Origin: Atopobiaceae bacterium | GTDB taxonomy: Bacteria; Actinomycetota; Coriobacteriia; Coriobacteriales; Atopobiaceae | Reading direction: 5' to 3' | NCBI GenBank assembly: GCA_902834555.1 | Contig: CADFJN010000012.1 | Location: 1,602 to 65,601 of the forward strand | DNA: 64,000 nucleotides | In this document: one piece after another, positions 1 through 64,000 of the stretch | Position numbering within the stretch: position 1 is the first letter of the stretch | Layout of the letters: every line of letters begins with the position of its first letter | The notes under the pieces: model-generated | Databases searched by the model: none | Seen by the model: only the letters and a program-made list of their open reading frames with translations | Told to the model about the DNA's origin: nothing | Made by a program: the position numbers and the translations under genes

Positions 1-346
1 CGTCGAACGTGCGCCGATACCACAGCAGCTCGTCCGGCTTGAGCTGGCGTCCCACGCCAGAGAGCGGGGCCTCCGGCGAGAAGGGCACGCGGATGCGCAG
101 GGGGAACGCCGCGGGAACGGCAGAGGTGCGCTCCGGAGCGGGCCCGCCGGGGTTGGAGGCAAACGCGCACTCCCACCAGCCGTTGAGGCTCCCCCACGCA
201 TCGCGGGCAAACTGCGGGTGTGGGTGGGTGGTCGGCGCGTCTTTGTCGCCAGCGCGCAGTTCTTCTCCCCAAGGTGTCCAGAGGGGCAGCGGGTCTTGCC
301 GCTCGTGCGTGCGAAGCCTGCCCGCAAGCATGCGCCGGATGTCCAT
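1..346 (-). CDS. Glycoside hydrolase family 2-like protein, N-terminal fragment (gene runs off the left edge)
   Basis: Own minus-strand translation from ATG (complement of 344-346): MDIRRMLAGRLRTHERQDPLPLWTPWGEELRAGDKDAPTTHPHPQFARDAWGSLNGWWECAF...FPLRIRVPFSPEAPLSGVGRQLKPDELLWYRRTF. The R..W.SLNG.W.F and I.VPF.PE..LSG pattern resembles the GH2 N-terminal sugar-binding domain. It is absent from the ORF track because there is no stop in the window. Confidence 0.45.
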   Translation of the reverse strand, partial: MDIRRMLAGRLRTHERQDPLPLWTPWGEELRAGDKDAPTTHPHPQFARDAWGSLNGWWECAFASNPGGPAPERTSAVPAAFPLRIRVPFSPEAPLSGVGRQLKPDELLWYRRTFD

Positions 347-471
347 AGCCCCTCCGTCCTGGGTTGGCCACGTGCCGGGTGCCCTATACCTGCGGAGAGT
401 TTAGCAGCAATGCCGCTTACGCCCGTAGCGCCTCCGCGACCGGCGACAGCACGCGCTTCTCGCCGGCGGCC

Positions 472-636
472 GCTACAGATTCGTTGCCCGAATGTGTTGC
501 ATCCTGCGCGCGTCACAGATTCGGGTGCGAATGTGTATCCGCGGCAGGCCAACCCCGCTACAGATTCGGGTACGAACGTGTATCGCGCGCAGGTCGATAC
601 ACAATCGCGTCTCGAATGTGTATCGCGCGGGCGCGC
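472..636. repeat. REP-like hairpin array, copy 1 (4 hairpins built from ACA[CG]ATTCG / CGAA[TC]GTGT arms)
   Basis: ctacagattcgttgcccgaatgtgt, tcacagattcgggtgcgaatgtgtatc, gctacagattcgggtacgaacgtgtatc and gatacacaatcgcgtctcgaatgtgtatc, separated by CTGCGCGCG/CGCGCGCAGG spacers. The same family occurs at 18552-18697 and 23696-23855. Confidence 0.8.
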
Positions 637-638
637 CC

Positions 639-3182
639 TCAACCCCGAGAAGGCACTCCCAGCTCCTCGGCCAGATACCGCCCGGTCACCGAGGCCTCGC
701 ACCTCGCCACGTCCTCCGGCGTGCCGGCGCACACGATGCGCCCGCCAGCCTCGCCGCCGCCCGACCCCATGTCGATCACGTAGTCGGCGTTGGCAATCAT
801 GTCCAGGTCGTGCTCGATCACCACCACGGTGGCGCCATGCTCCACCAACCCCTGCAGCACGCCGAGAAGCACCTCCACATCCAGCGGGTGCAGACCAATC
901 GTGGGCTCGTCAAAGACGAAGAGCGTGCCCTCCTGGCTGCGGCCAATCTCGCTCGAGAGCTTGAGGCGCTGCGCCTCGCCGCCGGATAGCGCCGGCGTGG
1001 CCTCGCCCAGCGTGAGGTAGCCCAGGCCAATGTCCGAGAGCGTCTGCAGCTTGGCTGCCACACGGCGCAGCCGACCAAGCCGCCCCAGCGCCTCGTCCAC
1101 GGTCATCTCCATGAGCTGCGGCAGACTCACGTAGTCGCCCTTCTCGCCACCCGCGCCACGCGTGGTGTGCCGGCGGACCTCCCATGCCGCCTGCGCATAG
1201 CGAGAGCCGTGGCAGTCTGGGCAGTCAATCTCGACGTCGGGAAGAAACTGCACGTCAAGCGATATGGCACCGGTTCCGTCACAGGTGGGACACCGGAGGG
1301 ACCCCGTGTTGTACGAGAAGTCCCCCGCATGCAGGCCGCGAGCCTTGGCGTCGGTGGTCTGCGCAAAGGCGCGCCGCAGGTCATCCATCACGCCGGAGTA
1401 CGTGGCCACCGTCGAGCGAACGTTTGCGCCGATGGGCGTGGAGTCGATGAGACACACGCGCCGGATGCCGGGTGCCTCGCAGGTGCGCACGTGCGCGGGC
1501 AGCGCCTCGCCCTCGATGCCCGCCTTAAGCGCCGGCACCAGGCTCTCGAGCACCATCGTCGTCTTGCCGGAGCCCGAGACGCCGGTCACGGCCACCATCC
1601 GACCCTGCGGCACGTCCACGGAGAGCGGCCGCACGGTGTGGATCTGCCCGGTCTTAAGGTGAATGCGCCCCAGGTCAAACATGGCACCGCTCTCGGCGCG
1701 CTGGCGCGTGCGAATCACACGCTCTCCCGAGAGGAAGGGCGCAATGCGAGAGGCCCCGTCCTTCTCGACCTCACAGACGCTTCCCTGGCAGATGATGGTG
1801 CCGCCGTTCTTGCCCGAGCCCGGCCCCACCTCGATGAGGTGGTCCGCATGGCGCAGCACCCGCACGTCGTGGTCGACCACCACAACGGAGTTGCCGTCAG
1901 CGAGAAGGTCGTCCACAACGCCGAGAAGCCCCTCGACGTTCGAGGGATGCAGGCCGATGGATGGCTCGTCAAGCACGTAGAGCACGCCCGTCGTGCGGTT
2001 GCGCACGGCACGGGCAAGCTGCACGCGCTGGCGCTCGCCGTTGGAGAGCGTGGAGCTGGCGCGGTCGAGCGCCAGGTAGCCCAAGCCCAGCTGGCGCAGG
2101 CGCGCGATGGGCTCGGCCATGGATGCCACGATCTGCTCGGCCATGGGCGCGACCTCGGCCGGCAGCGTAGCGGCCACGCCAGGCAGCCATGCCGCAAGCT
2201 CGTCCAGCGTCATCGCCGTAGCCTCGGCCAGGTTGATGCCACGTACCTGCGGGTCTCTCGCCGCGGCCGAGAGGCGCGTGCCATGGCAGTCCGGGCACGG
2301 CCCCTCGCGTAGGAACTTGGCAACGCGCTTCATGCCCTTCTCGTCCTTCACGCGGGCGAGCGCGTTCTCCACGGAGTAGACAGCACTGTAGTAGGTGAAG
2401 TCCATCTCGCTTGCGGTATTGGTCTTCTCGTTGTGGTAGAGAAGGTGGTGCTTCTCGGCGGGGCCATGCAGGACAAACTCGCGCTCCTTGGGCGTGAGGT
2501 CGCAGAAGGGGACGTCCGTGCGAACCCCCGAGTCCCGAGCGATGTCCGCCATGAGGCTCCACATGAGGCTTCCCCAGGGCTTCACCGCCCCCTGGTCAAT
2601 GCTCAGGCTCTCGTCTGGCACGAGCGTGGACTCGTCGACCACCCGAGACACGCCCGTCCCGCCGCAGGTAGGGCAGGCACCCGTCGAGTTGAAGGCCAGC
2701 TCCTCGGCCCCGCGGCCATAGAACTTCTCGCCGCACACGGGGCACACGATGGGCTGCTCGAGCGCCACGCTCATGGTGGGCGGGCAGCGGTGGCCGTTTG
2801 GGCAGGTATACGAGCCAACGCGCGAGAAGAGCAGCCGCAGGCCGTTCAAGAGCTCGGTCGAGGTGCCAAAGGTCGAGCGCACGCCGGGCACACCCGGGCG
2901 CTGCCGAAGCGCAAGGGCGGCAGGCACGTGTTCGACCAAATCGACGTCGGCGCGGGTGGACTGCGTGAGGCGACGACGGGTGTAGGTCGAGAGCGCCTCG
3001 AGGTAGCGGCGGCTGCCCTCGGCGTAGAGCACGCCCAGGGCCAGGCTCGACTTGCCGGAGCCTGAGACCCCGGCGATGCCCACAAGCTCGCCAAGTGGCA
3101 CGGATACGTCGACGTTCTTGAGGTTGTGCACGCGTGCGCCACGCACCTCGATGGCACGCGGTGCGGAGTTGTGGCGAGACAT
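639..3182 (-). CDS. UvrA-family ABC ATPase paralog that appears to lack the UvrB-binding domain (class II UvrA-like)
   Basis: ORF 639..3383; the likely start is the internal ATG at 3182 (MSRHNSAPRAIEVRGARVHNLKNV...). Two ABC modules are present (GVSGSGKSSL, GVSGSGKTT, LSGGEAQR). Zn-finger-like CPxC...CPTCGG motifs are present. About 847 aa, shorter than canonical UvrA. Confidence 0.85.
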   Translation of the reverse strand: MSRHNSAPRAIEVRGARVHNLKNVDVSVPLGELVGIAGVSGSGKSSLALGVLYAEGSRRYLEALSTYTRRRLTQSTRADVDLVEHVPAALALRQRPGVPGVRSTFGTSTELLNGLRLLFSRVGSYTCPNGHRCPPTMSVALEQPIVCPVCGEKFYGRGAEELAFNSTGACPTCGGTGVSRVVDESTLVPDESLSIDQGAVKPWGSLMWSLMADIARDSGVRTDVPFCDLTPKEREFVLHGPAEKHHLLYHNEKTNTASEMDFTYYSAVYSVENALARVKDEKGMKRVAKFLREGPCPDCHGTRLSAAARDPQVRGINLAEATAMTLDELAAWLPGVAATLPAEVAPMAEQIVASMAEPIARLRQLGLGYLALDRASSTLSNGERQRVQLARAVRNRTTGVLYVLDEPSIGLHPSNVEGLLGVVDDLLADGNSVVVVDHDVRVLRHADHLIEVGPGSGKNGGTIICQGSVCEVEKDGASRIAPFLSGERVIRTRQRAESGAMFDLGRIHLKTGQIHTVRPLSVDVPQGRMVAVTGVSGSGKTTMVLESLVPALKAGIEGEALPAHVRTCEAPGIRRVCLIDSTPIGANVRSTVATYSGVMDDLRRAFAQTTDAKARGLHAGDFSYNTGSLRCPTCDGTGAISLDVQFLPDVEIDCPDCHGSRYAQAAWEVRRHTTRGAGGEKGDYVSLPQLMEMTVDEALGRLGRLRRVAAKLQTLSDIGLGYLTLGEATPALSGGEAQRLKLSSEIGRSQEGTLFVFDEPTIGLHPLDVEVLLGVLQGLVEHGATVVVIEHDLDMIANADYVIDMGSGGGEAGGRIVCAGTPEDVARCEASVTGRYLAEELGVPSRG

Positions 3183-3379
3183 GTTTGGACCCCTTTCTTG
3201 CTGCTGCATCGTATGGTACTGCAGGGCCACGTACAACACTGCCGGCCGTGTCCTCTCGAACACATTGCGTATAGTGTCCATTGTTATCCCATGCGGAATG
3301 AATTTGAGCGCGCATGGCCAAAACCAAACAGCCCACGGCACCTTCCCGAGCAGATCCCGCGCGCGGACCAGTCCGCCGT

Positions 3380-3703
3380 GCATGCAAGGTGGCTCTGGGC
3401 TACTTTGTCTCGGGCATCATGGGAGGCGTCACGGAGCCGGCGCTCTACGGCCTGGGTCTGCGCTACCGCCGTCCGCTCATAGGCCTTGCTGTGGGCGGGT
3501 TTGTCGGCGGGGTCTGGGCGGGCGCAACGCACGTGACGGCCTACATCATGGGCTCGTCGAGCTTCCTCTCAATTCTGGGCTACGTGGGCGGCGGCGTGCT
3601 CAACACCGTGAACGCAGGGATATCCGACCTGCTCGCGATGGGTATTGCGTCAGCAGTGACCTATGCCACGTTGCGCGACGGCACTGCCCAGAGCCACAGG
3701 TAG
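3380..3703 (+). pseudogene. Relic of the C-terminal ~100 aa of a PTS EIIC (glucose/beta-glucoside family) permease
   Basis: ORF 3314..3703 contains GGVTEPALYGLGLRYRRPLIGLAVGGFVGGVWAG...SFLSILGYVGGG, the conserved GVTEPA.YG.NL..KRP region near the end of EIIC. There is no room for the missing ~350 N-terminal aa, because the uvrA-like start is at 3182. Confidence 0.55.
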
Positions 3704-3739
3704 CGACCTCCGCAACCGACGGCCCCCTTCTCGCCCGTC

Positions 3740-3815
3740 AAACTACGCACGGTCGCGATTCAGCTTTGTGTGGTGCTGGGCTTTTGTCGGCGCCTCGTCC
3801 AACCGTGCGTAGTTT
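3740..3815. repeat. 76-nt element bounded by a 12-13 bp inverted repeat (AAACTACGCACGG...CCGTGCGTAGTTT), copy 1
   Basis: aaactacgcacggtcgcgattcagctttgtgtggtgctgg...ccgtgcgtagttt. A second copy lies at 62080-62154 with a nearly identical 5' half and identical termini. Confidence 0.75.
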
Positions 3816-3859
3816 GCGCGCCGAGGAGGCTCTCGAAATGCAGGTAGATACAGACGGTT

Positions 3860-3909
3860 GCCACTTTTCGAGGGTATACGGAAGCTACAAGTCGCCACTT
3901 TTCGAGGGT
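3860..3909. repeat. Direct repeat of GCCACTTTTCGAGGGT (2 copies, 34-bp period)
   Basis: gccacttttcgagggt occurs at about 3860 and 3894. A related TTTTCGAGGGCTTC motif lies inside the hairpin element at 27807-27882. Confidence 0.6.
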
Positions 3910-4048
3910 TCAGCAGTACCCCCTCAGTGCCAGGCAGCTGCAGGCCCCCTTCTCGGCGAGAACACCACGCATGCGAACCCCACGAAAAAAGCGGCGCCAA
4001 GGCCCCAATCGACCCCGGCGCCGCCGTGTTGCACTTACCCAGCGTACC

Positions 4049-5425
4049 CTACGAGAAGAATCGCCTCACCAGGTCGCGGGAGTACTCGGCCGTCTCCTCC
4101 ATGTCGCCAAAGGCCATGACCTCACCGGCATAGAAGGTATTGTTCTCGCCCTGCATGGCCTCGACCTTGTCGTACCAGCCGTCCGCATAGTCCTTCGAGC
4201 TCACGTGCGGGAAGTAGTACCAGTCGTCGATGCGCTCGGTCTTGGTCACCGGCAGGCCGGACTTTGCCATGTCGGCAAGCGTGGTGTCGCGTGCCTCGTC
4301 AAACGGCACGTCCTCCATGCCCTCGTGGTTGCGCAGCGTGAAGGTGACCAGCGGCTGCGGGCCGGCGTCCGGCCAGCGGTGGTAGAAGACCATGAGGTGG
4401 CCGCGGGTCTCGGGCGTCATGTTGTCGAAGTAGTAGTACGAGATCTCCGGCGCCTTGTCCTCGTCCGTGCGCACGGCCATCGTGAAGTACTCCTTGTGGA
4501 TGATCTTGGAGAAGAGCTCGTTCTCGGCCTGGTTGGCGTCGCCGTACTCCAGGAAGAGCTCCAGTGGCGTGCAGATGACCAGCTTGTCGAAGGCCTGCTC
4601 CTCGCCACCATTCACGGTGACATAGACCTTCTCGGGCGTGCGGCGAATGGACGTGATGGTGCTGTTGAGCTCGGCCGGGTGCTTGAGGTGGTCGTTCACA
4701 CCCTGCCAGATGGACTGGGTGCCGTTCTTCCAGGTCCAGAGCTTGCCGGTGGAGAGGAACTGCCTCACGGTGAAGGCGTCCAGGTACTTGAGGACGTAGG
4801 CCGCGGGAATCTCGTCAAAGTAGCCGTAGCCAAACGAGGTGAAGGGGCCCTTCCAGACCAGCTCGGCGTCCTCGCAGCCGTTCTTCTTGAGGAACTCCGA
4901 GAAGGGCATCGAGAGGTCCTTGAGGTTGGGGTTCTCGCCCTCGATGTGCGCAAGCTTGAGCTCCGGCGAGGGGCACGGGCCCTCGTAGCGACCCTGCGCC
5001 ACGCCACGGTGGCCGTTGACGTCGTAGCCCTTGTACTTCTTGTCGAGCAAGCGCGACAGCTTGTTCATCTTCATGACCTTCTTGAGAAGGTCAATCTTTT
5101 TGGACTTGAGCGGCGTGCCGTCAGTGTTCATGAACTTGCGGCCCATCTTGGGACCGTCCTCATGCGTGGTGCCGCCGAACTCCTCGCACTCGTGGACAGC
5201 AAAGTAGGTGTCGCACCCCATGACCGCGCCCATCTCGATGGTGCGGTCCTCCCACTCGCCGTTGGCGTTCTTGACCTTCATGAGCGGCGAGAAGGCCTTG
5301 CCGCCCACGTGGTCTGCGCGCTCAAAGATGCGGTAGTTGTCGTAGCCGCTCTTCTCAAGGTACATGGCCAGCGAAAGCCCCGCGGGGCCACCGCCAACAA
5401 TGCAGATGCTGGAGTTCTTGTCCAC
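4049..5425 (-). CDS. FAD-dependent oxidoreductase of the polyunsaturated fatty acid (linoleate) isomerase PAI-like family
   Basis: ORF 4049..5461 has no ATG near its 5' end. GTG at 5425 is preceded by AAAGGTGG and gives MDKNSSICIVGGGPAGLS (GxGxxG). Long stretches (FTSFGYGYFDEIPAAYVLKYLD, WYYFPHVSSKDYADGWYDKVEAMQGENNTFYAGEVMAFG, YSRDLVRRFF) match my memory of the Cutibacterium acnes linoleate isomerase. Confidence 0.65.
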   Translation of the reverse strand: MDKNSSICIVGGGPAGLSLAMYLEKSGYDNYRIFERADHVGGKAFSPLMKVKNANGEWEDRTIEMGAVMGCDTYFAVHECEEFGGTTHEDGPKMGRKFMNTDGTPLKSKKIDLLKKVMKMNKLSRLLDKKYKGYDVNGHRGVAQGRYEGPCPSPELKLAHIEGENPNLKDLSMPFSEFLKKNGCEDAELVWKGPFTSFGYGYFDEIPAAYVLKYLDAFTVRQFLSTGKLWTWKNGTQSIWQGVNDHLKHPAELNSTITSIRRTPEKVYVTVNGGEEQAFDKLVICTPLELFLEYGDANQAENELFSKIIHKEYFTMAVRTDEDKAPEISYYYFDNMTPETRGHLMVFYHRWPDAGPQPLVTFTLRNHEGMEDVPFDEARDTTLADMAKSGLPVTKTERIDDWYYFPHVSSKDYADGWYDKVEAMQGENNTFYAGEVMAFGDMEETAEYSRDLVRRFFS

Positions 5426-5656
5426 CGTGCCCACCTTTCGAAGTAAATTGCTCGAAAGCAAATAAATTCACGTAATTTCGATGTTACACCGACGGACTCG
5501 AGGCACGGCCGACTATTGGGCGATCGGGGCAAGGAATTTCAGATGCCTGAATGCGATGCAGACGGGCGACCACAACACGTGGCCGCCCGCCAGAAACCGC
5601 CATCTTCTAGCCCACTTGTGCCGTTCCGGCAGAGGTCGTCTTTGCTCTCCGAACAC

Positions 5657-6562
5657 CTACATCTTTGCGAGCAGGGCCTCGACCTCGGGACGTGTAGCCA
5701 GGTTGTCCGAGAATGCGCTGGCAGATCCCGTGCAGACGCCCATCTTGAATGCCGTCTCGTAGTCTCCGTTGCTCTCGATCCAACCCGTGAGGAAACCGGC
5801 AACCATCGAGTCACCCGCGCCCACGGTGTTGACCATAGTCCCCTTGGGCGCCTCGCTCATGATAACGTCACCCTTCTCGGGGACCAGAACGGCACCCTCA
5901 CCACCCATGGAGACCAGCACGTTCCTGGCACCGCGCTCCTGCAACATGCGCGCGTAGGGCTCGACCTCGTCACGATGCGTGATGGTTGCGCCAACGATGT
6001 CACCCAGCTCGTGATTGTTGGGCTTTACCAGGAAGGGATGGAACGGCAGGACATTCACCAAGAGGTCTCGCTCAGCGTCCACCACAATGTCGACTCCGCG
6101 CCCGTCGAGGCGGCTCATAATGCGCTCATAGATGTCGGAGGGCAGCATCGAGGGCACATTCCCAGCAATAACGAGCAGGTCACCGGCCTTGAGGGCATCC
6201 AGCTTGGCATAGAGCGCGTCGATGTCCTGTGGCGTGATCTTGGGGCCAAGGCCGTTAATCGCCGTCTCCTCTTTGGCCTTGGCCTTCACGTTGATGCGGC
6301 TCATACCCTCCTTGACCTGGATGAAGTCGCAGGTGGCACCGTAGGCGCTCATGCGCGCCTCAATCTCCCTGCCCGTAAAGCCGGCAACAAAGCCAAGCGC
6401 CGTGGACGGGTGCCCAAGGTTTGAGAGCACAATGGAAACGTTGATTCCCTTGCCGCCGGGCAGGACCTGCTCGTAGTTCACGCGGTTAATCTCGCCCAGT
6501 CGAAGGTCGTCGAGACGAACGATGTAGTCGAGCGACGGGTTGAACGTTACGGTGTAGATCAT
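5657..6562 (-). CDS. fruK: 1-phosphofructokinase (PfkB family)
   Basis: MIYTVTFNPSLDYIV...PGGKGINVS...GAGDSMVAGF. Its start overlaps the stop of the upstream DeoR gene (ATGA). Confidence 0.85.
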   Translation of the reverse strand: MIYTVTFNPSLDYIVRLDDLRLGEINRVNYEQVLPGGKGINVSIVLSNLGHPSTALGFVAGFTGREIEARMSAYGATCDFIQVKEGMSRINVKAKAKEETAINGLGPKITPQDIDALYAKLDALKAGDLLVIAGNVPSMLPSDIYERIMSRLDGRGVDIVVDAERDLLVNVLPFHPFLVKPNNHELGDIVGATITHRDEVEPYARMLQERGARNVLVSMGGEGAVLVPEKGDVIMSEAPKGTMVNTVGAGDSMVAGFLTGWIESNGDYETAFKMGVCTGSASAFSDNLATRPEVEALLAKM

Positions 6563-7323
6563 GAGCTGCTCCCCACTTCCACGACGTTGTCCGCATCCTG
6601 AAAGCTCCCGTCTTGCGGGAGCCGGTCGGTGAGTATGGTCGCGTCCTCGAAGGACGCAAAGGTGACGAGAGAGACCTGGTCGAACTTGCTCTGATCGGCC
6701 AGCACATAGCGCCGCAGCGTGTGCACCATGCTGACCTCCTTGATCTTGGCCTCACTGTACTCTGGGGTTGTGAAGCCGGCCTCGCGCGAGATGCCGTTGG
6801 TGCCCCAAAAGCCCAATGTAAAGTGGAGGCTCTCGAGCGAAGCGATGGCCGCCTCCCCCACCAGCGCCTCCGTAAGGGGCTTCACCAACCCACCAGGAAG
6901 GTAAGTCTTGCATCCCTTGGCGAGAAGAAGCTGGGCATGGGGGATTGAGTTGGTGAAGTATGTTGCCTCCGTCTGGGTGATGGCCTCCGCAAGCTGCATG
7001 GTAGAGGTGCCCGCATCGATGTAGACAAAGTCATCCGGGCCAACGAGCGAGGCCGCTCGAACACCAATAGCGCGCTTGGCAACGGTGTTGAGGTCGCGCT
7101 TCTGGGCCACGGAGGCGTCGTGGAGAACGAGACGCGCACGGGAGACCGTCGCCGTAGCTCCCCCGCGCACGCGGACAAGCTGGTGCTGCTCGTCGAGAAT
7201 CTCGAGGTCACGGCGGATAGTTGACTCGGAGGCGCCGAGCATGGACATGAGCTCTGGCGTGGTGACAGATCCGCGCTCGTGCACGAGCCGAACGATGATG
7301 TCCTGTCGCTCACGCGCAAGCAT
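6559..7323 (-). CDS. fruR: DeoR-family transcriptional repressor (FruR-type)
   Basis: MLARERQDIIVRLVHERGSVTTPELMSMLGASESTIRRDLEILDE (DeoR HTH) plus a C-terminal sugar-phosphate sensor domain. Either ATG at 7323 or GTG at 7332 could be the start. Confidence 0.8.
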   Translation of the reverse strand: MLARERQDIIVRLVHERGSVTTPELMSMLGASESTIRRDLEILDEQHQLVRVRGGATATVSRARLVLHDASVAQKRDLNTVAKRAIGVRAASLVGPDDFVYIDAGTSTMQLAEAITQTEATYFTNSIPHAQLLLAKGCKTYLPGGLVKPLTEALVGEAAIASLESLHFTLGFWGTNGISREAGFTTPEYSEAKIKEVSMVHTLRRYVLADQSKFDQVSLVTFASFEDATILTDRLPQDGSFQDADNVVEVGSSS

Positions 7324-7565
7324 GCGTGCCACCCCCAGGGCTCGCCAAACAAGAAATACTGCCAGAGCAGACAGACTGCTCTTTCAGCATGGTAATGCAG
7401 TACAGGCGCGAGACCCGCACGCTCCCCCAAAGAATCGCCGTACGGGCCTCGCGCTTAGGTTGATTGTCTCGCAATTTCATTCAATTTCAATCAACTTCAG
7501 TCAAATTCGGTCAAATTGTCACGCGAAAACACAGAGACGGTACCGCGCGGATAGCAAAGCCACGT

Positions 7566-7910
7566 TCAACCACGAAATATGCCCAATAAGGTCACAAATC
7601 CGGGAAGGAGCACCATGGCCGCCGCAGCGCTGCCGTCAAGCTGGCCGGACATCCCGTAGAAGAGCAGCGAGAACGCAAAGATTGCAACCACAGCGACAAG
7701 TCCGTTCCAGGTGCCAGGCCGAGGGTGCGCATCGGTGCCAAAGAAGGTACGCAGCACACAGATAGGAAGGCCAACCATCACGCCGATCCCCGCTGCGCAC
7801 GCGATGCCGCGAGCGAAGGTGTCCAGCTGCTCTGCAATCTGAAAAGCAATCGCAATGGCAACGAACACCCCAAAGGCCAGTCCTGCCAGCTTGAGCAACT
7901 TGTCCTCCAT
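7566..7910 (-). CDS. Small hypothetical membrane protein (3-4 TM)
   Basis: Internal ATG at 7910 (MEDKLLKLAGLAFGVFVAIAIAF...) is preceded by a GAGGGGGGG RBS. The protein is hydrophobic and the frame shows GC3 bias. Confidence 0.5.
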   Translation of the reverse strand: MEDKLLKLAGLAFGVFVAIAIAFQIAEQLDTFARGIACAAGIGVMVGLPICVLRTFFGTDAHPRPGTWNGLVAVVAIFAFSLLFYGMSGQLDGSAAAAMVLLPGFVTLLGIFRG

Positions 7911-8019
7911 AGCGCCCCCCCTCACAGACACTCTATCCCAAGAGAGGTTGTGTCCCGCCGTCTCTCGGCAAAGTCCTGCTAGCATCGTGCGTAACCGCGC
8001 AACGTAGAGGGAGGGCAGC

Positions 8020-8895
8020 ATGGCATCTGACCACGGCAAAAAGCACCGAGCCGGTCACGTGGCAAAGACCGTCCTTGCCGTTATCGGCGGAATCACCGTT
8101 GTGGTGGCGGTACTCTTTGTTGCACTGGTGTATGAGCTGAACTACGCCGTCCGCACCGTGGACACGTCAACCTCCCCGGACGGCAGGTTCACGCTTGAGC
8201 TGCAGGCCGTTGGCGAGCCCTTGTTCTTCTCGCCGGCGGATGCGCGCCTTGTCCTCAGGCTGGGCCGCTACGAAGTCTCACACGTGGACACGAGCATCGC
8301 GGACGACGGCGGACAGGTGCGCCCCACTAGCTGGCAGGTGAGCTGGGGGGACACGGGCGCCGAGGTGCGCCTTAGGGGATCCGAGCAGGGCGACGAACTT
8401 GTGACCATGGGCTTTGACGGAAGCGTCTCGAGGGGTCGGGCAGCCGCGGACGAGAGCCTGGGCGATCTGCCAGACACGGAGGCAAACACGCCTGCCACGC
8501 CAACCGATGACGGCATCACATCCTCCGAGGTCGCGCGACAGGAGGCCGAGGAGATAGACGCGGGCTACAAAGCCGTCTACGACGCGGCGCTCAAGTCGCA
8601 AGGCTACGGCTACCAGGTGACGTACAACGCCAAGGGTGACGAGCAGGTCATTCTCTCCCAGGACAGCGAGAAGGTCGTGCTTCTCATCTACGATCGCGAG
8701 TCCGCTAATGGCGCGTGTGCGCTCTTTGCGCTGGAGAGCTGCCCCGTGGAGGGTTATGGCAGCTGGTCGATTGAAGAGTCCACGCTGCTCGACGAGTACG
8801 CCTACGTGTACGAGACTGGCGAGGTCATCGCATCTGGAAAGACCTCGTGGTCCGATGCCGGCACGCAGGAGTTCCGCGAAGCGACGGGAGAGTAG
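8020..8895 (+). CDS. Hypothetical membrane-anchored protein (N-terminal TM, two extracytoplasmic domains)
   Basis: RBS GAGGGAGGG precedes ATG 8020. MASDHGKKHRAGHVAKTVLAVIGGITVVVAVLFVALV is a TM anchor. I recognise no family. Confidence 0.6.
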   Translation: MASDHGKKHRAGHVAKTVLAVIGGITVVVAVLFVALVYELNYAVRTVDTSTSPDGRFTLELQAVGEPLFFSPADARLVLRLGRYEVSHVDTSIADDGGQVRPTSWQVSWGDTGAEVRLRGSEQGDELVTMGFDGSVSRGRAAADESLGDLPDTEANTPATPTDDGITSSEVARQEAEEIDAGYKAVYDAALKSQGYGYQVTYNAKGDEQVILSQDSEKVVLLIYDRESANGACALFALESCPVEGYGSWSIEESTLLDEYAYVYETGEVIASGKTSWSDAGTQEFREATGE

Positions 8896-8937
8896 CGGAT
8901 AAAAGCTTGACCCATCCGGCACTTCCCTGTACCCTCA

Positions 8938-8964
8938 AATTGAAATTGATGTTCAATTTCAATT
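8938..8964. promoter_or_regulatory. Putative Zur/Fur box: perfect 12-3-12 palindrome AATTGAAATTGA-TGT-TCAATTTCAATT
   Basis: Perfect inverted repeat in an AT-rich patch about 60 nt upstream of the Fur-family gene start (9026). It resembles actinobacterial Zur boxes built around TGAAA...TTTCA. Confidence 0.5.
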
Positions 8965-9025
8965 CATGCTGCAAGATACTAGCCTGCCGCCGCAGCTCAG
9001 CAGCACCTCGGAATGGGAGACACAC

Positions 9026-9451
9026 ATGGCCACCAGGGGTTCCTACAACACGCGCCAGCGCCAGGCAGTCCTCGACTACCTTGCCACACACACTGACCGC
9101 TACACGAGCGTCGACGGCGTCTTCGAAGCCCTAAAGTCTCAGGGGGTCGAGATTGGCCGCTCGACCATCTACCGCACCCTCGAGGCGCTCGCAGGTGAGG
9201 GTATGGCATCAAAGGTTGTTGCCCCTCGCGGTGAGGTCGCCCTCTATCGCCTGGTAAACAAGGGCGAGGAGGACGCGGGTCAGCTGGTGTGCGTGGAGTG
9301 CGGGCGCGTTTCGACCATAGACTGCGACGCCTTCCAGGAGTTCTCCCACCACGTGCGCACGGTCCACGGCTTTGCTATCGACCTCTCCCGGACCGTGCTG
9401 TACGGTCGCTGCCCCATCTGTGCCAAAGAGCACGTCGCCGCTCATGCGTAA
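9026..9451 (+). CDS. zur: Fur-family metalloregulator, probably Zur
   Basis: MATRGSYNTRQRQAVLDYL...GRSTIYRTLEALAGEG (wHTH), CVECG...CPICAKE (two CxxC). It lies directly upstream of a ZnuABC-like operon. RBS GGGAGA precedes ATG 9026. Confidence 0.7.
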   Translation: MATRGSYNTRQRQAVLDYLATHTDRYTSVDGVFEALKSQGVEIGRSTIYRTLEALAGEGMASKVVAPRGEVALYRLVNKGEEDAGQLVCVECGRVSTIDCDAFQEFSHHVRTVHGFAIDLSRTVLYGRCPICAKEHVAAHA

Positions 9452-9770
9452 TGCCATGCGCCACACGGTCCGCCGAACAGCCGCCCTCCGGGTGGCCACG
9501 CTTGCGCTTGCGGCCCTTCTCGCCGCAGGCACCTTCCTCTCGTCGGTTGCGCTGGGCAAGGAGGTCCACCACCAGTGCACGGGGGACGACTGTCCCGTCT
9601 GCCGGCTCATGGTTGGCGCGGCGAAGGTCGTTGGCCGCAGCTCGACACCCGTGCCGCCCGCGCCTCGCATCCCCTCAGCGCGCCTTGCCGCCACGCGGAT
9701 CACGCCCCTTACTGGAGCTGTCCTTGTCGCATCCTCCCCCGTCTCCCTGGGGGTCCGTCTCGACATCTGA
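9444..9770 (+). CDS. Small membrane-anchored His/Cys-rich protein (HHQCTGDDCPVC motif)
   Basis: Its ATG overlaps the zur stop (ctcATGcgTAA). MRNAMRHTVRRTAALRVATLALAALLAAGTFL is a signal/anchor, followed by KEVHHQCTGDDCPVCRLM, a Pro-rich stretch and a hydrophobic C-terminus. GC3 bias is strong in this frame. Confidence 0.55.
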   Translation: MRNAMRHTVRRTAALRVATLALAALLAAGTFLSSVALGKEVHHQCTGDDCPVCRLMVGAAKVVGRSSTPVPPAPRIPSARLAATRITPLTGAVLVASSPVSLGVRLDI

Positions 9771-9851
9771 TGGGAGCGGACTGCCTCATATCGCAATCCG
9801 CAGAACACCACAGCGCAGAACACCACAGATAAGAGACCAGGAGACACTTCC

Positions 9852-10841
9852 ATGTACAACCGCATAGCACCGCGCCGCAACCCCATTATGGGGCGGCGTT
9901 CCCTTCTCGGCCTTCTCGCCTTCTCGGTCGGGGCCGCCCTCGCGGGCTGCTCTAACGCCACCGGCAATGGGTCCGACGCATCCGCGCAGGCAGAAGGCTC
10001 AAGCACTGGCTCGTCTACGCTTTCCATCTGCGCGAGCTTCTACCCCATGTACGACTTTGCAAGCAAGGTCGCCGGCGACCGCGCAACCGTCACCTGCCTG
10101 GTGCCCGCCGGGACCGAGCCGCACGACTGGGAGCCCTCGACCACGGACGTTCGCACCATCACCACCTGCGACATGCTCGTCTACAACGGTGCCGGCATGG
10201 AGCACTGGGTCTCTGACGTGGCAAACGGCCTGTCGGGCGAGAAGCCCGTCCTCGTGTGCGCAAGCGACGGCATTGACCTGCGCGAGCTGCCCCAGAGCGA
10301 AGCAGGGGAAAGCGACTCTGGCACCGACCCGCACGTCTGGCTCTCGCCCAGAAACGCCAAGCACGAGCTCCAGGCCATCCGCGACGCGCTGGTGTCGCTC
10401 GACCCCACCGGGCACGATGCCTACGACGCGAACTACGAGCGATGGGCAGCGGAGTTCGAGAGGCTCGACGCGGAGTTCACAGACGGCCTTGCGAGCCTCT
10501 CGAGCAGGAACCTTGTGGTGTCACACGAGGCGTTTGGCTACCTCTGCGATGCCTACGGCCTCACGCAGGTGGCCATTGCGGGCATCGACGCCGAGGGCGA
10601 GCCAAACGCCCAGCAGATGGCCGAGATTGCCCAGTTTGTGCGCGAGAACAACGTGAAGACGATCTTCTCCGAGGAGCTCGTGAGCCCAAAGGTCGCCCAG
10701 GCCATCGCCAGCGAGACCGGCGCCACGGTCGAGGAGCTCAACCCGCTCGAGGGCCTCTCGGACGAGGAGCTTGCCGCAGGCGAGGACTACCTCTCCGTGA
10801 TGCGCAGGAACCTCACGGCCATGAGGGAGGCGCTGGCGTGA
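9852..10841 (+). CDS. Metal (Zn/Mn) ABC transporter substrate-binding lipoprotein (ZnuA/AdcA/TroA family)
   Basis: RBS AGGAGA. Signal peptide with RR and lipobox LAGCSN. Motifs TEPHDWEPS and DPHVWLSP are typical of cluster A-I SBPs. Confidence 0.85.
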   Translation: MYNRIAPRRNPIMGRRSLLGLLAFSVGAALAGCSNATGNGSDASAQAEGSSTGSSTLSICASFYPMYDFASKVAGDRATVTCLVPAGTEPHDWEPSTTDVRTITTCDMLVYNGAGMEHWVSDVANGLSGEKPVLVCASDGIDLRELPQSEAGESDSGTDPHVWLSPRNAKHELQAIRDALVSLDPTGHDAYDANYERWAAEFERLDAEFTDGLASLSSRNLVVSHEAFGYLCDAYGLTQVAIAGIDAEGEPNAQQMAEIAQFVRENNVKTIFSEELVSPKVAQAIASETGATVEELNPLEGLSDEELAAGEDYLSVMRRNLTAMREALA

Positions 10842-11590
10842 CGGCCCTAGGCCCTGGGACTCCAAAGCGGCCTGGGACGCGCGTGGCCCCCATGCGGGCC
10901 ACGCCGCCCGCTCCGCCGGTCGAGCTGCGTGACGTGCGCTTCTCGTACGGTCGCGAAGAAGTGCTTCACGGTGTCGACCTGGTAGTTGGCGCAGGAGAGA
11001 TCTGCTCCGTCGTGGGAGACAACGGTGCCGGCAAGTCGACCATCGCGCGTCTGGCAGTGGGCGAGCTTATGCCCACGGCCGGCACCGTTCGCCTCTTTGG
11101 CGAGAACCCCGCGCGCTTTGGCAGGTGGAGCCTCGTGGGGTACGTACCGCAACTCCCGCCGGAGGCCGTCTCGCGCTTCCCCGCCACGGCGCTCGAGCTT
11201 GTGAGCGCCTTCCAGGGCACAGGCACCTGGGGCATACGGGGCCGGCGGCTCTCGTGCGCCGAGCGCCGCAACCGAAGCCTCGACGCTCTGGGGCAGGTGG
11301 GGATGGACGTCCACGCCTCGAGGATGGTGCGCGAGCTCTCGGGCGGCCAGCTCCAGCGCGTGCGCCTGGCGTGCGCGCTGGTAAACGACCCGGGGCTTCT
11401 CGTCCTGGACGAGCCGACGAACGGCCTTGACCGCGAGAGCCGCGAGACGCTCTGCTCCCTGGTGGCCTCCGCGCACGCCGAGCGCGGGCTGGCGGTGCTT
11501 CTCGTCACGCACGACCAGCGTGTCCTGGGAAGCCTGGGAGGCAGCGTCCTTCTCGTTGAGGATGGCCACATAGTGAGAAAGGAGGCCTAG
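10838..11590 (+). CDS. Metal ABC transporter ATP-binding protein (ZnuC-like)
   Basis: Walker A GDNGAGKST, signature LSGGQLQR, Walker B LLVLDEP. Either GTG 10838 (GTGA overlap with the upstream stop) or ATG 10892 could be the start. Confidence 0.85.
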   Translation: MTALGPGTPKRPGTRVAPMRATPPAPPVELRDVRFSYGREEVLHGVDLVVGAGEICSVVGDNGAGKSTIARLAVGELMPTAGTVRLFGENPARFGRWSLVGYVPQLPPEAVSRFPATALELVSAFQGTGTWGIRGRRLSCAERRNRSLDALGQVGMDVHASRMVRELSGGQLQRVRLACALVNDPGLLVLDEPTNGLDRESRETLCSLVASAHAERGLAVLLVTHDQRVLGSLGGSVLLVEDGHIVRKEA

Positions 11591-11593
11591 CGG

Positions 11594-12391
11594 ATGCTCG
11601 AGTACGCCTTCATGCAGCGCGGCCTTCTCGCGGGGCTGCTCCTTGGCGCCGTGATCCCACTGGTAGGGATGACGGTTGTCCAGCGCAGGCTCTCAATGAT
11701 TGGAGACGCACTGTCTCACGCGTCGCTTGCGGGCGTTGCCGCCGGCCTGGTTGGCGGCGTGAGCCCGGTTGCCGGGGCCATCGTGGCATGCCTCGTGGGG
11801 TCGCTTTGCATCGAGGGCGTGCGAAGGCGGGTGCGCGAGCAGTCCGAGCTTGCCGTGGCCATCATTCTGGCAGCGGGCGTGGGCGCAGCTGGTGTGCTCT
11901 CGGGTTTTGTGCCAAACGCCTCGAGCCTCAACAGCTACATGTTTGGCAGCATTCTCACCATGTCCGACGCCGAGGTCGCGACCATCGTCGTGGTATGCGC
12001 CGTGGCCGTCGTGACCTGCATCGTCTTGCGGAGAAGCCTCTTCCTCATGTCCTTCGACGAGCGGCAGGCGCGTACGGCTGACGTGCCCGTAGGGGCAGTC
12101 AACCTTGCCTTCATGATGGTGGTTGCTCTGGTGGTTGCTGTGGCGTCTCGCACGGTGGGCTCGCTCATCGTTTCCTCAATGATGGTAGTTCCCGTTGCCT
12201 GCGGCTTGGAACTTGCACGCAGCTGGCGGCAGGCGTGCCTGCTTTCGAGCCTTGCCGGTGTGCTGGCCAGCGCGCTTGGCCTTGTCGCCTCCTACTACCT
12301 GGGACTGCGGCCCGGCGGGACCATAGTCCTGGTGGCCATCGCGCTCCTGATGGTGGCGTTTGTCATCAGGCGGCTGGCGAGAGGAGCGTAG
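11594..12391 (+). CDS. Metal ABC transporter permease (ABC-3/ZnuB family)
   Basis: MLEYAFMQRGLLAGLLLGAVIPLVG...RRLSMIGDALSHASLAGVA. Polytopic, typical ABC-3 family. Confidence 0.85.
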   Translation: MLEYAFMQRGLLAGLLLGAVIPLVGMTVVQRRLSMIGDALSHASLAGVAAGLVGGVSPVAGAIVACLVGSLCIEGVRRRVREQSELAVAIILAAGVGAAGVLSGFVPNASSLNSYMFGSILTMSDAEVATIVVVCAVAVVTCIVLRRSLFLMSFDERQARTADVPVGAVNLAFMMVVALVVAVASRTVGSLIVSSMMVVPVACGLELARSWRQACLLSSLAGVLASALGLVASYYLGLRPGGTIVLVAIALLMVAFVIRRLARGA

Positions 12392-12439
12392 GACCTTCGC
12401 CGGCGGCGGTCCATCGCGCGGCGGCCCGCCCCTCCCCGC

Positions 12440-13297
12440 TCACAGGTACTCGAGGAAGCGACGTGCCGCTCGTGGCAGCGCGCCCTCGCGATAGACCACG
12501 CGAATGTCGCGGTACGTGGCCGGCTCGAGCGGCTTGGCCACAATGGCGTAGGGGTTTCTCCGCAGGATGAGTGCCGGTAGGATCGAGAGGCCCAGGCCGC
12601 TCTCGACCATCGACATGATGGCGTAGTCGTCCCATGTGGAGAAGCGCGCGTTGGGCGAGAGGCCCGCGCGCTCGAAGATGGGGGTTATCTCGTCGTCCTG
12701 CCCGCGCTCGAGCACGATGAACGGCTCCTCGCAGAGCGCCGAGACGGGCACGGACGCCTCCCCCGCCAGCCGGTGGCCCACCGGAAGCACCGCCATGAGC
12801 TCGTCTCGCTCAACCACGCGCTCGGCAAGCCCCAAGTAGCGCGGAGCCCGCGGCAGGAAGCCAAAGTCCACGCGACCGGACGCCACCCAGCCGTCGATCT
12901 CGGTGTAGTCGCCCATGAGCAGCTCGTACTCGATGGCGGGATAGTCCTTCTGGAAGCGACCGATGACCTTGGGCAGGATGTGTGTGGCCACAGACGAGAA
13001 GGTCCCTATGCGGATGCTGCCCGCGGAAAGGCCGTTGAGGTCGTCTATCTGCGACTCCAGGCGGCGGTAGTCGTCGCACACGCCCTCCACGAAGGGCAGC
13101 ACCGCGCGCCCCTCGCTGGTGAGCGTCACACCCGCGCGGCTGCGCTCGAGAAGCGTCATGCCCCAGTCGCGCTCGAGGTCGGCGATCATGCGGCTCACGC
13201 CGGACTGCGTGTACGAGAGCGAGCGCGCGGCCCGCGTGAAGCTCCCCGTGCGCACGGTCTCGACAAATGCCTGGTACTTCTGGATGTTTGCGTCCAT
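12440..13297 (-). CDS. LysR-family transcriptional regulator
   Basis: Internal ATG gives MDANIQKYQAFVETVRTGSFTRAARSLSYTQSGVSRMIADLE (LysR HTH). The gene is divergent from an EamA transporter gene. Confidence 0.85.
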   Translation of the reverse strand: MDANIQKYQAFVETVRTGSFTRAARSLSYTQSGVSRMIADLERDWGMTLLERSRAGVTLTSEGRAVLPFVEGVCDDYRRLESQIDDLNGLSAGSIRIGTFSSVATHILPKVIGRFQKDYPAIEYELLMGDYTEIDGWVASGRVDFGFLPRAPRYLGLAERVVERDELMAVLPVGHRLAGEASVPVSALCEEPFIVLERGQDDEITPIFERAGLSPNARFSTWDDYAIMSMVESGLGLSILPALILRRNPYAIVAKPLEPATYRDIRVVYREGALPRAARRFLEYL

Positions 13298-13451
13298 GGG
13301 GCTCCCTTGCGGCATGCGGCGCGACGACGGACGGCGCCGGTGCCAGTTGCATGATAAATCATCATGCAACTCATGATAAACATTCGCTTTTATCAGCATA
13401 CACATTCTGCGAAAGTGTTTGAGGAAATTGAGGGGCCATGGGAGGTCATGC

Positions 13452-14375
13452 ATGTCGCGCGCGTCGAGGAAGTACCTGCTGTCACTGCTCGTCTTTGGCT
13501 CGAACGGCATCATTGCTAGCCAGATCTCGCTTCCCAGCTGGCAGATCGTCCTGCTCCGCACCCTGCTTGGCGGCACGCTGCTTGCCCTCATCGTGCTGGG
13601 CGCCCGCAAGCGTCCTGCGTTTCTCGACCACCCGCGCGACGCCGCCTACCTTGCCGCATCCGGCGCGGCGCTAGGCGTGGGCTGGATCTTCCTCTTTGAG
13701 GCCTACAGGCTCATTGGCGTGGGCATTGCGTCTCTTGCCTACTACTGCGGGCCGGTCATTGTGATGGCGCTCTCGCCCGTCCTCTTCCACGAGCGGCTCA
13801 CCCCCGTCAAGCTGCTGGGCTTTGCTGCCGTGATCTGCGGGGCGTTTCTCGTGGTGGCACAGGGGCAGGGCGTGGCGCTCTCGCCATGGGGGCTTGTGTG
13901 CGGAGGCATGTCTGCCGTCATGTACGCGGTGATGGTCATCTGCAGCAAGCGCGCGTCCAACGCCGTGGCCGGCATCGAGGCCTCTGCAATCCAGCTGGTT
14001 GCGAGCTTTGCCGCCGTCGCCGTGTTTGCGCTTGTCGCCCATGGCTCCGAGCTGGCCGTGCCCCTCTCGGCGAACTGGCCCGCCATTCTCTGCCTGGGCC
14101 TGGTGAACACGGGCCTTGGCTGCTACCTGTACTTCTCCGCTATGGGCCAGCTGCCTGTGCAGCGCGTCTCGGTGTGGGGCTACCTCGAGCCGCTCTCTGC
14201 CGTGATCCTCTCGGCGCTCATTCTTGGCGAGGCACTCACGCCCGCGAACGTTGCCGGTACAGTGCTTATCCTGGGTGGTGCCATCTTCTGCGAGGTCGCC
14301 GGCAAGCGCCGTGGCGCCGAGAAGACCAGCCGTCGCCTTGCAGGGAGCCGCTCGGCTGGCAATCTCGCAGCGTAG
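13452..14375 (+). CDS. EamA/DMT-family transporter
   Basis: GGAGG RBS precedes ATG 13452. Ten hydrophobic segments and two EamA-like halves. Confidence 0.8.
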   Translation: MSRASRKYLLSLLVFGSNGIIASQISLPSWQIVLLRTLLGGTLLALIVLGARKRPAFLDHPRDAAYLAASGAALGVGWIFLFEAYRLIGVGIASLAYYCGPVIVMALSPVLFHERLTPVKLLGFAAVICGAFLVVAQGQGVALSPWGLVCGGMSAVMYAVMVICSKRASNAVAGIEASAIQLVASFAAVAVFALVAHGSELAVPLSANWPAILCLGLVNTGLGCYLYFSAMGQLPVQRVSVWGYLEPLSAVILSALILGEALTPANVAGTVLILGGAIFCEVAGKRRGAEKTSRRLAGSRSAGNLAA

Positions 14376-14432
14376 GGCCTCGCAGCACAGGGCCTCGCAG
14401 CCTAGGACATCGCAGCCTAGGACATCGCAGCC
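14361..14432. repeat. 15-bp tandem repeat x about 5 (..TCGCAGC[ACG][CT]AG)
   Basis: aatctcgcagcgtag ggcctcgcagcacag ggcctcgcagcctag gacatcgcagcctag gacatcgcagcc. It spans the EamA stop codon and abuts the 80-bp TIR element. Confidence 0.8.
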
Positions 14433-14512
14433 AATTATTGAACGATATTTCTGCTCGCATTTTGCTCAACTGCGGAAACGTTCTCCTGGACTGATTTTTC
14501 GTGCGATAATTT
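14433..14512. repeat. AT-rich about 80-bp element with terminal inverted repeats (AATTATTG..CG / CG..CAATAATT), copy 1 of 3 (MITE-like)
   Basis: aattattgaacgatatttctg...ttgctcaactgcggaaac...cgtgcgataatt. It shares termini and the internal CTCAACTG(G/C)GGA core with 53391-53469 and 54794-54872. Confidence 0.7.
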
Positions 14513-14692
14513 GGACGCCCACCACACCGAGGACGCATATAGCGCCAGTGGGGCACGTGGTCGGATTGTCAATCTCCCTACACCTCAAGCTCCGTGAGAT
14601 TCCCAAGAGAACTTGAAAGGCAAGGCAGCTGAAAGCTGAAGTGGCGCATACTAGCTACTTTAAGAGGTACAAATTAGGACGAGGGAATCGCA

Positions 14693-14938
14693 ATGGGGCT
14701 TGAGACAAAAGGGCAGACACATGCCGAGAAGAGCAATACTCCCTCGACTTCCAGCTCGCGCAAGCCTTCGCGCCTCTCCAACCTGATGGCTAACGTTGGC
14801 CACATCGACAGCCGCACCCTTATCTACGTGCTGCTCATCATTGTGGCCTGCGCGTTGGTAATAGTTGCCATATCTGCCATGTCACAGACGTTTCTGGCAC
14901 AGCCCTCCACGGCAAGCTCCTTCGCCAGGCACCACTAG
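14693..14938 (+). CDS. Hypothetical small single-pass membrane protein
   Basis: 81-aa ORF with one clear TM (LIYVLLIIVACALVIVAISAM). It lies in an AT-richer spacer, has a weak RBS, and I recognise no family. Confidence 0.3.
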   Translation: MGLETKGQTHAEKSNTPSTSSSRKPSRLSNLMANVGHIDSRTLIYVLLIIVACALVIVAISAMSQTFLAQPSTASSFARHH

Positions 14939-14976
14939 CCGAGAGGCCCGCAGAGGCCCGCCCAACAGGCGGCGCC

Positions 14977-15342
14977 TTACCCCAGCAGCCCAGAAACCAC
15001 CAGCGCGACAAGAAGCACTGCCACGGCAACTGCGGCAACCGTCACAACCCGTAGCGTATTGCGCCGCGCCTGCTCGCGACGACGCTTTGCGTAGACCTGC
15101 GCCTCTGCATCGCGCGCGTCGACGGCGCTATAGCTGCCCGTCTCATACGCAGGCGCCGAAAAAACACGCCCTGCGGGAGCCGTTGCCGGCGCGACCCGCG
15201 ATGCGGGGGCCTCGTTTGCCACGCGCCTCCGCCCGCCATCGCGATCGGCCGTATTGCCATCGTGTCGCGATGCCGTTGGAGGCACGTGCACAGCTCCAGA
15301 AGCCGAACGCGCGCCCTTTGTTTTCCTGTCAAACAAAGCCAT
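14977..15342 (-). CDS. Small membrane protein paralogous to the N-terminal anchor of the adjacent deacetylase
   Basis: From the internal ATG: MALFDRKTKG...AQVYAKRRREQARRNTLRVVTVAAVAVAVLLVALVV. Compare ARAYAERHRKEQRSRAVRRGIIIAVACVAALVVGIVV in ORF 16492..16944. It ends just after the TM. Confidence 0.45.
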   Translation of the reverse strand: MALFDRKTKGARSASGAVHVPPTASRHDGNTADRDGGRRRVANEAPASRVAPATAPAGRVFSAPAYETGSYSAVDARDAEAQVYAKRRREQARRNTLRVVTVAAVAVAVLLVALVVSGLLG

Positions 15343-15516
15343 CAGAGACCCCCGCCCCCTCGGGGCAGCTGGCCCCAAACGATGCGACGCGCCGAGAAGG
15401 TCGCGCCGCCTGCATTCTGATGATACCGAGCCGCAGCGGCCGAACAAGCCGTCGCCGCGCAAGTTTCGGCACACTGACATGTAGCTTGAAGGCCCCCGGC
15501 ACGCGGGAGCGGTGCG

Positions 15517-16944
15517 CTACCCTACGCCATGCGCTGCCTGATACTCGAAGCTCCCCAGCTCGTAGGTGCCAAACACGCGCATGCGCTTGAGGTGCATGGG
15601 ATCGTCGCCCGGGTGCACCTGCCCGTACTGCGTGGTAAAAGCGAGAAGGAAGCCCGCCTGCTTCACTCCCGCGGGCGCCGCGTCGGAGACGTCGCCAAAC
15701 GGGTAGGCAAAGGCATCGCTCGACTTGAGGATATCCACGGACTGCTTGAGGTCCTCGGAGATCTCGGCAGCGGTAAGGTCGTAGATGCGCCCACCATGGC
15801 CCTTGCCCGAGGTACCCGCGCGGTGCAGGTCGTACGAGTGCGACTGGAAGTCGACGTACGGGCTGGCGTAGTTCGAGAGCTTATCCTGAATGTCGCTGTC
15901 GCTGCAGATGACAAACGAGGTCGCGGGAATCTTGTGGCTCTCGAGCAGCGGGATCGCATAGGTGAGGAAGCCATCGGATCCGTCGTCGAAGGTGAGCACC
16001 ACCGACTTTGCCGGCAGCGAATGGCCACCGTCAATGTACGCGCGCACCTCCGCCCATGACGGGAAGTAGTAGCCGTTCTCGTTGAGCCAAGAGAGCTGCT
16101 GGTCAAGCAGGGTGGTAGAGATGAGGTTCTGATCCTCGGAGGCACCCTCTGGCGGGTTAGCCGCATCGTAGACGTCGTGGTACATGAAGACCGAGATGCC
16201 GTCGTTGTCCCAGCCTCCGTCAACGTCATCCACCACGTGGACGGTGCGCGTGGCCGTGGCCACCATGCCAGCGGAGTCTTCGACGGTATAGGTAACGGTG
16301 TAGTCCCCAAGTGTCGAGGTGTCGACCTCGCCCGTTGCAGTGACCTTGTCCGTAATCATGCCGTCGGTGCGGTCGTGCGCGTAGCAGCCGCCGTCCACGT
16401 AATCCTCGCCGCGCTTGACGTAGGTGTCCGCGCTGCCCCCCAGCGTCATCACGATGCTGCCGTCATTCTCGAGAACAGTGGCCTGCGTGGCCTAGCCCGC
16501 ATCCTGCGAGAAATCCGTTCCCTGCTCGCCCTGCGTAGCGGAAGCATCGCCGCTTCCAGAGCCGCCAAGGGACGGCAGCGCCAGCCCCGCTCCTCCACGG
16601 GCAACCACAATGCCAACGACAAGCGCGGCTACGCAGGCAACGGCGATGATGATTCCACGGCGCACGGCACGGGAGCGCTGCTCCTTGCGGTGACGCTCGG
16701 CGTACGCACGGGCTTGCTCGGCCCTGGCGGGAGGCTGCGTGCGATACCCGTCCCCGGGGCGCAGCACGCGCACGTCACCTGCCGGCTGGCGAAGACGCTG
16801 CCCGCGCTGCTGCACGCGCCTCTGGCCGTCGCTCGCGGAACCGGAGCCGGCGACCTTCTCGACCGGATCCTCTGGCACGTAGCGCGAAACGCGAATGTCG
16901 TCACGCTCGACGCGGCCCCTGTAGTTGTTCTCCCTGTTTGCCAT
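15517..16944 (-). pseudogene. Membrane-anchored polysaccharide deacetylase (Ig-like DUF5011-type domain + NodB/CE4 domain) interrupted by one in-frame TAG
   Basis: ORFs 16492..16944 (cytoplasmic tail + TM) and 15517..16452 (TLGDYTVTYTVEDSAGMVATATRTVHVV Ig-like; VVLTFDDGSDG, HSYDLH NodB motifs) are in the same frame. They are separated only by TAG (comp. 16492-16494) plus 13 sense codons (ATQATVLENDGSIV). Confidence 0.7.
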
Positions 16945-17084
16945 GAGCCATCACCAATCCGATTGAGACCGCCCAACACGGCCTTCTCGACCTTAAAGGA
17001 TAGCAAAGCCCGTAGTCTACAATTGAAGCCCCCGCGCCCGCCACGGGGCGCACACCACGCAACGGTCTCGTCGAGAGGGGCACC

Positions 17085-18332
17085 ATGCCCAAGGTAAGCA
17101 TCATCGTTCCCGTCTACAACACCCAAGAGACGCTGCGCAGGTGCGTCGACAGCATCCTGGGGCAGGAGTACCGCGACTTCGAGCTCATCCTTGCAGACGA
17201 CGGCAGCACGGACTCCTCGCCCGCCCTTTGCGACGAGTACGCCGAGAAGGACGACCGCGTGCGCGTGCTCCACAAGGAGAACTCCGGCGTCTCGGACACG
17301 CGCAACAAGGCGCTTGATGCCGCGCAAGGCGAGTATGTGCAGTTTCTCGACTCGGATGACTGGATTGCCCCCGAGGCCACGCGCCTTCTCGTGCGCGCCA
17401 TAGAGGACAACGACTGCGACATGGTCATCGCGGACTTCTACCGCGTGATTGGCAGCAAGGTCTCGCGCAAGGGCGACATTGACGCCGAGGGCGTCCTCTC
17501 GCGCGAGGAGTTTGGCGACTACATGATCCAGAACCCCTCGGACTTCTACTTTGGCGTTGTGTGGAACAAGCTCTACCGCCGCGACATCATCGAGAAGTAC
17601 CAGCTGCGCATGGACGTCACACTCAGCTGGTGCGAGGACTTCATCTTCAACATGGAGTACGAGCTGCACTGCAAGCGCATCTACCCGCTGCAGGTACCCG
17701 TCTACTACTACGTGCGAACCAGGGGCTCGCTGGCCAGTCAGGGCGCCAATCCTGCCAAGGTCGTCCAGATGAAGCTCAACGTGATTGAGTACTACAACGA
17801 CTTCTACAAGCAGGTCTTTGACGAGGAGGACTACCGCGCACGCCGCCCTGACATCTACCGCTTCTACATCGAGTCCGCCGGAGACGGCGACATCATGCCG
17901 TGGCAGCGCTCGGCCAAGCTGGGCGAGGAGCGCGTGCCCGTCTACGTGAATCCCGAGATGGATGCCGATGCGCTTCTCGGCCTGTACTTCGAGGAGAAGC
18001 TGGTCGAGAGGAACCTCGAGCTTGTGGCTGCACGGTTTGACCTCACCCCGCGTGACGTGCGACTCCTTGCGTTCGTGCGGCTTGGCACGGTCTTCTCAGG
18101 CCGAGAGGAGCTGGCGGACTACTGTGGCTTCTCTACGCTCCAGCTAGCACGCACGCTGCAGCGCCTGCAGTCAAAGCGCCTGGTCACCGTGGAGACGCGC
18201 GTAGAACGCGCGGATGCGGGTGACGAGGCCGCGCGGCCGTTGTTGCCGCGGCACCCGGTGCCATCGCGGCCACCGGGGCAACGAAGACCAAGCTCCTCCT
18301 GGTCACGCCCACCGAGCAGGCGCAGCCCGTGA
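17085..18332 (+). CDS. Family 2 glycosyltransferase with C-terminal MarR-like wHTH region; apparent frameshift near 18220-18240 (3' end continues in another frame to 18463)
   Basis: MPKVSIIVPVYNTQETLRRCVDSILGQEYRDFELILADDGSTD...FLDSDDW (GT2). Later comes LTPRDVRLLAFV...ELADYCGFSTLQLARTLQRLQSKRLVTVE (wHTH). The tail in the called frame is R/P/S junk, while the frame ending at TAG 18461-18463 reads ...KTKLLLVTPTEQAQPVMEAIVQALRD... Confidence 0.75.
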   Translation: MPKVSIIVPVYNTQETLRRCVDSILGQEYRDFELILADDGSTDSSPALCDEYAEKDDRVRVLHKENSGVSDTRNKALDAAQGEYVQFLDSDDWIAPEATRLLVRAIEDNDCDMVIADFYRVIGSKVSRKGDIDAEGVLSREEFGDYMIQNPSDFYFGVVWNKLYRRDIIEKYQLRMDVTLSWCEDFIFNMEYELHCKRIYPLQVPVYYYVRTRGSLASQGANPAKVVQMKLNVIEYYNDFYKQVFDEEDYRARRPDIYRFYIESAGDGDIMPWQRSAKLGEERVPVYVNPEMDADALLGLYFEEKLVERNLELVAARFDLTPRDVRLLAFVRLGTVFSGREELADYCGFSTLQLARTLQRLQSKRLVTVETRVERADAGDEAARPLLPRHPVPSRPPGQRRPSSSWSRPPSRRSP

Positions 18333-18551
18333 TGGAGGCCATCGTGCAGGCGCTTCGCGACTGCGACCGCGTGCGCTGCTCATCCATGGACGAGGACGAG
18401 GCCAACCGCTACAGGAGCGACCGCATGAAGGCGCTCGAGAGCATCCGGCGCACCCTGGCGTAGGGCGCCAGCACTTCTCGGCGCGGGGCTCTTATCGGCA
18501 TCGTTTTGGCTTGGGCCGGTCGCGCGGGATTCCCGCACGGCCGGCCCGCTT

Positions 18552-18697
18552 GTCACACATTCGGGATGCGATTGTGTATCGACCTGCGCGCGATACCGGA
18601 TCGGGTGCGAACGTGTATCTTGGCGCTACACATTCGGCGCCCAAACCTGTATCAACCTGCGCGCGATACAACTTCGGATGCGAATCTGTAGCGCAGG
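18552..18697. repeat. REP-like hairpin array, copy 2 (4 hairpins)
   Basis: tcacacattcgggatgcgattgtgtatc gacctgcgcgc gataccggatcgggtgcgaacgtgtatc ... gctacacattcggcgcccaaacctgtatc aacctgcgcgc gatacaacttcggatgcgaatctgtagc. It lies between the convergent GT2 and ldh genes. Confidence 0.8.
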
Positions 18698-18749
18698 CAC
18701 CCAGCACGGCGCCGTTTACGCACCGCATCAGGCACCGAGAAGCCCTTCC

Positions 18750-19730
18750 CTACTCCTGTGTGGGAACCTCGGGCATGACCTGATCAACGTAGCCGCGGAT
18801 GATCGAGCAGGAGTTGCGCATGGCGCGGCGCTCGTCGTAGGAGAGGTCAATCTCGAGCACGGCATCGATGCCGTTGGAGCCCACGATGCAGGGCGTACCT
18901 GCAGAGATGCCACTCTCACCGTACTCGCCCTCGAGGTGCACCGAGAGGGGCAGCATGCGCTTCTCGTTGTGCAGGACGGCGGTGATAATCTCGGCGACAA
19001 CTGAGGCGATGCCAAACTCGGTGCAGCCCTTGCCACCCACTATCTTGCTGCCAGACTCCTTGACCATGCGCTTGACCTCGTCGAAGTCGATGTTGGTGCC
19101 GGAGTGGTGGTTCATCGCGAGGTACTCGCGCAGCGTGATTGAGCCAACGGTCACGTGCGAGGTGGGGATGAACGAGGAGTCGCCATGCTCGCCCATGCAG
19201 AAGGCCTGAATCTGCTTGGCGTCGACGTCGATGATGCCAGAGAGGATGCGGCGCAGTCGCACGGAGTCGAGCGCGGTGCCGGTGCCAAAGACGTGCTCGC
19301 GCGGCAGGCCAAGGTTGCGGTACAGGTACTCGGTCACGATATCGGCGGGGTTGGAGACGCTCAGCACGATGCCGTTGAAGCCGGAGTCGCGCACGGGGCC
19401 AACGATGCCCTCGAGCACCTTCATGGTGCCGCCGAGCATGTCGAGGCGCGTCTCGCCAGGCCTGCGGCTGCGACCGGCGGTAAGGACGATGAAGTGGGCG
19501 TCCGCGCAGTCCGCGTAGTCGCCAACGCGGATGGTGAACGAGTCGCCCATGCCCGAGGCAAGGTCCTCAAGGTCCATGACCTGGGCCTCTGCAGCCTCAC
19601 GGTTGACGTCGAGAAACACGATCTCGTTCACGAGGTGGCGAAACATCAGGCACAGTGCAACGTGGCTGCCAACGCGCCCGGCGCCGATAATGACAACCTT
19701 GCGCGTCTGAAATGGCTTCTCAATGGGCAT
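18750..19730 (-). CDS. ldh: L-lactate dehydrogenase
   Basis: Internal ATG 19730 is preceded by AAGGAGGAAAGCA. MPIEKPFQTRKVVIIGAGRVGSHVA...; GEHGDS and the Rossmann motif are present. The upstream 60 codons of ORF 18750..19910 are spurious. Confidence 0.9.
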   Translation of the reverse strand: MPIEKPFQTRKVVIIGAGRVGSHVALCLMFRHLVNEIVFLDVNREAAEAQVMDLEDLASGMGDSFTIRVGDYADCADAHFIVLTAGRSRRPGETRLDMLGGTMKVLEGIVGPVRDSGFNGIVLSVSNPADIVTEYLYRNLGLPREHVFGTGTALDSVRLRRILSGIIDVDAKQIQAFCMGEHGDSSFIPTSHVTVGSITLREYLAMNHHSGTNIDFDEVKRMVKESGSKIVGGKGCTEFGIASVVAEIITAVLHNEKRMLPLSVHLEGEYGESGISAGTPCIVGSNGIDAVLEIDLSYDERRAMRNSCSIIRGYVDQVMPEVPTQE

Positions 19731-19879
19731 TGCTTTCCTCCTTGATGGACGGACAACTACTGTGCAACTACTCACCAAGGGGAAATAATACGTCACGAAA
19801 AAGAGAGCGGGCGGTCTCGCGACCGTCCGCTCGCCGACTTGTTTGAATGAGTCGGGGAACTGCTTTCGGCAGCCCGTGA

Positions 19880-19910
19880 ATGAGACAAAGGGACTGTCCC
19901 TTTGTCTCAT
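19880..19910 (-). terminator. 31-bp perfect palindrome ATGAGACAAAGGGAC-T-GTCCCTTTGTCTCAT abutting the ettA stop codon (putative U-tract-less terminator)
   Basis: Perfect 15-bp arms. An identical copy lies at 58290-58320, also at the stop codon of a minus-strand gene. Confidence 0.5.
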
Positions 19911-21589
19911 TAGTCGCGGGTGAGTTTGCGGTGCAGGCGGTGGGGCTTGGACGCCTCCGGGCCCAGGCGACGCTCACGGTCGGCCTGGTAGGCCTCGAAG
20001 TTGCCCTCGAACCAGTGCCAGCTGCCGGGGTTCTCGTCCGTGCCCTCCCAGGCCAGGATGTGCGTGGCCACGCGGTCGAGGAACCAGCGGTCGTGGCTCG
20101 TGACCACCGAGCAGCCGGGGAAGCGCTCGAGCGCGTCCTCGAGGCTCTCGCTCGTCTCGGTGTCAAGGTCGTTGGTGGGCTCGTCCAGAAGCAGGAGGTT
20201 TCCGCCCTGGCGAAGGGTAAGGGCCAGGTTCAGGCGGTTCCTCTCGCCACCGGAGAGCACGCCGGCAGGCTTCTGCTGGTCCGTGCCCTTGAAGCCAAAG
20301 GTCGCCACGTAGGCGCGGCTGGGGATCTCCGTGTCGCCCACGGTGATGTAGTCGTTGCCGTCAGAGACAACCTCCCAGACGCTCTTCTTGGGGTCGATGC
20401 CTTCTCGCATCTGGTCCACGTAGGAAAGCTTGACTGTCTCGCCCAACTCCAGCGTGCCCGAGGAGGGCTGCTCCTGGCCCACGATCATCTTGAAGAGTGT
20501 GGTCTTACCCACGCCGTTGGGGCCAATCACGCCCACGATTCCGTTGCGCGGCAGGTCAAAGGAGAGGTCGTCGATAAGCACGCGGTCGCCAAACGCCTTG
20601 GTGAGATGCTCCACCGTAAGCACCTTGGCGCCCAGGCGCGGGCCCACGGGAATCTGAATCTCGGAGAAGTCGAGCTTCTTGGTGGCCCTTGCCTCGGCCT
20701 CCATCTGCTCGTAGCGCTCCAGGCGCGCGCGGTTCTTGGCCTGGCGCGCCTTAGGGCTCTGGCGCACCCACTCGAGCTCGGAGCGCATCTTCTTTGCGCG
20801 CTTGGCGTTCTCGCGACCCTCGGCCTCCAGGCGGGCGGCCTTCTTCTCCAGGTAGGTGGAGTAGTTGCCCTCGTAGGGGTAGAGCTGGCCGCGATCCACC
20901 TCGCAGATCCAGCCCGCCACGTCGTTCAGGAAGTAGCGGTCGTGCGTGACGGCCATGACGGCACCGGGGTAGTTGTGCAGGAACTGCTCGAGCCACAGCA
21001 CGCTCTCGGCGTCCAGGTGGTTGGTGGGCTCGTCGAGAAGGAGCAGGTCAGGCGCCTCGAGCAGCAGGCGGCACAGGGCCACGCGGCGCCGCTCGCCTCC
21101 GGAGAGCTGGGTCACCGGGGCGTCCGGGTCTGGGCACTGAAGGGCGTCCATGGCCTGCGAGAGCTGGGAGTCCAGGTCCCAGCCATTGGCGGCGTCGATC
21201 TCGTCCTGGAGGCGGCCCATCTCGGCCATGAGGGCGTCAAAGTCCGCGTCGGAGCTCGCCATCTCCTCGCCAATCTGGTTGAAGCGGTTGACCTTGGCGA
21301 TCACGTCCGAGAAGGCCATCTCGATGTTCTCGCGCACGGTCTTGTCCTCATCGAGGGGCGGTTCCTGCTGGAGAAGCCCCACCGTGTAGCCCGGCGTAAG
21401 GCGGGCCTCGCCGTTGGAGACGTCCTCGAGGCCGGCCATGACCTTGAGAAGCGTTGACTTGCCCATGCCGTTGGGGCCAACCACACCGATCTTGGCACCG
21501 GGATAGACGCCCACGGTGACGTCGTCGAGAATGACCTTCTCGCCCACGACCTTGCGGGCCTTGTACATCTGGTACACGAACTCTGCCAT
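19910..21589 (-). CDS. ettA: ABC-F translation factor EttA (energy-dependent translational throttle)
   Basis: MAEFVYQMYKARKVVGEKVILDDVTVGVYPGAKIGVVGPNGMGKSTLLK. Two ABC modules, about 559 aa, no TM. Confidence 0.9.
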   Translation of the reverse strand: MAEFVYQMYKARKVVGEKVILDDVTVGVYPGAKIGVVGPNGMGKSTLLKVMAGLEDVSNGEARLTPGYTVGLLQQEPPLDEDKTVRENIEMAFSDVIAKVNRFNQIGEEMASSDADFDALMAEMGRLQDEIDAANGWDLDSQLSQAMDALQCPDPDAPVTQLSGGERRRVALCRLLLEAPDLLLLDEPTNHLDAESVLWLEQFLHNYPGAVMAVTHDRYFLNDVAGWICEVDRGQLYPYEGNYSTYLEKKAARLEAEGRENAKRAKKMRSELEWVRQSPKARQAKNRARLERYEQMEAEARATKKLDFSEIQIPVGPRLGAKVLTVEHLTKAFGDRVLIDDLSFDLPRNGIVGVIGPNGVGKTTLFKMIVGQEQPSSGTLELGETVKLSYVDQMREGIDPKKSVWEVVSDGNDYITVGDTEIPSRAYVATFGFKGTDQQKPAGVLSGGERNRLNLALTLRQGGNLLLLDEPTNDLDTETSESLEDALERFPGCSVVTSHDRWFLDRVATHILAWEGTDENPGSWHWFEGNFEAYQADRERRLGPEASKPHRLHRKLTRD

Positions 21590-21907
21590 TGCTGCTCCTG
21601 TCTGGGGCCAAACGTGCCCTTGGGTGAGGGGTGCCGCATGCGGCGAGAAGGGCTCGCCACGGGCGTGTGTATGCTCCCATTCTACGGGAGGGCGTGTGGG
21701 CGACCCCGCGGGCGGCGGCGCACGGGGCCGCGCCCTTCAACGTTTATGCACAATCGGATGCCGCTGCATGCCTAAAACCTGCGGTTTCGCCCATGCGTGC
21801 ATCTTTTTTGTTACTACCGGTGGCACAATCGAGGCTGATGGGATACACCTGTACGGCCGCGACCGCTCTGACGGCGGGCATGGTGCAAAGAGAACTGAGG
21901 GGGATTC

Positions 21908-23569
21908 ATGCCAGAGGCAATCCGCAAGGTCAACGTTATCGGCCACCTGCATCCGGACACGGACAGCATCTGCGCCGCCATTTCCTACGCTTACCTCAAG
22001 AACCAGATCGATGAGCCGATCTACGAGGCAAGGCGCGCAGGCACCCTCAACCGCGAGACGGCATTTGTGCTCAAACACTTTGGCTTCGAGGAGCCGCCGC
22101 TCATCACCTCGGTAACGCCGCAGATCAAGGACATCGTGGTGCAAAAGCAGCCCGGCATCGACGCCGAGATGAGCCTCTTCGCCGCCTGGAACATGATGCA
22201 GGACACCAAGGTGGATACGCTCTGCATCACCGATGAGGACAAGCACCTCGAAGGCCTCATCGCGGTGAAGGACGTTGCCAACGCGAACATGGACATCTTC
22301 GACACCGCCATGCTCTCCGAGGCCCAGACCTCCTACAAGAACATCATCGAGACGCTCAATGGCACGCTGCTTCTGGGCGACCCCAACGGCCGCGTGACCA
22401 AGGGCAACGTGCGCGTGGGCACCACACCCGAGATGATGGAGGACACCATCAAGGCCGGCGACATCGTGCTGGTCACCAACCGCTACGAGACGCAGCAGTT
22501 CGCCGTCGAGTGCGACGCCGGGTGCCTGGTCATCTGCTGCGGTGCCAACGTGTCCAAGCGCGTCATTGCCTCCGCCGAGCGCCACGGCCGCACCATCATC
22601 ACCACGCCGTACGACACCTTCGCCGCCGCGCGTCTCATCGGCATGTCCGTGCCAGTGCGCGCCAAGATGCTGCGCAAGGGCATCCTGCAGTTCTCGGTCA
22701 ACACGTCCGTGGACGACGCGCGCAAGATCATGGCAAAGTCGCGTCACCGCTTCTTCCCCGTCATCGACGAGGACGGCTCCTACTTTGGCCTGGTGAGCTC
22801 GCCCAACCTCATCAACATCAAGCGCAAGCACGTCATTCTCGTCGATCACTCCGAGCGTTCGCAGGCCGTGGACGGCCTTGACCAGGCCGAGATCATGGAG
22901 ATTCTCGACCACCACCGCATTGGCACCATCGAGACTAACGCACCCGTCTACTACCGCGCCGAGCCCGTTGGCTGCACCTGCACGATCATCTACAGCGCCT
23001 ACGCCGAGGCCGGCGTGGAGATCCCGCCCAATATTGCGGGCCTCATGCTCTCGGCCATTCTCTCCGACACGCTCACGTTCCGCTCCCCCACCTGCACGGC
23101 CAAGGACCGTCACGCTGCCGAGGAGCTGGCCAAGATCTGCGGCGAGGACATCGAGACGTACGCCGACTCGATGTTCGAGGCCGGTGCCGACCTCACTGGC
23201 CGCACCGCCGAGGAGGTCTTCTACCAGGACTTCAAGGTCTTCAGCCGCGGCAACGCCAAGTTTGGCGTGGGCCAGGGCAGCTACATGACAAAGAATAGCC
23301 GCGTGGCTGCCGAGAACCTCGTGCGGCCGTTCCTCGCCGAGGCCGCCAAGGCCGAGGAGCTGCCCATGATCTTCTACATGTTCACCGACGTTAAGTCGCA
23401 GAGCACCGACCTCATGATCTACGGCAACGGCGCCGAGGACGTGGTGGCGCAGGCCTTTGACGTAAAGCCCAAGGACGGAATGGCGCTGCTCAAGGGCGTT
23501 GTGAGCCGCAAGAAGCAAATCATCCCGCCCATCATGGCAACGCTCCAGAAGATTGACGAGGACGACTAG
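21908..23569 (+). CDS. ppaC: CBS-domain-containing family II (DHH/DHHA2) inorganic pyrophosphatase
   Basis: NVIGHLHPDTDSICAAISYA (DHH motif I), an inserted CBS pair/DRTGG region, ILVDHSE, DHHRIG, and the DHHA2 C-terminus. Confidence 0.85.
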   Translation: MPEAIRKVNVIGHLHPDTDSICAAISYAYLKNQIDEPIYEARRAGTLNRETAFVLKHFGFEEPPLITSVTPQIKDIVVQKQPGIDAEMSLFAAWNMMQDTKVDTLCITDEDKHLEGLIAVKDVANANMDIFDTAMLSEAQTSYKNIIETLNGTLLLGDPNGRVTKGNVRVGTTPEMMEDTIKAGDIVLVTNRYETQQFAVECDAGCLVICCGANVSKRVIASAERHGRTIITTPYDTFAAARLIGMSVPVRAKMLRKGILQFSVNTSVDDARKIMAKSRHRFFPVIDEDGSYFGLVSSPNLINIKRKHVILVDHSERSQAVDGLDQAEIMEILDHHRIGTIETNAPVYYRAEPVGCTCTIIYSAYAEAGVEIPPNIAGLMLSAILSDTLTFRSPTCTAKDRHAAEELAKICGEDIETYADSMFEAGADLTGRTAEEVFYQDFKVFSRGNAKFGVGQGSYMTKNSRVAAENLVRPFLAEAAKAEELPMIFYMFTDVKSQSTDLMIYGNGAEDVVAQAFDVKPKDGMALLKGVVSRKKQIIPPIMATLQKIDEDD

Positions 23570-23590
23570 CGATTCTCGTCTGCGCTTGAT

Positions 23591-23637
23591 GCCGCCCCGG
23601 CCGCCGACATGCTGGCGACCGGGGCGGCTGCTTTTCT
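23591..23637 (+). terminator. Possible terminator hairpin after ppaC (GCCGCCCCGG...CCGGGGCGGC + TGCTTTTCT)
   Basis: 10-bp GC stem with an 18-nt loop, followed by a T-rich run, about 20 nt after the stop at 23569. Confidence 0.4.
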
Positions 23638-23693
23638 CGGCGCGAGGCCCTTCTCGGCGTGAGGTCCTTCTCGGCGTGAAGTCCTTCTCGGCA
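23630..23693. repeat. Tandem CTTCTCGGC-type minisatellite (about 16-bp unit x4)
   Basis: cttttctcggcgcgagg cccttctcggcgtgagg tccttctcggcgtgaag tccttctcggcac, directly 5' of hairpin array copy 3. Confidence 0.8.
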
Positions 23694-23695
23694 CC

Positions 23696-23855
23696 CGAAT
23701 GTGTGACGTTTCGATACACATTCGGGCGCCAAATGTGTAGCGACCTGCGCGGGATACAGGTTCGGAGTCAAACGTGTATCGGATCGCCACACATTCGGGC
23801 CTCGAATGTGTATCAACCTGCACGGGATACAGGTTCGGCAACGAATGTGTGACAG
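23696..23855. repeat. REP-like hairpin array, copy 3 (alternating CGAATGTGT / ACACATTCG arms, about 9 arms)
   Basis: cgaatgtgtgacgtttcgatacacattcgggcgccaaatgtgtagc gacctgcgcgg gatacaggttcggagtcaaacgtgtatc ... ccacacattcgggcctcgaatgtgtatc aacctgcacgg gatacaggttcggcaacgaatgtgtgac. Confidence 0.8.
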
Positions 23856-23965
23856 GCACGCCACCTTCCGGCGCCGGCGCTCCGGCTGCCGTAGAATGGT
23901 GAGCGGTCCTTTGGCGCCGCACCCGCGGCGCGCCCAGCCCACACCCAGCATGAAAGGTGGCCTCG

Positions 23966-26900
23966 ATGGTCTCGCGCATCTACGTTGAGAAAAGGGACGG
24001 ATTCGACGGGGAGGCGCGGGCGCTCAGCCACGAGCTGCGACACATGCTGGGCATCTCGTCGCTCACAGGCCTGCGCATCATCAACCGCTACGACGTCGAA
24101 GGCATCTCCGAAGAGCTCTTCGAGCAGTGCGTGCCCGTTGTCTTCTCCGAGCCCCAGACCGACCGCGCCACGCGCGAGATGCCCGAGGTTGCGGAGGGCG
24201 CGCGCGTCTTTGCCGTGGAGTCCCTGCCCGGCCAGTTTAACATGCGCGACGCCTCGGCGGCCGAGTGCATCCAGCTCGTCTCTCAGGGCGAGCGTCCCAC
24301 GGTGAGAAACGCCAAGGTCTACGTGCTAGAGGGCGAACTCACCGACGACGACCTTACAGCCATCAAGCACTACGTAATCAACCCGGTCGAGGCGCGCGAG
24401 GCGTCGCTCGAGAAGCGCGAGACCCTCGCAACCGCGTACCCGGAGCCCGCAGACGTCGAGGTCCTGGACGGCTTCCTCGACCTGGACGAGAAGGGCATCG
24501 AGGACTTTGTGCGCGACCGCGGCCTGGCCATGGACGTGGCAGACGCCAAGTTCTGCCAGAGCTACTTTACGCACGAGGGCCGCGTTCCCACCATTACCGA
24601 GATTCGCATGATCGACACCTACTGGTCCGACCACTGCCGCCACACCACCTTTGGCACCGCCCTCACCGACATCCAGTTCGACAACACCCAGGCGGCGGCC
24701 GCGTTCCGCCGCTACATGGACGTCCGTCACCAGCTTGGCCGCGACAACAAGCCCGTCTGCCTCATGGACATGGGCACCATTGGAGCCAAGTGGCTCAAGC
24801 ACACGGGCCAGCTCACCGGTCTCGACGAGTCCGAGGAGATAAACGCCTGTACCGTGAAGGCAAAGGTCGATGTCAACGGCCACGACGAGGACTGGCTCTA
24901 CCTCTTCAAGAACGAGACGCACAACCACCCCACCGAGATCGAGCCCTTTGGCGGCGCTGCCACCTGCATTGGCGGCGCCATCCGCGACCCGCTCTCGGGC
25001 CGCAGCTACGTGTACCAGGCCATGCGCGTGACCGGCGCGGCCGACCCCACGGCACCGGTGTCGAGCACGCTCCCCGGCAAGCTCCCTCAGCGCAAGATCT
25101 GCCGCACGGCTGCTGCTGGCTACTCCTCCTACGGAAACCAGATCGGCCTTGCCACCGGCCAGGTCTCCGAGCTCTACCACCCCGGCTACGTGGCCAAGCG
25201 CATGGAGATCGGCGCCGTGGTGGGCGCCACGCCTGCGGACCACGTGCGCCGCGAGTGCCCTGCCCCGGGCGACAAGATCGTGCTTCTCGGCGGTCGTACC
25301 GGCCGCGACGGCATCAGCGGCGCCACGGGCAGCTCCAAGGCGCACAACGTGGAGTCGCTCGAGAAGGACGGCGCCGAGGTCCAGAAGGGCAATGCCCCCA
25401 CCGAGCGCAAGCTGCAGCGCCTCTTCCGCCGCGGCGACGCGTGCCGTCTCATCAAGCGCTGCAACGACTTTGGCGCCGGCGGCGTCTCGGTTGCCATCGG
25501 CGAGCTTGCCGACGGCCTTCTCATCGACCTTGACCGCGTGCCCAAGAAGTACGACGGCCTCGACGGCACCGAGCTAGCAATCTCCGAGTCGCAGGAGCGC
25601 ATGGCCGTGGCGCTGGCCCCCGAGGACGTGGACGAGTTCCTGGGCTACGCGCGCGAGGAGAACCTCGAGGCCACGGTTGTCGCAGAGGTCACCGAGGAGC
25701 CCCGCCTGCGCATGACCTGGCGCGGCAAGACCATCGTGGACGTAAGCCGCGAGTTCCTCTCGTCCAACGGCGCGCCCAAGTCCACCTCGGTGCGCGTCTG
25801 CGCGCCGCACGAGTACCACCACGAGTGGGCCGGCGACACCTTTGCGCAGAAGATGGTATCGCTGGTGAGCGACCTCAACGTGGCGTCCAACAAGGGTCTG
25901 GCCGAGAGGTTCGACTCCACCATTGGCGCCGCGACCGTGCTCATGCCGTTTGGCGGCACAACACAGCTCACGCCGGCACTTGGCATGGCAGCGAAGCTCC
26001 CCGTGGACGGCGAGACAACCACGTGCTCGGGCATGGCGTGGGGCTACAACCCCTATCTCATGAGCGAGGACGAGTACACAGGCGCCTACCTGGCCGTTGT
26101 TGAGTCCGTCTCCAAGCTTGTGGCCATGGGCTTCGAGCACAAGAACTTCTACCTCACGTTCCAGGAGTACTTCGAGAAGCTCCGCGACGACCCCAAGCGC
26201 TGGGGCAGGCCCACGGCCGCACTTCTCGGTGCGCTCATGGCCCAGCTCGACCTGGGCATTGGCTCCATTGGCGGTAAGGACTCCATGTCCGGCTCGTTCG
26301 AGGACCTCGACGTGCCGCCCACGCTCGTCTCGTTTGCCACCGGCCTGGGCAAGGTCGACCGCGTGACCTCGCCGGAGTTCAAGCACGCCGACGATCAGGT
26401 GATCGTTGTGGTGCCTGAGTACGCCGACGACGGCATCACGCCCACGGCGGAGTCCCTTCTCGCCGCGTTTGACTACGTCGAGAAGCTCATTGGCTCCGGC
26501 GCCGCGCGCGCGGTGAGCACGCCAGGCTACGGCTGCATGGCCGAGGCCATGTTCAAGATGTGCGTGGGCAACTTCATTGGCCTGCGCGTGCGCCCCGAGT
26601 TCACCCAGGAGGCACTGCTTAACCCCGCGTACGGCAGCTTTGTGATCGAGCTTGCGCCGGATGCCAGCCTGCCCGAGGCGCCAAAGGGCGTGACCGTGGC
26701 GGCGTTTGGCCAGACGCTCGCGGAGTACGCGCTCTACGCCTGCGGCGAGCGCATGTCCATCCTGGACGACCTTCAGAAGCCCTGGGAGAATGCGCTCTCC
26801 GGCGTGTATCCGTACCTGGGCAAGGCCGATGGCCCGGCATGCGCGCCTCTCTCGTTTGACGCTGAGAAGGCCGGCGTCACGCCCACGCGGCACACGACCG

Positions 26901-27712
26901 GCGCCAGCTATGCCAAGCCGCGCGTGGTGATTCCCGTCTTCCCAGGCAACAACTGCGAATACGACTCAGCGCGGGCGTTTGAGCGTGTGGGCGCCGTGCC
27001 AAAGACGGTCATCGTGAACAACCTCACGCCGCAGGCCGTCGCCGAGAGCGTCGACGCCATGGTGCGTGCCATCCGCGAGAGCCAGATCGTCTTCATCCCC
27101 GGCGGCTTCTCCGGCGGCGACGAGCCCGACGGATCGGCCAAGTTCATCGTGGCATTCTTCCGCAACCCTGCCGTCACCGAGGCGGTGCGCGACCTGCTCC
27201 AGGCGCGCGATGGCCTCATGCTGGGTGTCTGCAACGGCTTCCAGGCTCTCATCAAGCTGGGGCTCGTTCCCTACGGCGACATCGTGGACGCACGCGAGGA
27301 CTCCCCCACCCTCACCTTCAACCCCATTGGGCGCCACCAGAGCCGCCTCGTGCGCACGCGCGTGGCGTCGACCATCTCGCCGTGGCTCTCCAAGTGCAAG
27401 GTGGGCGACGTGCACAACATCGCAATCAGCCACGGAGAGGGACGCTTTGTGTGCACCACCGAGGAGCTGGAGCGCCTTGAGGCGGCAGGGCAGATCGCCA
27501 CGCAGTACGTGAACGCCGACCGACTGCCGTCCATGAACCTTCGCTCCAATCCCAACGGGTCGTTCATGGCAGTTGAGGGCATCACATCGCCCGACGGCCG
27601 CGTGCTGGGCAAGATGGGCCACACCGAGCGCAGTGGCGCGGGCCTCTACAAGAACGTGCCCGGCAACGCGTATCAGCCGCTGTTCGAAGGCGGTGTGAGC
27701 TACTTCGCGTAA
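23966..27712 (+). CDS. purL: Phosphoribosylformylglycinamidine synthase, single-chain (PurL with fused PurS-like N-terminus and PurQ glutaminase domain)
   Basis: About 1250 aa. DHCRHTTF, ETHNHPTEIEPFGGAATCIGG, and C-terminal GVCNGFQAL / ISHGEGRF glutamine amidotransferase motifs. ATG at 23966. Confidence 0.9.
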   Translation: MVSRIYVEKRDGFDGEARALSHELRHMLGISSLTGLRIINRYDVEGISEELFEQCVPVVFSEPQTDRATREMPEVAEGARVFAVESLPGQFNMRDASAAECIQLVSQGERPTVRNAKVYVLEGELTDDDLTAIKHYVINPVEAREASLEKRETLATAYPEPADVEVLDGFLDLDEKGIEDFVRDRGLAMDVADAKFCQSYFTHEGRVPTITEIRMIDTYWSDHCRHTTFGTALTDIQFDNTQAAAAFRRYMDVRHQLGRDNKPVCLMDMGTIGAKWLKHTGQLTGLDESEEINACTVKAKVDVNGHDEDWLYLFKNETHNHPTEIEPFGGAATCIGGAIRDPLSGRSYVYQAMRVTGAADPTAPVSSTLPGKLPQRKICRTAAAGYSSYGNQIGLATGQVSELYHPGYVAKRMEIGAVVGATPADHVRRECPAPGDKIVLLGGRTGRDGISGATGSSKAHNVESLEKDGAEVQKGNAPTERKLQRLFRRGDACRLIKRCNDFGAGGVSVAIGELADGLLIDLDRVPKKYDGLDGTELAISESQERMAVALAPEDVDEFLGYAREENLEATVVAEVTEEPRLRMTWRGKTIVDVSREFLSSNGAPKSTSVRVCAPHEYHHEWAGDTFAQKMVSLVSDLNVASNKGLAERFDSTIGAATVLMPFGGTTQLTPALGMAAKLPVDGETTTCSGMAWGYNPYLMSEDEYTGAYLAVVESVSKLVAMGFEHKNFYLTFQEYFEKLRDDPKRWGRPTAALLGALMAQLDLGIGSIGGKDSMSGSFEDLDVPPTLVSFATGLGKVDRVTSPEFKHADDQVIVVVPEYADDGITPTAESLLAAFDYVEKLIGSGAARAVSTPGYGCMAEAMFKMCVGNFIGLRVRPEFTQEALLNPAYGSFVIELAPDASLPEAPKGVTVAAFGQTLAEYALYACGERMSILDDLQKPWENALSGVYPYLGKADGPACAPLSFDAEKAGVTPTRHTTGASYAKPRVVIPVFPGNNCEYDSARAFERVGAVPKTVIVNNLTPQAVAESVDAMVRAIRESQIVFIPGGFSGGDEPDGSAKFIVAFFRNPAVTEAVRDLLQARDGLMLGVCNGFQALIKLGLVPYGDIVDAREDSPTLTFNPIGRHQSRLVRTRVASTISPWLSKCKVGDVHNIAISHGEGRFVCTTEELERLEAAGQIATQYVNADRLPSMNLRSNPNGSFMAVEGITSPDGRVLGKMGHTERSGAGLYKNVPGNAYQPLFEGGVSYFA

Positions 27713-27806
27713 GCGCAGCCAGAGGGGGTTACCGCAGCCGGCCTCCTCCGGGGGTCGCTTCCTTACCTGCTGACGTGTCTGGCGGAGCTTCCGGAGGCTG
27801 CGGGGG

Positions 27807-27882
27807 CTGTGGGACTCCGGGGCTCGTTTTAGACGTTTTCGAGGGCTTCTCAGCTCCAAAACGTCTAATTTCGACCCCACAG
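27807..27882. repeat. Nested hairpin element (outer CTGTGGG/CCCACAG, inner TTAGACGTTTT/AAAACGTCTAA) containing a TTTTCGAGGGCTTC motif
   Basis: ctgtgggactccggggctcgttttagacgttttcgagggcttctcagctccaaaacgtctaatttcgaccccacag, in the purL-EamA spacer. Confidence 0.6.
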
Positions 27883-27954
27883 CCTTGTGCGCGCTGCCTG
27901 CGAACGGCAGCCGTCCCGCGTATACTGGTTCGCCGGCTACGCGGGAGGAGCAAC

Positions 27955-28965
27955 ATGGCACGAGCAAGCAGCACAGAGTTCCACATGGGAGAGCAACAGG
28001 CGCGCTTCCTTACGAGCACGTGGGGAGCCCTGCTTGCGGCAGCGTTCTGCTGCCTTCTCTGGGGATCGGCGTTTCCGTGCATCAAGATTGGCTACGCGCT
28101 GTTCGACATCGCGGGTACCAACACCGCGTCCCAGATGCTCTTTGCGGGAACGCGCTTCCTTCTTGCCGGGGCAATGGTCATCGTCTTTGTGAGCATTGCC
28201 CGGAGAAGGCCGCTGGCGCCAAAGCGCACGGACGTAGGCGCCATCTGCCTGCTTGCGCTTTTCCAGACCTTCGGCCAGTACGCCTTCTTCTATCTTGGAC
28301 TTGCGCACGCTGCGGGAACCACGAGCTCGGTCATCGAGGCGAGCGCCAACTTCTTTGCCATCCTGCTTTCGGCGCTGGCGTTTCGCCAGGAGCGGCTTAC
28401 CGGCAGGAAGGTAGCGGGTTGTCTGCTGGGATTTGCGGGTGTTGTTCTCATCAATCTTGGCGGTGGCCTGGGCAGCCTCTCATTTTCCTTCTCGCCCGAT
28501 GGCGAGGGCATGATTCTTCTGAGCACGCTGTGCTCGGCCACGTCCTCCTGCCTTATCCAGCGACTTTCCAAACGGCAGGACCCGGTGCTGCTCAGCGGAT
28601 GGCAGTTTGTGGTGGGCGGACTCGGTCTCATGGCGATGGGTGTTGCCGGCGGCGGAACGCTCTCGCCGACGGGGCCGAGCGCCATTGCGTTGCTCGCATA
28701 CATGGCGTTCATCTCGGCGGCGGCATACAGCGTGTGGTCGCTCCTGCTTTCCGTGAACTCGGTCTCGCGCATCTCGGTCTATGGGTTCATGAACCCGGTG
28801 TTTGGCTTCGTGCTCTCTGCGGTGCTCCTCGGCGAGTACCAGCAGGTTGACCCCGTGCGCTCCATCTGCGCGTTGGTGCTGGTGAGCGCGGGGATTGTTG
28901 TGGTGAACCGGGTGGGTGCACGGGCGGAGAGCGCAACCGACGCCCCGGGGAGTGAGGCTCGCTAG
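27955..28965 (+). CDS. EamA/DMT-family transporter
   Basis: GGGAGGAG RBS precedes ATG 27955. WGSAFPCIKIGY, 10 TM, two EamA repeats. Confidence 0.8.
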   Translation: MARASSTEFHMGEQQARFLTSTWGALLAAAFCCLLWGSAFPCIKIGYALFDIAGTNTASQMLFAGTRFLLAGAMVIVFVSIARRRPLAPKRTDVGAICLLALFQTFGQYAFFYLGLAHAAGTTSSVIEASANFFAILLSALAFRQERLTGRKVAGCLLGFAGVVLINLGGGLGSLSFSFSPDGEGMILLSTLCSATSSCLIQRLSKRQDPVLLSGWQFVVGGLGLMAMGVAGGGTLSPTGPSAIALLAYMAFISAAAYSVWSLLLSVNSVSRISVYGFMNPVFGFVLSAVLLGEYQQVDPVRSICALVLVSAGIVVVNRVGARAESATDAPGSEAR

Positions 28966-29072
28966 AAAACAGCCCCCGATAAACGCGTAAAAACGCTCGT
29001 CGGGCAGCTCGCAGGCGATTCCCTGGGACTCCTCTACGTATAATTGAGTTACGCAATGCGAAGGGAGTCCCC

Positions 29073-30413
29073 ATGGAACGCCTCGCTAAACGACGCACTG
29101 CCCTTGCCCTCCTCGGTATGCCCGCAGCGCTCTCGCTTGGCTCGGTGCTCACGGGCTGTAGCAAGAACGCGCAGGATAGCGCGCTAGCCATCTCTGCCAC
29201 GGACCTCACTGCAGACGTAAAGGACACTGCGCTCACGCAAGAGCCCATCGCTAATGCCCTCACAGATCAAACGACAACGCACGCACTCTTTGACTTCACT
29301 TCTCGCCTGCTTCAGGGCACCTATCCCACAGACCAGCAGACAAACGTGCTTGTCTCTCCCCTCTCGGCGCTCTTTGCCCTGGCCCTCGCGGAAACCGGTG
29401 CCGCAGGCGATACGATCTCTCAGCTAGAGACCGCAACGGACATGGATATCGACTCGCTTGCGACCTATCTAGGTGCTTACGCCCGTCGCATCTCTGGCGA
29501 GGACCTCTACGATACGCAGCAGAAGGGCGACGTCCTTGCCCTTAAGTGCGCTAACTCCATTTGGCTGAGGTCGTCAGATGACCTCAGCGTCTCGGATGTT
29601 TACCTCGCCACCTGCAAAGGCACCCTTGACGCGCAGGCGTTCTCGGCACCGTTCGATTCCACCACCGCCGACGATATCAATTCCTGGGTCAGTTCCAAGA
29701 CTGATGGCATGATTGACCGGCTTGTGGAACGTATCACCGCAGATGATCAGCTCTTTCTCATTAACGCCCTGGCCTTTGACGATGCCTGGCAAGAACCGTA
29801 TGAGGAAGGAGACATACAGGGCGACACCTTCACGACCGAAAAAGGCGACGAGCAGAGCGTCCGCATGATGCACTCGTACGAGACGACCTACCTCGAGAAC
29901 AGCCTGGCCGAGGGCTTCCTGAAGCCCTATGAGAAGTTCAACTTTGCCTTTGTCGCGCTGCTTCCCAAGCAAGGCGTGCGGCTCACAGACCTCGTGGCGT
30001 CGCTGGACGGCACATCCCTGCATGACCTGATTGCAAACCCAATCTCCAACATCGAGGTATCCGCCGGACTCCCCAAGTTCTCGCTTGATTATCAGACCAC
30101 GCTCAACGACCAGCTGGTAGCCATGGGCGTTCGCGATGCCTTCGATCCAAAGCTCGCCGACTTCTCGCGCATGGCTACCCTCAAGGACGGCAACTTTGCC
30201 ATAAGCACCGTGCTCCAAAAGACCTTCATCGACGTAAACGAGGCAGGCACAAAGGCGGCAGCGGTCACATCAATAGGCATGACTTGCTCAACGGGAACGC
30301 CAGACGAACCCGAGGTCCGGGAGGTCATCCTAGACCGGCCCTTCGTTTACTTCATCATTGACAACATGACCCTGACGCCACTGTTTGCAGGTGTAATGGC
30401 AAGCATGGGGTAG
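29073..30413 (+). CDS. Serpin-family serine protease inhibitor, predicted lipoprotein
   Basis: Lipobox LTGCSKN. Serpin core. Hinge/RCL VNEAGTKAAAVTSIGMTCSTGTPDEPEVREVILDRPFVYFI (cf. NEEGTEAAA...DRPF). Confidence 0.85.
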   Translation: MERLAKRRTALALLGMPAALSLGSVLTGCSKNAQDSALAISATDLTADVKDTALTQEPIANALTDQTTTHALFDFTSRLLQGTYPTDQQTNVLVSPLSALFALALAETGAAGDTISQLETATDMDIDSLATYLGAYARRISGEDLYDTQQKGDVLALKCANSIWLRSSDDLSVSDVYLATCKGTLDAQAFSAPFDSTTADDINSWVSSKTDGMIDRLVERITADDQLFLINALAFDDAWQEPYEEGDIQGDTFTTEKGDEQSVRMMHSYETTYLENSLAEGFLKPYEKFNFAFVALLPKQGVRLTDLVASLDGTSLHDLIANPISNIEVSAGLPKFSLDYQTTLNDQLVAMGVRDAFDPKLADFSRMATLKDGNFAISTVLQKTFIDVNEAGTKAAAVTSIGMTCSTGTPDEPEVREVILDRPFVYFIIDNMTLTPLFAGVMASMG

Positions 30414-30428
30414 GCACCGTGCAAACCC

Positions 30429-31730
30429 TTACACCAATCCGTCAATCTGTCCAATGGCCCAAAGGGGGATGTTCACAAGCCACCCCTCATCGCGATACGA
30501 CGAGAGGGACGTGCGCACGGCGCGAGACAGACTGAACTTCTCACATGCCACCTTGAGGCTCTTCGACTTGAGGTTCTCCGCTGCTTTCACCTCTATGGGA
30601 AGCAAAGCGCCGTCTTTCTCGATGGCGAAGTCTGTCTCGGCAGTGCCCGTCGACGAAGACCAGTATACGGGCGCGTGCCCATGTGCCAGTAGCTGCTGAT
30701 CTACGTATTGCTCTGTAAGCGCGCCCTTGAACTCCGTGAAAAGCCTTGATCCATCAAGGACGACTTTCTGATCAAGCCCCGCCAAAGCTCCCAACAGTCC
30801 CACATCCACGCAGAAGAGCTTGAAACTTGACACATCCTCATAGCCCACAAGGGGATACCTCAGCGCGTCGACACGGGGAACCTTGCTCGCTACTCCGTAA
30901 TCAACCAGCCACTGGATGCACTCCTCGAAGTCTCGGGCACGCGCTCCTGGCCGCACTGCCCCGTATACGAAGCGCTTGTTCTCACGCGCGAGCTGACCGG
31001 GTAGCGACTTCCAGACCAGACGCATCCTCTCGAGAATGCGTGCCGGAGCATGTTTTGAGAAGTCCGCCTCATATCCGTCGATAATCTGCCGCTGTAGCCG
31101 GCGACACTCGTTGTAATCCCCACTCTGCACAAACGCCTGGGCAACCTCGGGCATACCCCCAACAGCCAAGTAATCCCTCAAGCGACCAGTAAGCACATCG
31201 TGCAGGCTCTCGAGTGCCCCCAGGTCATGCGCCTCAAGCGCGTCCGCAATGGGATCTCCATTTGCTGCCCTAAGAAACTCTTCAAAAGAAAGCGGCCGCA
31301 GCGTGAGTTCATCGACCTTGCCAACGGGATACGACTCACCAGCTCTTCTCAGCGCCAGCCCCATGTACGACCCCGCAGCAATCACATGAAACTCACGCGC
31401 CTGCTCGCAGAAGTACTTGAGCGACGTCAAGGCACGAGGTGCTTCTTGAATCTCATCAAAGGCGAGAAGGGTCGTTATGGGATCAATTGGGCGTCCAGCT
31501 CTAAGCTCGACATCTCGAACAATGCGACGCGGATTCAAGTCGCCATCGAAGATGGTGCGTGCGCCCTCATCCTGCATAAAATCGATGCGCACTACATCTT
31601 TGAACTGAGAACGGCCAAACTCATCGATGAGCCAGGTCTTGCCGGTCTGACGAGCCCCCTTTAGAACCAAGGGCTTACGGTTCTCGCGGGTCTTCCACGC
31701 AAGAAGATCGTTCATGAGAGTTCTCTGCAT
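30429..31730 (-). CDS. AAA-family ATPase with DUF4143-type C-terminal domain
   Basis: LVLKGARQTGKTW (Walker A), LLAFDEIQE (Walker B), about 430 aa. This architecture is typical of AAA_14/DUF4143 proteins. The gene is visibly lower in GC than its neighbours. Confidence 0.75.
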   Translation of the reverse strand: MQRTLMNDLLAWKTRENRKPLVLKGARQTGKTWLIDEFGRSQFKDVVRIDFMQDEGARTIFDGDLNPRRIVRDVELRAGRPIDPITTLLAFDEIQEAPRALTSLKYFCEQAREFHVIAAGSYMGLALRRAGESYPVGKVDELTLRPLSFEEFLRAANGDPIADALEAHDLGALESLHDVLTGRLRDYLAVGGMPEVAQAFVQSGDYNECRRLQRQIIDGYEADFSKHAPARILERMRLVWKSLPGQLARENKRFVYGAVRPGARARDFEECIQWLVDYGVASKVPRVDALRYPLVGYEDVSSFKLFCVDVGLLGALAGLDQKVVLDGSRLFTEFKGALTEQYVDQQLLAHGHAPVYWSSSTGTAETDFAIEKDGALLPIEVKAAENLKSKSLKVACEKFSLSRAVRTSLSSYRDEGWLVNIPLWAIGQIDGLV

Positions 31731-31785
31731 CAGGCTGCCCCCATCTATCGCTTGTATGGCCCATCATACGCAACTCACACGATTT

Positions 31786-31853
31786 TCGTTGGAATAATGT
31801 GGATTGCTCCCACATTATTCGTTGGAAAAACGTGCGAGTCTCCCACATTTTCC
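31786..31853. repeat. Two tandem about 33-bp hairpin units (TTCGTTGGAA[TA]AA[TC]GTG...CTCCCACATT[AT]TTC)
   Basis: ttcgttggaataatgtggattgctcccacattattc then gttggaaaaacgtgcgagtctcccacattttcc, just upstream of the ATPase gene start. Confidence 0.7.
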
Positions 31854-31909
31854 TAGGGAATCATACGCAGCTCAAGTAATCGAAGGGGATGAGAAACGTG
31901 GCCCTCATC

Positions 31910-32159
31910 GATTGCATCGAACTCGCCTTCGTTACATGAATTGGTCCGTGATTGCATCGAACTAGCCTTCGTTACATGCCAATTCTGAGGAAATGCCCGT
32001 CTGGCAATTTACTTTGATAGTTTATACATGGCTCTACCTGCGGATTTTCATGCAGCGCAGCAGACGGCTACTCAAGGGGTCCGCGAAATGGCGTGTAACG
32101 AAGGGCAGTTCGGCGCACGAAATCCTCTCGATGTGTAACGTAGGGCAGTTCGATGCAGC
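31910..32159. repeat. 250-bp structure: two direct 29-bp repeats (40-bp period) facing two inverted copies (40-bp period)
   Basis: GATTGCATCGAACT[CA]GCCTTCGTTACATG at 31910 and 31950. Inverted copies GTGTAACG[AT]AGGGCAGTTCG[GA][CT]GCA at 32093 and 32133. The central segment is about 115 bp and AT-rich. Confidence 0.7.
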
Positions 32160-32231
32160 CATCAGACGAGAATGGCGACTCCGTAACCCAAGGAGAGACA
32201 CCTCCGTCAGAATAACGTGCAGCTTAGTCAC

Positions 32232-32262
32232 GAAAAGAGGGCGGACCGAAGGCCCGCCCTCT
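32232..32262 (-). terminator. Rho-independent terminator of the malic enzyme gene
   Basis: Minus strand reads GAGGGCGGGCCTTCGGTCCGCCCTCTTTTCG, a GC stem plus T-tract, about 40 nt after the stop at 32298. Confidence 0.7.
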
Positions 32263-32297
32263 CAAATCCGTTCGTTCGAGTACTCGAACGCCCGAAG

Positions 32298-33476
32298 CTA
32301 AATCCTCGCAACCCCGCTCTTGCGCGCAGCGTCGGCCACGGCTGCAGCAACGGCGGGCGCAACACGCTTGTCGAAGGCACCAGGGATGATGTAGTCCGCC
32401 GCGCGGTGCTCGTCGTCTACCAGGCCGGCGATGGCATAAGCCGCGGCTTCCATCATGTCATCGTTGATGTCGCTCGCGCGCACGTCAAGCGCACCACGGA
32501 AGATTCCCGGGAACGCCAGCACGTTGTTGATCTGGTTGGGGAAGTCCGAGCGGCCCGTTGCCGCCACCGCTGCGCCGGCGGCCAGCGCCTCGTCGGGCAT
32601 GATCTCGGGCACGGGGTTCGCGCAGGCAAAGATGATGGGGTCCTTTGCCATCGAGCGCACCATGTCCTGCGAGACCAGGTTGGGCTTGGATACGCCCACA
32701 AAGACGTCCGCACCCTTGAGGGCGTCGGCAAGCGAACCCTGGACCTTCTCGGTGTTGGTCCAGGTGGCGACCTCCTGCTTCACCGGGTTCAGGCCATCGC
32801 GGCCCTCGTAGATGGCACCCGTGTGGTCGCAGATGATGATGTCCTTCACGCCCATGCGCTTCATGAGGCGAGCGATGGAGATGCCCGCGGCGCCGGCGCC
32901 CGAGAAGACCACCTTGACGTCGCCGAGATCACGACCGGTGAAACGGCACGCGTTGATCAGCGCGGCGCATGTCACGACCGCGGTGCCATGCTGGTCGTCA
33001 TGGAAGACGGGAATGTCGCAGGTCTCCTTGAGGCGACGCTCGATCTCGAAGCAGCGCGGCGCGGAGATGTCCTCGAGGTTCACGCCGCCAAAGCTGCCGG
33101 CAAGCAGCTGCACCGTGCGCACGATCTCATCCACGTCGTTGGAGCGGATGCACAGGGGGAAGGCGTCCACGTCGGCAAAGGTCTTGAAGAGGGCGCACTT
33201 GCCCTCCATGACGGGCATGCCCGCCTCGGGGCCGATGTTGCCCAGGCCGAGAACCGCGGAGCCATCGGTCACAACGGCAACCAGGTTCCAGCGACGGGTG
33301 TACTCGTACGAGAGGCTCGGGTCCTTCTGGATCTCCAGGCAGGGAACGGCGACGCCCGGAGTATAGGCCACGGCAAGCTCCTCCGGCGTGCTGATCTGGG
33401 CCCTGCTCACGACCTCGATCTTGCCGTGCCACTCCCTGTGCGCGTCAAGCGCGTGCTGCTTTGCGTCGTCAGCCAT
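32298..33476 (-). CDS. NAD(P)-dependent malic enzyme (short, ~390-aa type)
   Basis: AAAGGAG RBS precedes ATG 33476 (MADDAKQHALDAHREWHGKIEV...). AYTPGVA, VVTDGSAVLGLGNIGPEAGMPVMEGKCALFK, FSGAGAAG. Confidence 0.9.
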   Translation of the reverse strand: MADDAKQHALDAHREWHGKIEVVSRAQISTPEELAVAYTPGVAVPCLEIQKDPSLSYEYTRRWNLVAVVTDGSAVLGLGNIGPEAGMPVMEGKCALFKTFADVDAFPLCIRSNDVDEIVRTVQLLAGSFGGVNLEDISAPRCFEIERRLKETCDIPVFHDDQHGTAVVTCAALINACRFTGRDLGDVKVVFSGAGAAGISIARLMKRMGVKDIIICDHTGAIYEGRDGLNPVKQEVATWTNTEKVQGSLADALKGADVFVGVSKPNLVSQDMVRSMAKDPIIFACANPVPEIMPDEALAAGAAVAATGRSDFPNQINNVLAFPGIFRGALDVRASDINDDMMEAAAYAIAGLVDDEHRAADYIIPGAFDKRVAPAVAAAVADAARKSGVARI

Positions 33477-33600
33477 CTTGGCTCCTTTGACATTCGAGGA
33501 CACTTACACGACCTATCTATCTTAAGCCTTCACGCGGCGTGCCAACCCGACCTCTGCGGCCTATACTCCCAAGAGAAATCACTCGACCAAAGGGGTTGCC

Positions 33601-33894
33601 ATGGCACAGAGCGTCCTCGTCAAGGACACCACGCGAGAGGAGCGCGAGGAGATCGTGCGCCGCGGGCTGAGTTTCTGCGGCGATGGCTCGTGCGAGCAGT
33701 GCAGCGGCTGCTCGATGGGCGTGGGCTCGATCGACGCCATGTACCAGCCCTACATCGACGGCAAGCTTGAGCTGGCAGAGGTCAACATGCTGCACGCCGC
33801 AACCACGTTCACGCTGGGCGGCGGGAGAAGCGCAAACGCCGCGTCCGCAGACACGCCCGCATCCGCGCAAAGCGTCGAGACGAGCAAAGAATAG
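33601..33894 (+). CDS. Hypothetical small Cys-rich protein (FCGDGSCEQCSGCSMG)
   Basis: AAAGGGG RBS, 97 aa, good GC3 bias. It ends 10 nt before trmB, so co-transcription is likely. Confidence 0.5.
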   Translation: MAQSVLVKDTTREEREEIVRRGLSFCGDGSCEQCSGCSMGVGSIDAMYQPYIDGKLELAEVNMLHAATTFTLGGGRSANAASADTPASAQSVETSKE

Positions 33895-33904
33895 CCGAGG
33901 CCCC

Positions 33905-34783
33905 ATGCACGCACGCACACCCAAGCACTTTGTACTCGAGGAGCGCCTCGAGCGCTACGCGGACTTCATCGAGCCTGCGCCGCAGGATTACGCCGGCCGC
34001 TGGGCGGAGGCCTGCTACCCCCTGGGGGGCACCACCGCAGCTTGCGGCGCGGCGAGCGCCGGGCGCTTCCGCGAGGTCCGGCTGGACCTGGGCTGCGGCA
34101 AGGGCGCCTTCACCGTGGAGTCCGCCCGTCGCGAGCCGGACGTGCTCTTCCTTGGCATGGACGGCGAGCCGCTCTGCATGGCCTACGCCGGCGGCCTCGC
34201 CGCGAAGAGCGGCCTTGAGAACGTCGTCTTCCTCGCCTGGGACGGCCATCGCGTAACCGAGGCCTTCGCCCCCGGCGAGCTCTCGTGCATCTACCTCAAC
34301 TTCCCCACGCCGTTCCCGCGCAAGCGCCAGGCGCGACGCCGCCTCACCGACGCCACCTGCCTCATGGAGTATCGCCGCATCCTCGCGCCTGACGGCACGC
34401 TGCGGCTCAAGACGGACAGCCGCCCCCTCTACCTCTTCACGCTCGAGGAGCTTGCCGCCGCAGGCTATCAGGTGCTCTGGACAAGCGAGGACGCGCGCGC
34501 AGACTTCCCCGACGACCCCACAAGCGGCTACGAGGAACGCCTTGCCGCCAATGGCGCCAAGGTCTTCGCGCTGGAGGCAACGCCGGGTCCAGAGCCCGCG
34601 CACTTCTCGCCCACGCCTCAGCGCGGCCTGGTGGAGTACCTCCCCCAGGACCTCGAGAAGATCGACTACGTGCCCCTGGGCATGGAAGCCACAGTGTGGA
34701 ACATGCGCAACCGCGAGGCAAAGCTCTGGGCAAAGGGCCACAAGGACAGCGGGTCCGCCAGCTGTAACGAGAAGACCTGCTAG
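33905..34783 (+). CDS. trmB: tRNA (guanine-N7)-methyltransferase
   Basis: Internal ATG 33905. VRLDLGCGKGAF, LFLGMDGE, IYLNFPTPFPRKRQARRRL, GYEERLAANGAKV. Confidence 0.85.
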   Translation: MHARTPKHFVLEERLERYADFIEPAPQDYAGRWAEACYPLGGTTAACGAASAGRFREVRLDLGCGKGAFTVESARREPDVLFLGMDGEPLCMAYAGGLAAKSGLENVVFLAWDGHRVTEAFAPGELSCIYLNFPTPFPRKRQARRRLTDATCLMEYRRILAPDGTLRLKTDSRPLYLFTLEELAAAGYQVLWTSEDARADFPDDPTSGYEERLAANGAKVFALEATPGPEPAHFSPTPQRGLVEYLPQDLEKIDYVPLGMEATVWNMRNREAKLWAKGHKDSGSASCNEKTC

Positions 34784-34796
34784 AGCTGCCTTCCGG

Positions 34797-35729
34797 CTAT
34801 GCCGTGGCTTCGGCCCAGTGTGCGGCTACGCAGGACTGCGGCGCGGGCACAAAGCCCTCAAAGATCACCGGCGCGCCCTCCGCCTCGGAGGCCAGCATGT
34901 CTCGCTCGCTGCGAATGGTCCACGTGACCAGCTTGCCGCCGAGAGCCCCGCACACCAGGCGCACCGCGGGCTGCTCGCGGTCGTCGAAGCGGTACGCAAT
35001 GAAGTCCGGCTTGGTGGCCACGTTGCCGAGAAGCGCGGTAGCCCCCACGCGCAGCGGCAGCGGCAGCGCCTTTGCGCTTGCACCGGCGTCCTCCGCGAGA
35101 AAGTCCATCGAGAGCTGCCCGCGGATGACCTCGGGGCGGTTGCGACGCAGCCACACCAGCACGGCGGGGTCGAAGCTCTCGATGCAGTAGCGCACGTCGA
35201 AGGTGTCCAGGCACTCCATGACGCGGCTGGTGAGGAGGTCAGCATTCTCGCAGTAGGTCTTGACCTCAATGATGAGCGGTGCAGGCATGGGGCCTTCGCC
35301 GTCCCACTCAAAGATGCGCAGGGCCTCGCCAAGCGTGGGAATACCCTGGTCGGTCCCATTGAGGCGGTACTCCTCGAGCTGCGGGCGCGTAAGCTCCTCG
35401 ACGATGCCCTCCTTGCCCGTCACGCGCTTGAGGTCGGAGTCATGGATGACAACCAGGCGATCGTCCGCGGTGAGGTGCACGTCAAGCTCCACGCCAAAGC
35501 CGTACTCGCGGGCGCGCCTAAAGGCGGCGAGCGAGTTCTCGGGGGCGCCAAGGGAGTCGTCGTGGAGGCCGCGGTGTGCATAGCGGTAGTGCACAAACTC
35601 GTTCCAGCGCTCGTCGACCGTCTTGTTGCCCGTGCGAGGCGCCATGCCATATACGGCTGCAGCCCCAAGGCCTGCGGCGATGCCGGCAGCGAAGAGCGCC
35701 GGGTGCTTGCGAATCATGCAGTTTGCCAT
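34797..35729 (-). CDS. Glycerophosphodiester phosphodiesterase (GDPD family), N-terminal TM anchor
   Basis: GGAGG RBS precedes ATG 35729. YAHRGLHDDSLGAPENSLAAFRRAREYGFGVELDVHLTADDRLVVIHD. Confidence 0.85.
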   Translation of the reverse strand: MANCMIRKHPALFAAGIAAGLGAAAVYGMAPRTGNKTVDERWNEFVHYRYAHRGLHDDSLGAPENSLAAFRRAREYGFGVELDVHLTADDRLVVIHDSDLKRVTGKEGIVEELTRPQLEEYRLNGTDQGIPTLGEALRIFEWDGEGPMPAPLIIEVKTYCENADLLTSRVMECLDTFDVRYCIESFDPAVLVWLRRNRPEVIRGQLSMDFLAEDAGASAKALPLPLRVGATALLGNVATKPDFIAYRFDDREQPAVRLVCGALGGKLVTWTIRSERDMLASEAEGAPVIFEGFVPAPQSCVAAHWAEATA

Positions 35730-35784
35730 CGACAATCCTCCATCCAGGCGTCGACAACACCAGGCACGCCAAACCGGCGGCGCG

Positions 35785-37116
35785 CTAGTCGACGTCGAAC
35801 GACTCGAGCCCTCTCTTCTCGACCAATTTCGAGTCTCCGTGGTGCACGAACAGCATTGTAACGAAGCTTGCCGCAACAAACACCGTGGCGTAGATGAAGA
35901 GTGACCGGTAGCTCACGTTGTGCATGAGCCAACCCGCAGCGATAGGCGTGACAGTCTGCGCGGCCATCGAGAAGGTGTAGTAGAGCCCCGTGAACTTGCC
36001 TGTGTCGGAGCCCTTGCACATCTCGACCACCATGGGCAGCGAGTTCACGTTGATGCCAGCCCAGCCCATGCCCAGGACGATCATCACCACGTAGAGCGCG
36101 GGCGAGAAGCCCATGCCGGCAAAGGTCCAAGCGGCGCAAAACGCAAAGCCGCCGCCGAGAAGCACGATGCCGCCCTGGATGGTGCGCTTGCGCCCCACAC
36201 GGCTGGCGATGGCCCCCACGGGAATGTACGAGACGATGGCACCAACGTTGGCCACAATGAGGCAGCGGCTGGCCTCGCCAAGCGCCATGCCCCACTCCGC
36301 CTGCGCGTACGTGGTAAACCAGGTCTCCATGGCGTTGTAGCCGATGAACCACAGGGCAATGGACGCAAGAAGGAAGCCCAGCGAGCGCCTGACCGGCGCA
36401 GGAAGCACCTCCTTGCCAGTGGCGGCGTCCTTCTCGACGAGGTTCTCCTCGGGGTGCTTAGCCTCGTAGGCCGCGACCTCGGCCTCGAGCTTGGGCTCCT
36501 TCACCGTGAGAAACACAACGGCCACCGAGACCACCATGATGGCAGCCACTATCACAAACAGCGGCAGGTAGTCCACGTGGTCGAGGCCGGCAATGCGCCC
36601 CTTGTTGTAAAGCACAGCGGCAATGCCCAGGTAGATGATGCCGCCCACGGCACCCATGAGGTTGATGATCGCGTTTGCGGGCGAGCGCAGCGGCTTGGGC
36701 GTGCAGTCTGGCATAAGCGCCACGGCAGGGCTGCGGTAGGTGCCCATTGCAACAAGCACAAAGAGCAGAACGCCAATGAACGCGGCGAGAAGGGCACCCG
36801 AGCCGTCCGCATAGTACGCGTTGTCGATGATGGGCAGGAAGATCATGCCCACCACGGCAAGCGCCGTTCCCACGAGGATGAAGGGCATGCGACGGCCCAG
36901 GCGGCTGTGGCAGCGGTCCGAGAGCGAGCCAAAGAACGGCAGGAGGAAGAGGGCAAGGACGTTGTCGGCAGCCATGATCATGCCCGAGAAGGTCTCGTCT
37001 AGGTGGAACGTGTTCGTGAGCATGAGCGGAATCACGCTGTTGTACATCTGCCAGAACGCACAGATGGAGAAGAACGCAAAGCCGATAAGGACGGTCCTGC
37101 GCACATTGAGTTTCAC
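35785..37116 (-). CDS. MFS transporter (sugar/GPH-like, SLC45-type signature region)
   Basis: 12 TM. GSLSDRCHSRLGRRMPF loop motif. It lies immediately upstream of the GDPD gene on the same strand. Confidence 0.8.
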   Translation of the reverse strand: MKLNVRRTVLIGFAFFSICAFWQMYNSVIPLMLTNTFHLDETFSGMIMAADNVLALFLLPFFGSLSDRCHSRLGRRMPFILVGTALAVVGMIFLPIIDNAYYADGSGALLAAFIGVLLFVLVAMGTYRSPAVALMPDCTPKPLRSPANAIINLMGAVGGIIYLGIAAVLYNKGRIAGLDHVDYLPLFVIVAAIMVVSVAVVFLTVKEPKLEAEVAAYEAKHPEENLVEKDAATGKEVLPAPVRRSLGFLLASIALWFIGYNAMETWFTTYAQAEWGMALGEASRCLIVANVGAIVSYIPVGAIASRVGRKRTIQGGIVLLGGGFAFCAAWTFAGMGFSPALYVVMIVLGMGWAGINVNSLPMVVEMCKGSDTGKFTGLYYTFSMAAQTVTPIAAGWLMHNVSYRSLFIYATVFVAASFVTMLFVHHGDSKLVEKRGLESFDVD

Positions 37117-37232
37117 GGGTTCCTCCTAACGCCGGGGTTGCCGCACATCTTTGATGCTAGCTGGCGAGAGGGGCGGCGGGGACGTCGGCCGCCGGCGGTC
37201 TGGCAGGCGGTGCGGAGCGAGGCAGCGGCGCA

Positions 37233-37325
37233 CTTCTCGGCCGGCGGCGCGGTTCTCGCCCGTCGGCGCCCTTCTCGTCCGGCGGCTCCCCTCTCGCCCG
37301 GCGGCGCCCTTCTCGGCCGTCGCAG
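37233..37325. repeat. About 19-bp tandem repeat x about 5 ([CT]TCTCG[GCT]CC[GC][GT]CGGCG[CG]..)
   Basis: cttctcggccggcggcgcgg ttctcgcccgtcggcgccc ttctcgtccggcggctccc ctctcgcccggcggcgccc ttctcggccgtcgc, in the divergent MFS/DUF3825 spacer. Confidence 0.8.
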
Positions 37326-37564
37326 GAAGGGCATTATTGTCGCCATTTGCGACATAACGTGCGCTCCGGCGACAAAATGTCGCCGGAAGCGGCCAAATGG
37401 TGCACAGTGCATCAAATTGCGCGCTCCGGCGACAAGCAACCACCCTCGTTGGCGCTGGCTCCATCCGCGCCGAATCCGCCACGCGCCGACACCCGCGGGT
37501 GATACTGTAGAAGCTTGCAAACTCAGCCCCGTCTCCAGGGACTCTTGAAGGAAGGCCACAAACG

Positions 37565-39685
37565 ATGCCCAGAATCACACCAGGAAACAGGCTTTACCTG
37601 TACAAGCTTCTCTCGTCCACCCTTGGCACCAACCGCCAGGCACTGCTCTCGCGCGTTGAGGAGGTGCTGCTAGAGGACGGCATCGAGCCGCAGGACCTTG
37701 GGAAAGACGACGTCCAATCTCTTATGGAGGCGCTCTCCGAGTTCGTTCGGCTCACCGTCTTCAAGAAGGGGCGCGTCTACGCGACGGTCGTTCCCAACGA
37801 GGAGTACGACGGCTACCTCGAGCGAGCAGGGCAGTCTGGCTCTGGCAGCACGGGCGAGAAGGGCGGAAAGAGCAAGCCATGGAAGCGTCGCAAGGGCTCA
37901 CATGACCCCAAGCCGACAAAGCCACGCCACGTCGAGAAGGCCGAGGCCAAGCCGGAGCCCGTACCGGAACCGGAAGCTGCGGCCGAGCCAGAGCCGGCAT
38001 CCGCGCCGGAGCCGGAGCCTGAAAACGTAACCGTGCCGGAGCCCGAACCGGCGCCAGCACCTGCGCCGGCACCGCAGCCCTCCCTAGCCGACGAGACCCC
38101 CAAAGAGCCAAACGAGCCGCAGGTAGAAGCCACTAGAGCCGAGACCCGCGAGCAACCGGAGCCCGAGACGCCCAACGACTCTGGCATCAACCTCACCATT
38201 ACATATGACCCCTACGAGGACATGGAGGCGGACCTCGCGGCAGCTGCCCAGGCACAGCCCGAGTCTCCGGCACCCGCCACGTCGCAAGCTGCAGCACCGG
38301 CCCCCGCACCGGCCCCCATACCGGTAGCCGCCCCTGCACCCGCCCCAGCCACGCAGCCCCTCCCCCACCAGAACCTCCCCGAGCTCTTCTCGGCAGAGGT
38401 CCACTGCAAGGACGAGCTTCTCCGCGTGCTCTACCAGAAGCTCCCCATCGACGCCGACGTCACCCGCACGCTCGACGAGGACTGGCGCGTGGCCCGCTCG
38501 ACCGGGACCCTCTCGGGCACAAGGAGCCGCGTCACGTTCCCGCTCCGCTACCTCCACGAGGATGGCTCCGGCCCGGTGGAGGTCACAATCCGCCGCACGT
38601 CACGCCCCTTGTCCGGCAAGCAGTGGAGCCTCGCGTTGGTAGATGGTGACGACGGTACCGGCATGGTCCACGAGCAGGTTGGCCTAGAGGGCCTTCCTGC
38701 GGCAGACGAGGGCGCGTGGAGCGACCTCTCTGGTGCGTCGCTGCAGGGCGTGGGCACTTCCACCGTAAGCCCACTTCGCGAGTTCGCACAGTTCGCGGTC
38801 ATCGGCTCCTGGGAGCGCACGCTTGGGACGCTTGCCACCATGGCAGCGCCGGAGCACTGGAACTTCCCCGGCGAGGGCGTGGGCGGTCCCTCTCGCTATG
38901 GCATCCTGCGCGAGTACCTCACTGTGACCTTCCATCGTGCCGTTGAGCAGGGACGCATTGTCACGGCAACGGACAGCTCACTCGCTGCTTTTAACACGGG
39001 GCTGCTCACCCCCTTTGGCGAGGACGTCTACGCAGTCTTCTCGCCCAACGCCGGCGACATACCCTGGAAGCTCGACGGCTTTGCCACCGCGGGCTCGGGG
39101 GAGTTGGGCGCCCGCCTTGCGGCAACGCTTCCCGAGCTGCCGCAGCCGGCCAGCTACCTCGAGCGCGTCGAGGACGTTGTCTGCCAGCCGGGACACATGC
39201 TCATCCTTGACACCGAAGCGCTTCTGGGCGAGAAGGTCGGCCGCCTGCCGCGCGCCTTTCTCGCCGATCAGCTGGCCGGAAGCCCCGAGGCATCGCGCCT
39301 GCTGCGAGACGCCATGGACGACGGCAACGGCCGGCTGGGGCGCACCGCCTGTCGGGAGCTGGCGCGCGCCATCAAGGCAGACCCCAGCCTCTACCGCCGC
39401 ATGGCCCGCGCTCTTCAGGATGCCACGACCCTCTCGCTGCGCCTTGCACAGGCAAGCTACCGCATGGCAGCGCCGGCGTTTGATCCCGCCACTGGTACCA
39501 TGCGGCTCCTACTGCCGCTCTGCCTGGTAGACGATGGCGTGGCCGACTGCGCCATGTCGCTTGAGCTCATGCCGTCCGGTGCGTACCGTGGAGCGGCGAT
39601 CCTCTCGCTGCCGCGCGCTTATGCCTGCGCGCGCGTGGTGAGCCGAGACCAGCCCGCATGGCTCTCGCCGGAAATCGTCCTGTAG
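37565..39685 (+). CDS. Large hypothetical protein: N-terminal OST-HTH/LOTUS-like module, Pro/Glu/Ala-rich linker, C-terminal DUF3825-like domain
   Basis: 706 aa. Linker EPEPAPAPAPAPQP...PAPAPAPIPVAAPAPAP. The C-terminal half has AAFNTGLLTPFGEDVYAVFSPN and LLLPLCLVDD, which I associate with DUF3825. Confidence 0.7.
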   Translation: MPRITPGNRLYLYKLLSSTLGTNRQALLSRVEEVLLEDGIEPQDLGKDDVQSLMEALSEFVRLTVFKKGRVYATVVPNEEYDGYLERAGQSGSGSTGEKGGKSKPWKRRKGSHDPKPTKPRHVEKAEAKPEPVPEPEAAAEPEPASAPEPEPENVTVPEPEPAPAPAPAPQPSLADETPKEPNEPQVEATRAETREQPEPETPNDSGINLTITYDPYEDMEADLAAAAQAQPESPAPATSQAAAPAPAPAPIPVAAPAPAPATQPLPHQNLPELFSAEVHCKDELLRVLYQKLPIDADVTRTLDEDWRVARSTGTLSGTRSRVTFPLRYLHEDGSGPVEVTIRRTSRPLSGKQWSLALVDGDDGTGMVHEQVGLEGLPAADEGAWSDLSGASLQGVGTSTVSPLREFAQFAVIGSWERTLGTLATMAAPEHWNFPGEGVGGPSRYGILREYLTVTFHRAVEQGRIVTATDSSLAAFNTGLLTPFGEDVYAVFSPNAGDIPWKLDGFATAGSGELGARLAATLPELPQPASYLERVEDVVCQPGHMLILDTEALLGEKVGRLPRAFLADQLAGSPEASRLLRDAMDDGNGRLGRTACRELARAIKADPSLYRRMARALQDATTLSLRLAQASYRMAAPAFDPATGTMRLLLPLCLVDDGVADCAMSLELMPSGAYRGAAILSLPRAYACARVVSRDQPAWLSPEIVL

Positions 39686-39753
39686 CCTTGCTCGGGTAGA
39701 CTGGAATCACAAAGGCAACGAAGGGCCGCAACTAGACCGCGCTGGAGGCATGC

Positions 39754-40962
39754 ATGTCGAAGATCGAAATGAAGACCCCGCTCGTCGAGATGGACGGCGA
39801 CGAGATGACCCGCATCATCTGGCAGATCATTAAGGACGAGCTTGTCTGCCCGTACGTCGATCTTAAGACCGAGTACTACGACCTGGGCCTTAAGCACCGA
39901 GACGAGACGGGCGACCAGGTGACCATCGACTCCGCCGAGGCCACCAAGCGCCTGGGCGTGGCCGTAAAGTGCGCGACCATCACCCCCAACGCGCAGCGCG
40001 TCGAGGAGTACCACCTGCACCAGATGTGGAAGAGCCCCAACGGCACCATCCGTTCGATGCTCGACGGCACCATCTTCCGCGCACCCATCGTGGTCAAGGG
40101 TATCGAGCCTGTGGTGAAGTGCTGGAAGCGCCCCATCACCATTGCGCGTCACGGCTATGGCGATGTGTACAAGAACGTCGAGTACCGCGTACCTGGAGCC
40201 GGCAAGGCTGAGCTGGTCTTCACCGACGCGGAGGGCCACGAGGAGCGTCGCCTGATTCACGACTTTGATCAGCCAGGCGTGATCCAAGGCATGCACAACG
40301 TGGACTCCTCCATCGAGGGGTTCGCGCGCAGCTGCTTCGAGTACGCGCTCTCCACCCACCAGGACCTGTGGTTCGCCTCGAAGGACACCATCTCAAAGAT
40401 CTACGACCACCGCTTCAAGGACATCTTCGCCGACATGTACGAGAACGAGTACCGCGAGCGCTTTGAGGCAGCGGGCATCACGTACTTCTACACCCTCATC
40501 GATGACGCGGTGGCGCGCATCATGAAGAGCGAGGGCGGCTTCATCTGGGCATGCAAGAACTACGACGGCGACGTGATGAGCGACATGCTCTCCTCGGCAT
40601 TTGGATCGCTTGCCATGATGACCTCAGTGCTGGTGTCGCCCCACGGCCAGTACGAGTACGAGGCGGCACACGGCACCGTTCAGCGCCACTACTACAAGTA
40701 CCTGCGCGGGGAGGAGACCTCGACCAACTCGGTGGCCACGATCTTTGCGTGGACCGGGGCACTCGCCAAGCGCGGCGAGCTGGACGGCACGCCGGAGCTT
40801 GTGGACTTTGCCAAGCGCCTGGAGCACGCGACCGTCAAGACCATCGAGGACGGCCGCATGACGGGCGACCTTGCGCGCATCACCACGCTAGAGAACCCCA
40901 CCAAGCTCAACACGCGTGACTTCATCCTCGCCATTCGCAACGAGCTTGAGGCTGGCGCTTAG
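39754..40962 (+). CDS. icd: NADP-dependent isocitrate dehydrogenase (homodimeric, eukaryote-like subfamily)
   Basis: [31 protein letters not shown]...KCATITPN...SMLDGTIFR...NYDGDVMSD. 402 aa. Confidence 0.9.
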
Positions 40963-40987
40963 AGCCGTTGCATCGAAGCAAGGCACA

Positions 40988-41025
40988 GGGAGCGAGGCCA
41001 TGGCCTCGCTCCCCTATTTCTCTTT
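40988..41025 (+). terminator. Rho-independent terminator of icd
   Basis: GGGAGCGAGGCCATGGCCTCGCTCCC followed by CTATTTCTCTTT. Confidence 0.7.
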
Positions 41026-41161
41026 GGGAATTCTCCAAGCCCTGCATGCATGCCTTGGCACCATTTCACAGTTGGGATGCGGTTTTTCGGGGGTGCCCCA
41101 ACCGTGAATTCACGCCAAAACCTGGGGCAGGAACGACTCAGCAGCTGCCTCTTGAGGCCGC

Positions 41162-41992
41162 CTATCGCAGCTCGAGGTCCACGAGGGCTTCGGCAACGTC
41201 ATCCACCAGTACATCGGCGCACTCACGCACCGCCTCGGCCGCACGGTTAAAGGTGTAGGCGACATCCGCCTCGTCAAGAAGCGGCAGATCGTTGAAGGAG
41301 TCGCCAATGCCGCCAACCATGCCTAGTCCCAAACGCTCGCGTGCAATGGCAAGCCCGGCACCCTTGGAACATCCCGCAGGCACTACGTCCACAGAGTCGA
41401 GGTTCTGAAAAGCAGAAACCCTGCCCCCAAGCAACTCCCCCGCTCCGGCCACAAAACGAGCAGCGCGTTCCTGGGTACCAAACCCCAGAGAGACAACCTG
41501 CACTCCCGTGCCGTCACCGCCACGCGCCATCGTCAAAGCGTCATCAACCGAGCTCACAACCTTAAGCCGTTTGAGAAACGCCTTCGGAAGCCCGGGGATG
41601 TTTTCCCCGCCCAGCACCAGATAACCAGACCCCATCGCGATAAACGGCGGACGCGAGGTCTGTCCATACGTCGCATCCAGAAGCGCACGCACATCGTCAT
41701 CGGGAACCTCGCGCGAGAACAACGCGTTCCCCGCGCCGTCGCTTACGCAAGCTCCGCTGCTCGTAATCGCAAAATCGAAGCTCAGGTCGCCGCCCGCATC
41801 CGCGAGCACAGCGCCAAGCGGCCTGCCAGTGCAAACGCCAAAGAGACCGCCCCGCGCCCTAAACTCCTCGATTGCCCTAAGGTCACGCGGAAGGAACCGG
41901 TGCAGCGGGTGCATGCGGCCGCCAATGCCAAAGAAGAGCGTCCCGTCAAAGTCGCTCGCCATCGCTCTTCCCTCAAAGCTAGCACCCGCCAT
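41162..41992 (-). CDS. HAD-superfamily (Cof-type) phosphatase
   Basis: SDFDGTLFF (DxD motif I) and GIGDSFNDLPLL (motif IV). Confidence 0.75.
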   Translation of the reverse strand: MAGASFEGRAMASDFDGTLFFGIGGRMHPLHRFLPRDLRAIEEFRARGGLFGVCTGRPLGAVLADAGGDLSFDFAITSSGACVSDGAGNALFSREVPDDDVRALLDATYGQTSRPPFIAMGSGYLVLGGENIPGLPKAFLKRLKVVSSVDDALTMARGGDGTGVQVVSLGFGTQERAARFVAGAGELLGGRVSAFQNLDSVDVVPAGCSKGAGLAIARERLGLGMVGGIGDSFNDLPLLDEADVAYTFNRAAEAVRECADVLVDDVAEALVDLELR

Positions 41993-42134
41993 CAGCAGCT
42001 CCCCTCAATAGCGCAACCACGCCATCATACCGCGACCAGCTCAAACACTATTGAGGAGCAAAGGCGCCGCCGCTCATCTCAAGCGACGGCGTCCCTTGTT
42101 CCAAATCACGCAAACCTGGCTTTGGAGGTCTTCG

Positions 42135-44240
42135 CTACTCCTCTGCCTTGCGTTGCTTCCAGGCCTCCTCGTTGCGCCAATCGTTCCCGTCGAGATGCCA
42201 GTTGTTGAAGTCGGAGACGTCCCCAACTATCTGATACTCAAGCAGGTCATAGTCACGCTTGCCGTCGTGCGTAAGCATACAGTAGGTTCGCAGGCGATCC
42301 GCGGGGTCATGTCGGTCCTCAAGCGCCACGTTGAACTCTCCGTAGTGGTCGAGAACGTCCTGCGAGGCACCCATACCCTTGAGCATGGTAGCCTGGAGGT
42401 CCTTGTGGCTGGCCGGCTCCTGGGAGATGGCACAAGGCGCCGCATCAGCCATCGCGTCCTGCGCGGGCTTCACAAAGATGATAGGCGACGTGGGCTCAGT
42501 GAGGGGCTCGTCCGTGAGGTACCACTCGCCATGGTCCGCGGTCACGATGATCGTGGACTGGTCGTAAACCCCAAGCTCCTTGAGCTGCCGCAGGTACTCG
42601 GAGAGGATGTGGAACGTACCGAGCGTCTGGTCCTCCAGGCTCGTGCCCTCCTCGTTGAGGTTGCCCTGCGCGTCCATTGTGTAGGGGGTATGTGTCCCCA
42701 CAAGGTGAATGAAGCGGAACGAGGCGTCCTCGCTGTTGATGGAGAGACCTCGCTCCTTCAGCTTCTGGTAGTATGCCGGGTCATTCATGACATAGGGAGT
42801 GCTTGAGGGGTCATTCTCGGCGTCACTTGAGAACATGGCGTTGTTTATTTGGTCCGTGTAATACCAGAAGAACGGCTTAAGCACCCATGGCATGTCGCGA
42901 TAGAGCGAGCACTGGTAGAGGATCTTGAGGGTACTTTGCTTGTCGAGCGCCCTCGAAGCATCAAGGGGATGCACGTTAATGGTGCGTGTTTTCGCATAAT
43001 CAAGGCTAAATGAGTCAGTATAAATGCCCATCGTGTAGCCCTGGGCAGACACATCATCTAGGAATGTGCTACCCGAGTAGAAACGGCCAAAAAAGTCGTC
43101 CCAAGCCTCCCCTGCCCTTGGATAAGAGCCCGTGAGCAGGAACGGAATCCCATATCGAGTTGGAATCATCGAGCCGGTGCTGTTCTGGTACCACGTGAAG
43201 CCCGTGAACTCGTCGAGCATCTCGGGGTAATTGTCGTAGACGGCCTTGGTTTTGAGTGAGTCAACGGTATCAACGACAAGCACAATAACATTCTTGTTCT
43301 TCGACACGTCAAACATGCCCTGCTCGGTGGTGTAAATCCTCTGGGTCTGGATGCTCGAGCCGTCCGGGGGCGAGACCCACAGGCTCACCACGCCCACCAG
43401 CTGGACAACCACGAGAACAACGCTCGCCACTGCCGCAACCGCCCTACCGGCCTTCTCACGCATAACAGCAAGGGTCACCAGAGTGGCGGCAATAACGCCC
43501 CAGATGAGCAAGTTCCCAACCATTTCCCTGGTGTACTTGCTCCAGTCGATGAGGTTGCCGTCGGCAACCGTAAGGTTGCCATTGAGAAAGAGCGTCTGCA
43601 CGTAGGACCCAATGCCAACGGCAAGGGCCAGAGCGAGAAGCACGTCAAACGCCCGCCCGCGGAACGCAGAGAGGATAAGGCCACAGACAACGCCAACGAG
43701 AAGCCCCGCCACGAGGATGAGCTGCCACATGCTGTCCAGGCCAAAGACGAGCGATGCGGAGTTAGCAGCAACGAGCTCGTAGGGAGCCACGACGAGAATC
43801 GTAAACGCATCGAACACGCAGGCGAGAAGCGCAAGCACGATGCGGCGGCGCCACGGCAGGCCCGCCGGGCGGCCCGTGGCGGCCCCGCGCGCGTTGCCGC
43901 CCGCGGCTGCAAGCGCCTCTCGCGCCGCCGCGTCGGCCGCGGCCTTGCCGGAGGGGTCGACGCGGGAGACCGCGGGCTCGGCCACGCGGCCCGCCCCCTC
44001 GTCTACGTGCAGGATCCTCATGAGGGCCTTGCGCGTGCGCCTGAAGGCCACGCCCAGCACCGCCGAGAGCGCAACCGCCACGGCGGCCAGCGCCTGGATC
44101 GTGTAGGTCATGACCGAGGGGTCCACGTACGCGAGGGCCGGTGTGGCGGGCACAAGCACCCACACGGCAGTAAGGGCAAACGCGTAGAGCGCGTCGTGGA
44201 GCGCGAGCGCCGGCGCGAGCGCATTTCTCGTGCTTCTCAA
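42135..44240 (-). CDS. LtaS/sulfatase-family (alkaline-phosphatase superfamily) polytopic membrane protein, paralog 1
   Basis: TTG start 9 nt after AGGAGG. N-terminal multi-TM region. Extracytoplasmic domain with VIVLVVDTVDS, WYQNSTGSMIPTRYG and IIVTADHGEW. Confidence 0.8.
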   Translation of the reverse strand: MRSTRNALAPALALHDALYAFALTAVWVLVPATPALAYVDPSVMTYTIQALAAVAVALSAVLGVAFRRTRKALMRILHVDEGAGRVAEPAVSRVDPSGKAAADAAAREALAAAGGNARGAATGRPAGLPWRRRIVLALLACVFDAFTILVVAPYELVAANSASLVFGLDSMWQLILVAGLLVGVVCGLILSAFRGRAFDVLLALALAVGIGSYVQTLFLNGNLTVADGNLIDWSKYTREMVGNLLIWGVIAATLVTLAVMREKAGRAVAAVASVVLVVVQLVGVVSLWVSPPDGSSIQTQRIYTTEQGMFDVSKNKNVIVLVVDTVDSLKTKAVYDNYPEMLDEFTGFTWYQNSTGSMIPTRYGIPFLLTGSYPRAGEAWDDFFGRFYSGSTFLDDVSAQGYTMGIYTDSFSLDYAKTRTINVHPLDASRALDKQSTLKILYQCSLYRDMPWVLKPFFWYYTDQINNAMFSSDAENDPSSTPYVMNDPAYYQKLKERGLSINSEDASFRFIHLVGTHTPYTMDAQGNLNEEGTSLEDQTLGTFHILSEYLRQLKELGVYDQSTIIVTADHGEWYLTDEPLTEPTSPIIFVKPAQDAMADAAPCAISQEPASHKDLQATMLKGMGASQDVLDHYGEFNVALEDRHDPADRLRTYCMLTHDGKRDYDLLEYQIVGDVSDFNNWHLDGNDWRNEEAWKQRKAEE

Positions 44241-44343
44241 GTTCTCATTCCTCCTACGTTCCCACCGGCGTCAGCGCCAGATGCGCTTGGCGCAAGCCGC
44301 CGAGAAGTAGACGGTATCGGCTGGCATCTCTCGCGCATCCTGT

Positions 44344-46455
44344 CTAGCGCTCGTTCGTCTCCCAGGTAACGCCTGTGAGGCTCCAGGAGTTCCAATCCTC
44401 CACAGGGCCAATCACGCTGAACTGGTACATGTGCGGAGTGTAGTTCCCGTCCCACGTCGGAGCGTCAAAGGCGCGAACGCGATTCTCGTCAAAAGTGGCC
44501 GCGACGTTATACGCCGGAGTCCCATACTTTGCTACCAGTGCCTGGTCGCCGTTGGAGGCCTGGTCGATGACGGTCGCAAGCACATCGGGTGCCCAGACGG
44601 GAGTCGTGGCATCTATGGAAAGGCTCTCATGCGCAGCACCCGCAGGCTTCACGAACAGGATGGGGGACGTCGGCCTCTCGATGGGGGTGTCTGACATGAA
44701 GTCAATCCTGCCGTGGTCTGCCGTCACGATGACCGTAGTGTTGTCATACACCCCAAGCTCCTTGAGATCGTCGAGATAGGTCGAGACGATCTTGAAAGAA
44801 CCAAGGAGCTGCTGATCGTACGTGGTCTCGCCGTCAACCCGCTCTCCCTGCGCGTCCATCGTGTATGGGAAGTGCGCACCCAGCAGGTGGATGAACCGGA
44901 ACGAGCCAGTCTCTCCGTCATTGTTAATGGAGAGACCTCGTATCTTCAGCTGAGCATAGAACGAGGGGTCATCAAAGTTGTATGGAACGTCGCCAAGGTC
45001 ATCCGCTTCCTCCTTGGGGGTGGACATTCTCTGATTAAGCTCGTCGGTGTAGTACCAGAGGAAGGGTTTGAACATCCACGGGAGATCGCGGTACAAGGCG
45101 GCCTTGTACATGATCCGTACCGCACCCGTCTCGTCGAGGCCACTCATGCCACCGTCATCAAGGGGGTGGACGTTCTTAGCAAGCCCGGCGAAGGCATTCG
45201 GGTCGCCATGGGTTGTCGAGCCCGAATCCGAATAGACCCCAATGTCATATCCCAAGCCGCTGAGGTCCTTGAGGTAGGTGCTCTTGCCAACAGAAGACTT
45301 CACGTACTCTTGGAAGTCCTCGCCCTCCTGCGGGAGCTGACCGGTGAGAAGGTATGAGCAGCCATACCTCGTGGGAGCAAGAGAACCCACAGAGTTCTGG
45401 TACCAGGTGAACCCGTCGAGGGCATCGAACATCGAGGGATTGTCCGAGTACACCTCTTCCAGGTACTGTGTGTCGGTCATGTCAAGAACAATGACTACCA
45501 CGTTCTTCTTGTCGGAGACGTCGAACATACCCTGCTCTGTGTAAACGTTATCCTGGTCGTTGGGAACGGGGGCAGTGGCGGGGTTGAGCCAGATCGACGC
45601 AATGGCAACCGCCTGAATGATGATGAGAACTCCCGCAAGCGAAGCGTTCGCAAGGCGTGAGACAGAGGGCTTCCGAACTGCCGCCACAATTGCAACGGCA
45701 ATCACGGCGACCCAGATTGCAGCGCTCACGACCATCGGCTGTTTGTAGAGGCTCCAATCAACGAGGTCACCGTTGGTGATAGGAAGCGACCCGTTAAGAA
45801 ACATCGCCTGCAGATACCCGCAAAGCGTCACCGCCGCAACAAGCGAAAGAACGACATCAAAGGCGCGCCCGCGAAGCACCGAGACGACAAGCGCCAAGAC
45901 AACAGCAACGAGAAGCCCCGCGCGGACGATGGCCGGCCACACAGAGTTGAGGCCATACGTCAGGTCTGCGGTATTCGCCGCCAGCAATTCAAACGGAGCA
46001 ACAACAAAATAGGTAATTGTCAGCGAGACAGAGACCACGAGGGCGAGAAGCAGCCGCTTTGGCCACTTGACGGCCTCCCTGGGGTCACGCCTCCCCTCGC
46101 CGCGCGCGTTGCCGCCCGCGGCTGCAAGCGCATCTCGCGCCGCCGCGTCGGCCGCGGCCTTGCCGGAGGGGTCGATGCGGGAGACCGCGGGCTCGGCCAC
46201 GCGGCCCGCACCCTCGTCTACGTGCAGGATCCTCATGAGGGCCTTGCGCGTGCGCCTGAAGGCCACGCCCAGCACCGCCGAGAGCGCAACCGCCACGGCG
46301 GCCAGCGCCTGGATCGTGTAGGTCATGACCGAGGGGTCCACGTACGCGAGGGCCGGTGTGGCGGGCACAAGCACCCACACGGCAGTAAGGGCAAACGCGT
46401 AGAGCGCGTCGTGGAGCGCGAGCGCCGGCGCGAGCGCATTTCTCGTGCTTCTCAA
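44344..46455 (-). CDS. LtaS/sulfatase-family membrane protein, paralog 2
   Basis: Same architecture: VVVIVLDMTDT, WYQNSVGSLAPTRYG, VIVTADHGR. The first ~110 aa are nearly identical to paralog 1. Confidence 0.8.
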   Translation of the reverse strand: MRSTRNALAPALALHDALYAFALTAVWVLVPATPALAYVDPSVMTYTIQALAAVAVALSAVLGVAFRRTRKALMRILHVDEGAGRVAEPAVSRIDPSGKAAADAAARDALAAAGGNARGEGRRDPREAVKWPKRLLLALVVSVSLTITYFVVAPFELLAANTADLTYGLNSVWPAIVRAGLLVAVVLALVVSVLRGRAFDVVLSLVAAVTLCGYLQAMFLNGSLPITNGDLVDWSLYKQPMVVSAAIWVAVIAVAIVAAVRKPSVSRLANASLAGVLIIIQAVAIASIWLNPATAPVPNDQDNVYTEQGMFDVSDKKNVVVIVLDMTDTQYLEEVYSDNPSMFDALDGFTWYQNSVGSLAPTRYGCSYLLTGQLPQEGEDFQEYVKSSVGKSTYLKDLSGLGYDIGVYSDSGSTTHGDPNAFAGLAKNVHPLDDGGMSGLDETGAVRIMYKAALYRDLPWMFKPFLWYYTDELNQRMSTPKEEADDLGDVPYNFDDPSFYAQLKIRGLSINNDGETGSFRFIHLLGAHFPYTMDAQGERVDGETTYDQQLLGSFKIVSTYLDDLKELGVYDNTTVIVTADHGRIDFMSDTPIERPTSPILFVKPAGAAHESLSIDATTPVWAPDVLATVIDQASNGDQALVAKYGTPAYNVAATFDENRVRAFDAPTWDGNYTPHMYQFSVIGPVEDWNSWSLTGVTWETNER

Positions 46456-46485
46456 GCTCTCATTCCTCCTACGTTCCCACCGGCG

Positions 46486-48618
46486 TCAGCGCCAGATGCG
46501 CTTGGCGTCATCGTCGGTGATGATCCAGTCATTGCCATCAAGACGCCAGTTTGCGAAGTCCTGGGAGTCGCCCGAGATCTCGTACTCGCGCCAGCTGGTA
46601 TCCAGTTTTCCGTTGCTCGTCGTCATGAGGTAGTAGCGTAAGCGGTCCGCAGGGTCATTGCGGTCCTCGATGGCCTGGTTGAACTCGCCGTAGTGGTCAA
46701 GGACCTCCTGCGAGGCACCCATTCCCTTGAGCATCGTTGCTTGAAGGTCATAGTGGCTCACGGGCTGCTGCGAAATCTGGCACGGAACCAAGTCTGCCTC
46801 GGCAGGCTGTGCCGGCTTCACAAAGATGATGGGCGTCGAGACGCCTGCAATCTCATCGGGCGTGATGTACCAGGTGCCGTGGTCAGCGGTGATGACCACC
46901 GTGGTGCTGTCGTAGAGCCCCAGGCGCTTGAGCTCGTCGAGGTAGGTGCGCACAATCTTGAACGCCCCCACCATCTGGGACTCCCAGTCGCTGGACTCTG
47001 CGACCTTGTTGCCATCGGCATCCATGATGTAGGGCCAGTGTGTACCGTCAAGGTGGATGAAGCGGAATGAGGCGTCCTCGTTGTTGATAGAAAGCCCGCT
47101 CTCCTTGAGCTTCGCAAAGTAAGCCGGATCGTCCATGGCGTAAGGGGTGAGGTCCGGGGACGACCCACTCGTGCCGCTTACCATTCCCTGGTTGATCTGG
47201 TCCGTATAGAACCAGAAGAATGGCTTGGCAATCCACGGCATGTCGCGATACAGCGCGCACTGGTACAGAATGCGAAGCGTCCCCTGCCAATCAAGGGCGC
47301 TCTTCGCAACGTCCGAGGTGCTCTCGAAGTTCTCGGCGTGCTGCCCCAGGTATTCGCTCCAGCCGTCTATCCAGTCCGCAGAGTCAGAGTAGATGCCCGT
47401 GGTATAGCTCTGAGCTGCAACATCATCCAAGAAGTAGCTGTCCGAGTACATGGACGAGAGGAAATCCGCCGCGTCCTCCCCTGCTTGTGGCCGCATGCCC
47501 GTAAGCAGGGAGGGGATGCCATAGCGCGTAGGAATCATAGACCCCGTACTGTTCTGGTACCAGGTAAAGCCATCCAAACCGTCAAACATGTTTGGGTTGT
47601 CGGCATATGCTTTCTTGGCATCTGCGGTGTCGGTCATGTCAAGCACAAAGCACACCACGTTCTTCTTGCCCGAGACGTCAAAGAGGCCCTTCTCGGTGAT
47701 GGTGATGGACTCTGGCTCGGATTCCGCCTTGGTCACAATTCCAACAACGCCGGCAACCTGCACAACGATGAGAGCGGCACTCAGTGCTGCGGCAGCGGCC
47801 CTCTCCACCCGCGGGCGCTTGACTGCAAGAACAACAAGGGCGGTGACGACCGTCGCCCATACAAGCAGGCTGATACCAGTGACGGACGCAAACTGGGTCC
47901 AGTCCACAAGATTGCCATCGGCGACGGGCAGGCTCGAGTTCATGGAGAGCACCTGCACGTAGGCACTCACGCCAAGAGCAACGATGACGGCGAGAATCAC
48001 CTCAAAGGCGCGACCGCGGAACGCCGAGAGCACAAAGCCGCTGGCAACGGCCAGGAGAAGACCAGCCACGACCACGATCTGCCACACCTGACGGACCCCA
48101 AAGAGCAGGCTGTCGGAGCTGCCGGCAACAAGCTCGAGCGGAGCCACCACAAACACCGTGAGGACGAGAAAGACGCAGGCGAGAAGCGCAAGCACGATCC
48201 GGCGGCGCCAGGGGATGCCCGCCCGGCGGCCCGTGGCGGCCCCGCGCGCGTTGCCGCCCGCGGCTGCAAGCGCATCTCGCGCCGCCGCGTCGGCCGCGGC
48301 CTTGCCGGAGGGGTCGATGCGGGAGACCGCGGGCTCGGCCACGCGGCCCGCACCCTCGTCTACGTGCAGGATCCTCATGAGGGCCTTGCGCGTGCGCCTG
48401 AAGGCCACGCCCAGCACCGCCGAGAGCGCAACCGCCACGGCGGCCAGCGCCTGGATCGTGTAGGTCATGACCGAGGGGTCCACGTACGCGAGGGCCGGCG
48501 TGGCCATCGCTGTGAGCAGACAGGCACTTATCGCAGCAAGGCCAAGGACGTCCCACGCAAGGACCAGCAGGCGCCCAACAATGCGGTGCGCACCCTTTTG
48601 GGAGCGGCTAGTCATCAT
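46486..48618 (-). CDS. LtaS/sulfatase-family membrane protein, paralog 3
   Basis: Start taken at MMTSRSQKG (48618) by alignment with paralogs 1 and 2; the longer track ORF to 48894 overlaps the upstream gene. VVCFVLDMTDT, WYQNSTGSMIPTRYG, VVITADHGTW. Confidence 0.8.
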   Translation of the reverse strand: MMTSRSQKGAHRIVGRLLVLAWDVLGLAAISACLLTAMATPALAYVDPSVMTYTIQALAAVAVALSAVLGVAFRRTRKALMRILHVDEGAGRVAEPAVSRIDPSGKAAADAAARDALAAAGGNARGAATGRRAGIPWRRRIVLALLACVFLVLTVFVVAPLELVAGSSDSLLFGVRQVWQIVVVAGLLLAVASGFVLSAFRGRAFEVILAVIVALGVSAYVQVLSMNSSLPVADGNLVDWTQFASVTGISLLVWATVVTALVVLAVKRPRVERAAAAALSAALIVVQVAGVVGIVTKAESEPESITITEKGLFDVSGKKNVVCFVLDMTDTADAKKAYADNPNMFDGLDGFTWYQNSTGSMIPTRYGIPSLLTGMRPQAGEDAADFLSSMYSDSYFLDDVAAQSYTTGIYSDSADWIDGWSEYLGQHAENFESTSDVAKSALDWQGTLRILYQCALYRDMPWIAKPFFWFYTDQINQGMVSGTSGSSPDLTPYAMDDPAYFAKLKESGLSINNEDASFRFIHLDGTHWPYIMDADGNKVAESSDWESQMVGAFKIVRTYLDELKRLGLYDSTTVVITADHGTWYITPDEIAGVSTPIIFVKPAQPAEADLVPCQISQQPVSHYDLQATMLKGMGASQEVLDHYGEFNQAIEDRNDPADRLRYYLMTTSNGKLDTSWREYEISGDSQDFANWRLDGNDWIITDDDAKRIWR

Positions 48619-50554
48619 TGTCGCCCTGAACCCCCGTCCCAAACGCACCAGCCGCGGTAATGTCCTTGCCCTCCTGCTTTGCGAGAATCTCGCCGAGGAT
48701 GTACTCGCCCGCGGCCTCGCCGCCGTGGCCAAGGTTGTAGATGAAGCCGTCACGAATCTGGCGAATCCTGTCGTTCCAGGACGAGGAGTTCGTGACCATG
48801 TCGTCGATGACGTCCTCGAGCTCGGAGAGGTCCTTGGGGTCAAGCGAGCGGCCAATCTGGTTGCGCAGCGTGATGTCGGTGGGCGTAATGCCAACCTGCT
48901 CGTAGTCCGGGTTGATGACCTTCATGGGGGTGTCGATGAAGAGCGACGGCTTGAGCGTGGTGAACGAGAACTCCTCGGCAATCGTCGACCAGTCGGTAAT
49001 CAGCACATCGGACTCGAGGATGGAGCCGTGGCCGGAGAAGTCCGCCTCGATCGTGAGCTCGTCGGAGCTCACCTTGGAGTAGCGTTCGACAAGCGCCTCC
49101 CAGCGAGGCCGGTAGCGCTTCACGTACTCGGGGTGGGGACGAAGAATCACGTGGTAGCCGTGGCCAAGCAGGCGGCTGAGCATGTCGTCGATGCAGGTGT
49201 CGAGGATGTTGTCCGTGTTCCACGAGGGCGCGATGAGGATGATGGGGCGCTCGTGCTTCTCGTGAGGCATCTTCTCGTAGTCTGCCATCTCGCGGTCGAG
49301 AAGGTCGTAGCCAATCTCGGGGACCTTCTTCTTCTGCGTGTGATAGGCCTTCTCCATGGCGCGGATCTCTGCCTTCTGGTGAGGGCCAACGCACATTATG
49401 GTGTCGTAGTTGTCGTACTCCTGCTTTGTGCCCGTCATGTGCATCGAAGTCATGTGGTGGCACATGTAGATGTACTCGATGTCCTTGCGGATGTAGGAGC
49501 GCTTGATGTAGTACACGTCGAGCGCGCCAAGCGAGGTCACCACCACGTCGGCGTCCATCTTCATCATGAGGGTGATGAGGCGCTTCTGGTCGAGGAAGTA
49601 CGGGATGAGGCGCGGTTCGCGCTTGGCGATGTCAAAGACCTGGTCGTTGGGGTCGCTCGTAAGGTAGTGGATGCGCACGTCGGAGTTGTTGAGCAGCCAC
49701 TCTATGGCGCCCTGGAAGTACTTGTAGAAGCCCGAGCTCTCGGAGTAGAACACCAGGTGCTTGCCGTCCACCTTGAAGAAGCGCTTGTAGTCCGCCTTGG
49801 CGCGGCGGGCCAGCGGGTCTGGCTGGTACCACTTGCGATCGCCCTTGGTGGCCTCCTCGATGGCGTTGAACTCGTCGCGTGCGGCATTGAGGTCCTCGTA
49901 GTCGATGTAGTCGCGCGGCTTCACAATCACGTTGCACAGCGCCTGCACCGCAATGGAGAGAAGGTTGGAGCACACCCAGTAGAAGGCCATGCCGCACACC
50001 ACGTAGAAGCCCAGGAAGAGCGAAAGGGCGATGGAGAGGCCATTGGTCATGTTCTTCTCGGCACGGGACTGCTCGCGCTGCAGAGGGTTGATGCGGTTGG
50101 AGGCCCAGCCCATGATCACAGCCGAGAGGCCCGCGAACAGTGGCATGATGAGCGACGCGCCGCCGTTCTCGATGGGCACGAGGCCCAGAAACTCGGTGCC
50201 GGAGGCGCCGGAGTCCGTGATGGAGTGGATGACGTCGACCAGGCCAAAGAGGATGACCACCTGGATGGCCAGCGGGATGAGCGAGAGCAGGGCATGGTAG
50301 TGCTTCTCGTGATAGAGCTCGTTCTGCTTCTCCTCGATGGTCTCGCGGTCGCCATAGTAGCGGCACTTGATGCGGAATAGCTCGGGCATGAGCTGCACCA
50401 TCACGATGCTGTTCTTCTGGCACCATACCGAGAGCGGCATGAGGATGACCTTGGAGAACAGGGTGAAGAGAAAGATTGCCGCCCACCAGCTACCGGTGAG
50501 GTCGTAGGCCGGCTGCACGATAAGCGAGAAGAAATTCGCTAGCGCCTCGAACAT
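48608..50554 (-). CDS. Fusion protein: YidC/Oxa1-like membrane insertase domain + TagB/TagF-type CDP-glycerol glycerophosphotransferase domain
   Basis: N-terminus: WWAAIFLFTLFSKVILMPLSVWCQKNSIVMVQLMPELFRIKCRYYGD...YWVCSNLLSIAVQ (YidC-like, 5 TM). C-terminus: IILIAPSWN, LRPHPEY, DVLITDWSTIAEEF (Glyphos_transf-like). Confidence 0.75.
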   Translation of the reverse strand: MFEALANFFSLIVQPAYDLTGSWWAAIFLFTLFSKVILMPLSVWCQKNSIVMVQLMPELFRIKCRYYGDRETIEEKQNELYHEKHYHALLSLIPLAIQVVILFGLVDVIHSITDSGASGTEFLGLVPIENGGASLIMPLFAGLSAVIMGWASNRINPLQREQSRAEKNMTNGLSIALSLFLGFYVVCGMAFYWVCSNLLSIAVQALCNVIVKPRDYIDYEDLNAARDEFNAIEEATKGDRKWYQPDPLARRAKADYKRFFKVDGKHLVFYSESSGFYKYFQGAIEWLLNNSDVRIHYLTSDPNDQVFDIAKREPRLIPYFLDQKRLITLMMKMDADVVVTSLGALDVYYIKRSYIRKDIEYIYMCHHMTSMHMTGTKQEYDNYDTIMCVGPHQKAEIRAMEKAYHTQKKKVPEIGYDLLDREMADYEKMPHEKHERPIILIAPSWNTDNILDTCIDDMLSRLLGHGYHVILRPHPEYVKRYRPRWEALVERYSKVSSDELTIEADFSGHGSILESDVLITDWSTIAEEFSFTTLKPSLFIDTPMKVINPDYEQVGITPTDITLRNQIGRSLDPKDLSELEDVIDDMVTNSSSWNDRIRQIRDGFIYNLGHGGEAAGEYILGEILAKQEGKDITAAGAFGTGVQGDNDD

Positions 50555-50723
50555 TATGCAACTCCCAGGGTTTTCAGCTGATATTGGGACCGTGCTACCT
50601 TACCACGCGAGAACGACACAATTGCCTTCTCCTAACATGCTCACGAACCTGCTATGCCGCACGACGCACCGCATGCGCTGCGTTATCCTCATGGCAGGTG
50701 GAGGCGCATCGAGAGGGGCACAC

Positions 50724-51956
50724 ATGGCTTTGGGCAATACCGTGCTGGTAGGACAGTCTGGCGGACCAACCGCGGCGATCAACGCGAGCCTGGCGGGCGT
50801 GGTTGGCGCCGCGCGCGCAGCAGGCCTCCACACGCTGGGCATGCGCTACGGCATCCAGGGACTTCTCGACGGCCGCACCGTGGACCTCGATGAGCGCCTA
50901 GCGGGCCCTGCCCAGCTCGAGCTTCTCTCGCACACGCCGTCGAGCTACCTGGGAAGCTGCCGATACAAGCTGCCGGACCCCTCCACAGACGAGACACCCT
51001 ACCGCACGCTCTTCCAGCGCTTCTCCGAGCTTGGTGCCCGTGCGGTGCTCTACATTGGCGGCAACGACTCCATGGACACCATTGCCAAGCTCTCTCGCTA
51101 CGGCGAGGCCATGGACTCTCGGATCCGCTTTGTGGGCGTGCCCAAGACCATCGACAACGACCTCATCCTCACCGACCACACGCCCGGTTACGGCAGCGCT
51201 GCCAAGTTCATTGCCGTCACCGTGGACGAGCTGGCATGCGACGCCGACGTCTACGACCTCAAGAGCGTCACCTTTGTGGAAATCATGGGTCGAGATGCCG
51301 GCTGGCTTGCGGCGTCTGCAGCGCTTGCCGGTGAGGCAGGCGGCCACGCGCCCGACCTCGTGCTCCTTCCCGAGGTACCGCTTGACGAGCAAGTCCTCCT
51401 CCAGAGGCTCTCGGGGCTTCTCGCCGAGAAGAACACCGTGGTCGTTGCCGTAAGCGAGGGCGTTCGCACGGCAGACGGCACGCTCATCTGCGAGCGCGCA
51501 GGCTCCACGGCGCGCGTCGACGCCTTTGGGCACGCTGCAGCGCTCTCGGGCACGAGCCGCTACCTGGCAGACCTTGCCCACCGCGAGCTAGGATGCAAGA
51601 CTCGTGCCGTCGAGCTGTGCACCACGCAGCGCTGCGCCGCCCACCTGGCAAGCCAGGCCGACCTCACCGAGGCGGCCGGCCTTGGCGCGCGAGGCGTGAA
51701 CGCAGCACTAGACGGCGCCTCGGGCGTCATGAGTGCGCTCGCGCGCGTGTCCGATGCGCCGTACGAGGTGCGCTACGAGCTGGTTGACGTGAACCGTGTG
51801 GCAAACTCCGTGAAGGCCGTACCCGCGGAGATGATCCGCGAGGACGGCATGGGCGTGACCGAGGCGTACCTGCGCTACGCGCGTCCGCTCGTTGCCGGCG
51901 AGCCGTCACTCTCGTTTGTGGGCGGCGTGCCCGCACACGTGACATCGCTGGCGTAG
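50724..51956 (+). CDS. pfp: 6-phosphofructokinase, pyrophosphate-dependent type by active-site signature
   Basis: Internal ATG 50724 (MALGNTVLVGQSGGPTAAINA). GGNDS (Asp at the E. coli Gly104 position) and PKTIDND (Lys at the Gly124 position). Confidence 0.8.
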   Translation: MALGNTVLVGQSGGPTAAINASLAGVVGAARAAGLHTLGMRYGIQGLLDGRTVDLDERLAGPAQLELLSHTPSSYLGSCRYKLPDPSTDETPYRTLFQRFSELGARAVLYIGGNDSMDTIAKLSRYGEAMDSRIRFVGVPKTIDNDLILTDHTPGYGSAAKFIAVTVDELACDADVYDLKSVTFVEIMGRDAGWLAASAALAGEAGGHAPDLVLLPEVPLDEQVLLQRLSGLLAEKNTVVVAVSEGVRTADGTLICERAGSTARVDAFGHAAALSGTSRYLADLAHRELGCKTRAVELCTTQRCAAHLASQADLTEAAGLGARGVNAALDGASGVMSALARVSDAPYEVRYELVDVNRVANSVKAVPAEMIREDGMGVTEAYLRYARPLVAGEPSLSFVGGVPAHVTSLA

Positions 51957-51967
51957 CAACAAGAGCA

Positions 51968-51992
51968 CCCCTCTCGACCGAGTCGAGAGGGG
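51968..51992. terminator. Hairpin between convergent pfp and adh genes (CCCCTCTCGA-CCGAG-TCGAGAGGGG)
   Basis: 10-bp perfect stem with no clear T-tract. It lies between the two stop codons (51956 and 52027). Confidence 0.45.
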
Positions 51993-52026
51993 CGCATTGG
52001 CGGACAGGCGGGTCGCGCGGATGGTG

Positions 52027-53187
52027 CTAGAGTGCCACGCGGTAGATCTCCACGATGTCGTCGGCCGTGAGGGGCACGAAGCTACCCTTGCTGCCAGCGG
52101 CGGCCTTCTCGGCCATCACACGGAAGTTCTTCTCGTCATCGATGCCAACGGCACGCAGGTTGGCCGGCATGCCCATGGTCACAAAGAAGAACTCGCGAGT
52201 CTTGGCGATGGCGTCGCGTGCCACGGACATGTCGTCGGTGCCCTGCAGGCCCCAGACGTTGCGGCCGTACGTCGCGAACATGGGCGCGGTCTTGACAGAG
52301 AGCACGTGCTCCATCCACGCGGGCGTGAGGATGGCCAGACCCTCGCCGTGGGTGATGTCATAGAAGGCAGAGAGCTCGTGCTCCATGGGGTGCACGCACC
52401 AGGCGTTGGCGGCACCAGCGTTGACCAGGCCGTTAATCGCGTGCGAGGCAGCCCACATGAGGTTGGCTCGGGCATCGTAGTTATCCGGCTCCTCAAGCGC
52501 GATGGGCCCGTAGTGAATCATGGTGCGGAGAAGCCCCTCGGCCATGCGCTGCTGGACATAGGCGCCCGGCTCCATGGTGAAGTAGTTCTCGAAGGTGTGG
52601 CTCATCATGTCGGCCGTGCCGGCAGCGGTCTGGCGACGCGAGACGGTGAAGGTGTAGGTGGGGTCGAGCACGGACATGGTGGGCTTTAGGCACTCGGCGG
52701 CGGTGCCCCACTTCTCGTTCTTGGTCATGTCCGATATCACGGCGAACGGGTCCATCTCCGAGCCGGTCGCGGAGAGCGTGAGCACCGAGAAGATGGGAAG
52801 CGCGGCGGTGATCTTCTCGGGATGAATCACCAGGTCCCAGGGGTCACCGTCATAGCGGGCGCCGGCCGCGACAACCTTGGCGCAGTCGATCGTGGAGCCA
52901 CCGCCGATGGCAAGGACCATGTCGACGCCCTTGGCCTTGCAGGTCTCCACGCCGCGGCGAACGGTCTCGATGCGAGGGTTGGGCTCCACGCCCGAGAGCT
53001 CCTCGACCTCCACGCCGGCCTGGCCGAGGATGCGCAGGGCCTCATCGTAGATGCCGTTGCGCTTGATTGAGCCGCCGCCATAGCAGAGCAGGGCCTTCTT
53101 GCCATACTGGGCAAGCTCAGACAGGTGCGAGATCTGGCCCTTGCCAAAGTGGATGGTGGTGGGGACATGGAACGTGAAGTTGTACAT
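52027..53187 (-). CDS. Iron-containing (group III) alcohol dehydrogenase, YqhD/BdhA-like
   Basis: Internal ATG 53187 (MYNFTFHVPTTIHFGKGQISHL...). LAIGGGSTIDCAK and a C-terminal His cluster. The upstream 187 codons of the track ORF are spurious. Confidence 0.88.
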   Translation of the reverse strand: MYNFTFHVPTTIHFGKGQISHLSELAQYGKKALLCYGGGSIKRNGIYDEALRILGQAGVEVEELSGVEPNPRIETVRRGVETCKAKGVDMVLAIGGGSTIDCAKVVAAGARYDGDPWDLVIHPEKITAALPIFSVLTLSATGSEMDPFAVISDMTKNEKWGTAAECLKPTMSVLDPTYTFTVSRRQTAAGTADMMSHTFENYFTMEPGAYVQQRMAEGLLRTMIHYGPIALEEPDNYDARANLMWAASHAINGLVNAGAANAWCVHPMEHELSAFYDITHGEGLAILTPAWMEHVLSVKTAPMFATYGRNVWGLQGTDDMSVARDAIAKTREFFFVTMGMPANLRAVGIDDEKNFRVMAEKAAAGSKGSFVPLTADDIVEIYRVAL

Positions 53188-53275
53188 GCTGTTTCCCTTC
53201 TCGTGCCGGTAGGCGCCCGACCGCAGGCGCCGCGTTGGTCCCATGGTAGCGCGTGCGGAAGGACTGCCGTGGTTA

Positions 53276-53370
53276 GCGCCTCTCGCTGCCGGCTGGCTCG
53301 TTCCCTCTCGCCTCTCGCTGACGGCTGGCCCGTTCCTTCTCGCCTCTCGCTGACGGCTGGCCCGTTCCCT
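53276..53370. repeat. About 38-bp tandem repeat x about 2.5 (TCTCGCCTCTCGCTGACGGCTGGCCCGTTCC[CT])
   Basis: tctcgctgccggctggctcgttccc tctcgcctctcgctgacggctggcccgttcct tctcgcctctcgctgacggctggcccgttccc. Confidence 0.8.
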
Positions 53371-53390
53371 CCCCCGTCCCTCGGATGCCG

Positions 53391-53469
53391 AATTATTGCG
53401 CGAAATTGTTTGATATTTGCTTCTCAACTGGGATAACATCATCTCTGCCAGAAATATCGCGCAATAATT
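53391..53469. repeat. AT-rich 79-bp TIR element, copy 2 of 3 (perfect 13-bp termini AATTATTGCGCGA / TCGCGCAATAATT)
   Basis: aattattgcgcgaaattgtttgatatttgcttctcaactgggataacatcatctctgccagaaatatcgcgcaataatt. It contains TTGATA-18 nt-TAACAT, a plausible outward promoter toward the following gene. Confidence 0.75.
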
Positions 53470-53494
53470 GCCCTCAGTCAGGCTGGAGATGCCC

Positions 53495-54712
53495 ATGCGC
53501 CTCACGCTCGATCGCCTTAGTGCACTTGCAGCCATCAGATCCATCCGTTGTGGTACGGCTCCCGATGTGCAAAGTGGCCTCGCATCGCTGAGAAGAACCG
53601 GCATCGCCGCCCCGGAACTCCCAGAGGGCAGGAAGCGGTGGAGTGCAAGCTGCATCGACCTCTCCGAGCTGGGGTTAGTGCGTGACACGCGAGGAAGCCA
53701 CCCTATTGAGATTGCTGTACCAAGCGAGCGCGACCGAATCCGCTCCAAGGCCTTCTCGTCAATCCTTCACACCGCCCCGCTTCCAAAGGGCGCATTCATA
53801 GACGCTGGGCAGGGCTTTCGCATTGCCTCGCCCGAGCTCGTCTTTGTAGAGATGGGTGCCGTGATGCAGCCAGAAATCCAGGCACTTCTCGGCTACGAGC
53901 TCACGGGAAGCTTCTCACGAAACCCCTCAGACCCTCGCGGAGGCACCGTTGCCTACGGCATTCCCCCTGCAACAAGTGTCGAGAAAATCGAGAAGTTCCT
54001 CTCGCAGTGCGAGGGTAATGCAGGCGTTGCCCAATCAAGGCAGGTCATTGAGTATGTAGCCAATAACGCTTGGTCTCCCGCTGAAGCGGTTATCGCTGCC
54101 CTTATGGCCCTGCCGCTGGAGTACCTTGGGTACGGTATGGGGCGCTTGGTGCTCAACAACCGCCAAACCGCAGCGGACGAGCTGGCCCGCGCTGGAGCGC
54201 ACAGCTCACGCGTGCCGGACATCCTTGTTCCCGGAACATGCGTGGGCATCAACTACGACAGCTTCTACCACCTTGACCTGGACAGCGTCATCGAGGCGGC
54301 GCGCGCGTGCGCCCTGGCTCCAAATGACGAGGCGGCGGCGGTCACCCTTGAGAATGCACGGAGGTCGGTGCGGGATAAGGTCCTTGATGACCTGCGCCGA
54401 AACAGAGAACTGGCTGCTCAGGGGCTTGTGGTTCTACCGGCTACGAGTGAAGACCTCTACCGGAAGGGCGGGTTCGACGAGCTGATGCTCGAGGTGTTCC
54501 GCACAATCGAGCTGCTGTCTGGCAAGGACATGGCAGAAAGCCGGCGCGCGCTGGCATCGCACGCCGTCTGCGAGCGCAGGCAAACTCTCATCTGGTCGCT
54601 TCTCGCTTGGGAGCAAGGACGCAGCTATGCGCGCGAGCAGGTCGAACGCGAGCGGCGAGGGATCCTGAGGATTAAGAATCCCCAGATCATCGAGGTCGAC
54701 ATGGTTATTTAA
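53495..54712 (+). CDS. Hypothetical protein with C-terminal DUF559/Vsr-like (restriction-endonuclease-fold) region
   Basis: IASPELVFVEMG...GYELTGSF...SPAEAVIAALMALPLEYLGYG...RVPDILVPGTCVGINYDSFYHLD...RRNRELAAQGLVVL. The start is ambiguous (TTG 53468, ATG 53489, ATG 53495). Confidence 0.6.
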   Translation: MRLTLDRLSALAAIRSIRCGTAPDVQSGLASLRRTGIAAPELPEGRKRWSASCIDLSELGLVRDTRGSHPIEIAVPSERDRIRSKAFSSILHTAPLPKGAFIDAGQGFRIASPELVFVEMGAVMQPEIQALLGYELTGSFSRNPSDPRGGTVAYGIPPATSVEKIEKFLSQCEGNAGVAQSRQVIEYVANNAWSPAEAVIAALMALPLEYLGYGMGRLVLNNRQTAADELARAGAHSSRVPDILVPGTCVGINYDSFYHLDLDSVIEAARACALAPNDEAAAVTLENARRSVRDKVLDDLRRNRELAAQGLVVLPATSEDLYRKGGFDELMLEVFRTIELLSGKDMAESRRALASHAVCERRQTLIWSLLAWEQGRSYAREQVERERRGILRIKNPQIIEVDMVI

Positions 54713-54793
54713 GGGCCGGCAGAAGCCCGGCTGCCGAGAGGGGCTTGGATACCTGGCGCCCTTGGAAGCCACGGACGGTGATATGGCGTTGCG

Positions 54794-54872
54794 ATTATTG
54801 CGCGTTTTTCCGAGATGATTCTTCTATTAACTGGGAATATACAATTCCCGCCAGAAATATCGTTCAATAATT
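54794..54872. repeat. AT-rich 79-bp TIR element, copy 3 of 3
   Basis: attattgcgcgtttttccgagatgattcttctattaactgggaatatacaattcccgccagaaatatcgttcaataatt. About 200 nt upstream of the SIS-domain gene. Confidence 0.75.
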
Positions 54873-55075
54873 AAGCGCTGAGAGACCCTTTGCATTGGCG
54901 CCTTTGCATTGGCGGCAAGTCCTCTTTGTAACGCAGCAGGTTGCCGTTCTCGGCATGCGCCCGCAGCACGCATTACGCTCGCGGGGTCGTTCGGGCAAGC
55001 GGGCATGAATGCCGCGCACGTTGCGTAGACTGTTCTCATCCGTACAGATTGGCGACCCGGTGAGCGGGAGGCAGC

Positions 55076-55690
55076 ATGAGCGAGATTGGCTTCCATATCA
55101 AGGAGGCAGGCGAGCTCTCGGACGACGAGTTCAATGCCCTGCGCCGTCACTACCTTGTCTACGCATGGGCCGAGAGGGACGAGCACCGCAACCTGCATCG
55201 CGACCTTGACGCCATATACACCGAGATAGACGGGCTTGTCGCCAGAGGTGGGCTACTGCCAATCGTGAACTCGCTCAACACGTGCGGGCGTATCGTGATC
55301 TTCTCGACGGAGTCTTCCACGCTGGCGCTACGCGAGTTTCAGCAGGCCATGCTTGTGGAGGACAAGACCGTCCACCTGGTGCCCGAGGACTCTCCCAGCA
55401 CCGCGAAGCTTGACACCCTCACCCCCAACGACCTGCTCATTGTTGTGACCACGTCGAATGGCTTCGCCCGCAGGCAGCGTGCGGTCATCGAGCGGTGCCA
55501 CGCCTACAAGGTCATTGTGACGGCAAGCGAGGACCCGGCGCTGCACGCAATTTTCGATGACGTGCTGGCCTTTGGAAAGGACGCGAGCGAGGGTTCCTCG
55601 CTCCACCGGATCTACGCGACCTTTGGGGTCACGTACTTCTTCGACCGGCTGTTTGCCCAGTACGCGCGGGCGTTCGACCCACTGCTGTAG
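55076..55690 (+). CDS. SIS-domain protein (RpiR/MurR-like sensor domain without the N-terminal HTH)
   Basis: GGGAGG RBS. GRIVIFSTESSTLALREFQQ...DLLIVVTTSNGFARRQRAVIERCHAYKVIVTAS. Confidence 0.6.
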   Translation: MSEIGFHIKEAGELSDDEFNALRRHYLVYAWAERDEHRNLHRDLDAIYTEIDGLVARGGLLPIVNSLNTCGRIVIFSTESSTLALREFQQAMLVEDKTVHLVPEDSPSTAKLDTLTPNDLLIVVTTSNGFARRQRAVIERCHAYKVIVTASEDPALHAIFDDVLAFGKDASEGSSLHRIYATFGVTYFFDRLFAQYARAFDPLL

Positions 55691-55697
55691 TCGCTAC

Positions 55698-57182
55698 CTA
55701 GCGTGCAGCGCCCTGGTTGCCGGATGACTTGCGCGCGCGAGAAGAGCGCTTGGTGCCGGTTGAGGGCCTCTTTGCACCCGCGGAGGCCTTCTTGGCCGTA
55801 GCAGGCTTCTTTCTTGTTGCCGGCTTCTTCGCGGGTGCCGTGGTCTTCTTGGCCGGAGCAGCCGGCTTCTTCGCGGGTGCCGTGGTCTTCTTGGCCGGAG
55901 CAGCCGGCTTCTTGGCCGGAGCCGCAGTTGCCGGCTCCTTTTCCGACGCCTCGTCGAGCACCGCCTGCAGCCGAGCCTTTGCCTCTGCCTCGCGCGCACG
56001 CGCGACCTCAACGGCCTCCTCGGCCCGCGCGACCTCGTCCTCAGCCGCGGCCTGCTCGGACTTCGCGCTAGCAGCAGCCGCCTCGGCCTCGCCGGCAATC
56101 CACTGGGCAGAGGAGAGCTCGGCAGCAGCCCTATCGGCCTCTACCTGGGCTTCGTTGCCCTTGCGGATGGCATCTTCCAGCAGTGCCGCAATGCGGTCCT
56201 TCTCGGCCCACGCATCGTGCGCGACAGCGGCAAGGCGCTCGGCCTCCTTGGCGTGCTCGGCAACGGACTGCTGCTCGGCCTTGGTGCGCTCCTCAGCCGC
56301 AGCCAGCGCATCATGCATCTGTGCAAGACGTTCCTTTGCCTGCTCGAGCCGCTCTCCCGCGCCCGCAAGATCTGCGCCAGCGCTCTGCGCGGCCGCCCGC
56401 GCATCCCCCACAACAGACGCCGCGTGCCTGCGCTGCAGTCCACCCTCATCGAGCAGGCATGGAAGCAGCTGCCGCGCCTCCTCCTGCCACCAGGCCCAGC
56501 TGTGGTCAACGTCGGCACCCCAGTACTCAAACGTTGCGAAAACGCCCGCAGCCTCAAGCTCGCCCTGAAGCGTCCGCTGGGTCTGGCCGCCCTCCTCGCC
56601 GGCACCAGTACCGCACACAAACGCCAGCTGCTTCCCAGACAGGGCCTCTACCAGCAGCGGGTTGTCGCCAAGCCCGCGCACCAGATCCACGGGCGAAAAG
56701 GCCCGCCAGCCGTCGGACATTGCATCCCCCACAACCCAGGCGGCGTCGTAGGTGCCGGAGAGCGCGAGAAGCCCACCGTAGAGACTGGGCTTGCGCAGCA
56801 TGGCGATGGTCGCGTTGAGCGCGCCCAGGCCCGCGCCGGCAACAATGGGCGCGCCGGCATCGGGCGCCTCGTTGCGCACCAGCTGGGCAAGTTCGTTCTC
56901 GACCAGGTCAAAGTACCCGCCAAGGCTTGTTAGACGGTAGTCCGCTGGGGCATAGCCCGCATACCAGCTGGCATCGTCGGCGGAGTCAACGCAGAAGAGC
57001 CGCACGCGCCCGGCATCGATGAGTCCCGCCAGCGCGTCGACCATGCCACCTTCCTCCCAGCTCGCGCACGAGGCGTCGCCCTCGGGAAACACGATGACCG
57101 GCCGGCCGGCGCTACCGTACAGCGTAACGTCAAAGTCCCCGTCGACACCCTCACGGTGCAGGGTAAAGTCCTTGGTCTCCAT
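55698..57182 (-). CDS. Esterase-D-like alpha/beta hydrolase fused to an Ala/Glu coiled coil and a histone-H1-like PAKK-repeat tail
   Basis: GGAGG RBS precedes ATG 57182 (METKDFTLHREGV...). AGAGLGALNA nucleophile-elbow-like motif, then about 170 aa of AEAxxA heptad-like sequence, then PAKKPAAPAKKTTAPAKKPAAPAKKTTAPAKKPATRKKPATAKK (42-bp DNA repeat at 55819-55920). Confidence 0.75.
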   Translation of the reverse strand: METKDFTLHREGVDGDFDVTLYGSAGRPVIVFPEGDASCASWEEGGMVDALAGLIDAGRVRLFCVDSADDASWYAGYAPADYRLTSLGGYFDLVENELAQLVRNEAPDAGAPIVAGAGLGALNATIAMLRKPSLYGGLLALSGTYDAAWVVGDAMSDGWRAFSPVDLVRGLGDNPLLVEALSGKQLAFVCGTGAGEEGGQTQRTLQGELEAAGVFATFEYWGADVDHSWAWWQEEARQLLPCLLDEGGLQRRHAASVVGDARAAAQSAGADLAGAGERLEQAKERLAQMHDALAAAEERTKAEQQSVAEHAKEAERLAAVAHDAWAEKDRIAALLEDAIRKGNEAQVEADRAAAELSSAQWIAGEAEAAAASAKSEQAAAEDEVARAEEAVEVARAREAEAKARLQAVLDEASEKEPATAAPAKKPAAPAKKTTAPAKKPAAPAKKTTAPAKKPATRKKPATAKKASAGAKRPSTGTKRSSRARKSSGNQGAAR

Positions 57183-57314
57183 GTTGCCTCCGTCTCGAGT
57201 TCCCAATGCGTCTATTGTGCGCCATTGCTCCGGCCTTCTTCTCGAGCGGGAGGAGAGAGAGCGAGAAGACCTCGCGAACGGGGCGGAAAGGAGCGCGCGC
57301 TGCGTCCTTGTCGG

Positions 57315-57893
57315 CTACTTCCCCTCACGCAGCGCGGGGAGCACCGCGCCCGTCGTTCGCACGAACTCGCTCAGGTACTTGTTGACCTCGTCGATCTCCA
57401 CACCTGGGTAGTCCCCCACGAGCCAGGAACGGTAGGTCTGCAGCACGCCGCCGGCAATGTAGTCGGTGAGCATGGCGCAGGCCTTCTTCTCCTGCTGCGT
57501 GTTTACGGGAATGCGCTGTTGCACCCACTCGCGGAAGCGGGACTCGAGCGCAAAGACGAAGGGCTCGATGCTTCTCGACTCAACCAGCTTGCGCGTAAGC
57601 TCCCGGTTCTGGTCGAGGTACTCGCCCACCTGCGTGAGCACGGGCAGAGGGTCCTCAAGAAAGCCGCTCTCCACCGCCTGTGAGAGAAACTCCGAGATGG
57701 TGTCTGCAGTGTCTGCCATCACGGACCTCATGAGGTCGTCCACGTTGTCGAAGTGGGCGTAGAACGTGCCGCGGTTGAGGTCTGCCTTACGGGCCACGTC
57801 GGAGACCGTGATGCTCTCATAGGACTTCTCGGCCAGCAACTCCATGAACGCCTCCTTGAGCAGGCATATGGAGCGCTGCGCGTTCCTGTTCAT
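57315..57893 (-). CDS. TetR-family transcriptional regulator
   Basis: MNRNAQRSICLLKEAFMELLAEKSYESITVSDVARKADLNRGTFYAHF (TetR HTH). Confidence 0.85.
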   Translation of the reverse strand: MNRNAQRSICLLKEAFMELLAEKSYESITVSDVARKADLNRGTFYAHFDNVDDLMRSVMADTADTISEFLSQAVESGFLEDPLPVLTQVGEYLDQNRELTRKLVESRSIEPFVFALESRFREWVQQRIPVNTQQEKKACAMLTDYIAGGVLQTYRSWLVGDYPGVEIDEVNKYLSEFVRTTGAVLPALREGK

Positions 57894-58289
57894 GCCCTCT
57901 CTGCCATATGTGCTCCCTCCAAGCGCAACAAATGACATTGTTAGTGTACAAGTCCGAACGAAATGTGGCCCACGTAGGCCCGAAGTTCTTCTGTGTACGT
58001 CGTAATAATTGAATCTGGTTAGAAAGTGGTCATGTGTTTATCAATGCACAACTGTTTAATTTTTATCCGGGGAAGCAGCAGGCAGACGAGGCGCTCTTTC
58101 GCGGGTGCTCCGCCGCAACGCTCCGCCACAAGAAGCCGGCCGAATGAAATCAGCCCTCCGGCGTCAATTGGCGCCGGAGGGCACACTGTTGAGCAAATCC
58201 TGTCGATAAGGGCCCTTCGAGCGCCCGTTTTGCGCCAAAAGCAAGAAAACCGTCAGCGCCGCTGCAGAAAATCACAGCTCCGGCGCCTC

Positions 58290-58320
58290 ATGAGACAAAG
58301 GGACTGTCCCTTTGTCTCAT
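58290..58320 (-). terminator. Second copy of the 31-bp perfect palindrome ATGAGACAAAGGGACTGTCCCTTTGTCTCAT, overlapping a stop codon
   Basis: Identical to 19880-19910. The TGA of the 58317..58697 gene lies inside the palindrome. Confidence 0.5.
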
Positions 58321-58697
58321 TTGGGGAGCTTGCCCTCGTCTTGGGCGCGGCGAATGGCCATCTCCATGTGCGCCAACATGGGCCCGGAGGATGACGTATC
58401 CGGCAGCGGCTCGCCGTGGAAGGAGTTGTCAAAGAGCACGCTCATCACGTCGTTGAGCGGGCTCTTGTAGCCGTCGTCCGTGGCCTTGAGACCCTGCACG
58501 TCGTAGCCAGAGGCCTCAAGCGCAAACGCAATCACGCTCGTCTCAACTCCCAGGTCCGCTGCAACCTCGGGCAGGGTCTTCTCGGCGTCAACGTCCTCGA
58601 TGCCCATCTCGGCAAGAAGGCCGGGGAGGTCCGGGTACTGCGCAAAGAGCTTGCCCGCCGGCAGCCCAAGGTCGATGACGTTCTTCTCGTCCGCCAC
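58317..58697 (-). CDS. Hypothetical protein, DUF1858-like N-terminal region
   Basis: GTG 58697 is preceded by GGGAGG, which overlaps the def-like stop. VADEKNVIDLGLPAGKLFAQYPDLPGLLAEMGI...TLPEVAADLGVETSVIAFALE. Confidence 0.55.
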   Translation of the reverse strand: MADEKNVIDLGLPAGKLFAQYPDLPGLLAEMGIEDVDAEKTLPEVAADLGVETSVIAFALEASGYDVQGLKATDDGYKSPLNDVMSVLFDNSFHGEPLPDTSSSGPMLAHMEMAIRRAQDEGKLPK

Positions 58698-58707
58698 GAT
58701 TGCCTCC

Positions 58708-59127
58708 CTAGACCAGCTTGCCGTTGCAGTGGTCGACCATGTGCTGCACCATCTGGGCCTCCCAGCCGGTAAGGTCGCGACGGCGCGGCACAAACTTGCC
58801 GTCGACCAGCTCGTCGTAGGAGACCTTGACCTTGCCATAGCGGGTGACCTTGGAAGGCTCGTCGTGCGAGAGGCACCCCTCCACGGTGCGCGTGGCGCTG
58901 AGACCCATCATGATGCGGGGGTTGTAGAGCACGTGGGCGTCACCGTTGTCATCGAGGTAAACCACCACGGCCTTGGTCTCGCCGATCTGGTTGGCCGCCA
59001 GGCAGGCGCCGTCCTCGACGGAGCGAAGGGTGTCAATGAGGTCCTGCGCCAGGGGCGCGTCCTCGGGCGTTGCGCGCTGGCACTTCTTGGAGAGAATGGC
59101 GTCGTCCTTGCAGAGCTCGCGAATCAT
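58708..59127 (-). CDS. Short peptide-deformylase-like protein with HMVDH instead of HExxH
   Basis: MIRELCKDDAILSKKC...GACLAANQIG (motif 1), EGCLSH (motif 2), QHMVDHCNGKLV (motif 3 with Glu replaced by Met; codons CAC ATG GTC GAC CAC read directly). 139 aa. Confidence 0.75.
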   Translation of the reverse strand: MIRELCKDDAILSKKCQRATPEDAPLAQDLIDTLRSVEDGACLAANQIGETKAVVVYLDDNGDAHVLYNPRIMMGLSATRTVEGCLSHDEPSKVTRYGKVKVSYDELVDGKFVPRRRDLTGWEAQMVQHMVDHCNGKLV

Positions 59128-59246
59128 GTGCGTTCCTTTCGGGAGGGCCGCTGGCAGCCGGGGCAACCGCAGCCGTTTTCAAGCAGGCCATATCTTACCG
59201 CCATGTGCCGCCTGGCGAGAAGCTCTTGCCCAGAGGCCGGCGCAAG

Positions 59247-59354
59247 CTGCATTTTTCGATTGGTTAGCCGCATCTAACCGATCGATATTTGCAGGTTTGT
59301 CCCTCGCTTGCATTTTTCGATCGGTTAGGCCCGCTTAACCGATCGAAAAATGCA
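59247..59354. repeat. Two about 46-bp palindromic units (TGCATTTTTCGATCGGTTA-N7-TAACCGATCGAAAAATGCA)
   Basis: ctgcatttttcgattggttagccgcatctaaccgatcgatatttgcag and tgcatttttcgatcggttaggcccgcttaaccgatcgaaaaatgca. They share the CGGTTA...TAACCG core with the terminator hairpin at 59389-59418. Confidence 0.75.
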
Positions 59355-59382
59355 GAGACGCGTCAAACGCATTCTCTGCATG

Positions 59383-59418
59383 AAAAAACCGAGCGGTTAA
59401 GTCACCCTAACCGCTCGG
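59383..59418 (-). terminator. Rho-independent terminator downstream of the radical SAM gene
   Basis: Minus strand reads CCGAGCGGTTAGGGTGACTTAACCGCTCGGTTTTTTCATG. Confidence 0.7.
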
Positions 59419-59523
59419 AACATGCGAGAAAGACGCGCCGCCGGAGGCCTGGGCGCCGCCGAGAAAGACGTTCCGCCGGAGCTGCGCTGCACGCCGCCTC
59501 CTGCACGGCGAAAACCACAGGCC

Positions 59524-60960
59524 CTAGTACTTCACCCAGGCGTTGGGGTCGCCAGTCTCCTTGGCGAGGCGATCGGACAGTCTGCCCTTGGGGCTGGCGG
59601 ACCAGATGGGCGCGGACTTCTCGGCCCATGCCGCAGCGGCTGCCTTCGTCTTGCTCTCCAGCTCGTCGACGTCCTCGGGGTGCACGTAGTCCGTGGACTT
59701 GGCGCCAGTCTCATGCACCATCTCCGAGAGCTTGCCGGGGTTGTCCAGCAGCGGGCACGGCCTCAGCATGTTGGAGTTGAACGGCTGGTGCGCCTGGTAG
59801 CTCTTGAAGAGCGGGCTCTTGTAGCACTCGAGCAGGCTCTTCTCGCGGATGTTGGAGTCGGAGTAGTGGATGAACGCGCAGGGCTCCACGTCGCCGGCGG
59901 CGTTGATGTGCATGTAACGACGAGCGCCGGCGATGCAGCCGCCCGTATACTCGCCGTCGTTCCAGAAGTCGGCGAAGAAGATGGGCACGTTGTTGCGCCA
60001 GTTCTTGCGCACCTTATCGTACATGCCGGCGCGCTGCTCGGCGGTGGCGAGAAGCTCCACGGGAGCGCCCAGGCCAACGGGCATGTAGGTGAAGATCCAC
60101 GCAAAGAGGACGCCCTTGTCCACCAGGAACTGGATGTACTCGTCGCTCGTGATGGAGTCGTAGTTTGCGCTGGTGTAGCACATGGACGCGCCAAACGGCA
60201 GCTTGCGCTCGCGCAGGATGTCCATGGCGTGCGTCACGCGCGCAAAGGTGCCCTTGCCACGGCGGGAGTCCGTTGCCTCCTCGAAGCCCTCGATGGAGAA
60301 GGCCGGCATGAAGTTCTTCACGCGGAGCATCTCGTCGGCGAACTTCTCGTCCACCAGCGTGCCGTTGGTGAAGGCCGAGAAGAAGCAGTCAGGGTGCTTC
60401 TCGCACAGGCGGATGAGGTCGTTCTTGCGCACCATGGGCTCGCCGCCGGTGAAGAGGTAGATGTAGGTGCCCAGGTCCTTGCCCTGCGTGATGATGGAGT
60501 CAAGCTCCTCGAAGGTGAGGTCCTTGTGGTTGGCGTTGGTGTAGTTGGCCGCCCAGCAGCCGTTGCAGTGCAGGTTGCAACGGGTGGTGGGGTCCATGAG
60601 GATGGCCCAGGGGCAATTGCAGCCCTCGGTGTCGTTAACCTCGCGCTGGCGAGCGCCGCCAATGGTCACCGAGTTCACGAAGAAGTTGTGCACGAAGGTC
60701 TTGACGACGTCCTTGTCCACGTTGTTGATGATGTTGTCGACCAGGCGACGCCAGTTGTTGGTGGGGTCCTTCATGTAGCCCATGACCATGTTGAAGAGCC
60801 TGAGCTGGGCGTCGTTGATGGAGTCGCCGGAGCCGGCAAACTTGTTAATGAGAGACTCGACCTTGGGCAGGTTGCCGTCGAAATCGTCGTAGAGCATGTT
60901 GACGCCCTGGTCAACAGCGATGCCGATGGCCTTGGCCTTGATGGACGTAAACGCGGGCAT
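59524..60960 (-). CDS. Radical SAM enzyme with about 110-aa N-terminal extension and Cys-rich (SPASM/twitch-like) C-terminal region; function unknown
   Basis: Strong RBS GAAGGAGAGG. CNLHCNGCW (CxxxCxxC), FTGGEP, later GGCIAGARRYMHINAAGDVEPCAF...LRPCPLLDNP. Confidence 0.85.
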   Translation of the reverse strand: MPAFTSIKAKAIGIAVDQGVNMLYDDFDGNLPKVESLINKFAGSGDSINDAQLRLFNMVMGYMKDPTNNWRRLVDNIINNVDKDVVKTFVHNFFVNSVTIGGARQREVNDTEGCNCPWAILMDPTTRCNLHCNGCWAANYTNANHKDLTFEELDSIITQGKDLGTYIYLFTGGEPMVRKNDLIRLCEKHPDCFFSAFTNGTLVDEKFADEMLRVKNFMPAFSIEGFEEATDSRRGKGTFARVTHAMDILRERKLPFGASMCYTSANYDSITSDEYIQFLVDKGVLFAWIFTYMPVGLGAPVELLATAEQRAGMYDKVRKNWRNNVPIFFADFWNDGEYTGGCIAGARRYMHINAAGDVEPCAFIHYSDSNIREKSLLECYKSPLFKSYQAHQPFNSNMLRPCPLLDNPGKLSEMVHETGAKSTDYVHPEDVDELESKTKAAAAAWAEKSAPIWSASPKGRLSDRLAKETGDPNAWVKY

Positions 60961-61196
60961 GAGCCTCTCCTTCTCCTGCGGATAACCGCTCTCGGGGCGA
61001 CCCCTCGCGCCCGCGCTGTTGCGCGCTACGTGGGGCCTGGGTTGGAACAGAGAGTATCATCCCCCCAAGCCACTTGAGATGATTCCATTTTTTGAAATAA
61101 GTTCAATTCCAACACGCAAACGGTAGGCGGTAGTGCCCGCACCGCATCGGTCCCCTGGTCTTTTGCCCCTTACCCTAGACCCTACCCCCTCTCCCT

Positions 61197-61277
61197 TCCC
61201 CTCCTCGGCCCCCTCCTCGGCCCTTCCTCGGCCCCTTCCTCGGCCCTTCCTCGGCCCCTTCCTCGGCCCCTTCCTTC
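61197..61277. repeat. 11-12-bp tandem repeat x about 7 (CCTCGGCCC[CT]T[TC])
   Basis: ccctcctcggccccctcctcggcccttcctcggccccttcctcggcccttcctcggccccttcctcggccccttcc. Confidence 0.85.
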
Positions 61278-61400
61278 TTTATCGGAATTTGAGAATAGAG
61301 TTGCTCGCCAACTGGGCAAACACGGCGCCTGATTCTCAGAAACCGCTAAAGAAGGAGGGGGCAAGAGGGACCTCAGGGGCGCCGGGAAGGGACACACAAC

Positions 61401-61432
61401 AAAAAAGGCGCCCCGGCCGAAACCGGGGCGCC
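61401..61432 (-). terminator. Rho-independent terminator of hsp20
   Basis: Minus strand reads GGCGCCCCGGTTTCGGCCGGGGCGCCTTTTTT, about 40 nt after the stop at 61472. Confidence 0.8.
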
Positions 61433-61471
61433 ATTGCGCGCTACGCGCTGCATAGGGCAAAGCCTACGCCG

Positions 61472-61900
61472 CTAGTCGATTGCCACCTTCGTGACGTTGG
61501 ACTTCTCCGCCTGCTTGGGGACATTGACGGAAAGGACACCGCCATCCATCTTTGCGGTTAGGCCATCCGTCGCAGCATCCTTCAGGTACACGCCACGGCT
61601 TGCCTGCCACTCCGAGGTCTCCTTCTGCAGGTAGTTCTTGTTCTTCTCCTCGTCGGACTCCTTCTTGTCCACGCTGATGGAAAGCCTGCCCTCGTTGAGC
61701 TCGACGTCGACCTCGTCCTTCTTGACGCCCGGGAGCTCGGCGGTGACCACGTACTTGTCGCCCGCGTCCTCGACGTTCATCTTGAAGGCGTCATCTGCGC
61801 TGATCGTTGCGAGAGGAGCGAAGAAGTCGTCGAAGGCTCCAAACGGCCATGCCCTGCGAAGTGCCTTCTCGTAATCACTATAAGGAACCATGCCAGCCAT
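61472..61900 (-). CDS. Small heat-shock protein (Hsp20/alpha-crystallin family)
   Basis: AAGGAG RBS precedes ATG 61900. DAGDKYVVTAELPGVKKDEVDVELNEGRLSISV...GVLSVNVPK. Confidence 0.88.
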   Translation of the reverse strand: MAGMVPYSDYEKALRRAWPFGAFDDFFAPLATISADDAFKMNVEDAGDKYVVTAELPGVKKDEVDVELNEGRLSISVDKKESDEEKNKNYLQKETSEWQASRGVYLKDAATDGLTAKMDGGVLSVNVPKQAEKSNVTKVAID

Positions 61901-62005
61901 CGTTACCACTCCTTCTATATGGTGGAAGCCCTTTCTTTGGGCTTCCTTGGGTTCACTCTTATATGTTCCCCGCTGCGATTCCTTTATACACTCTATCTAA
62001 GATTT

Positions 62006-62026
62006 TCTAAGTCATTTGTACTTAGA
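62006..62026. promoter_or_regulatory. 7-7-7 inverted repeat TCTAAGT-N7-ACTTAGA upstream of hsp20 (HAIR-like architecture)
   Basis: tctaagtcatttgtacttaga lies about 105 nt upstream of the hsp20 ATG in an AT-rich promoter region. The HspR operator consensus is CTTGAGT-N7-ACTCAAG. Confidence 0.35.
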
Positions 62027-62079
62027 TATTTCGCAAACCTCGAGGTTAAGCAGCCCGCCTCTCTCACCCCAACTACGCC

Positions 62080-62154
62080 AAACTACGCGCGGTCGCGATT
62101 GAGCTTTGTGTGATGCTGGCTTTAGCCCGTCTCGTCCCTTACCCGTGCGTAGTT
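62080..62154. repeat. 76-nt IR-bounded element, copy 2
   Basis: aaactacgcgcggtcgcgattgagctttgtgtgatgctgg...ccgtgcgtagtt. Compare 3740-3815. Confidence 0.75.
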
Positions 62155-62401
62155 CCAACACCTGTCGGGGTGGTGGAATCGCCTCACACTGCCACCCTCT
62201 CTTCCCTCGAGGTATTGGTGGGACAAGAATTCGACATTTTGCAGCCCCTTCGGCGTTAATTCCGTACGAAAACGACCCGACAACGACGACAGGGGGTTGC
62301 AGGACGATTGTTCTAGCACCCCGGCATGAACGCCGCAGTGAGAATCGTGGGGAGAACCACAGCGTCTAGACTGGGAAAGCGGCGGACGAGAGGAGCGGCA
62401 C

Positions 62402-63520
62402 ATGGCAAGGGGCGGCCGAGAAAAGCAGGACCGGGCGACAAGGAACCGCCTTGTGGCCGCAGCCCTCCTGGCAGCCGCCTGCCCGCTGCTCGCGGCCATC
62501 TTCTCGCAGCCAGACCTGCAGGCAATCCTCTTCCCCGGCTATCGCCGGCTCTCGAAGCCCCTGCTGTCCGCGCTCGCCACCGCAACCTCCGTAGCCCCCT
62601 TTGCCGTCTGGGATTGGCTCACGGCAGGCCTTGTGGTGGCGGCCTTCACGACGCTGGTGCACCGCATCCGCCGCCACCAGCGCCTCCTTCCGTGGCTCTC
62701 GGTTGTGGCGCTGGTCGTGGCCGCAACGGCGTTCCTGGGCACCGCCGACTGGGCGCTCAACCACTATGCCCCGGAGCTCTCGCAGGACCTTGGCCTTGAG
62801 GTTGGCCAGTACAGCGAGGACCAGCTTGCGGATGCCACCTCGTACTACCTTGACCAGGCGGCCTCACGTGCGCAGCTGGTCCCGCGCGAGGAGGACGGCA
62901 CCCTCTCCCACCAGGACTTCTACGAGCTGGCACGCATCGCCGGGGCATCGTACGCGCCGCTCTCCCAGCGCTACGAGGTCTTCTCAGGCAGCACCGCCCC
63001 CGTAAAGTCGCTCCTGCTCTTTGGCGAGCCCCTGCTCTACAGCGGCCACACGGGAATCTTCTGGGCTGCAACCGCTGAGTCGAGCGTGCCCCTTCACACC
63101 GCGACCGCCGAGCTCCCCTTTACGATGTGCCACGAGGCCGCGCACCGACTGGGCATAGCCAGCGAGCAGGAAGCCAACTTCTCGGCGTTTCTCGCCTGCT
63201 CCACCAGCGACGACGTGCGCTTCTCGTATTCCGGCTACTACTCTGCCTTCAACTACTGCGTGAACGCCCTGCTGGTGGAAGACCCGGAGCGCGCACAGCA
63301 GCTGGTCTCGGACGCGCTCACAGGCGAGAACGGCGCTGGCGTGGGGCTCGTGCTGCAGGACCGCACCGCCACGCAGGCCCACTACCAGGCCTTCGAAGGT
63401 CCCTTCGAGGACGTGGGCACCACGGTCAACGACACCTACCTCAAGAGCTTTGGCGAGAAGGACGGTGTGCGCTCGTACGGCCTGGTTGTTGACTACCTGC
63501 TCGCCTGGCTCGACGAGTAG
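62402..63520 (+). CDS. DUF3810-family membrane protein (putative Zn-metallopeptidase, HEAAH motif)
   Basis: N-terminal TM segments. FTMCHEAAHRLGIASEQEANF. GVRSYGLVVDYLLAW at the C-terminus. Confidence 0.75.
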   Translation: MARGGREKQDRATRNRLVAAALLAAACPLLAAIFSQPDLQAILFPGYRRLSKPLLSALATATSVAPFAVWDWLTAGLVVAAFTTLVHRIRRHQRLLPWLSVVALVVAATAFLGTADWALNHYAPELSQDLGLEVGQYSEDQLADATSYYLDQAASRAQLVPREEDGTLSHQDFYELARIAGASYAPLSQRYEVFSGSTAPVKSLLLFGEPLLYSGHTGIFWAATAESSVPLHTATAELPFTMCHEAAHRLGIASEQEANFSAFLACSTSDDVRFSYSGYYSAFNYCVNALLVEDPERAQQLVSDALTGENGAGVGLVLQDRTATQAHYQAFEGPFEDVGTTVNDTYLKSFGEKDGVRSYGLVVDYLLAWLDE

Positions 63521-64000
63521 CGCTCGGCGTCGCGCCGGATGCGGTCCGCCTCTCGCCGCTCTTCCTCGGTGGGCGACGGCAGGTGCGCCCCCAGGTCCGC
63601 CGGCACGTCGCGCCCATAGCGCACAATGTCGTTCTCCAGCACACCCGCCGTGTCCTCGGGCAGGTACACCGAGAGGCTCCCGCCCTTGCAGGCAAACTCG
63701 GCGCAGCCGTCGTCTCCCACGCAGGCGTCGGACTCCCCGCCCAGCACCGAGACCCACCGCTCGCCGGCGTGGCGCGACCCCACGTACATGCGCTTTGCTC
63801 CGCCCGCGCGATCGGTGAGCACGCAGGCCACGCCGGAGCCGCCGTGGCGCCCGTCCCCCTCGCGCGTCCAGCCAACAACGTCGGGATCATCGAGGTAGTC
63901 GTGCTGCGGCCCGTAGGCAAAGCGGCGCCGTAGCTCCATGAGCAGCGGCAGTTCGCGCACGGCGGGGATGTTGCCGTCGTTGGGCATGCCAAAGAGGTCT
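63493..64000 (-). CDS. Alpha-amylase (GH13) C-terminal part; the gene starts beyond the right edge
   Basis: The frame is open to the window edge (..[49 protein letters not shown]...GGAKRMYVG...GSLSVYL). It closely parallels the Bacillus-type amylase C-terminus ([22 protein letters not shown]...GGAKRMYVG). Confidence 0.8.
   Translation of the reverse strand, partial: [168 protein letters not shown]

Follow-up and report, generated by a model that had tools for sequence, protein, structure and literature searches.

A five-gene cluster from a gut actinobacterium (Tractidigestivibacter/Olsenella) raises the question of why a membrane-tethered cytoplasmic enzyme that resembles teichoic acid polymerases should be encoded together with enzymes that face the opposite side of the membrane. 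The cluster is located on the minus strand (41162-50554) of a 64,000-nucleotide stretch of DNA, hereafter called the window. It encodes a fusion of a YidC-fold domain with a TagF-like domain, three paralogous members of the alkaline phosphatase (AP) superfamily, which are tandem membrane proteins of ~700 amino acids each, and a HAD-IIB phosphatase (Table 1). A preliminary description had proposed that these genes form an operon for a hybrid teichoic-acid-like pathway. Its genes are as described, whereas its boundary at position 50723 coincides with where the divergent spacer ends, outside any gene.

Table 1. Positions of the cluster genes, their domains and flanking features in the window
Feature	Position	Strand	Remarks
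Fusion gene	48608-50554	-	ATG start, 648 aa; YidC/Oxa1 N-terminal part and TagF/TarL-like GT-B C-terminal part
YidC-fold domain	49931..50488	-	aa 23-208, PF02096
TagF/TarL-like domain	48635..49771	-	aa about 262-640, predicted cytoplasmic
AP-like paralog 3	46486-48618	-	710 aa, ATGATG start
AP-like paralog 2	44344-46455	-	703 aa, TTG start after AGGAGG-N9
AP-like paralog 1	42135-44240	-	701 aa, TTG start after AGGAGG-N9
HAD gene	41162-41992	-	Cof-type HAD-IIB phosphatase (NCBIfam/Pfam), last in cluster
Divergent spacer	50555..50723		between fusion gene and phosphofructokinase gene; presumed operon promoter region
GC-rich hairpin	40988..41013		11-bp stem; candidate transcription unit end
Conserved 5' block, paralog 3	48238..48495	-	encodes ALAYVDPSVMTYTIQALAAVAVALSAVLGVAFRRTRK...GGNARG
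Conserved 5' block, paralog 2	46096..46353	-	same block
Conserved 5' block, paralog 1	43881..44138	-	same block
3'-terminal relic of a paralog-3-like gene	44271..44291	-	GCCAAGCGCATCTGGCGCTGA, encodes AKRIWR and a stop codon; in paralog 2/paralog 1 spacer

The sequence features that had been listed, including the gene overlap, the ribosome-binding sites ahead of the TTG starts and a HAD gene about 140 nt downstream, all hold. The start of paralog 3 lies within caATGATGacTAG and overlaps the last codons and the TAG stop (48608-48610) of the fusion gene by 11 nt. Gaps of 30 nt and 103 nt separate paralog 3 from paralog 2 and paralog 2 from paralog 1, respectively, and the HAD gene begins 142 nt downstream of paralog 1. 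A crude scan revealed no intrinsic-terminator-like sites in the three spacers of the cluster, and a simple scan revealed no sigma-70-like site in the spacer upstream of the fusion gene. The counts from these scans were no better than those from shuffled sequences, and thus they are neutral on whether a single transcript is made. The GC-rich hairpin beyond the cluster is flanked by the isocitrate dehydrogenase gene and the HAD gene, which converge on it. Scans of the whole window for tRNAs and Rfam families gave no matches, and a glycerophosphodiesterase gene is present close to the cluster.

The N-terminal part of the fusion protein has the hallmarks of YidC/Oxa1 proteins such as YidC2 and SpoIIIJ. 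Residues 23-208 match PF02096 (60KD_IMP; 95.4 bits, cut-off 35), and the score for TIGR03592 is marginally below its threshold (83.4 versus 84.3 bits). An AlphaFold2 (AF2) model of the fusion (pLDDT 81.5) includes the five-helix transmembrane (TM) core and the cytoplasmic hairpin of this family, and the P..Q and YW..SN motifs are shared. K35 aligns opposite the conserved groove Arg of Bacillus halodurans YidC2 (3WO7), and therefore the TM1 groove retains a positive residue, albeit Lys for Arg. This Lys, along with P94, Q98, Y192, W193 and N197, is invariant across 35 homologues, and the domain has ~60 invariant positions in total. Unlike in typical family members, there is no lipoprotein signal, and the cytoplasmic loop formed by residues 153-174 is both polar and invariant. 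Furthermore, the protein ends in a 430-aa globular enzyme domain right behind TM5, which we infer takes the place of the ribosome-binding tail of Gram-positive YidC proteins.

This C-terminal domain belongs to the TagF family, although it is a divergent member. PF04464 (Glyphos_transf) matches residues 374-537 with 36.9 bits (cut-off 22.1), which covers only the C-terminal half of the model. The two best Foldseek matches are structures of TagF (3L7K and 3L7L; E 5e-11, TM-score 0.54-0.56 normalized to the target), with which the domain shares a GT-B-like arrangement of two Rossmann folds. When the single sequence was compared with PDB sequences, no teichoic-acid enzyme was matched, and a narrow 16-member profile had no PDB match at all. 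A 63-member subfamily profile aligns its AP(T/S)(F/W), HP and (T/S)D(Y/W)S motifs to Staphylococcus aureus TarL (8VA1; E 4.5e-7), and the corresponding segments in the window protein are LIAPSWN, ILRPHPEY (with H474) and ITDWST. H366 and H474 (H137 and H245 of alignment A6) are invariant in 63 diverse homologues, and H366 is a candidate counterpart of the catalytic His444 of TagF, although the profile comparisons yielded no residue-level alignment to TagF. The domain retains the nucleotide-binding motifs of the family and two invariant His residues, and it is remote from the characterised enzymes. Like TagF and TarL, it is predicted to be cytoplasmic and membrane associated, but it is tethered by a YidC fold, whereas TagF binds the membrane through an amphipathic region. 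It also differs in gene context because there is no linked TagO, TagA, TagD or TagGH. As the preliminary description noted, none of these families is represented among the ~50 larger ORFs of the window that were compared with Pfam, and the window likewise carries no gene for CDP-glycerol or CDP-ribitol synthesis (TagD, TarIJ) or for a lipid-carrier primase. The earlier designation of a TagF-type polymerase making poly(GroP) from CDP-glycerol describes a putative activity, which is what family membership alone would suggest.

The three AP-like proteins are predicted to act on the other side of the membrane. An AF2 model of paralog 3 (pLDDT 82) has an N-terminal two-helix hairpin, a cytoplasmic loop, five TM helices and an extracytoplasmic AP domain. 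Paralogs 2 and 1 are 48% and 61% identical to this protein, respectively. An AxA motif before YVDPS was considered as a signal-peptidase site, but this was set aside in favor of an uncleaved hairpin with its N terminus inside, since a triple fusion described below (P0241) runs from the cytoplasmic TagF-like domain directly into the hairpin helix. The proposed division into inside and outside enzymes is consistent both with YidC topology and with the AF2 models.

The only Pfam match of the paralogs is PF00884 (Sulfatase), for which they score 25.1, 22.8 and 18.0 bits (cut-off 25), and an NCBIfam scan provided no informative name. In all three paralogs and 33 further family members, the nucleophile region reads (I/A)PTRYG with an invariant Thr, and the C/S-x-P-x-R motif for formylglycine is absent. 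These proteins are therefore not sulfatases, which agrees with the preliminary description. Residues D327, T364, H522, H527, D579 and H580 are invariant, and the AP domain keeps the Thr nucleophile along with a full metal site.

Assignment of the paralogs to the LtaS family, in contrast, was too specific. The LtaS equivalog model NF053595 gives 18.7 bits with the best paralog (cut-off 970) and no match with the other two. Foldseek ranks PbgA, 3LXQ, MCR-1, EptA and LtaS alike for paralog 3 (all E 1e-9 to 1e-7), such that LtaS does not stand out structurally from PbgA, EptA or MCR-1. When the family profile was compared with PDB sequences, LtaS ranked first (E 6e-8), EptA and MCR-1 were absent, and the H..P and DH motifs aligned to LtaS, which therefore appears to be the nearest solved relative by sequence, though a distant one. 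The paralogs share with LtaS and LtaP the five TM helices, the extracytoplasmic AP domain with its Thr nucleophile and Asp/His metal site, and the occurrence of several copies per genome. They differ in having the extra conserved hairpin and cytoplasmic loop, and in being obligately paired or fused with YidC-TagF. GacH, OpgB and BcsG are likewise outward-facing transferases of the AP superfamily, which add glycerol phosphate or phosphoethanolamine from phospholipids to glycans. BcsG acts alongside an inner-membrane synthase, and this arrangement is a possible functional analogy for the pair described here. The resemblance of these three enzymes to the AP-like proteins is at the superfamily level, and neither a TagF-like domain nor a YidC fold is coupled with any of them.

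Comparison of gene neighborhoods in relatives supports the earlier claim that these genes belong together. Within the Coriobacteriia, at least 564 genome stretches, counted at species level, encode the fusion. Among 72 species loci with enough downstream DNA, representing three families, one to three AP-like genes directly follow on the same strand in 70 (97%), and the two exceptions (L074 and L089) carry the fusion without an adjoining AP gene. The start/stop overlap recurs in distant genera, including Lancefieldella and members of the Eggerthellaceae. In a locus of 41% GC, the order is reversed: the gene for an AP homologue (27% identity, E 7e-47) comes first and the YidC-TagF gene follows directly. 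The strongest evidence for partnership comes from fused domains, since each of the 12 long relatives that were tested (1185-1545 aa) carries the YidC, TagF-like and AP modules in one polypeptide, six as YidC-TagF-AP and six as AP-YidC-TagF. One such cluster, P0241, has five members of 1386 aa from independent assemblies (including RVU97704.1), and the AP part of these proteins, together with its hairpin block, shares 45% identity with paralog 3. Thus, the three modules are co-inherited and translationally coupled, and elsewhere they are fused in two topologically coherent orders. Database names ("YidC insertase" for the fusion, "hypothetical" or "arylsulfatase" for the AP-like proteins) hide this linkage. 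In several lineages, the pair resides inside glycopolymer loci with GlfT2-like, LicD, GT2/GT4, Wzx, MBOAT, LicA/LicC and choline-binding genes, and in most loci no exporter or primase is linked to it.

What is conserved in this arrangement is the fusion plus one AP-like gene. The three diversified outer enzymes emphasized previously are present here, but this layout is a recent, strain-variable expansion. A block near the 5' end of each paralog gene, which encodes the outer loop, the second hairpin helix and the cytoplasmic loop, is 98.8-100% identical in nucleotide sequence among the three copies, compared to 60-66% across the next 1.5 kb. This block is also the most conserved segment of the AP family, and it is homogenised by gene conversion. 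The relic in the spacer between paralogs 2 and 1 marks the edge of a duplicated or converted tract. Similarly, the HAD gene is the last gene of this cluster, but it is a clade-specific add-on, found only in the Olsenella/Tractidigestivibacter clade (L009, L010, L012-14, L016-18, L020-21) and absent at L007 and L008. Its protein is 80% identical to that of T. montrealensis KD21, versus 96-98% for the flanking genes. The AP and HAD genes therefore constitute a fast-evolving cassette of variable copy number beside a fusion that is 98% identical to its KD21 counterpart. We considered the PG-phosphate phosphatase PgpP as an identity for the HAD protein, but rejected it because PgpP is a HAD-IIIA enzyme (PMC11804483), whereas this one is of the Cof-type HAD-IIB class.

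Because the partnership is class-wide and sometimes involves a single protein, it most likely represents an undescribed cell-envelope polymer machine. We give about an even chance to a more specific proposal, wherein the fusion and the AP-like proteins form one putative trans-membrane complex whose role is to synthesise or decorate an envelope polymer that is phosphodiester-linked and teichoic-acid-like. At the cytoplasmic face, the TagF-like domain would use a CDP-activated donor and transfer its alcohol phosphate, in all likelihood that of glycerol or a different polyol, to an acceptor linked to a membrane lipid. The YidC-fold domain would keep this step at the membrane, and its hydrophilic groove could pass the lipid-linked head group to the outer leaflet. 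Outside, the LtaS-like enzyme would load a phospho-alcohol unit on its own Thr and transfer it to the final acceptor, which may be a glycolipid, a lipoglycan or a wall polysaccharide. The three paralogs have an identical N-terminal hairpin but diverge elsewhere, and this hairpin may be where they dock onto the invariant fusion protein. They probably differ in the acceptors or linkages that they serve, and such differences would yield strain-level surface variation.

The boldest element, which we consider doubtful, is that the YidC fold has been recruited as a flippase or scramblase conduit that hands a lipid-linked precursor from the fused TagF-like domain to the docked LtaS-like transferase. 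YidC grooves are known to permit the passage of short polypeptide segments and the scrambling of phospholipids; to our knowledge, no teichoic-acid intermediate has been found to pass through them. Lipid scrambling by insertases including YidC has been described (PMC11047089). If the conduit exists, the module would be a self-contained synthase-exporter of two proteins, or even one, that needs no TagGH or Wzx transporter, and it could supply the LtaS-independent route to lipoteichoic-acid-like polymers that is still missing for Actinobacteria.

Among other explanations, the one that survives best, although we think it unlikely, is that the YidC domain is a specialised insertase or chaperone for the AP-like enzymes. 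The hairpin would then be the client signal, the AP-like enzymes would act as classical LtaS proteins on phosphatidylglycerol (PG), and the TagF-like domain would perform a separate cytoplasmic step such as anchor priming. YidC-only substrates are classically two-helix hairpins with a short outer loop, and no part of the AP family is more conserved than this hairpin. The retained YidC hallmarks also fit, and translational coupling would bring the client to its insertase. PG is probably available, since Coriobacteriia carry the Firmicutes-type PG phosphatase PgpP (PMC11804483). However, low-GC AP homologues that lack the hairpin remain linked or fused to YidC-TagF, and an insertase covalently bound to its own client, as in the triple fusions, is hard to rationalise. 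Likewise, the inferred substitution of the ribosome-binding tail by a globular domain is unexpected for an insertase, and the constant attachment of the TagF-like domain is left unexplained.

A literal version of the hybrid pathway is rather improbable. Here, the TagF-like domain would polymerise a chain of the wall teichoic acid (WTA) type on a polyprenyl carrier for export by an unlinked transporter, and the AP-like enzymes would act independently on the outside, like GacH, OpgB and BcsG, adding or ligating glycerol-phosphate, phosphoethanolamine or phosphocholine that they draw from membrane phospholipids, with the YidC part as a mere anchor. This version agrees with the family resemblances to TagF and LtaS and with the Wzx flippase, glycosyltransferase and choline-activation genes often found nearby in other lineages. 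Multiple paralogs are typical of decoration enzymes; the genome of Bacillus subtilis, for example, encodes four LtaS paralogs. Retention of ~60 invariant positions, including the groove Lys and a polar invariant loop, would not be expected of a mere anchor, and the exporter and primase are unlinked to the pair in most loci. Given the obligate linkage and the fusions, direct coupling is favored over two independent steps. What stands of the original hybrid proposal is therefore the gene linkage, the topology and the non-sulfatase AP domain, but not the LtaS identity or the role of a poly(GroP) polymerase. Finally, co-location by chance or shared regulation of the fusion with unrelated hydrolases (true sulfatases or phosphodiesterases), to which the weak Sulfatase matches, the "arylsulfatase" names and the nearby glycerophosphodiesterase gene might point, is very improbable and already contradicted by the Thr nucleophile without a formylglycine motif, by adjacency in 97% of loci across three families and by twelve independent triple-fusion clusters with two domain orders.

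In the searchable literature, we found no description of a YidC-TagF/LtaS-like module and no report of teichoic acids, glycerol-phosphate polymers or lipoteichoic acid (LTA) in Coriobacteriia such as Olsenella and Eggerthella. LtaS-independent LTA synthesis, by a route that overlaps with WTA synthesis, has been hypothesised for Actinobacteria and Streptococcus pneumoniae (PMC3196553). The module resembles that hypothesis in its actinobacterial lineage, its TagB/TagF-type enzyme and the lack of a recognisable LtaS orthologue. It differs in that the hypothesised route calls for carrier-lipid synthesis along with a flippase and a ligase, and it foresees neither an LtaS-like partner nor a YidC fusion.

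The Coriobacteriia, which include Eggerthella, Collinsella, Lancefieldella and Olsenella, are abundant and immunologically active in the microbiota of humans and animals, and their envelope polymers have hardly been characterised. A tightly coupled YidC-TagF/LtaS-like module that spans the class provides a concrete genetic handle on these polymers. It is relevant to the long-standing question of how Actinobacteria without LtaS make lipoteichoic-acid-like molecules, and with it the recent proposal that insertase folds carry lipid head groups across membranes could be tested in a natural system. In addition, the strain-variable cassette of AP genes is a candidate for determining recognition by phages or the immune system.

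The minus-strand cluster begins with the gene for a 648-aa fusion of YidC and TagF-like domains and continues, in transcription order, with three tandem alkaline-phosphatase superfamily (AP)-like genes (paralogs 3, 2, and 1) and a Cof-type HAD-IIB phosphatase (HAD) gene. The start of paralog 3 is ATGATG within caATGATGacTAG, which overlaps the fusion-gene stop. Gaps of 30, 103, and 142 nt precede paralog 2, paralog 1, and the HAD gene, respectively, and AGGAGG-N9-TTG is present at the starts of both paralog 2 and paralog 1. Coordinates and sequence bear out the preliminary description of this gene run, its overlap, its start signals, and its HAD spacing. The statement that TagD, TagO, TagA, and TagGH are missing also holds, as a Pfam scan found none of these families among ~50 ORFs scanned from the window (GC content of ~63%).

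Coordinates of the module and other features (window positions unless a relative's locus, L, is named)
Feature	Position	Strand	Details
Fusion gene	48608-50554	-	648 aa
Paralog 3, first tandem gene	46486-48618	-	~700 aa
Paralog 2	44344-46455	-	~700 aa
Paralog 1	42135-44240	-	~700 aa
HAD gene	41162-41992	-	276 aa
Conserved block, paralog 3	48238-48495	-	258 nt
Conserved block, paralog 2	46096-46353	-	258 nt
Conserved block, paralog 1	43881-44138	-	258 nt
Relic of paralog-3-like 3' end	44271-44291		AKRIWR* (last codons + stop); in spacer between paralogs 2 and 1, immediately preceding duplicated RBS
DUF3825 protein	37565-39685
MFS transporter	35785-37116
GDPD glycerophosphodiesterase	34797-35879		~100-aa N-terminal extension
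Methyltransf_4 gene	33683-34783
AAA_14/DUF4143 ATPase gene	30429-31730
Bacterial serpin gene	29073-30413		Pfam Serpin, 254 bits
GT2 glycosyltransferase	17085-18332	+	415 aa
Polysaccharide deacetylase	15517-16452	-	N-terminal bacterial Ig-like domain
NTP_transferase / LicC/LicA-type genes	L004 8979-9875; L096 7358-8254; L091 6752-8545; L097 5572-7152
Stand-alone TagF-like homologue	L097 8001-9206

Pfam assigns 60KD_IMP/YidC to aa 23-208 of the fusion (95 bits) and Glyphos_transf to aa 374-537 (36.9 bits versus a cut-off of 22.1). Its AF2 model (pLDDT 81.5) consists of five TM helices and a cytoplasmic hairpin followed by a GT-B fold, and the best Foldseek matches in the PDB are the TagF structures 3L7K/3L7L (E 5e-11). 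A narrow profile of the TagF-like domain yielded zero matches to PDB sequences, and a 63-member subfamily profile aligned LIAPSW, RPHP, and TDWS to TarL 8VA1 (E 4.5e-7). H366 and H474 are invariant and match the known two-His pattern of TagF, with H366 putatively equivalent to a TagF His. Likewise, K35 is invariant and aligned to the groove Arg of YidC2, and the cytoplasmic loop at aa 153-174 is invariant and unusually polar. Databases name this protein “YidC insertase”, “membrane protein”, or “hypothetical”.

For the three paralogs, Pfam reports Sulfatase alone, at marginal scores (25.1, 22.8, and 18.0 bits versus a cut-off of 25). The AF2 model (pLDDT 82) has two N-terminal helices (the hairpin), a cytoplasmic helix, five TM helices, and an AP-superfamily domain. 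Foldseek ranks PbgA, 3LXQ, MCR-1, EptA, and LtaS alike (1e-9 to 1e-7), and a family profile searched against PDB sequences places Staphylococcus aureus LtaS at the top (E 6e-8) with Listeria LtaS next. The AP-like proteins are distant kin of LtaS and are not members by NCBI's criterion. Residues D327, T364, H522, H527, D579, and H580 are invariant in the family, and no C/S-x-P-x-R motif was found in the paralogs or the family alignment. The invariant Thr and the missing motif rule out a sulfatase identity and argue that these proteins are Thr-nucleophile phosphotransferases.

When genomes were scanned, one for each species, at least 564 stretches proved to encode the fusion, and the 80 closest matches were kept. 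These best 80 loci derive from Atopobiaceae, Coriobacteriaceae (Collinsella), and Eggerthellaceae (Gordonibacter, Ellagibacter). In 72 species loci, 700 nt or more of sequence is available downstream of the fusion; 70 of them have an AP-like gene on the same strand that starts within 600 nt, and the remaining two have unrelated genes. Stop and start codons again overlap, by 8-11 nt, in Lancefieldella, Eggerthellaceae, and further relatives. The expectation that the fusion and AP genes are kept together in relatives is therefore confirmed by neighbourhood comparison. The AP copy number varies. Most genomes carry a single copy; two copies occur in several genomes (L007-9, L013-14, L016-17, L023, L025, L090) and three in the window, L010, L012, L018, and L022. 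Solely in the Olsenella/Tractidigestivibacter clade is the final AP copy followed by the HAD gene, which is missing from L007 and L008. A two-gene module is class-wide, and its enlargement to three paralogs is recent and strain-level.

The AP and HAD genes form a variable cassette. Identity to Tractidigestivibacter montrealensis KD21 is 96% for PFK, 98% for IDH, and 98% for the fusion (which is also 98% identical to an uncultured Olsenella protein), and 84%, 88%, 93%, and 80% for paralog 3, paralog 2, paralog 1, and HAD. Another genome has a 98% identical fusion, yet its one AP gene shares just 49% identity with paralog 3. Within each paralog of the window lies a 258-nt block that codes for the outer loop, second hairpin helix, and cytoplasmic loop. 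This block is 98.8-100% identical across the three paralogs, and the following 1.5 kb is 60-66% identical; within genomes of relatives, these values are 87-96% for the block and 58-67% for the rest. At the protein level, it is the most conserved segment of the whole AP-like family. Furthermore, the ~55 nt upstream of the starts of paralogs 1 and 2 are identical, including a relic of the last codons of paralog 3. Paralog 1 equals paralog 2 upstream of the block and is paralog-3-like downstream, where paralog 2 diverges. This mosaic pattern indicates recurrent gene conversion, which in the block is combined with purifying selection. The pattern fits an element obliged to match one invariant partner.

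Using the TagF-like domain alone to search 1.84 billion cluster representatives, we matched 1950 clusters at E <=0.001. Among the best 150 of these, 15 have lengths of 1168-1545 aa, and all 12 of the long proteins scanned combine YidC, TagF-like, and Sulfatase/AP modules within a single chain. Six clusters have the order YidC-TagF-AP (P0241, P0242, P0245, P0251, P0258, P0266) and six the order AP-YidC-TagF (P0247, P0250, P0252, P0255, P0261, P0264). Both are compatible with the expected topology, in which the cytoplasmic end of the TagF-like domain leads into the N-in hairpin in the first order, and the outward AP domain leads into YidC TM1, entering the membrane from outside, in the second. 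A read-through artefact is unlikely because all five P0241 members, which come from independent assemblies, are 1386 aa long (for example, RVU97704.1 at NCBI, from a Coriobacteriales bacterium) and because the AP part shares 45% identity with paralog 3 across 695 residues. At a locus with 41% GC (L094/L095), a 575-aa AP homologue without the hairpin (27% identity to paralog 3, E 7e-47) lies immediately upstream of a 693-aa YidC-TagF gene. A related fusion is also annotated in Clostridiales.

The most economical reading of two independent fusion orders and two gene orders is that the YidC-TagF and AP modules are physical and functional partners. Adjacency and domain fusions make this functional link much stronger than could be known from the window alone. 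The mechanism proposed below has three rivals: the AP enzymes might be served by a dedicated insertase, the proteins might perform two independent steps with YidC as an anchor, or, very improbably, the genes might be co-located by chance.

Stand-alone homologues of the TagF-like domain (~380-400 aa) occur in many clusters (P0300-P0382), and one sits among kinase, NTP_transferase, HAD, and GT2/GT4 genes. Some carry the JGI name “YidC/Oxa1 insertase” despite lacking the length for a YidC domain, and this name seems to have been transferred from the fusions.

The wider neighbourhood of the module varies, with housekeeping genes at some loci and a glycopolymer context at others (GlfT2-like, LicD, GT2/GT4, rhamnose, Wzx, MBOAT, LicA/LicC, and choline-binding genes). 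In several unrelated lineages, the module adjoins a 298-aa winged-helix + NTP_transferase protein or a nucleotidylyltransferase-kinase of the LicC/LicA type. Both are candidates for producing the activated donor that the TagF-like domain would use, which may accordingly be CDP-choline or another CDP-alcohol, not CDP-glycerol. Synteny between the module and the GDPD, MFS, DUF3825, and Methyltransf_4 genes (33683-39685) extends from Olsenella to Lancefieldella (L001, L007, L010). Because GlpQ-type GDPD enzymes trim glycerol-phosphate polymers, a functional link of the GDPD to the module is possible. At L006 13942-16077, the stop of the AP-like gene overlaps the start of the next gene, whose 711-aa DUF7657/DUF7654 product may act as an additional accessory component; EamA, two choline kinases, and EutH come after it. 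Elsewhere in the window, GC dips to 0.55-0.60 at 29073-31730, a stretch that may be horizontally acquired. The deacetylase and GT2 genes (15517-18332) are other envelope-glycan genes without linkage to the operon.

Although no LtaS orthologue is evident in Actinobacteria, they produce lipoteichoic acids, and a hypothesised route overlaps TagB/TagF-type wall teichoic acid synthesis (PMC3196553). PgpP, a Firmicutes-type PG phosphatase, is present in Coriobacteriia (PMC11804483). The proposal that the layout was new agrees with the literature searched, in which neither a YidC-TagF fusion nor its pairing with LtaS-like enzymes turned up. The component families are known, and their architecture and coupling are undescribed in this literature.

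The hybrid teichoic-acid-like pathway suggested in the preliminary description is partly supported, in that adjacency and fusions connect the fusion to the AP genes; LtaS family, poly-GroP polymerase, CDP-glycerol, and phosphatidylglycerol are putative labels. The genes are linked and, in some relatives, fused, the architecture is topology compatible, and catalytic signatures are intact on both sides of the membrane. We propose that the cytoplasmic TagF-like domain would move a phospho-alcohol from a CDP-activated donor to a lipid-linked acceptor. The YidC fold would keep this reaction at the membrane and allow the head group to cross, and lipid scrambling by insertases, including YidC, is documented (PMC11047089). 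An outward LtaS-like enzyme would then pass the unit to the final acceptor, and the paralogs may vary the acceptor or linkage.

Follow-up and report, generated by a model that had tools for sequence, protein, structure and literature searches.

Gene content of the locus

The window (the whole stretch of DNA that was analysed, 64 kb) contains a minus-strand operon. Its first gene joins a YidC-fold domain to a TagF-like phosphotransferase, and three paralogous genes for LtaS-like proteins, here called partners A, B and C, follow it:

48608..50554, minus strand: fusion gene, YidC-fold domain plus TagF-like phosphotransferase (ATG start, 648-aa ORF)
49910..50554, minus strand: YidC/Oxa1-fold membrane domain, residues 1-215 (PF02096, structure match, five TM helices)
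49769..49909, minus strand: linker, residues 216-262 (two cytoplasmic helices, 219-236 and 249-261, from AF2 secondary structure)
48635..49768, minus strand: cytoplasmic TagF/TarL-type GT-B phosphotransferase domain, residues 263-640 (PF04464, profile and Foldseek matches)
46486..48618, minus strand: partner A, LtaS/EptA/PbgA-type, 710 aa (sequence; gene call on identical contig)
44344..46455, minus strand: partner B, 703 aa, paralogue of partner A with 48% identity (weak Sulfatase and LtaS matches)
42135..44240, minus strand: partner C, 701 aa, paralogue of partner A with 61% identity (sequence comparison)
41162..41992, minus strand: Cof-type HAD-IIB phosphatase (Pfam Hydrolase_3, TIGR00099)
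48242..48541, minus strand, with further copies at 46100-46399 and 43885-44184: 300-nt repeat (family D1, 91-99% identical)

The fusion ORF shows GC1/GC2/GC3 values of 0.56/0.35/0.89 by codon-position composition, and a Shine-Dalgarno sequence (GGGAG) lies 8 nt upstream of its ATG. A 637-aa ORF on the plus strand (48467..50380) was rejected as a GC-rich shadow ORF of the fusion gene. The ATG of partner A (48616-48618) overlaps the fusion-gene stop by 11 nt. The HAD-IIB phosphatase gene, located 142 nt past partner C on the same strand, is possibly the last gene of the operon, although this remains uncertain; it is followed by a perfect hairpin (40988-41013).

The N-terminal TM hairpin of partner A bears the invariant motif AYVDPSVMTYTIQ. 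It is followed by a low-complexity linker in the cytoplasm, a bundle of five TM helices and, on the outside, an AlkP-type domain of the alkaline-phosphatase superfamily. In profile searches partner A matched LtaS 2w5q (E=2e-7) and 4uoo, the alignments pairing the DHG and H-x-P-Y/F motifs of the active site, and Foldseek on its AF2 model (pLDDT 84) returned PbgA 6xlp, MCR-1 9nww and LtaS 4uor/2w5q. Invariant residues of the partners are D326, D329, T363, H521, H526, D578 and H579. By motif alignment to LtaS and by topology, the metal/Thr active site is intact and faces outside. The 300-nt repeat encodes the N-terminal TM-hairpin module of all three partners, and its 91-99% identity is evidence that gene conversion among the three genes has probably occurred. 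Metagenome contigs with the fusion gene break at this repeat.

Profile searches of the operon genes detected no ABC, Wzx or MurJ-type exporter. A preceding sequence-only reading of the locus had stated that the operon lacks TagGH and Wzx; this held, and it applies equally to the annotated ORFs of the entire 64-kb window. However, it had missed the three LtaS-like genes immediately downstream, which we regard as decisive. No cytidylyltransferase gene was found in the 64-kb window, which also has no rnpA, yidD or jag, and tagO, tagA, tagD and tagGH are absent from the neighbourhood of the fusion gene. A GDPD gene is syntenic between the window and Lancefieldella parvula, and an MFS and an EamA gene are located 11-21 kb from the fusion gene.

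The fusion protein: domains, model and reality of the gene

In the gene product, a 5-TM YidC-fold domain and a TagF/TarL-type phosphotransferase located in the cytoplasm form one chain, and the phosphotransferase has retained both histidines at the catalytic positions. Pfam 60KD_IMP (PF02096) covers residues 23-208 (E=4.7e-27, 95.4 bits; gathering score 35). NCBIfam TIGR03592 (yidC_oxa1_cterm) reaches 83.4, slightly below its cutoff of 84.3, and the domain stays far beneath all NCBIfam equivalog cutoffs. Five hydrophobic segments (residues ~23-45, 85-114, 131-152, 169-190 and 190-211) are helical in the AlphaFold model, with the cytoplasmic C1 hairpin at residues ~46-84; neither a lipobox nor a signal peptide is present. 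With Foldseek, the modelled domain matched B. halodurans YidC 3wo7 (TM-score 0.69, target-normalised; rmsd 3.2 A); 6al2, the E. coli YidC, was a further match. In phmmer alignments against the PDB (3wo7), K35 (nt 50450-50452) falls on the position that the groove Arg takes in both B. halodurans YidC2 and E. coli YidC; among 34 diverse members, this TM1 charge is Lys in 31 and Arg in three. Conserved polar residues include Q98, N156/Q159/Q162 and Y192-W193-N197, with Q98, W193 and N197 nearly invariant in the same 34 members. Since its mean pairwise identity (43%) is like that of the enzyme halves (42-49%) and the groove residues are kept, the YidC domain is not in decay.

The linker helices connect TM5 to the enzyme domain at pLDDT >90, and the linker is the least conserved stretch (36% mean identity). 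Pfam Glyphos_transf (PF04464) matches residues 374-537 (E=2.8e-9, 36.9 bits; gathering score 22.1), but only with profile positions 126-289 of 367, which represent the C-terminal Rossmann half. Across 99 sequences, neither H366 (nt 49457-49459) nor H474 (nt 49133-49135) varies. Profile searches matched the domain to TarL 8va1 (E=8e-7) and Cps3D 8qoy (E=9e-7), thereby aligning IAPSW (441-445; APSW 442-445), RPHP (472-475) and TDWS (520-523) with their APTF/APTW, (K/R)xHP and L(I/T)SDYSS motifs. Top Foldseek matches were 8qoy, 8va1 and Bcs3 8a0m/8a0c; identity to solved members is 13-14%. For the whole fusion model, pLDDT (95.2) and pTM (0.86) were the only confidence measures, without interdomain geometry.

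That an indel or misassembly joined two adjacent genes, a possibility raised earlier, can be all but excluded, and no evidence supporting it was found. Against it, the same 648-aa protein occurs identically on 8 independent metagenome contigs and relatives are present in at least 577 GTDB species genomes, including closed ones; the fusion is therefore not an assembly artefact. Furthermore, the best 120 of 6929 database matches are nearly all full-length (630-750 aa, 96-100% query coverage), 115 of them with both precomputed Pfam domains, and the linker is modelled at high confidence. Relatives were found mostly in Atopobiaceae, Eggerthellaceae and Coriobacteriaceae. The gene is thus real and conserved among hundreds of gut and oral Coriobacteriia.

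Several claims of the sequence-only reading held: one 648-aa ORF at 48608-50554 (on the minus strand), a YidC/Oxa1-like N-terminal half (PF02096 score, 3wo7 superposition) with five hydrophobic segments, a basic TM1 residue at the groove Arg (K35 alignment) and no lipoprotein signal, and TagB/TagF hallmarks (motif alignment, PF04464 above gathering score). That no characterised protein joins the two families also held within the literature and NCBIfam models searched. No NCBIfam model was found for the fusion architecture or the TagF-like subfamily, nor any paper on the architecture in the full-text literature searched, phosphonate papers included, so that it is apparently undescribed within these sources. 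Overall, the reading was supported, and none of the three outcomes named as refuting it (failure of the N-terminal half in profile searches, an indel merging two genes, an architecture already characterised) was met.

Partner linkage and gene neighbours in relatives

In 59 of 68 informative species loci the partner gene is directly downstream of the fusion gene, and in 4 more it is elsewhere in the locus. Two Bacillota loci (L082 and L086) carry the YidC-TagF fusion without an LtaS-like partner within 10 kb, thus the partner is not obligatory. Among 61 fusion-bearing cluster representatives, 16 have the partner fused to YidC-TagF, either as YidC-TagF-partner (n=8) or as partner-YidC-TagF (n=8); these two orders indicate that fusion with the partner arose more than once. 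One tri-domain protein is present in the closed Raoultibacter timonensis genome and ~10 further assemblies. The topology is consistent in every arrangement: YidC, with N-out/C-in orientation, leaves TagF inside, and TagF is either separated from the AlkP-type domain by 5 or 7 TM helices, odd in both cases, or the AlkP-type domain lies outside right before YidC TM1. The N-terminal hairpin module is invariant in Coriobacteriia partners and absent from Bacillota-type tri-domain partners and P0134.

These data bear on the alternative that the YidC domain acts as an insertase or chaperone reserved for assembly of the polytopic LtaS-like partner(s), with the TagF domain carried along in the complex, which we consider unlikely. 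In its favour are the overlap of the partner A start with the fusion-gene stop, the invariant TM hairpin of Coriobacteriia partners (AYVDPSVMTYTIQ...RRTRK), which resembles a small YidC-type client, and the 91-99% identity of the hairpin DNA among the three paralogues. YidC paralogues with specialised clients, such as SpoIIIJ and YqjG, exist. Against it, tri-domain chains, above all partner-YidC-TagF, make the partner before YidC, so that insertion in cis is hard to picture; the partners without the hairpin module are a second objection, and the universal fusion to a TagF-like enzyme is left unexplained.

Locus L086 (Christensenellaceae) has a canonical yidC-jag pair only 1.3 kb from the fusion gene, which is therefore an extra paralogue there; one MAG has two fusion genes (loci L037 and L050). 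Both observations speak against a housekeeping YidC that carries an accessory C-terminal enzyme instead of the basic ribosome-binding tail. This reading is supported by the annotators' names ('membrane protein insertase YidC' or '60 kDa inner membrane insertion protein') and by the kept core fold and charged groove residue. However, PF02096 gives 95 bits compared to 151 bits for a canonical YidC, the NCBIfam scores fall short as described, and the gene lies in an envelope-enzyme operon without rnpA, yidD or jag in 64 kb. We regard it as very unlikely, with the caveat that a second canonical yidC in Atopobiaceae was not checked.

An HTH-NTP_transferase gene or a LicC-LicA fusion was found within 10 kb in ~20 loci, and PntC-Ppm, Ppd and Fe-ADH genes flank the fusion or its standalone relatives. 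Because relatives adjoin licC/licA or PEP-mutase-cytidylyltransferase genes, the probable donor is a CMP-linked head group, perhaps one other than CDP-glycerol. The earlier designation 'poly(glycerol-phosphate) polymerase using CDP-glycerol' thus exceeds the evidence, given also the partial Pfam match, and single-unit transfer appears no less probable than polymerisation. Standalone TagF-like relatives without a YidC domain exist (one has an ABC ATPase as its neighbour), which shows that YidC is not required for the chemistry.

Proposed envelope-modification machine and comparison with known systems

We propose, as a hypothesis that could as well fail as hold, that the fusion gene supplies the membrane-bound and cytoplasmic portions of a conserved three-module inside-to-outside envelope-modification machine, whose transport step is inferred. 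In a first step, the cytoplasmic TagF-like domain would move a phospho- or phosphono-head group from a CMP-linked donor onto a membrane-embedded lipid acceptor, for example a glycolipid or lipid-linked primer. The donor would by default be CDP-glycerol here (none has been identified in this organism) and CDP-choline, CDP-ethanolamine or CMP-phosphonate where licC/licA or ppm-pntC adjoin. Secondly, the YidC-fold domain would keep the enzyme at the bilayer, and its hydrophilic groove with conserved K35 may offer the product's anionic head group a path towards the outer leaflet in a scramblase-like manner, analogous to the MprF flippase domain or LtaA. Thirdly, the outside LtaS-like partner(s) would build or decorate a lipoteichoic-acid-like polymer or wall glycan, with the lipid serving as either acceptor or donor. 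LtaS paralogues in Listeria and Bacillus have primase/synthase-type roles, and the three partners here may split such roles likewise.

This proposal rests on the domain identities, invariant catalytic residues, partner coupling, consistent topology, the non-decaying YidC domain, the operon without an exporter, the donor range suggested by gene neighbours, the syntenic GDPD gene, and a precedent for scrambling: glycerophospholipids are scrambled by E. coli YidC in vitro and, in simulation (in silico), by B. subtilis MisCB (PMC11047089). The precedent is limited to ordinary phospholipids, and for the fusion protein there is no direct evidence of a lipid acceptor or transport. Further points against the proposal are the two Bacillota loci without a partner, the standalone TagF-like relatives, the missing cytidylyltransferase and the partial Glyphos_transf match. 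The sequence-only reading had suggested product transport through the YidC groove; this idea has gained indirect support and is still inference.

Alternatively, the YidC fold may be an anchor and scaffold only, tethering the TagF-like enzyme and docking the LtaS-like partner, with an unlinked transporter or no translocation; this remains possible. It is favoured by the standalone TagF-like relatives, one by an ABC ATPase, by the MFS and EamA genes in the window, and by the pTM of 0.86, which fits a rigid scaffold. The TagF of S. epidermidis is reported to be attached peripherally to the membrane (Lovering et al. 2010), which also counts for this reading. However, a passive tether would not be expected to keep the buried Lys/Arg of TM1, Q98 and the Y-W-x-x-x-N motif, nor to match the catalytic domain in conservation at 36-80% divergence as the YidC domain does, and the entire YidC core including the C1 hairpin is kept in every member. 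Under the three-module proposal, the linkage of YidC-TagF to LtaS-like proteins points to a putative, undescribed cell-envelope modification machine.

Compared to YidC/SpoIIIJ/Oxa1 (PF02096; 3wo7, 6al2), the fusion shares the 5-TM core, cytoplasmic helical hairpin, basic TM1 groove residue, Y/F-W-x-x-x-N motif in TM5 and N-out/C-in topology. It differs in Lys for Arg, the lack of a lipoprotein signal and basic ribosome-binding tail, a 430-residue enzyme domain after TM5, its position outside an rnpA-yidC-jag context and lower profile scores. With TagF/TarL and TagF-like capsule polymerases (Cps3D 8qoy, Bcs3 8a0c, TarL 8va1) it has in common the GT-B-like fold, two invariant histidines and the AP(S/T)W, (R/K)xHP and TD(W/Y)S motifs, implying a CMP-linked donor. 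Unlike TagF/TarL, its enzyme domain forms a distinct subfamily without an NCBIfam model, is membrane-integral via the YidC fold rather than bound by amphipathic helices, and has no tagO, tagA, tagD or tagGH nearby, its relatives being tied to lic or phosphonate genes.

In the YpfP - LtaA - LtaS pathway of S. aureus, the lipid anchor made by a cytoplasmic enzyme is flipped by a membrane protein and then extended by the extracellular 5-TM LtaS. The logic proposed for fusion and partner is the same, and the partner has the LtaS active-site motifs; however, the fusion enzyme is TagF-like whereas YpfP is a GT-B glycosyltransferase, the candidate flippase has a YidC instead of an MFS fold, and the partner, which has an extra N-terminal hairpin, is no more than a remote relative of LtaS (profile E=2e-7). 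MprF is a lysyl-phosphatidylglycerol synthase fused to its flippase and, as proposed for the fusion, combines in one chain a cytoplasmic lipid-modifying enzyme and a TM domain moving the modified lipid outward, but folds and chemistry are unrelated and flipping by the YidC fold is undemonstrated. EptA/MCR-1 and PbgA/YejM, the top Foldseek matches of the full-length partner model, share its 5-TM bundle and outside AlkP-type domain; listed as differences are the Thr/Asp/His catalytic set kept by the partner and its additional N-terminal TM hairpin and cytoplasmic linker.

Reading frame, spread and predicted structure of the fusion gene

The 648-aa reading frame at 48608–50554, which a sequence-only reading had proposed to encode a YidC/Oxa1 insertase domain fused to a TagF-type CDP-glycerol glycerophosphotransferase, held and lies on the minus strand. 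It shows GC1/GC2/GC3 values of 0.56/0.35/0.89, and a GGGAG Shine-Dalgarno sequence is located 8 nt 5′ of the start codon. The plus-strand frame of the same interval is full of stops and was rejected. An uninterrupted antisense ORF opposite the fusion gene was also rejected as a gene, having no family match and a shadow-ORF-like composition in DNA of 63% GC; it is regarded as a shadow of the fusion gene on the minus strand, which has the GC3 of 0.89.

48608–50554, minus strand: fusion gene, ATG at 50554, TAG at 48608–48610, 648 aa
48467–50380, plus strand: rejected antisense ORF, 637 aa

The YidC-TagF fusion as observed is real, and the alternative that it is an artefact is all but excluded. 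The 648-aa protein is called identically on 8 independent metagenome contigs, and a word-indexed search of 5.8 billion proteins returned 6929 matches. Nearly all of the best 120 are 630–750 aa long with a query coverage of 96–100%, 115 of them carry both precomputed Pfam domains, and their source names include Eggerthellaceae and Lancefieldella parvula. Counting one genome per GTDB species, relatives are encoded by at least 577 genomes. The locus is 98% identical between the window and Tractidigestivibacter montrealensis or Olsenella spp.; further hosts belong to the Atopobiaceae, the Eggerthellaceae (Eggerthella, Gordonibacter, Raoultibacter, Slackia, Ellagibacter) and the Coriobacteriaceae, with a few among the Bacillota (Christensenellaceae, Acutalibacteraceae). 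The architecture was not described in the literature searched, including papers on phosphonates, and no curated family was found for it either.

Some variants were observed among the relatives. The gene is seemingly frameshifted in one Atopobium MAG (locus L083, 9941–11811; two overlapping ORF matches), and an Eggerthellaceae MAG has two distinct fusion genes, each on its own contig (L037, L050). In some YidC-TagF proteins, namely P0127 (943 aa), P0129 (833 aa) and P0124 (885 aa), an extra N-terminal region of 200–320 residues stands between a single TM helix and the YidC core. This region is without a Pfam match and differs from the LtaS-like partner described below.

An AlphaFold2 model built on 99 sequences reached a mean pLDDT of 95.2 and a pTM of 0.86. 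It comprises TM1 with a helical hairpin (23–83), four more TM helices (88–210), two linker helices, and a GT-B domain (263–640) of alternating beta/alpha structure; the helices of the YidC-fold domain are 23–37/39–65, 70–83, 88–114, 132–155, 164–184 and 187–210.

A YidC fold joined to a TagF-like enzyme

60KD_IMP (PF02096) matched residues 23–208 with E=4.7e-27 and 95.4 bits (gathering score 35), whereby profile positions 1–162 of 163 were covered. The fusion protein has five hydrophobic segments and neither a signal peptide nor a lipobox. In the AlphaFold2 model, the five-TM core with the cytoplasmic coiled-coil hairpin between TM1 and TM2 is present, and Foldseek against the PDB matched Bacillus halodurans YidC (3wo7; TM-score 0.69 normalised to the target, rmsd 3.2 Å) and E. 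coli YidC (6al2). The TM1 arginine of the hydrophilic groove is R72 in B. halodurans and R366 in E. coli YidC. In the alignments of the fusion protein with B. halodurans YidC2 and E. coli YidC, K35 falls on this arginine; of 34 family members, 31 have K and 3 have R there, a conservative substitution. The enzyme domain stands in place of the usual basic C-terminal tail of YidC.

The YidC-fold domain shows no sign of decay. Across members that are 36–80% identical overall, its mean pairwise identity is 43%, compared with 42–49% for the two enzyme halves. Almost no variation is seen at Q98, Y192, W193 and N197 or in the N-P-L-Q-R-E-Q motif of the cytoplasmic C2 loop. In variants of about 690 aa (P0130, P0135 and others), some 65 residues are inserted into the outside loop TM2–TM3 of the YidC core (A2 columns 117–183), an insertion absent from the Coriobacteriia proteins.

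That the fusion protein is simply the housekeeping YidC is very unlikely. The YidC core model TIGR03592 scored marginally under its cutoff (83.4 vs 84.3), and the NCBIfam equivalog models remained far under theirs, the best scores being 57 of 479 and 53 of 282. The PF02096 score of 95 bits is low compared with 151 bits for a canonical YidC. The expected context is rpmH-rnpA-yidD-yidC-jag, and the 64 kb contain neither rnpA nor jag. A second YidC was sought in the window by HMM, with a negative result. One MAG has two fusion genes, and in a Christensenellaceae MAG (locus L086) canonical yidC-jag genes lie 1.3 kb upstream of the fusion gene, so both kinds of YidC coexist in that genome. Direct evidence of coexistence is limited to this Bacillota locus.

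L086 6622–8670, minus strand: canonical yidC (335 aa, PF02096 151 bits), then jag (Jag_N, KH, R3H)

The N-terminal domain is thus shown to be of the YidC family by fold and not to qualify as a housekeeping YidC by equivalog scores or gene context; this covers neither insertase activity nor interaction with the ribosome or Sec.

Glyphos_transf (PF04464) matched residues 374–537 with E=2.8e-9 and 36.9 bits (gathering score 22.1). The match is partial, covering only profile positions 126–289 of 367, and no curated NCBIfam model covers the domain. With the whole protein, phmmer against the PDB returned YidC chains only and no TagF; it took a profile built from the C-terminal domain to match TarL and Cps3D, at about E=1e-6. 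In the profile alignment APSW, RPHP and TDWS correspond to APTF/APTW, K-M-H-P and SDYSS/TDYSS of these enzymes. Foldseek searches with the fusion-protein model ranked the TagF-like capsule polymerases Cps3D (8qoy, 3.5e-11) and Bcs3 (8a0m/8a0c) first and TarL (8va1, 4.3e-8) next, all above generic GT-B enzymes. The predicted structure is a GT-B-like two-Rossmann fold nearest to solved TagF-like enzymes.

The catalytic histidines are H444 and H584 in TagF, and H300 and the histidine of the HP motif in TarL. Both H366 and H474 of the fusion protein are invariant (99 of 99 aligned sequences). H474 lies in the HP motif and aligns with the histidine of the TarL 'MHP' motif; H366 occupies the position in the N-terminal half expected of the catalytic base (compare TagF H444 and TarL H300), an assignment made by position only. 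No tagO, tagA, tagD or tagGH gene was found in the window. The C-terminal domain is therefore shown to be TagF/TarL-like in fold and motifs and not in teichoic-acid gene context, a statement that does not extend to substrate or processivity.

LtaS-like partners and their coupling to the fusion gene

A minus-strand operon opens with the fusion gene, the stop of which overlaps the ATG of the gene for partner A (710 aa) by 11 nt. Two paralogues of partner A (48% and 61% identical) and a Cof-type HAD phosphatase gene follow. No ABC, Wzx or MurJ-type exporter is encoded in the operon. Each partner begins with a TM hairpin that bears an invariant AYVDPSVMTYTIQ motif and is followed by a cytoplasmic linker of low complexity. 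A bundle of 5 TM helices comes next, which brings the total to seven (2+5), and a C-terminal domain of the alkaline-phosphatase (AlkP) superfamily completes the protein.

The profile of the partner family matches LtaS of Staphylococcus aureus and Listeria (2w5q at E=2e-7; 4uoo). The active-site motifs H-x-P-Y/F and D-H-G are aligned, the first metal-ligand position only weakly. D326, T363, H521, H526, D578 and H579 of the partner are invariant, T363 being the inferred counterpart of LtaS T300. The full-length partner model (pLDDT 84) is nearest to PbgA/YejM, MCR-1 and LtaS. From these motifs, invariant residues and model neighbours, we infer that the partner is a catalytically intact, outward-facing phospho-group transferase of the LtaS/EptA type. 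It is a remote relative and not an orthologue of LtaS, since it is too distant to meet the thresholds of NF053595 (18.7 vs a cutoff of 970) and Sulfatase PF00884 (22.8–24.8, just under the gathering score of 25).

A 300-nt repeat encoding the N-terminal TM-hairpin module (AYVDPSVMTYTIQ...) is shared by the three partner paralogues, in copies that are 91–99% identical:

43885–44184: first copy
46100–46399: second copy
48242–48541: third copy

Outside the repeat, the paralogues are only 48–61% identical at the protein level, so localised gene conversion is likely. Metagenome contigs bearing the locus end at this repeat.

Several other genes of the window were recorded, among them that for a bacterial serpin; serpins are uncommon in bacteria. 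The last three listed do not adjoin the operon.

29073–30413, plus strand: 446-aa serpin (PF00079, 254 bits)
59524–60960, minus strand: radical-SAM/SPASM protein
15517–16452, minus strand: surface Ig-like polysaccharide deacetylase
17085–18332, plus strand: 415-aa GT2 glycosyltransferase

To assess the coupling, 80 species loci were fetched, of which the 68 with at least 600 bp past the fusion gene were informative. The partner lies directly downstream in 59 of these, elsewhere in the locus in 4, and was undetected in 5, with one to three copies per locus. Classification of the 150 best 50%-identity cluster representatives gave 45 YidC-TagF, 8 YidC-TagF-partner and 8 partner-YidC-TagF proteins; a tri-domain protein of 1361 aa occurs in the closed genome of Raoultibacter timonensis and about ten other assemblies. 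Where the order is YidC-TagF-partner, 5 or 7 TM helices lie between the TagF-like domain in the cytoplasm and the AlkP-type domain. In the order partner-YidC-TagF, the AlkP-type domain is outside, immediately before YidC TM1 enters the membrane from that side. The topology thus agrees across all arrangements. Even when read conservatively, a conserved gene pair together with a triple fusion that recurs gives solid evidence, of the Rosetta-stone kind, for a new functional partnership among three well-known families. The two domain assignments made from sequence alone are supported, and are strengthened by this gene context, the LtaS-like partner genes downstream having been missed in that reading.

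One rival explanation is that the YidC-fold domain is an insertase dedicated to the partner, whose invariant N-terminal hairpin would be its client; we consider this unlikely.

Possible donors, proposed mechanism and comparison with known systems

No cytidylyltransferase is encoded in the window: tblastn searches for LicC/LicA, PntC-Ppm, Ppd and a TagD-like cytidylyltransferase were all negative, and Pfam scans of the other large ORFs of the window gave housekeeping genes only. In the window as in Lancefieldella parvula, the fusion-partner module is syntenic with genes for a GDPD glycerophosphodiester phosphodiesterase and a DUF3825 protein, a weak hint of glycerol-phosphate chemistry. The two loci further share a ZnuA/ABC-3 transporter and a TrmB-like methyltransferase.

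Among relatives, a LicC-like HTH-NTP_transferase (298 aa) directly adjoins the fusion gene in loci L001 and L006, and this gene and/or a LicC-LicA fusion (NTP_transferase and choline kinase) lies within 10 kb of it in about 20 of 86 loci. L001 also contains EutH and a choline-binding amidase. LicD did not appear in the Pfam lists of LicC/LicA-bearing loci, which were not checked systematically beyond those lists. In L051, L081, L082 and L086 the neighbours are a cytidylyltransferase-PEP mutase, a phosphonopyruvate decarboxylase and an Fe-ADH, which together constitute a nucleotide-activated phosphonate pathway; the same set stands beside standalone relatives of the TagF-like domain in L091 and L092.

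34797–35879, minus strand, and 37565–39685, plus strand: GDPD and DUF3825 genes of the window
L004 14357–17624: GDPD and DUF3825 genes in Lancefieldella parvula
L001 3534–5309 and 8979–9875; L006 7358–8254: LicC-LicA / HTH-NTP_transferase neighbours
L082 11868–16183; L086 11847–13916; L091 2803–6427; L092 3621–4922; L051 14166–17728: phosphonate-type neighbours
52027–53748: Fe-ADH upstream of the operon, YqhD-like (NF011717, 322 bits)

From the licC/licA and phosphonate neighbours we infer that the TagF-like subfamily probably transfers small CMP-linked head groups that differ by lineage. A poly(glycerol-phosphate) polymerase, as had been suggested earlier, is not required by the evidence, and relatives adjoin licC/licA or pntC-ppm. 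The subfamily might also include the unidentified transferase of CMP-activated phosphonates.

Two neighbouring genes were set aside. The Fe-ADH at 52027–53748 was considered as a glycerol-1-phosphate or phosphonoacetaldehyde reductase of the system and judged unrelated, because it is YqhD-like and only 28% identical to the Fe-ADH of the phosphonate clusters, and because a PFK gene of divergent orientation lies between it and the operon. A Sulfatase-family gene beside a standalone TagF-like gene (L090) was not counted as support because it did not match the partner-family HMM.

Of the explanations weighed, we favour a mechanism in three steps. The TagF-like domain would load a phospho-head group onto a membrane lipid acceptor on the cytoplasmic side, the YidC groove would pass the anionic head group to the outer leaflet, and the LtaS-like partner or partners would lengthen it or hand it on to a wall glycan or a polymer resembling lipoteichoic acid. 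The data show which domains are present, that the catalytic residues are retained (for H366 by position), that the genes are coupled and repeatedly fused, and that the topology agrees; donor, lipid acceptor and transport step are inferred. Scrambling of glycerophospholipids has been shown in vitro for E. coli YidC and in silico for other members of the Oxa1 family (PMC11047089). A physiological role of the Oxa1 superfamily in moving lipid-linked envelope intermediates is not known; what is known so far is the in-vitro scrambling of bulk phospholipids. The absence of the partner from two Bacillota loci and the existence of standalone TagF-like relatives without a YidC domain count against the mechanism, and as a whole it may equally well prove right or wrong. 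It also remains possible that the YidC-fold domain is an anchor or scaffold only.

If the three-module reading is true, it would be the first physiological role of an Oxa1-superfamily fold in moving a lipid-linked intermediate of the cell envelope. It would also offer a testable candidate for how Actinomycetota without recognisable LtaS make polymers of the lipoteichoic-acid type, and would define a locus for surface polymers shared by Coriobacteriia that are abundant in the human gut and mouth (Eggerthella, Gordonibacter, Slackia, Lancefieldella, Olsenella/Tractidigestivibacter), the envelope chemistry and immune signalling of which are poorly known.

A bolder reading, against which we lean slightly, is that the YidC/Oxa1 fold was recruited in Coriobacteriia and some Bacillota as a dedicated translocator of lipid head groups. 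One machine, sometimes one polypeptide, would make a phospho- or phosphono-lipid by the TagF-like domain, flip it via the YidC groove and pass it to the LtaS-like enzyme. The YidC/Oxa1 fold is not known to serve in any role other than that of a protein insertase. If true, this would supply the missing route to lipoteichoic-acid-like polymers in Actinomycetota lacking LtaS and LicD or, alternatively, a route to phosphocholine or phosphonate surface decoration there.

The three-step mechanism is similar in logic to YpfP-LtaA-LtaS, to MprF, in which a synthase is fused to its own flippase, and to three-component systems for lipid-carrier modification. The envelope pathway would be built of three familiar families in a combination undescribed in the literature and curated families searched, and its partner, though not an orthologue, has an architecture and an active site similar to those of LtaS, EptA and PbgA.
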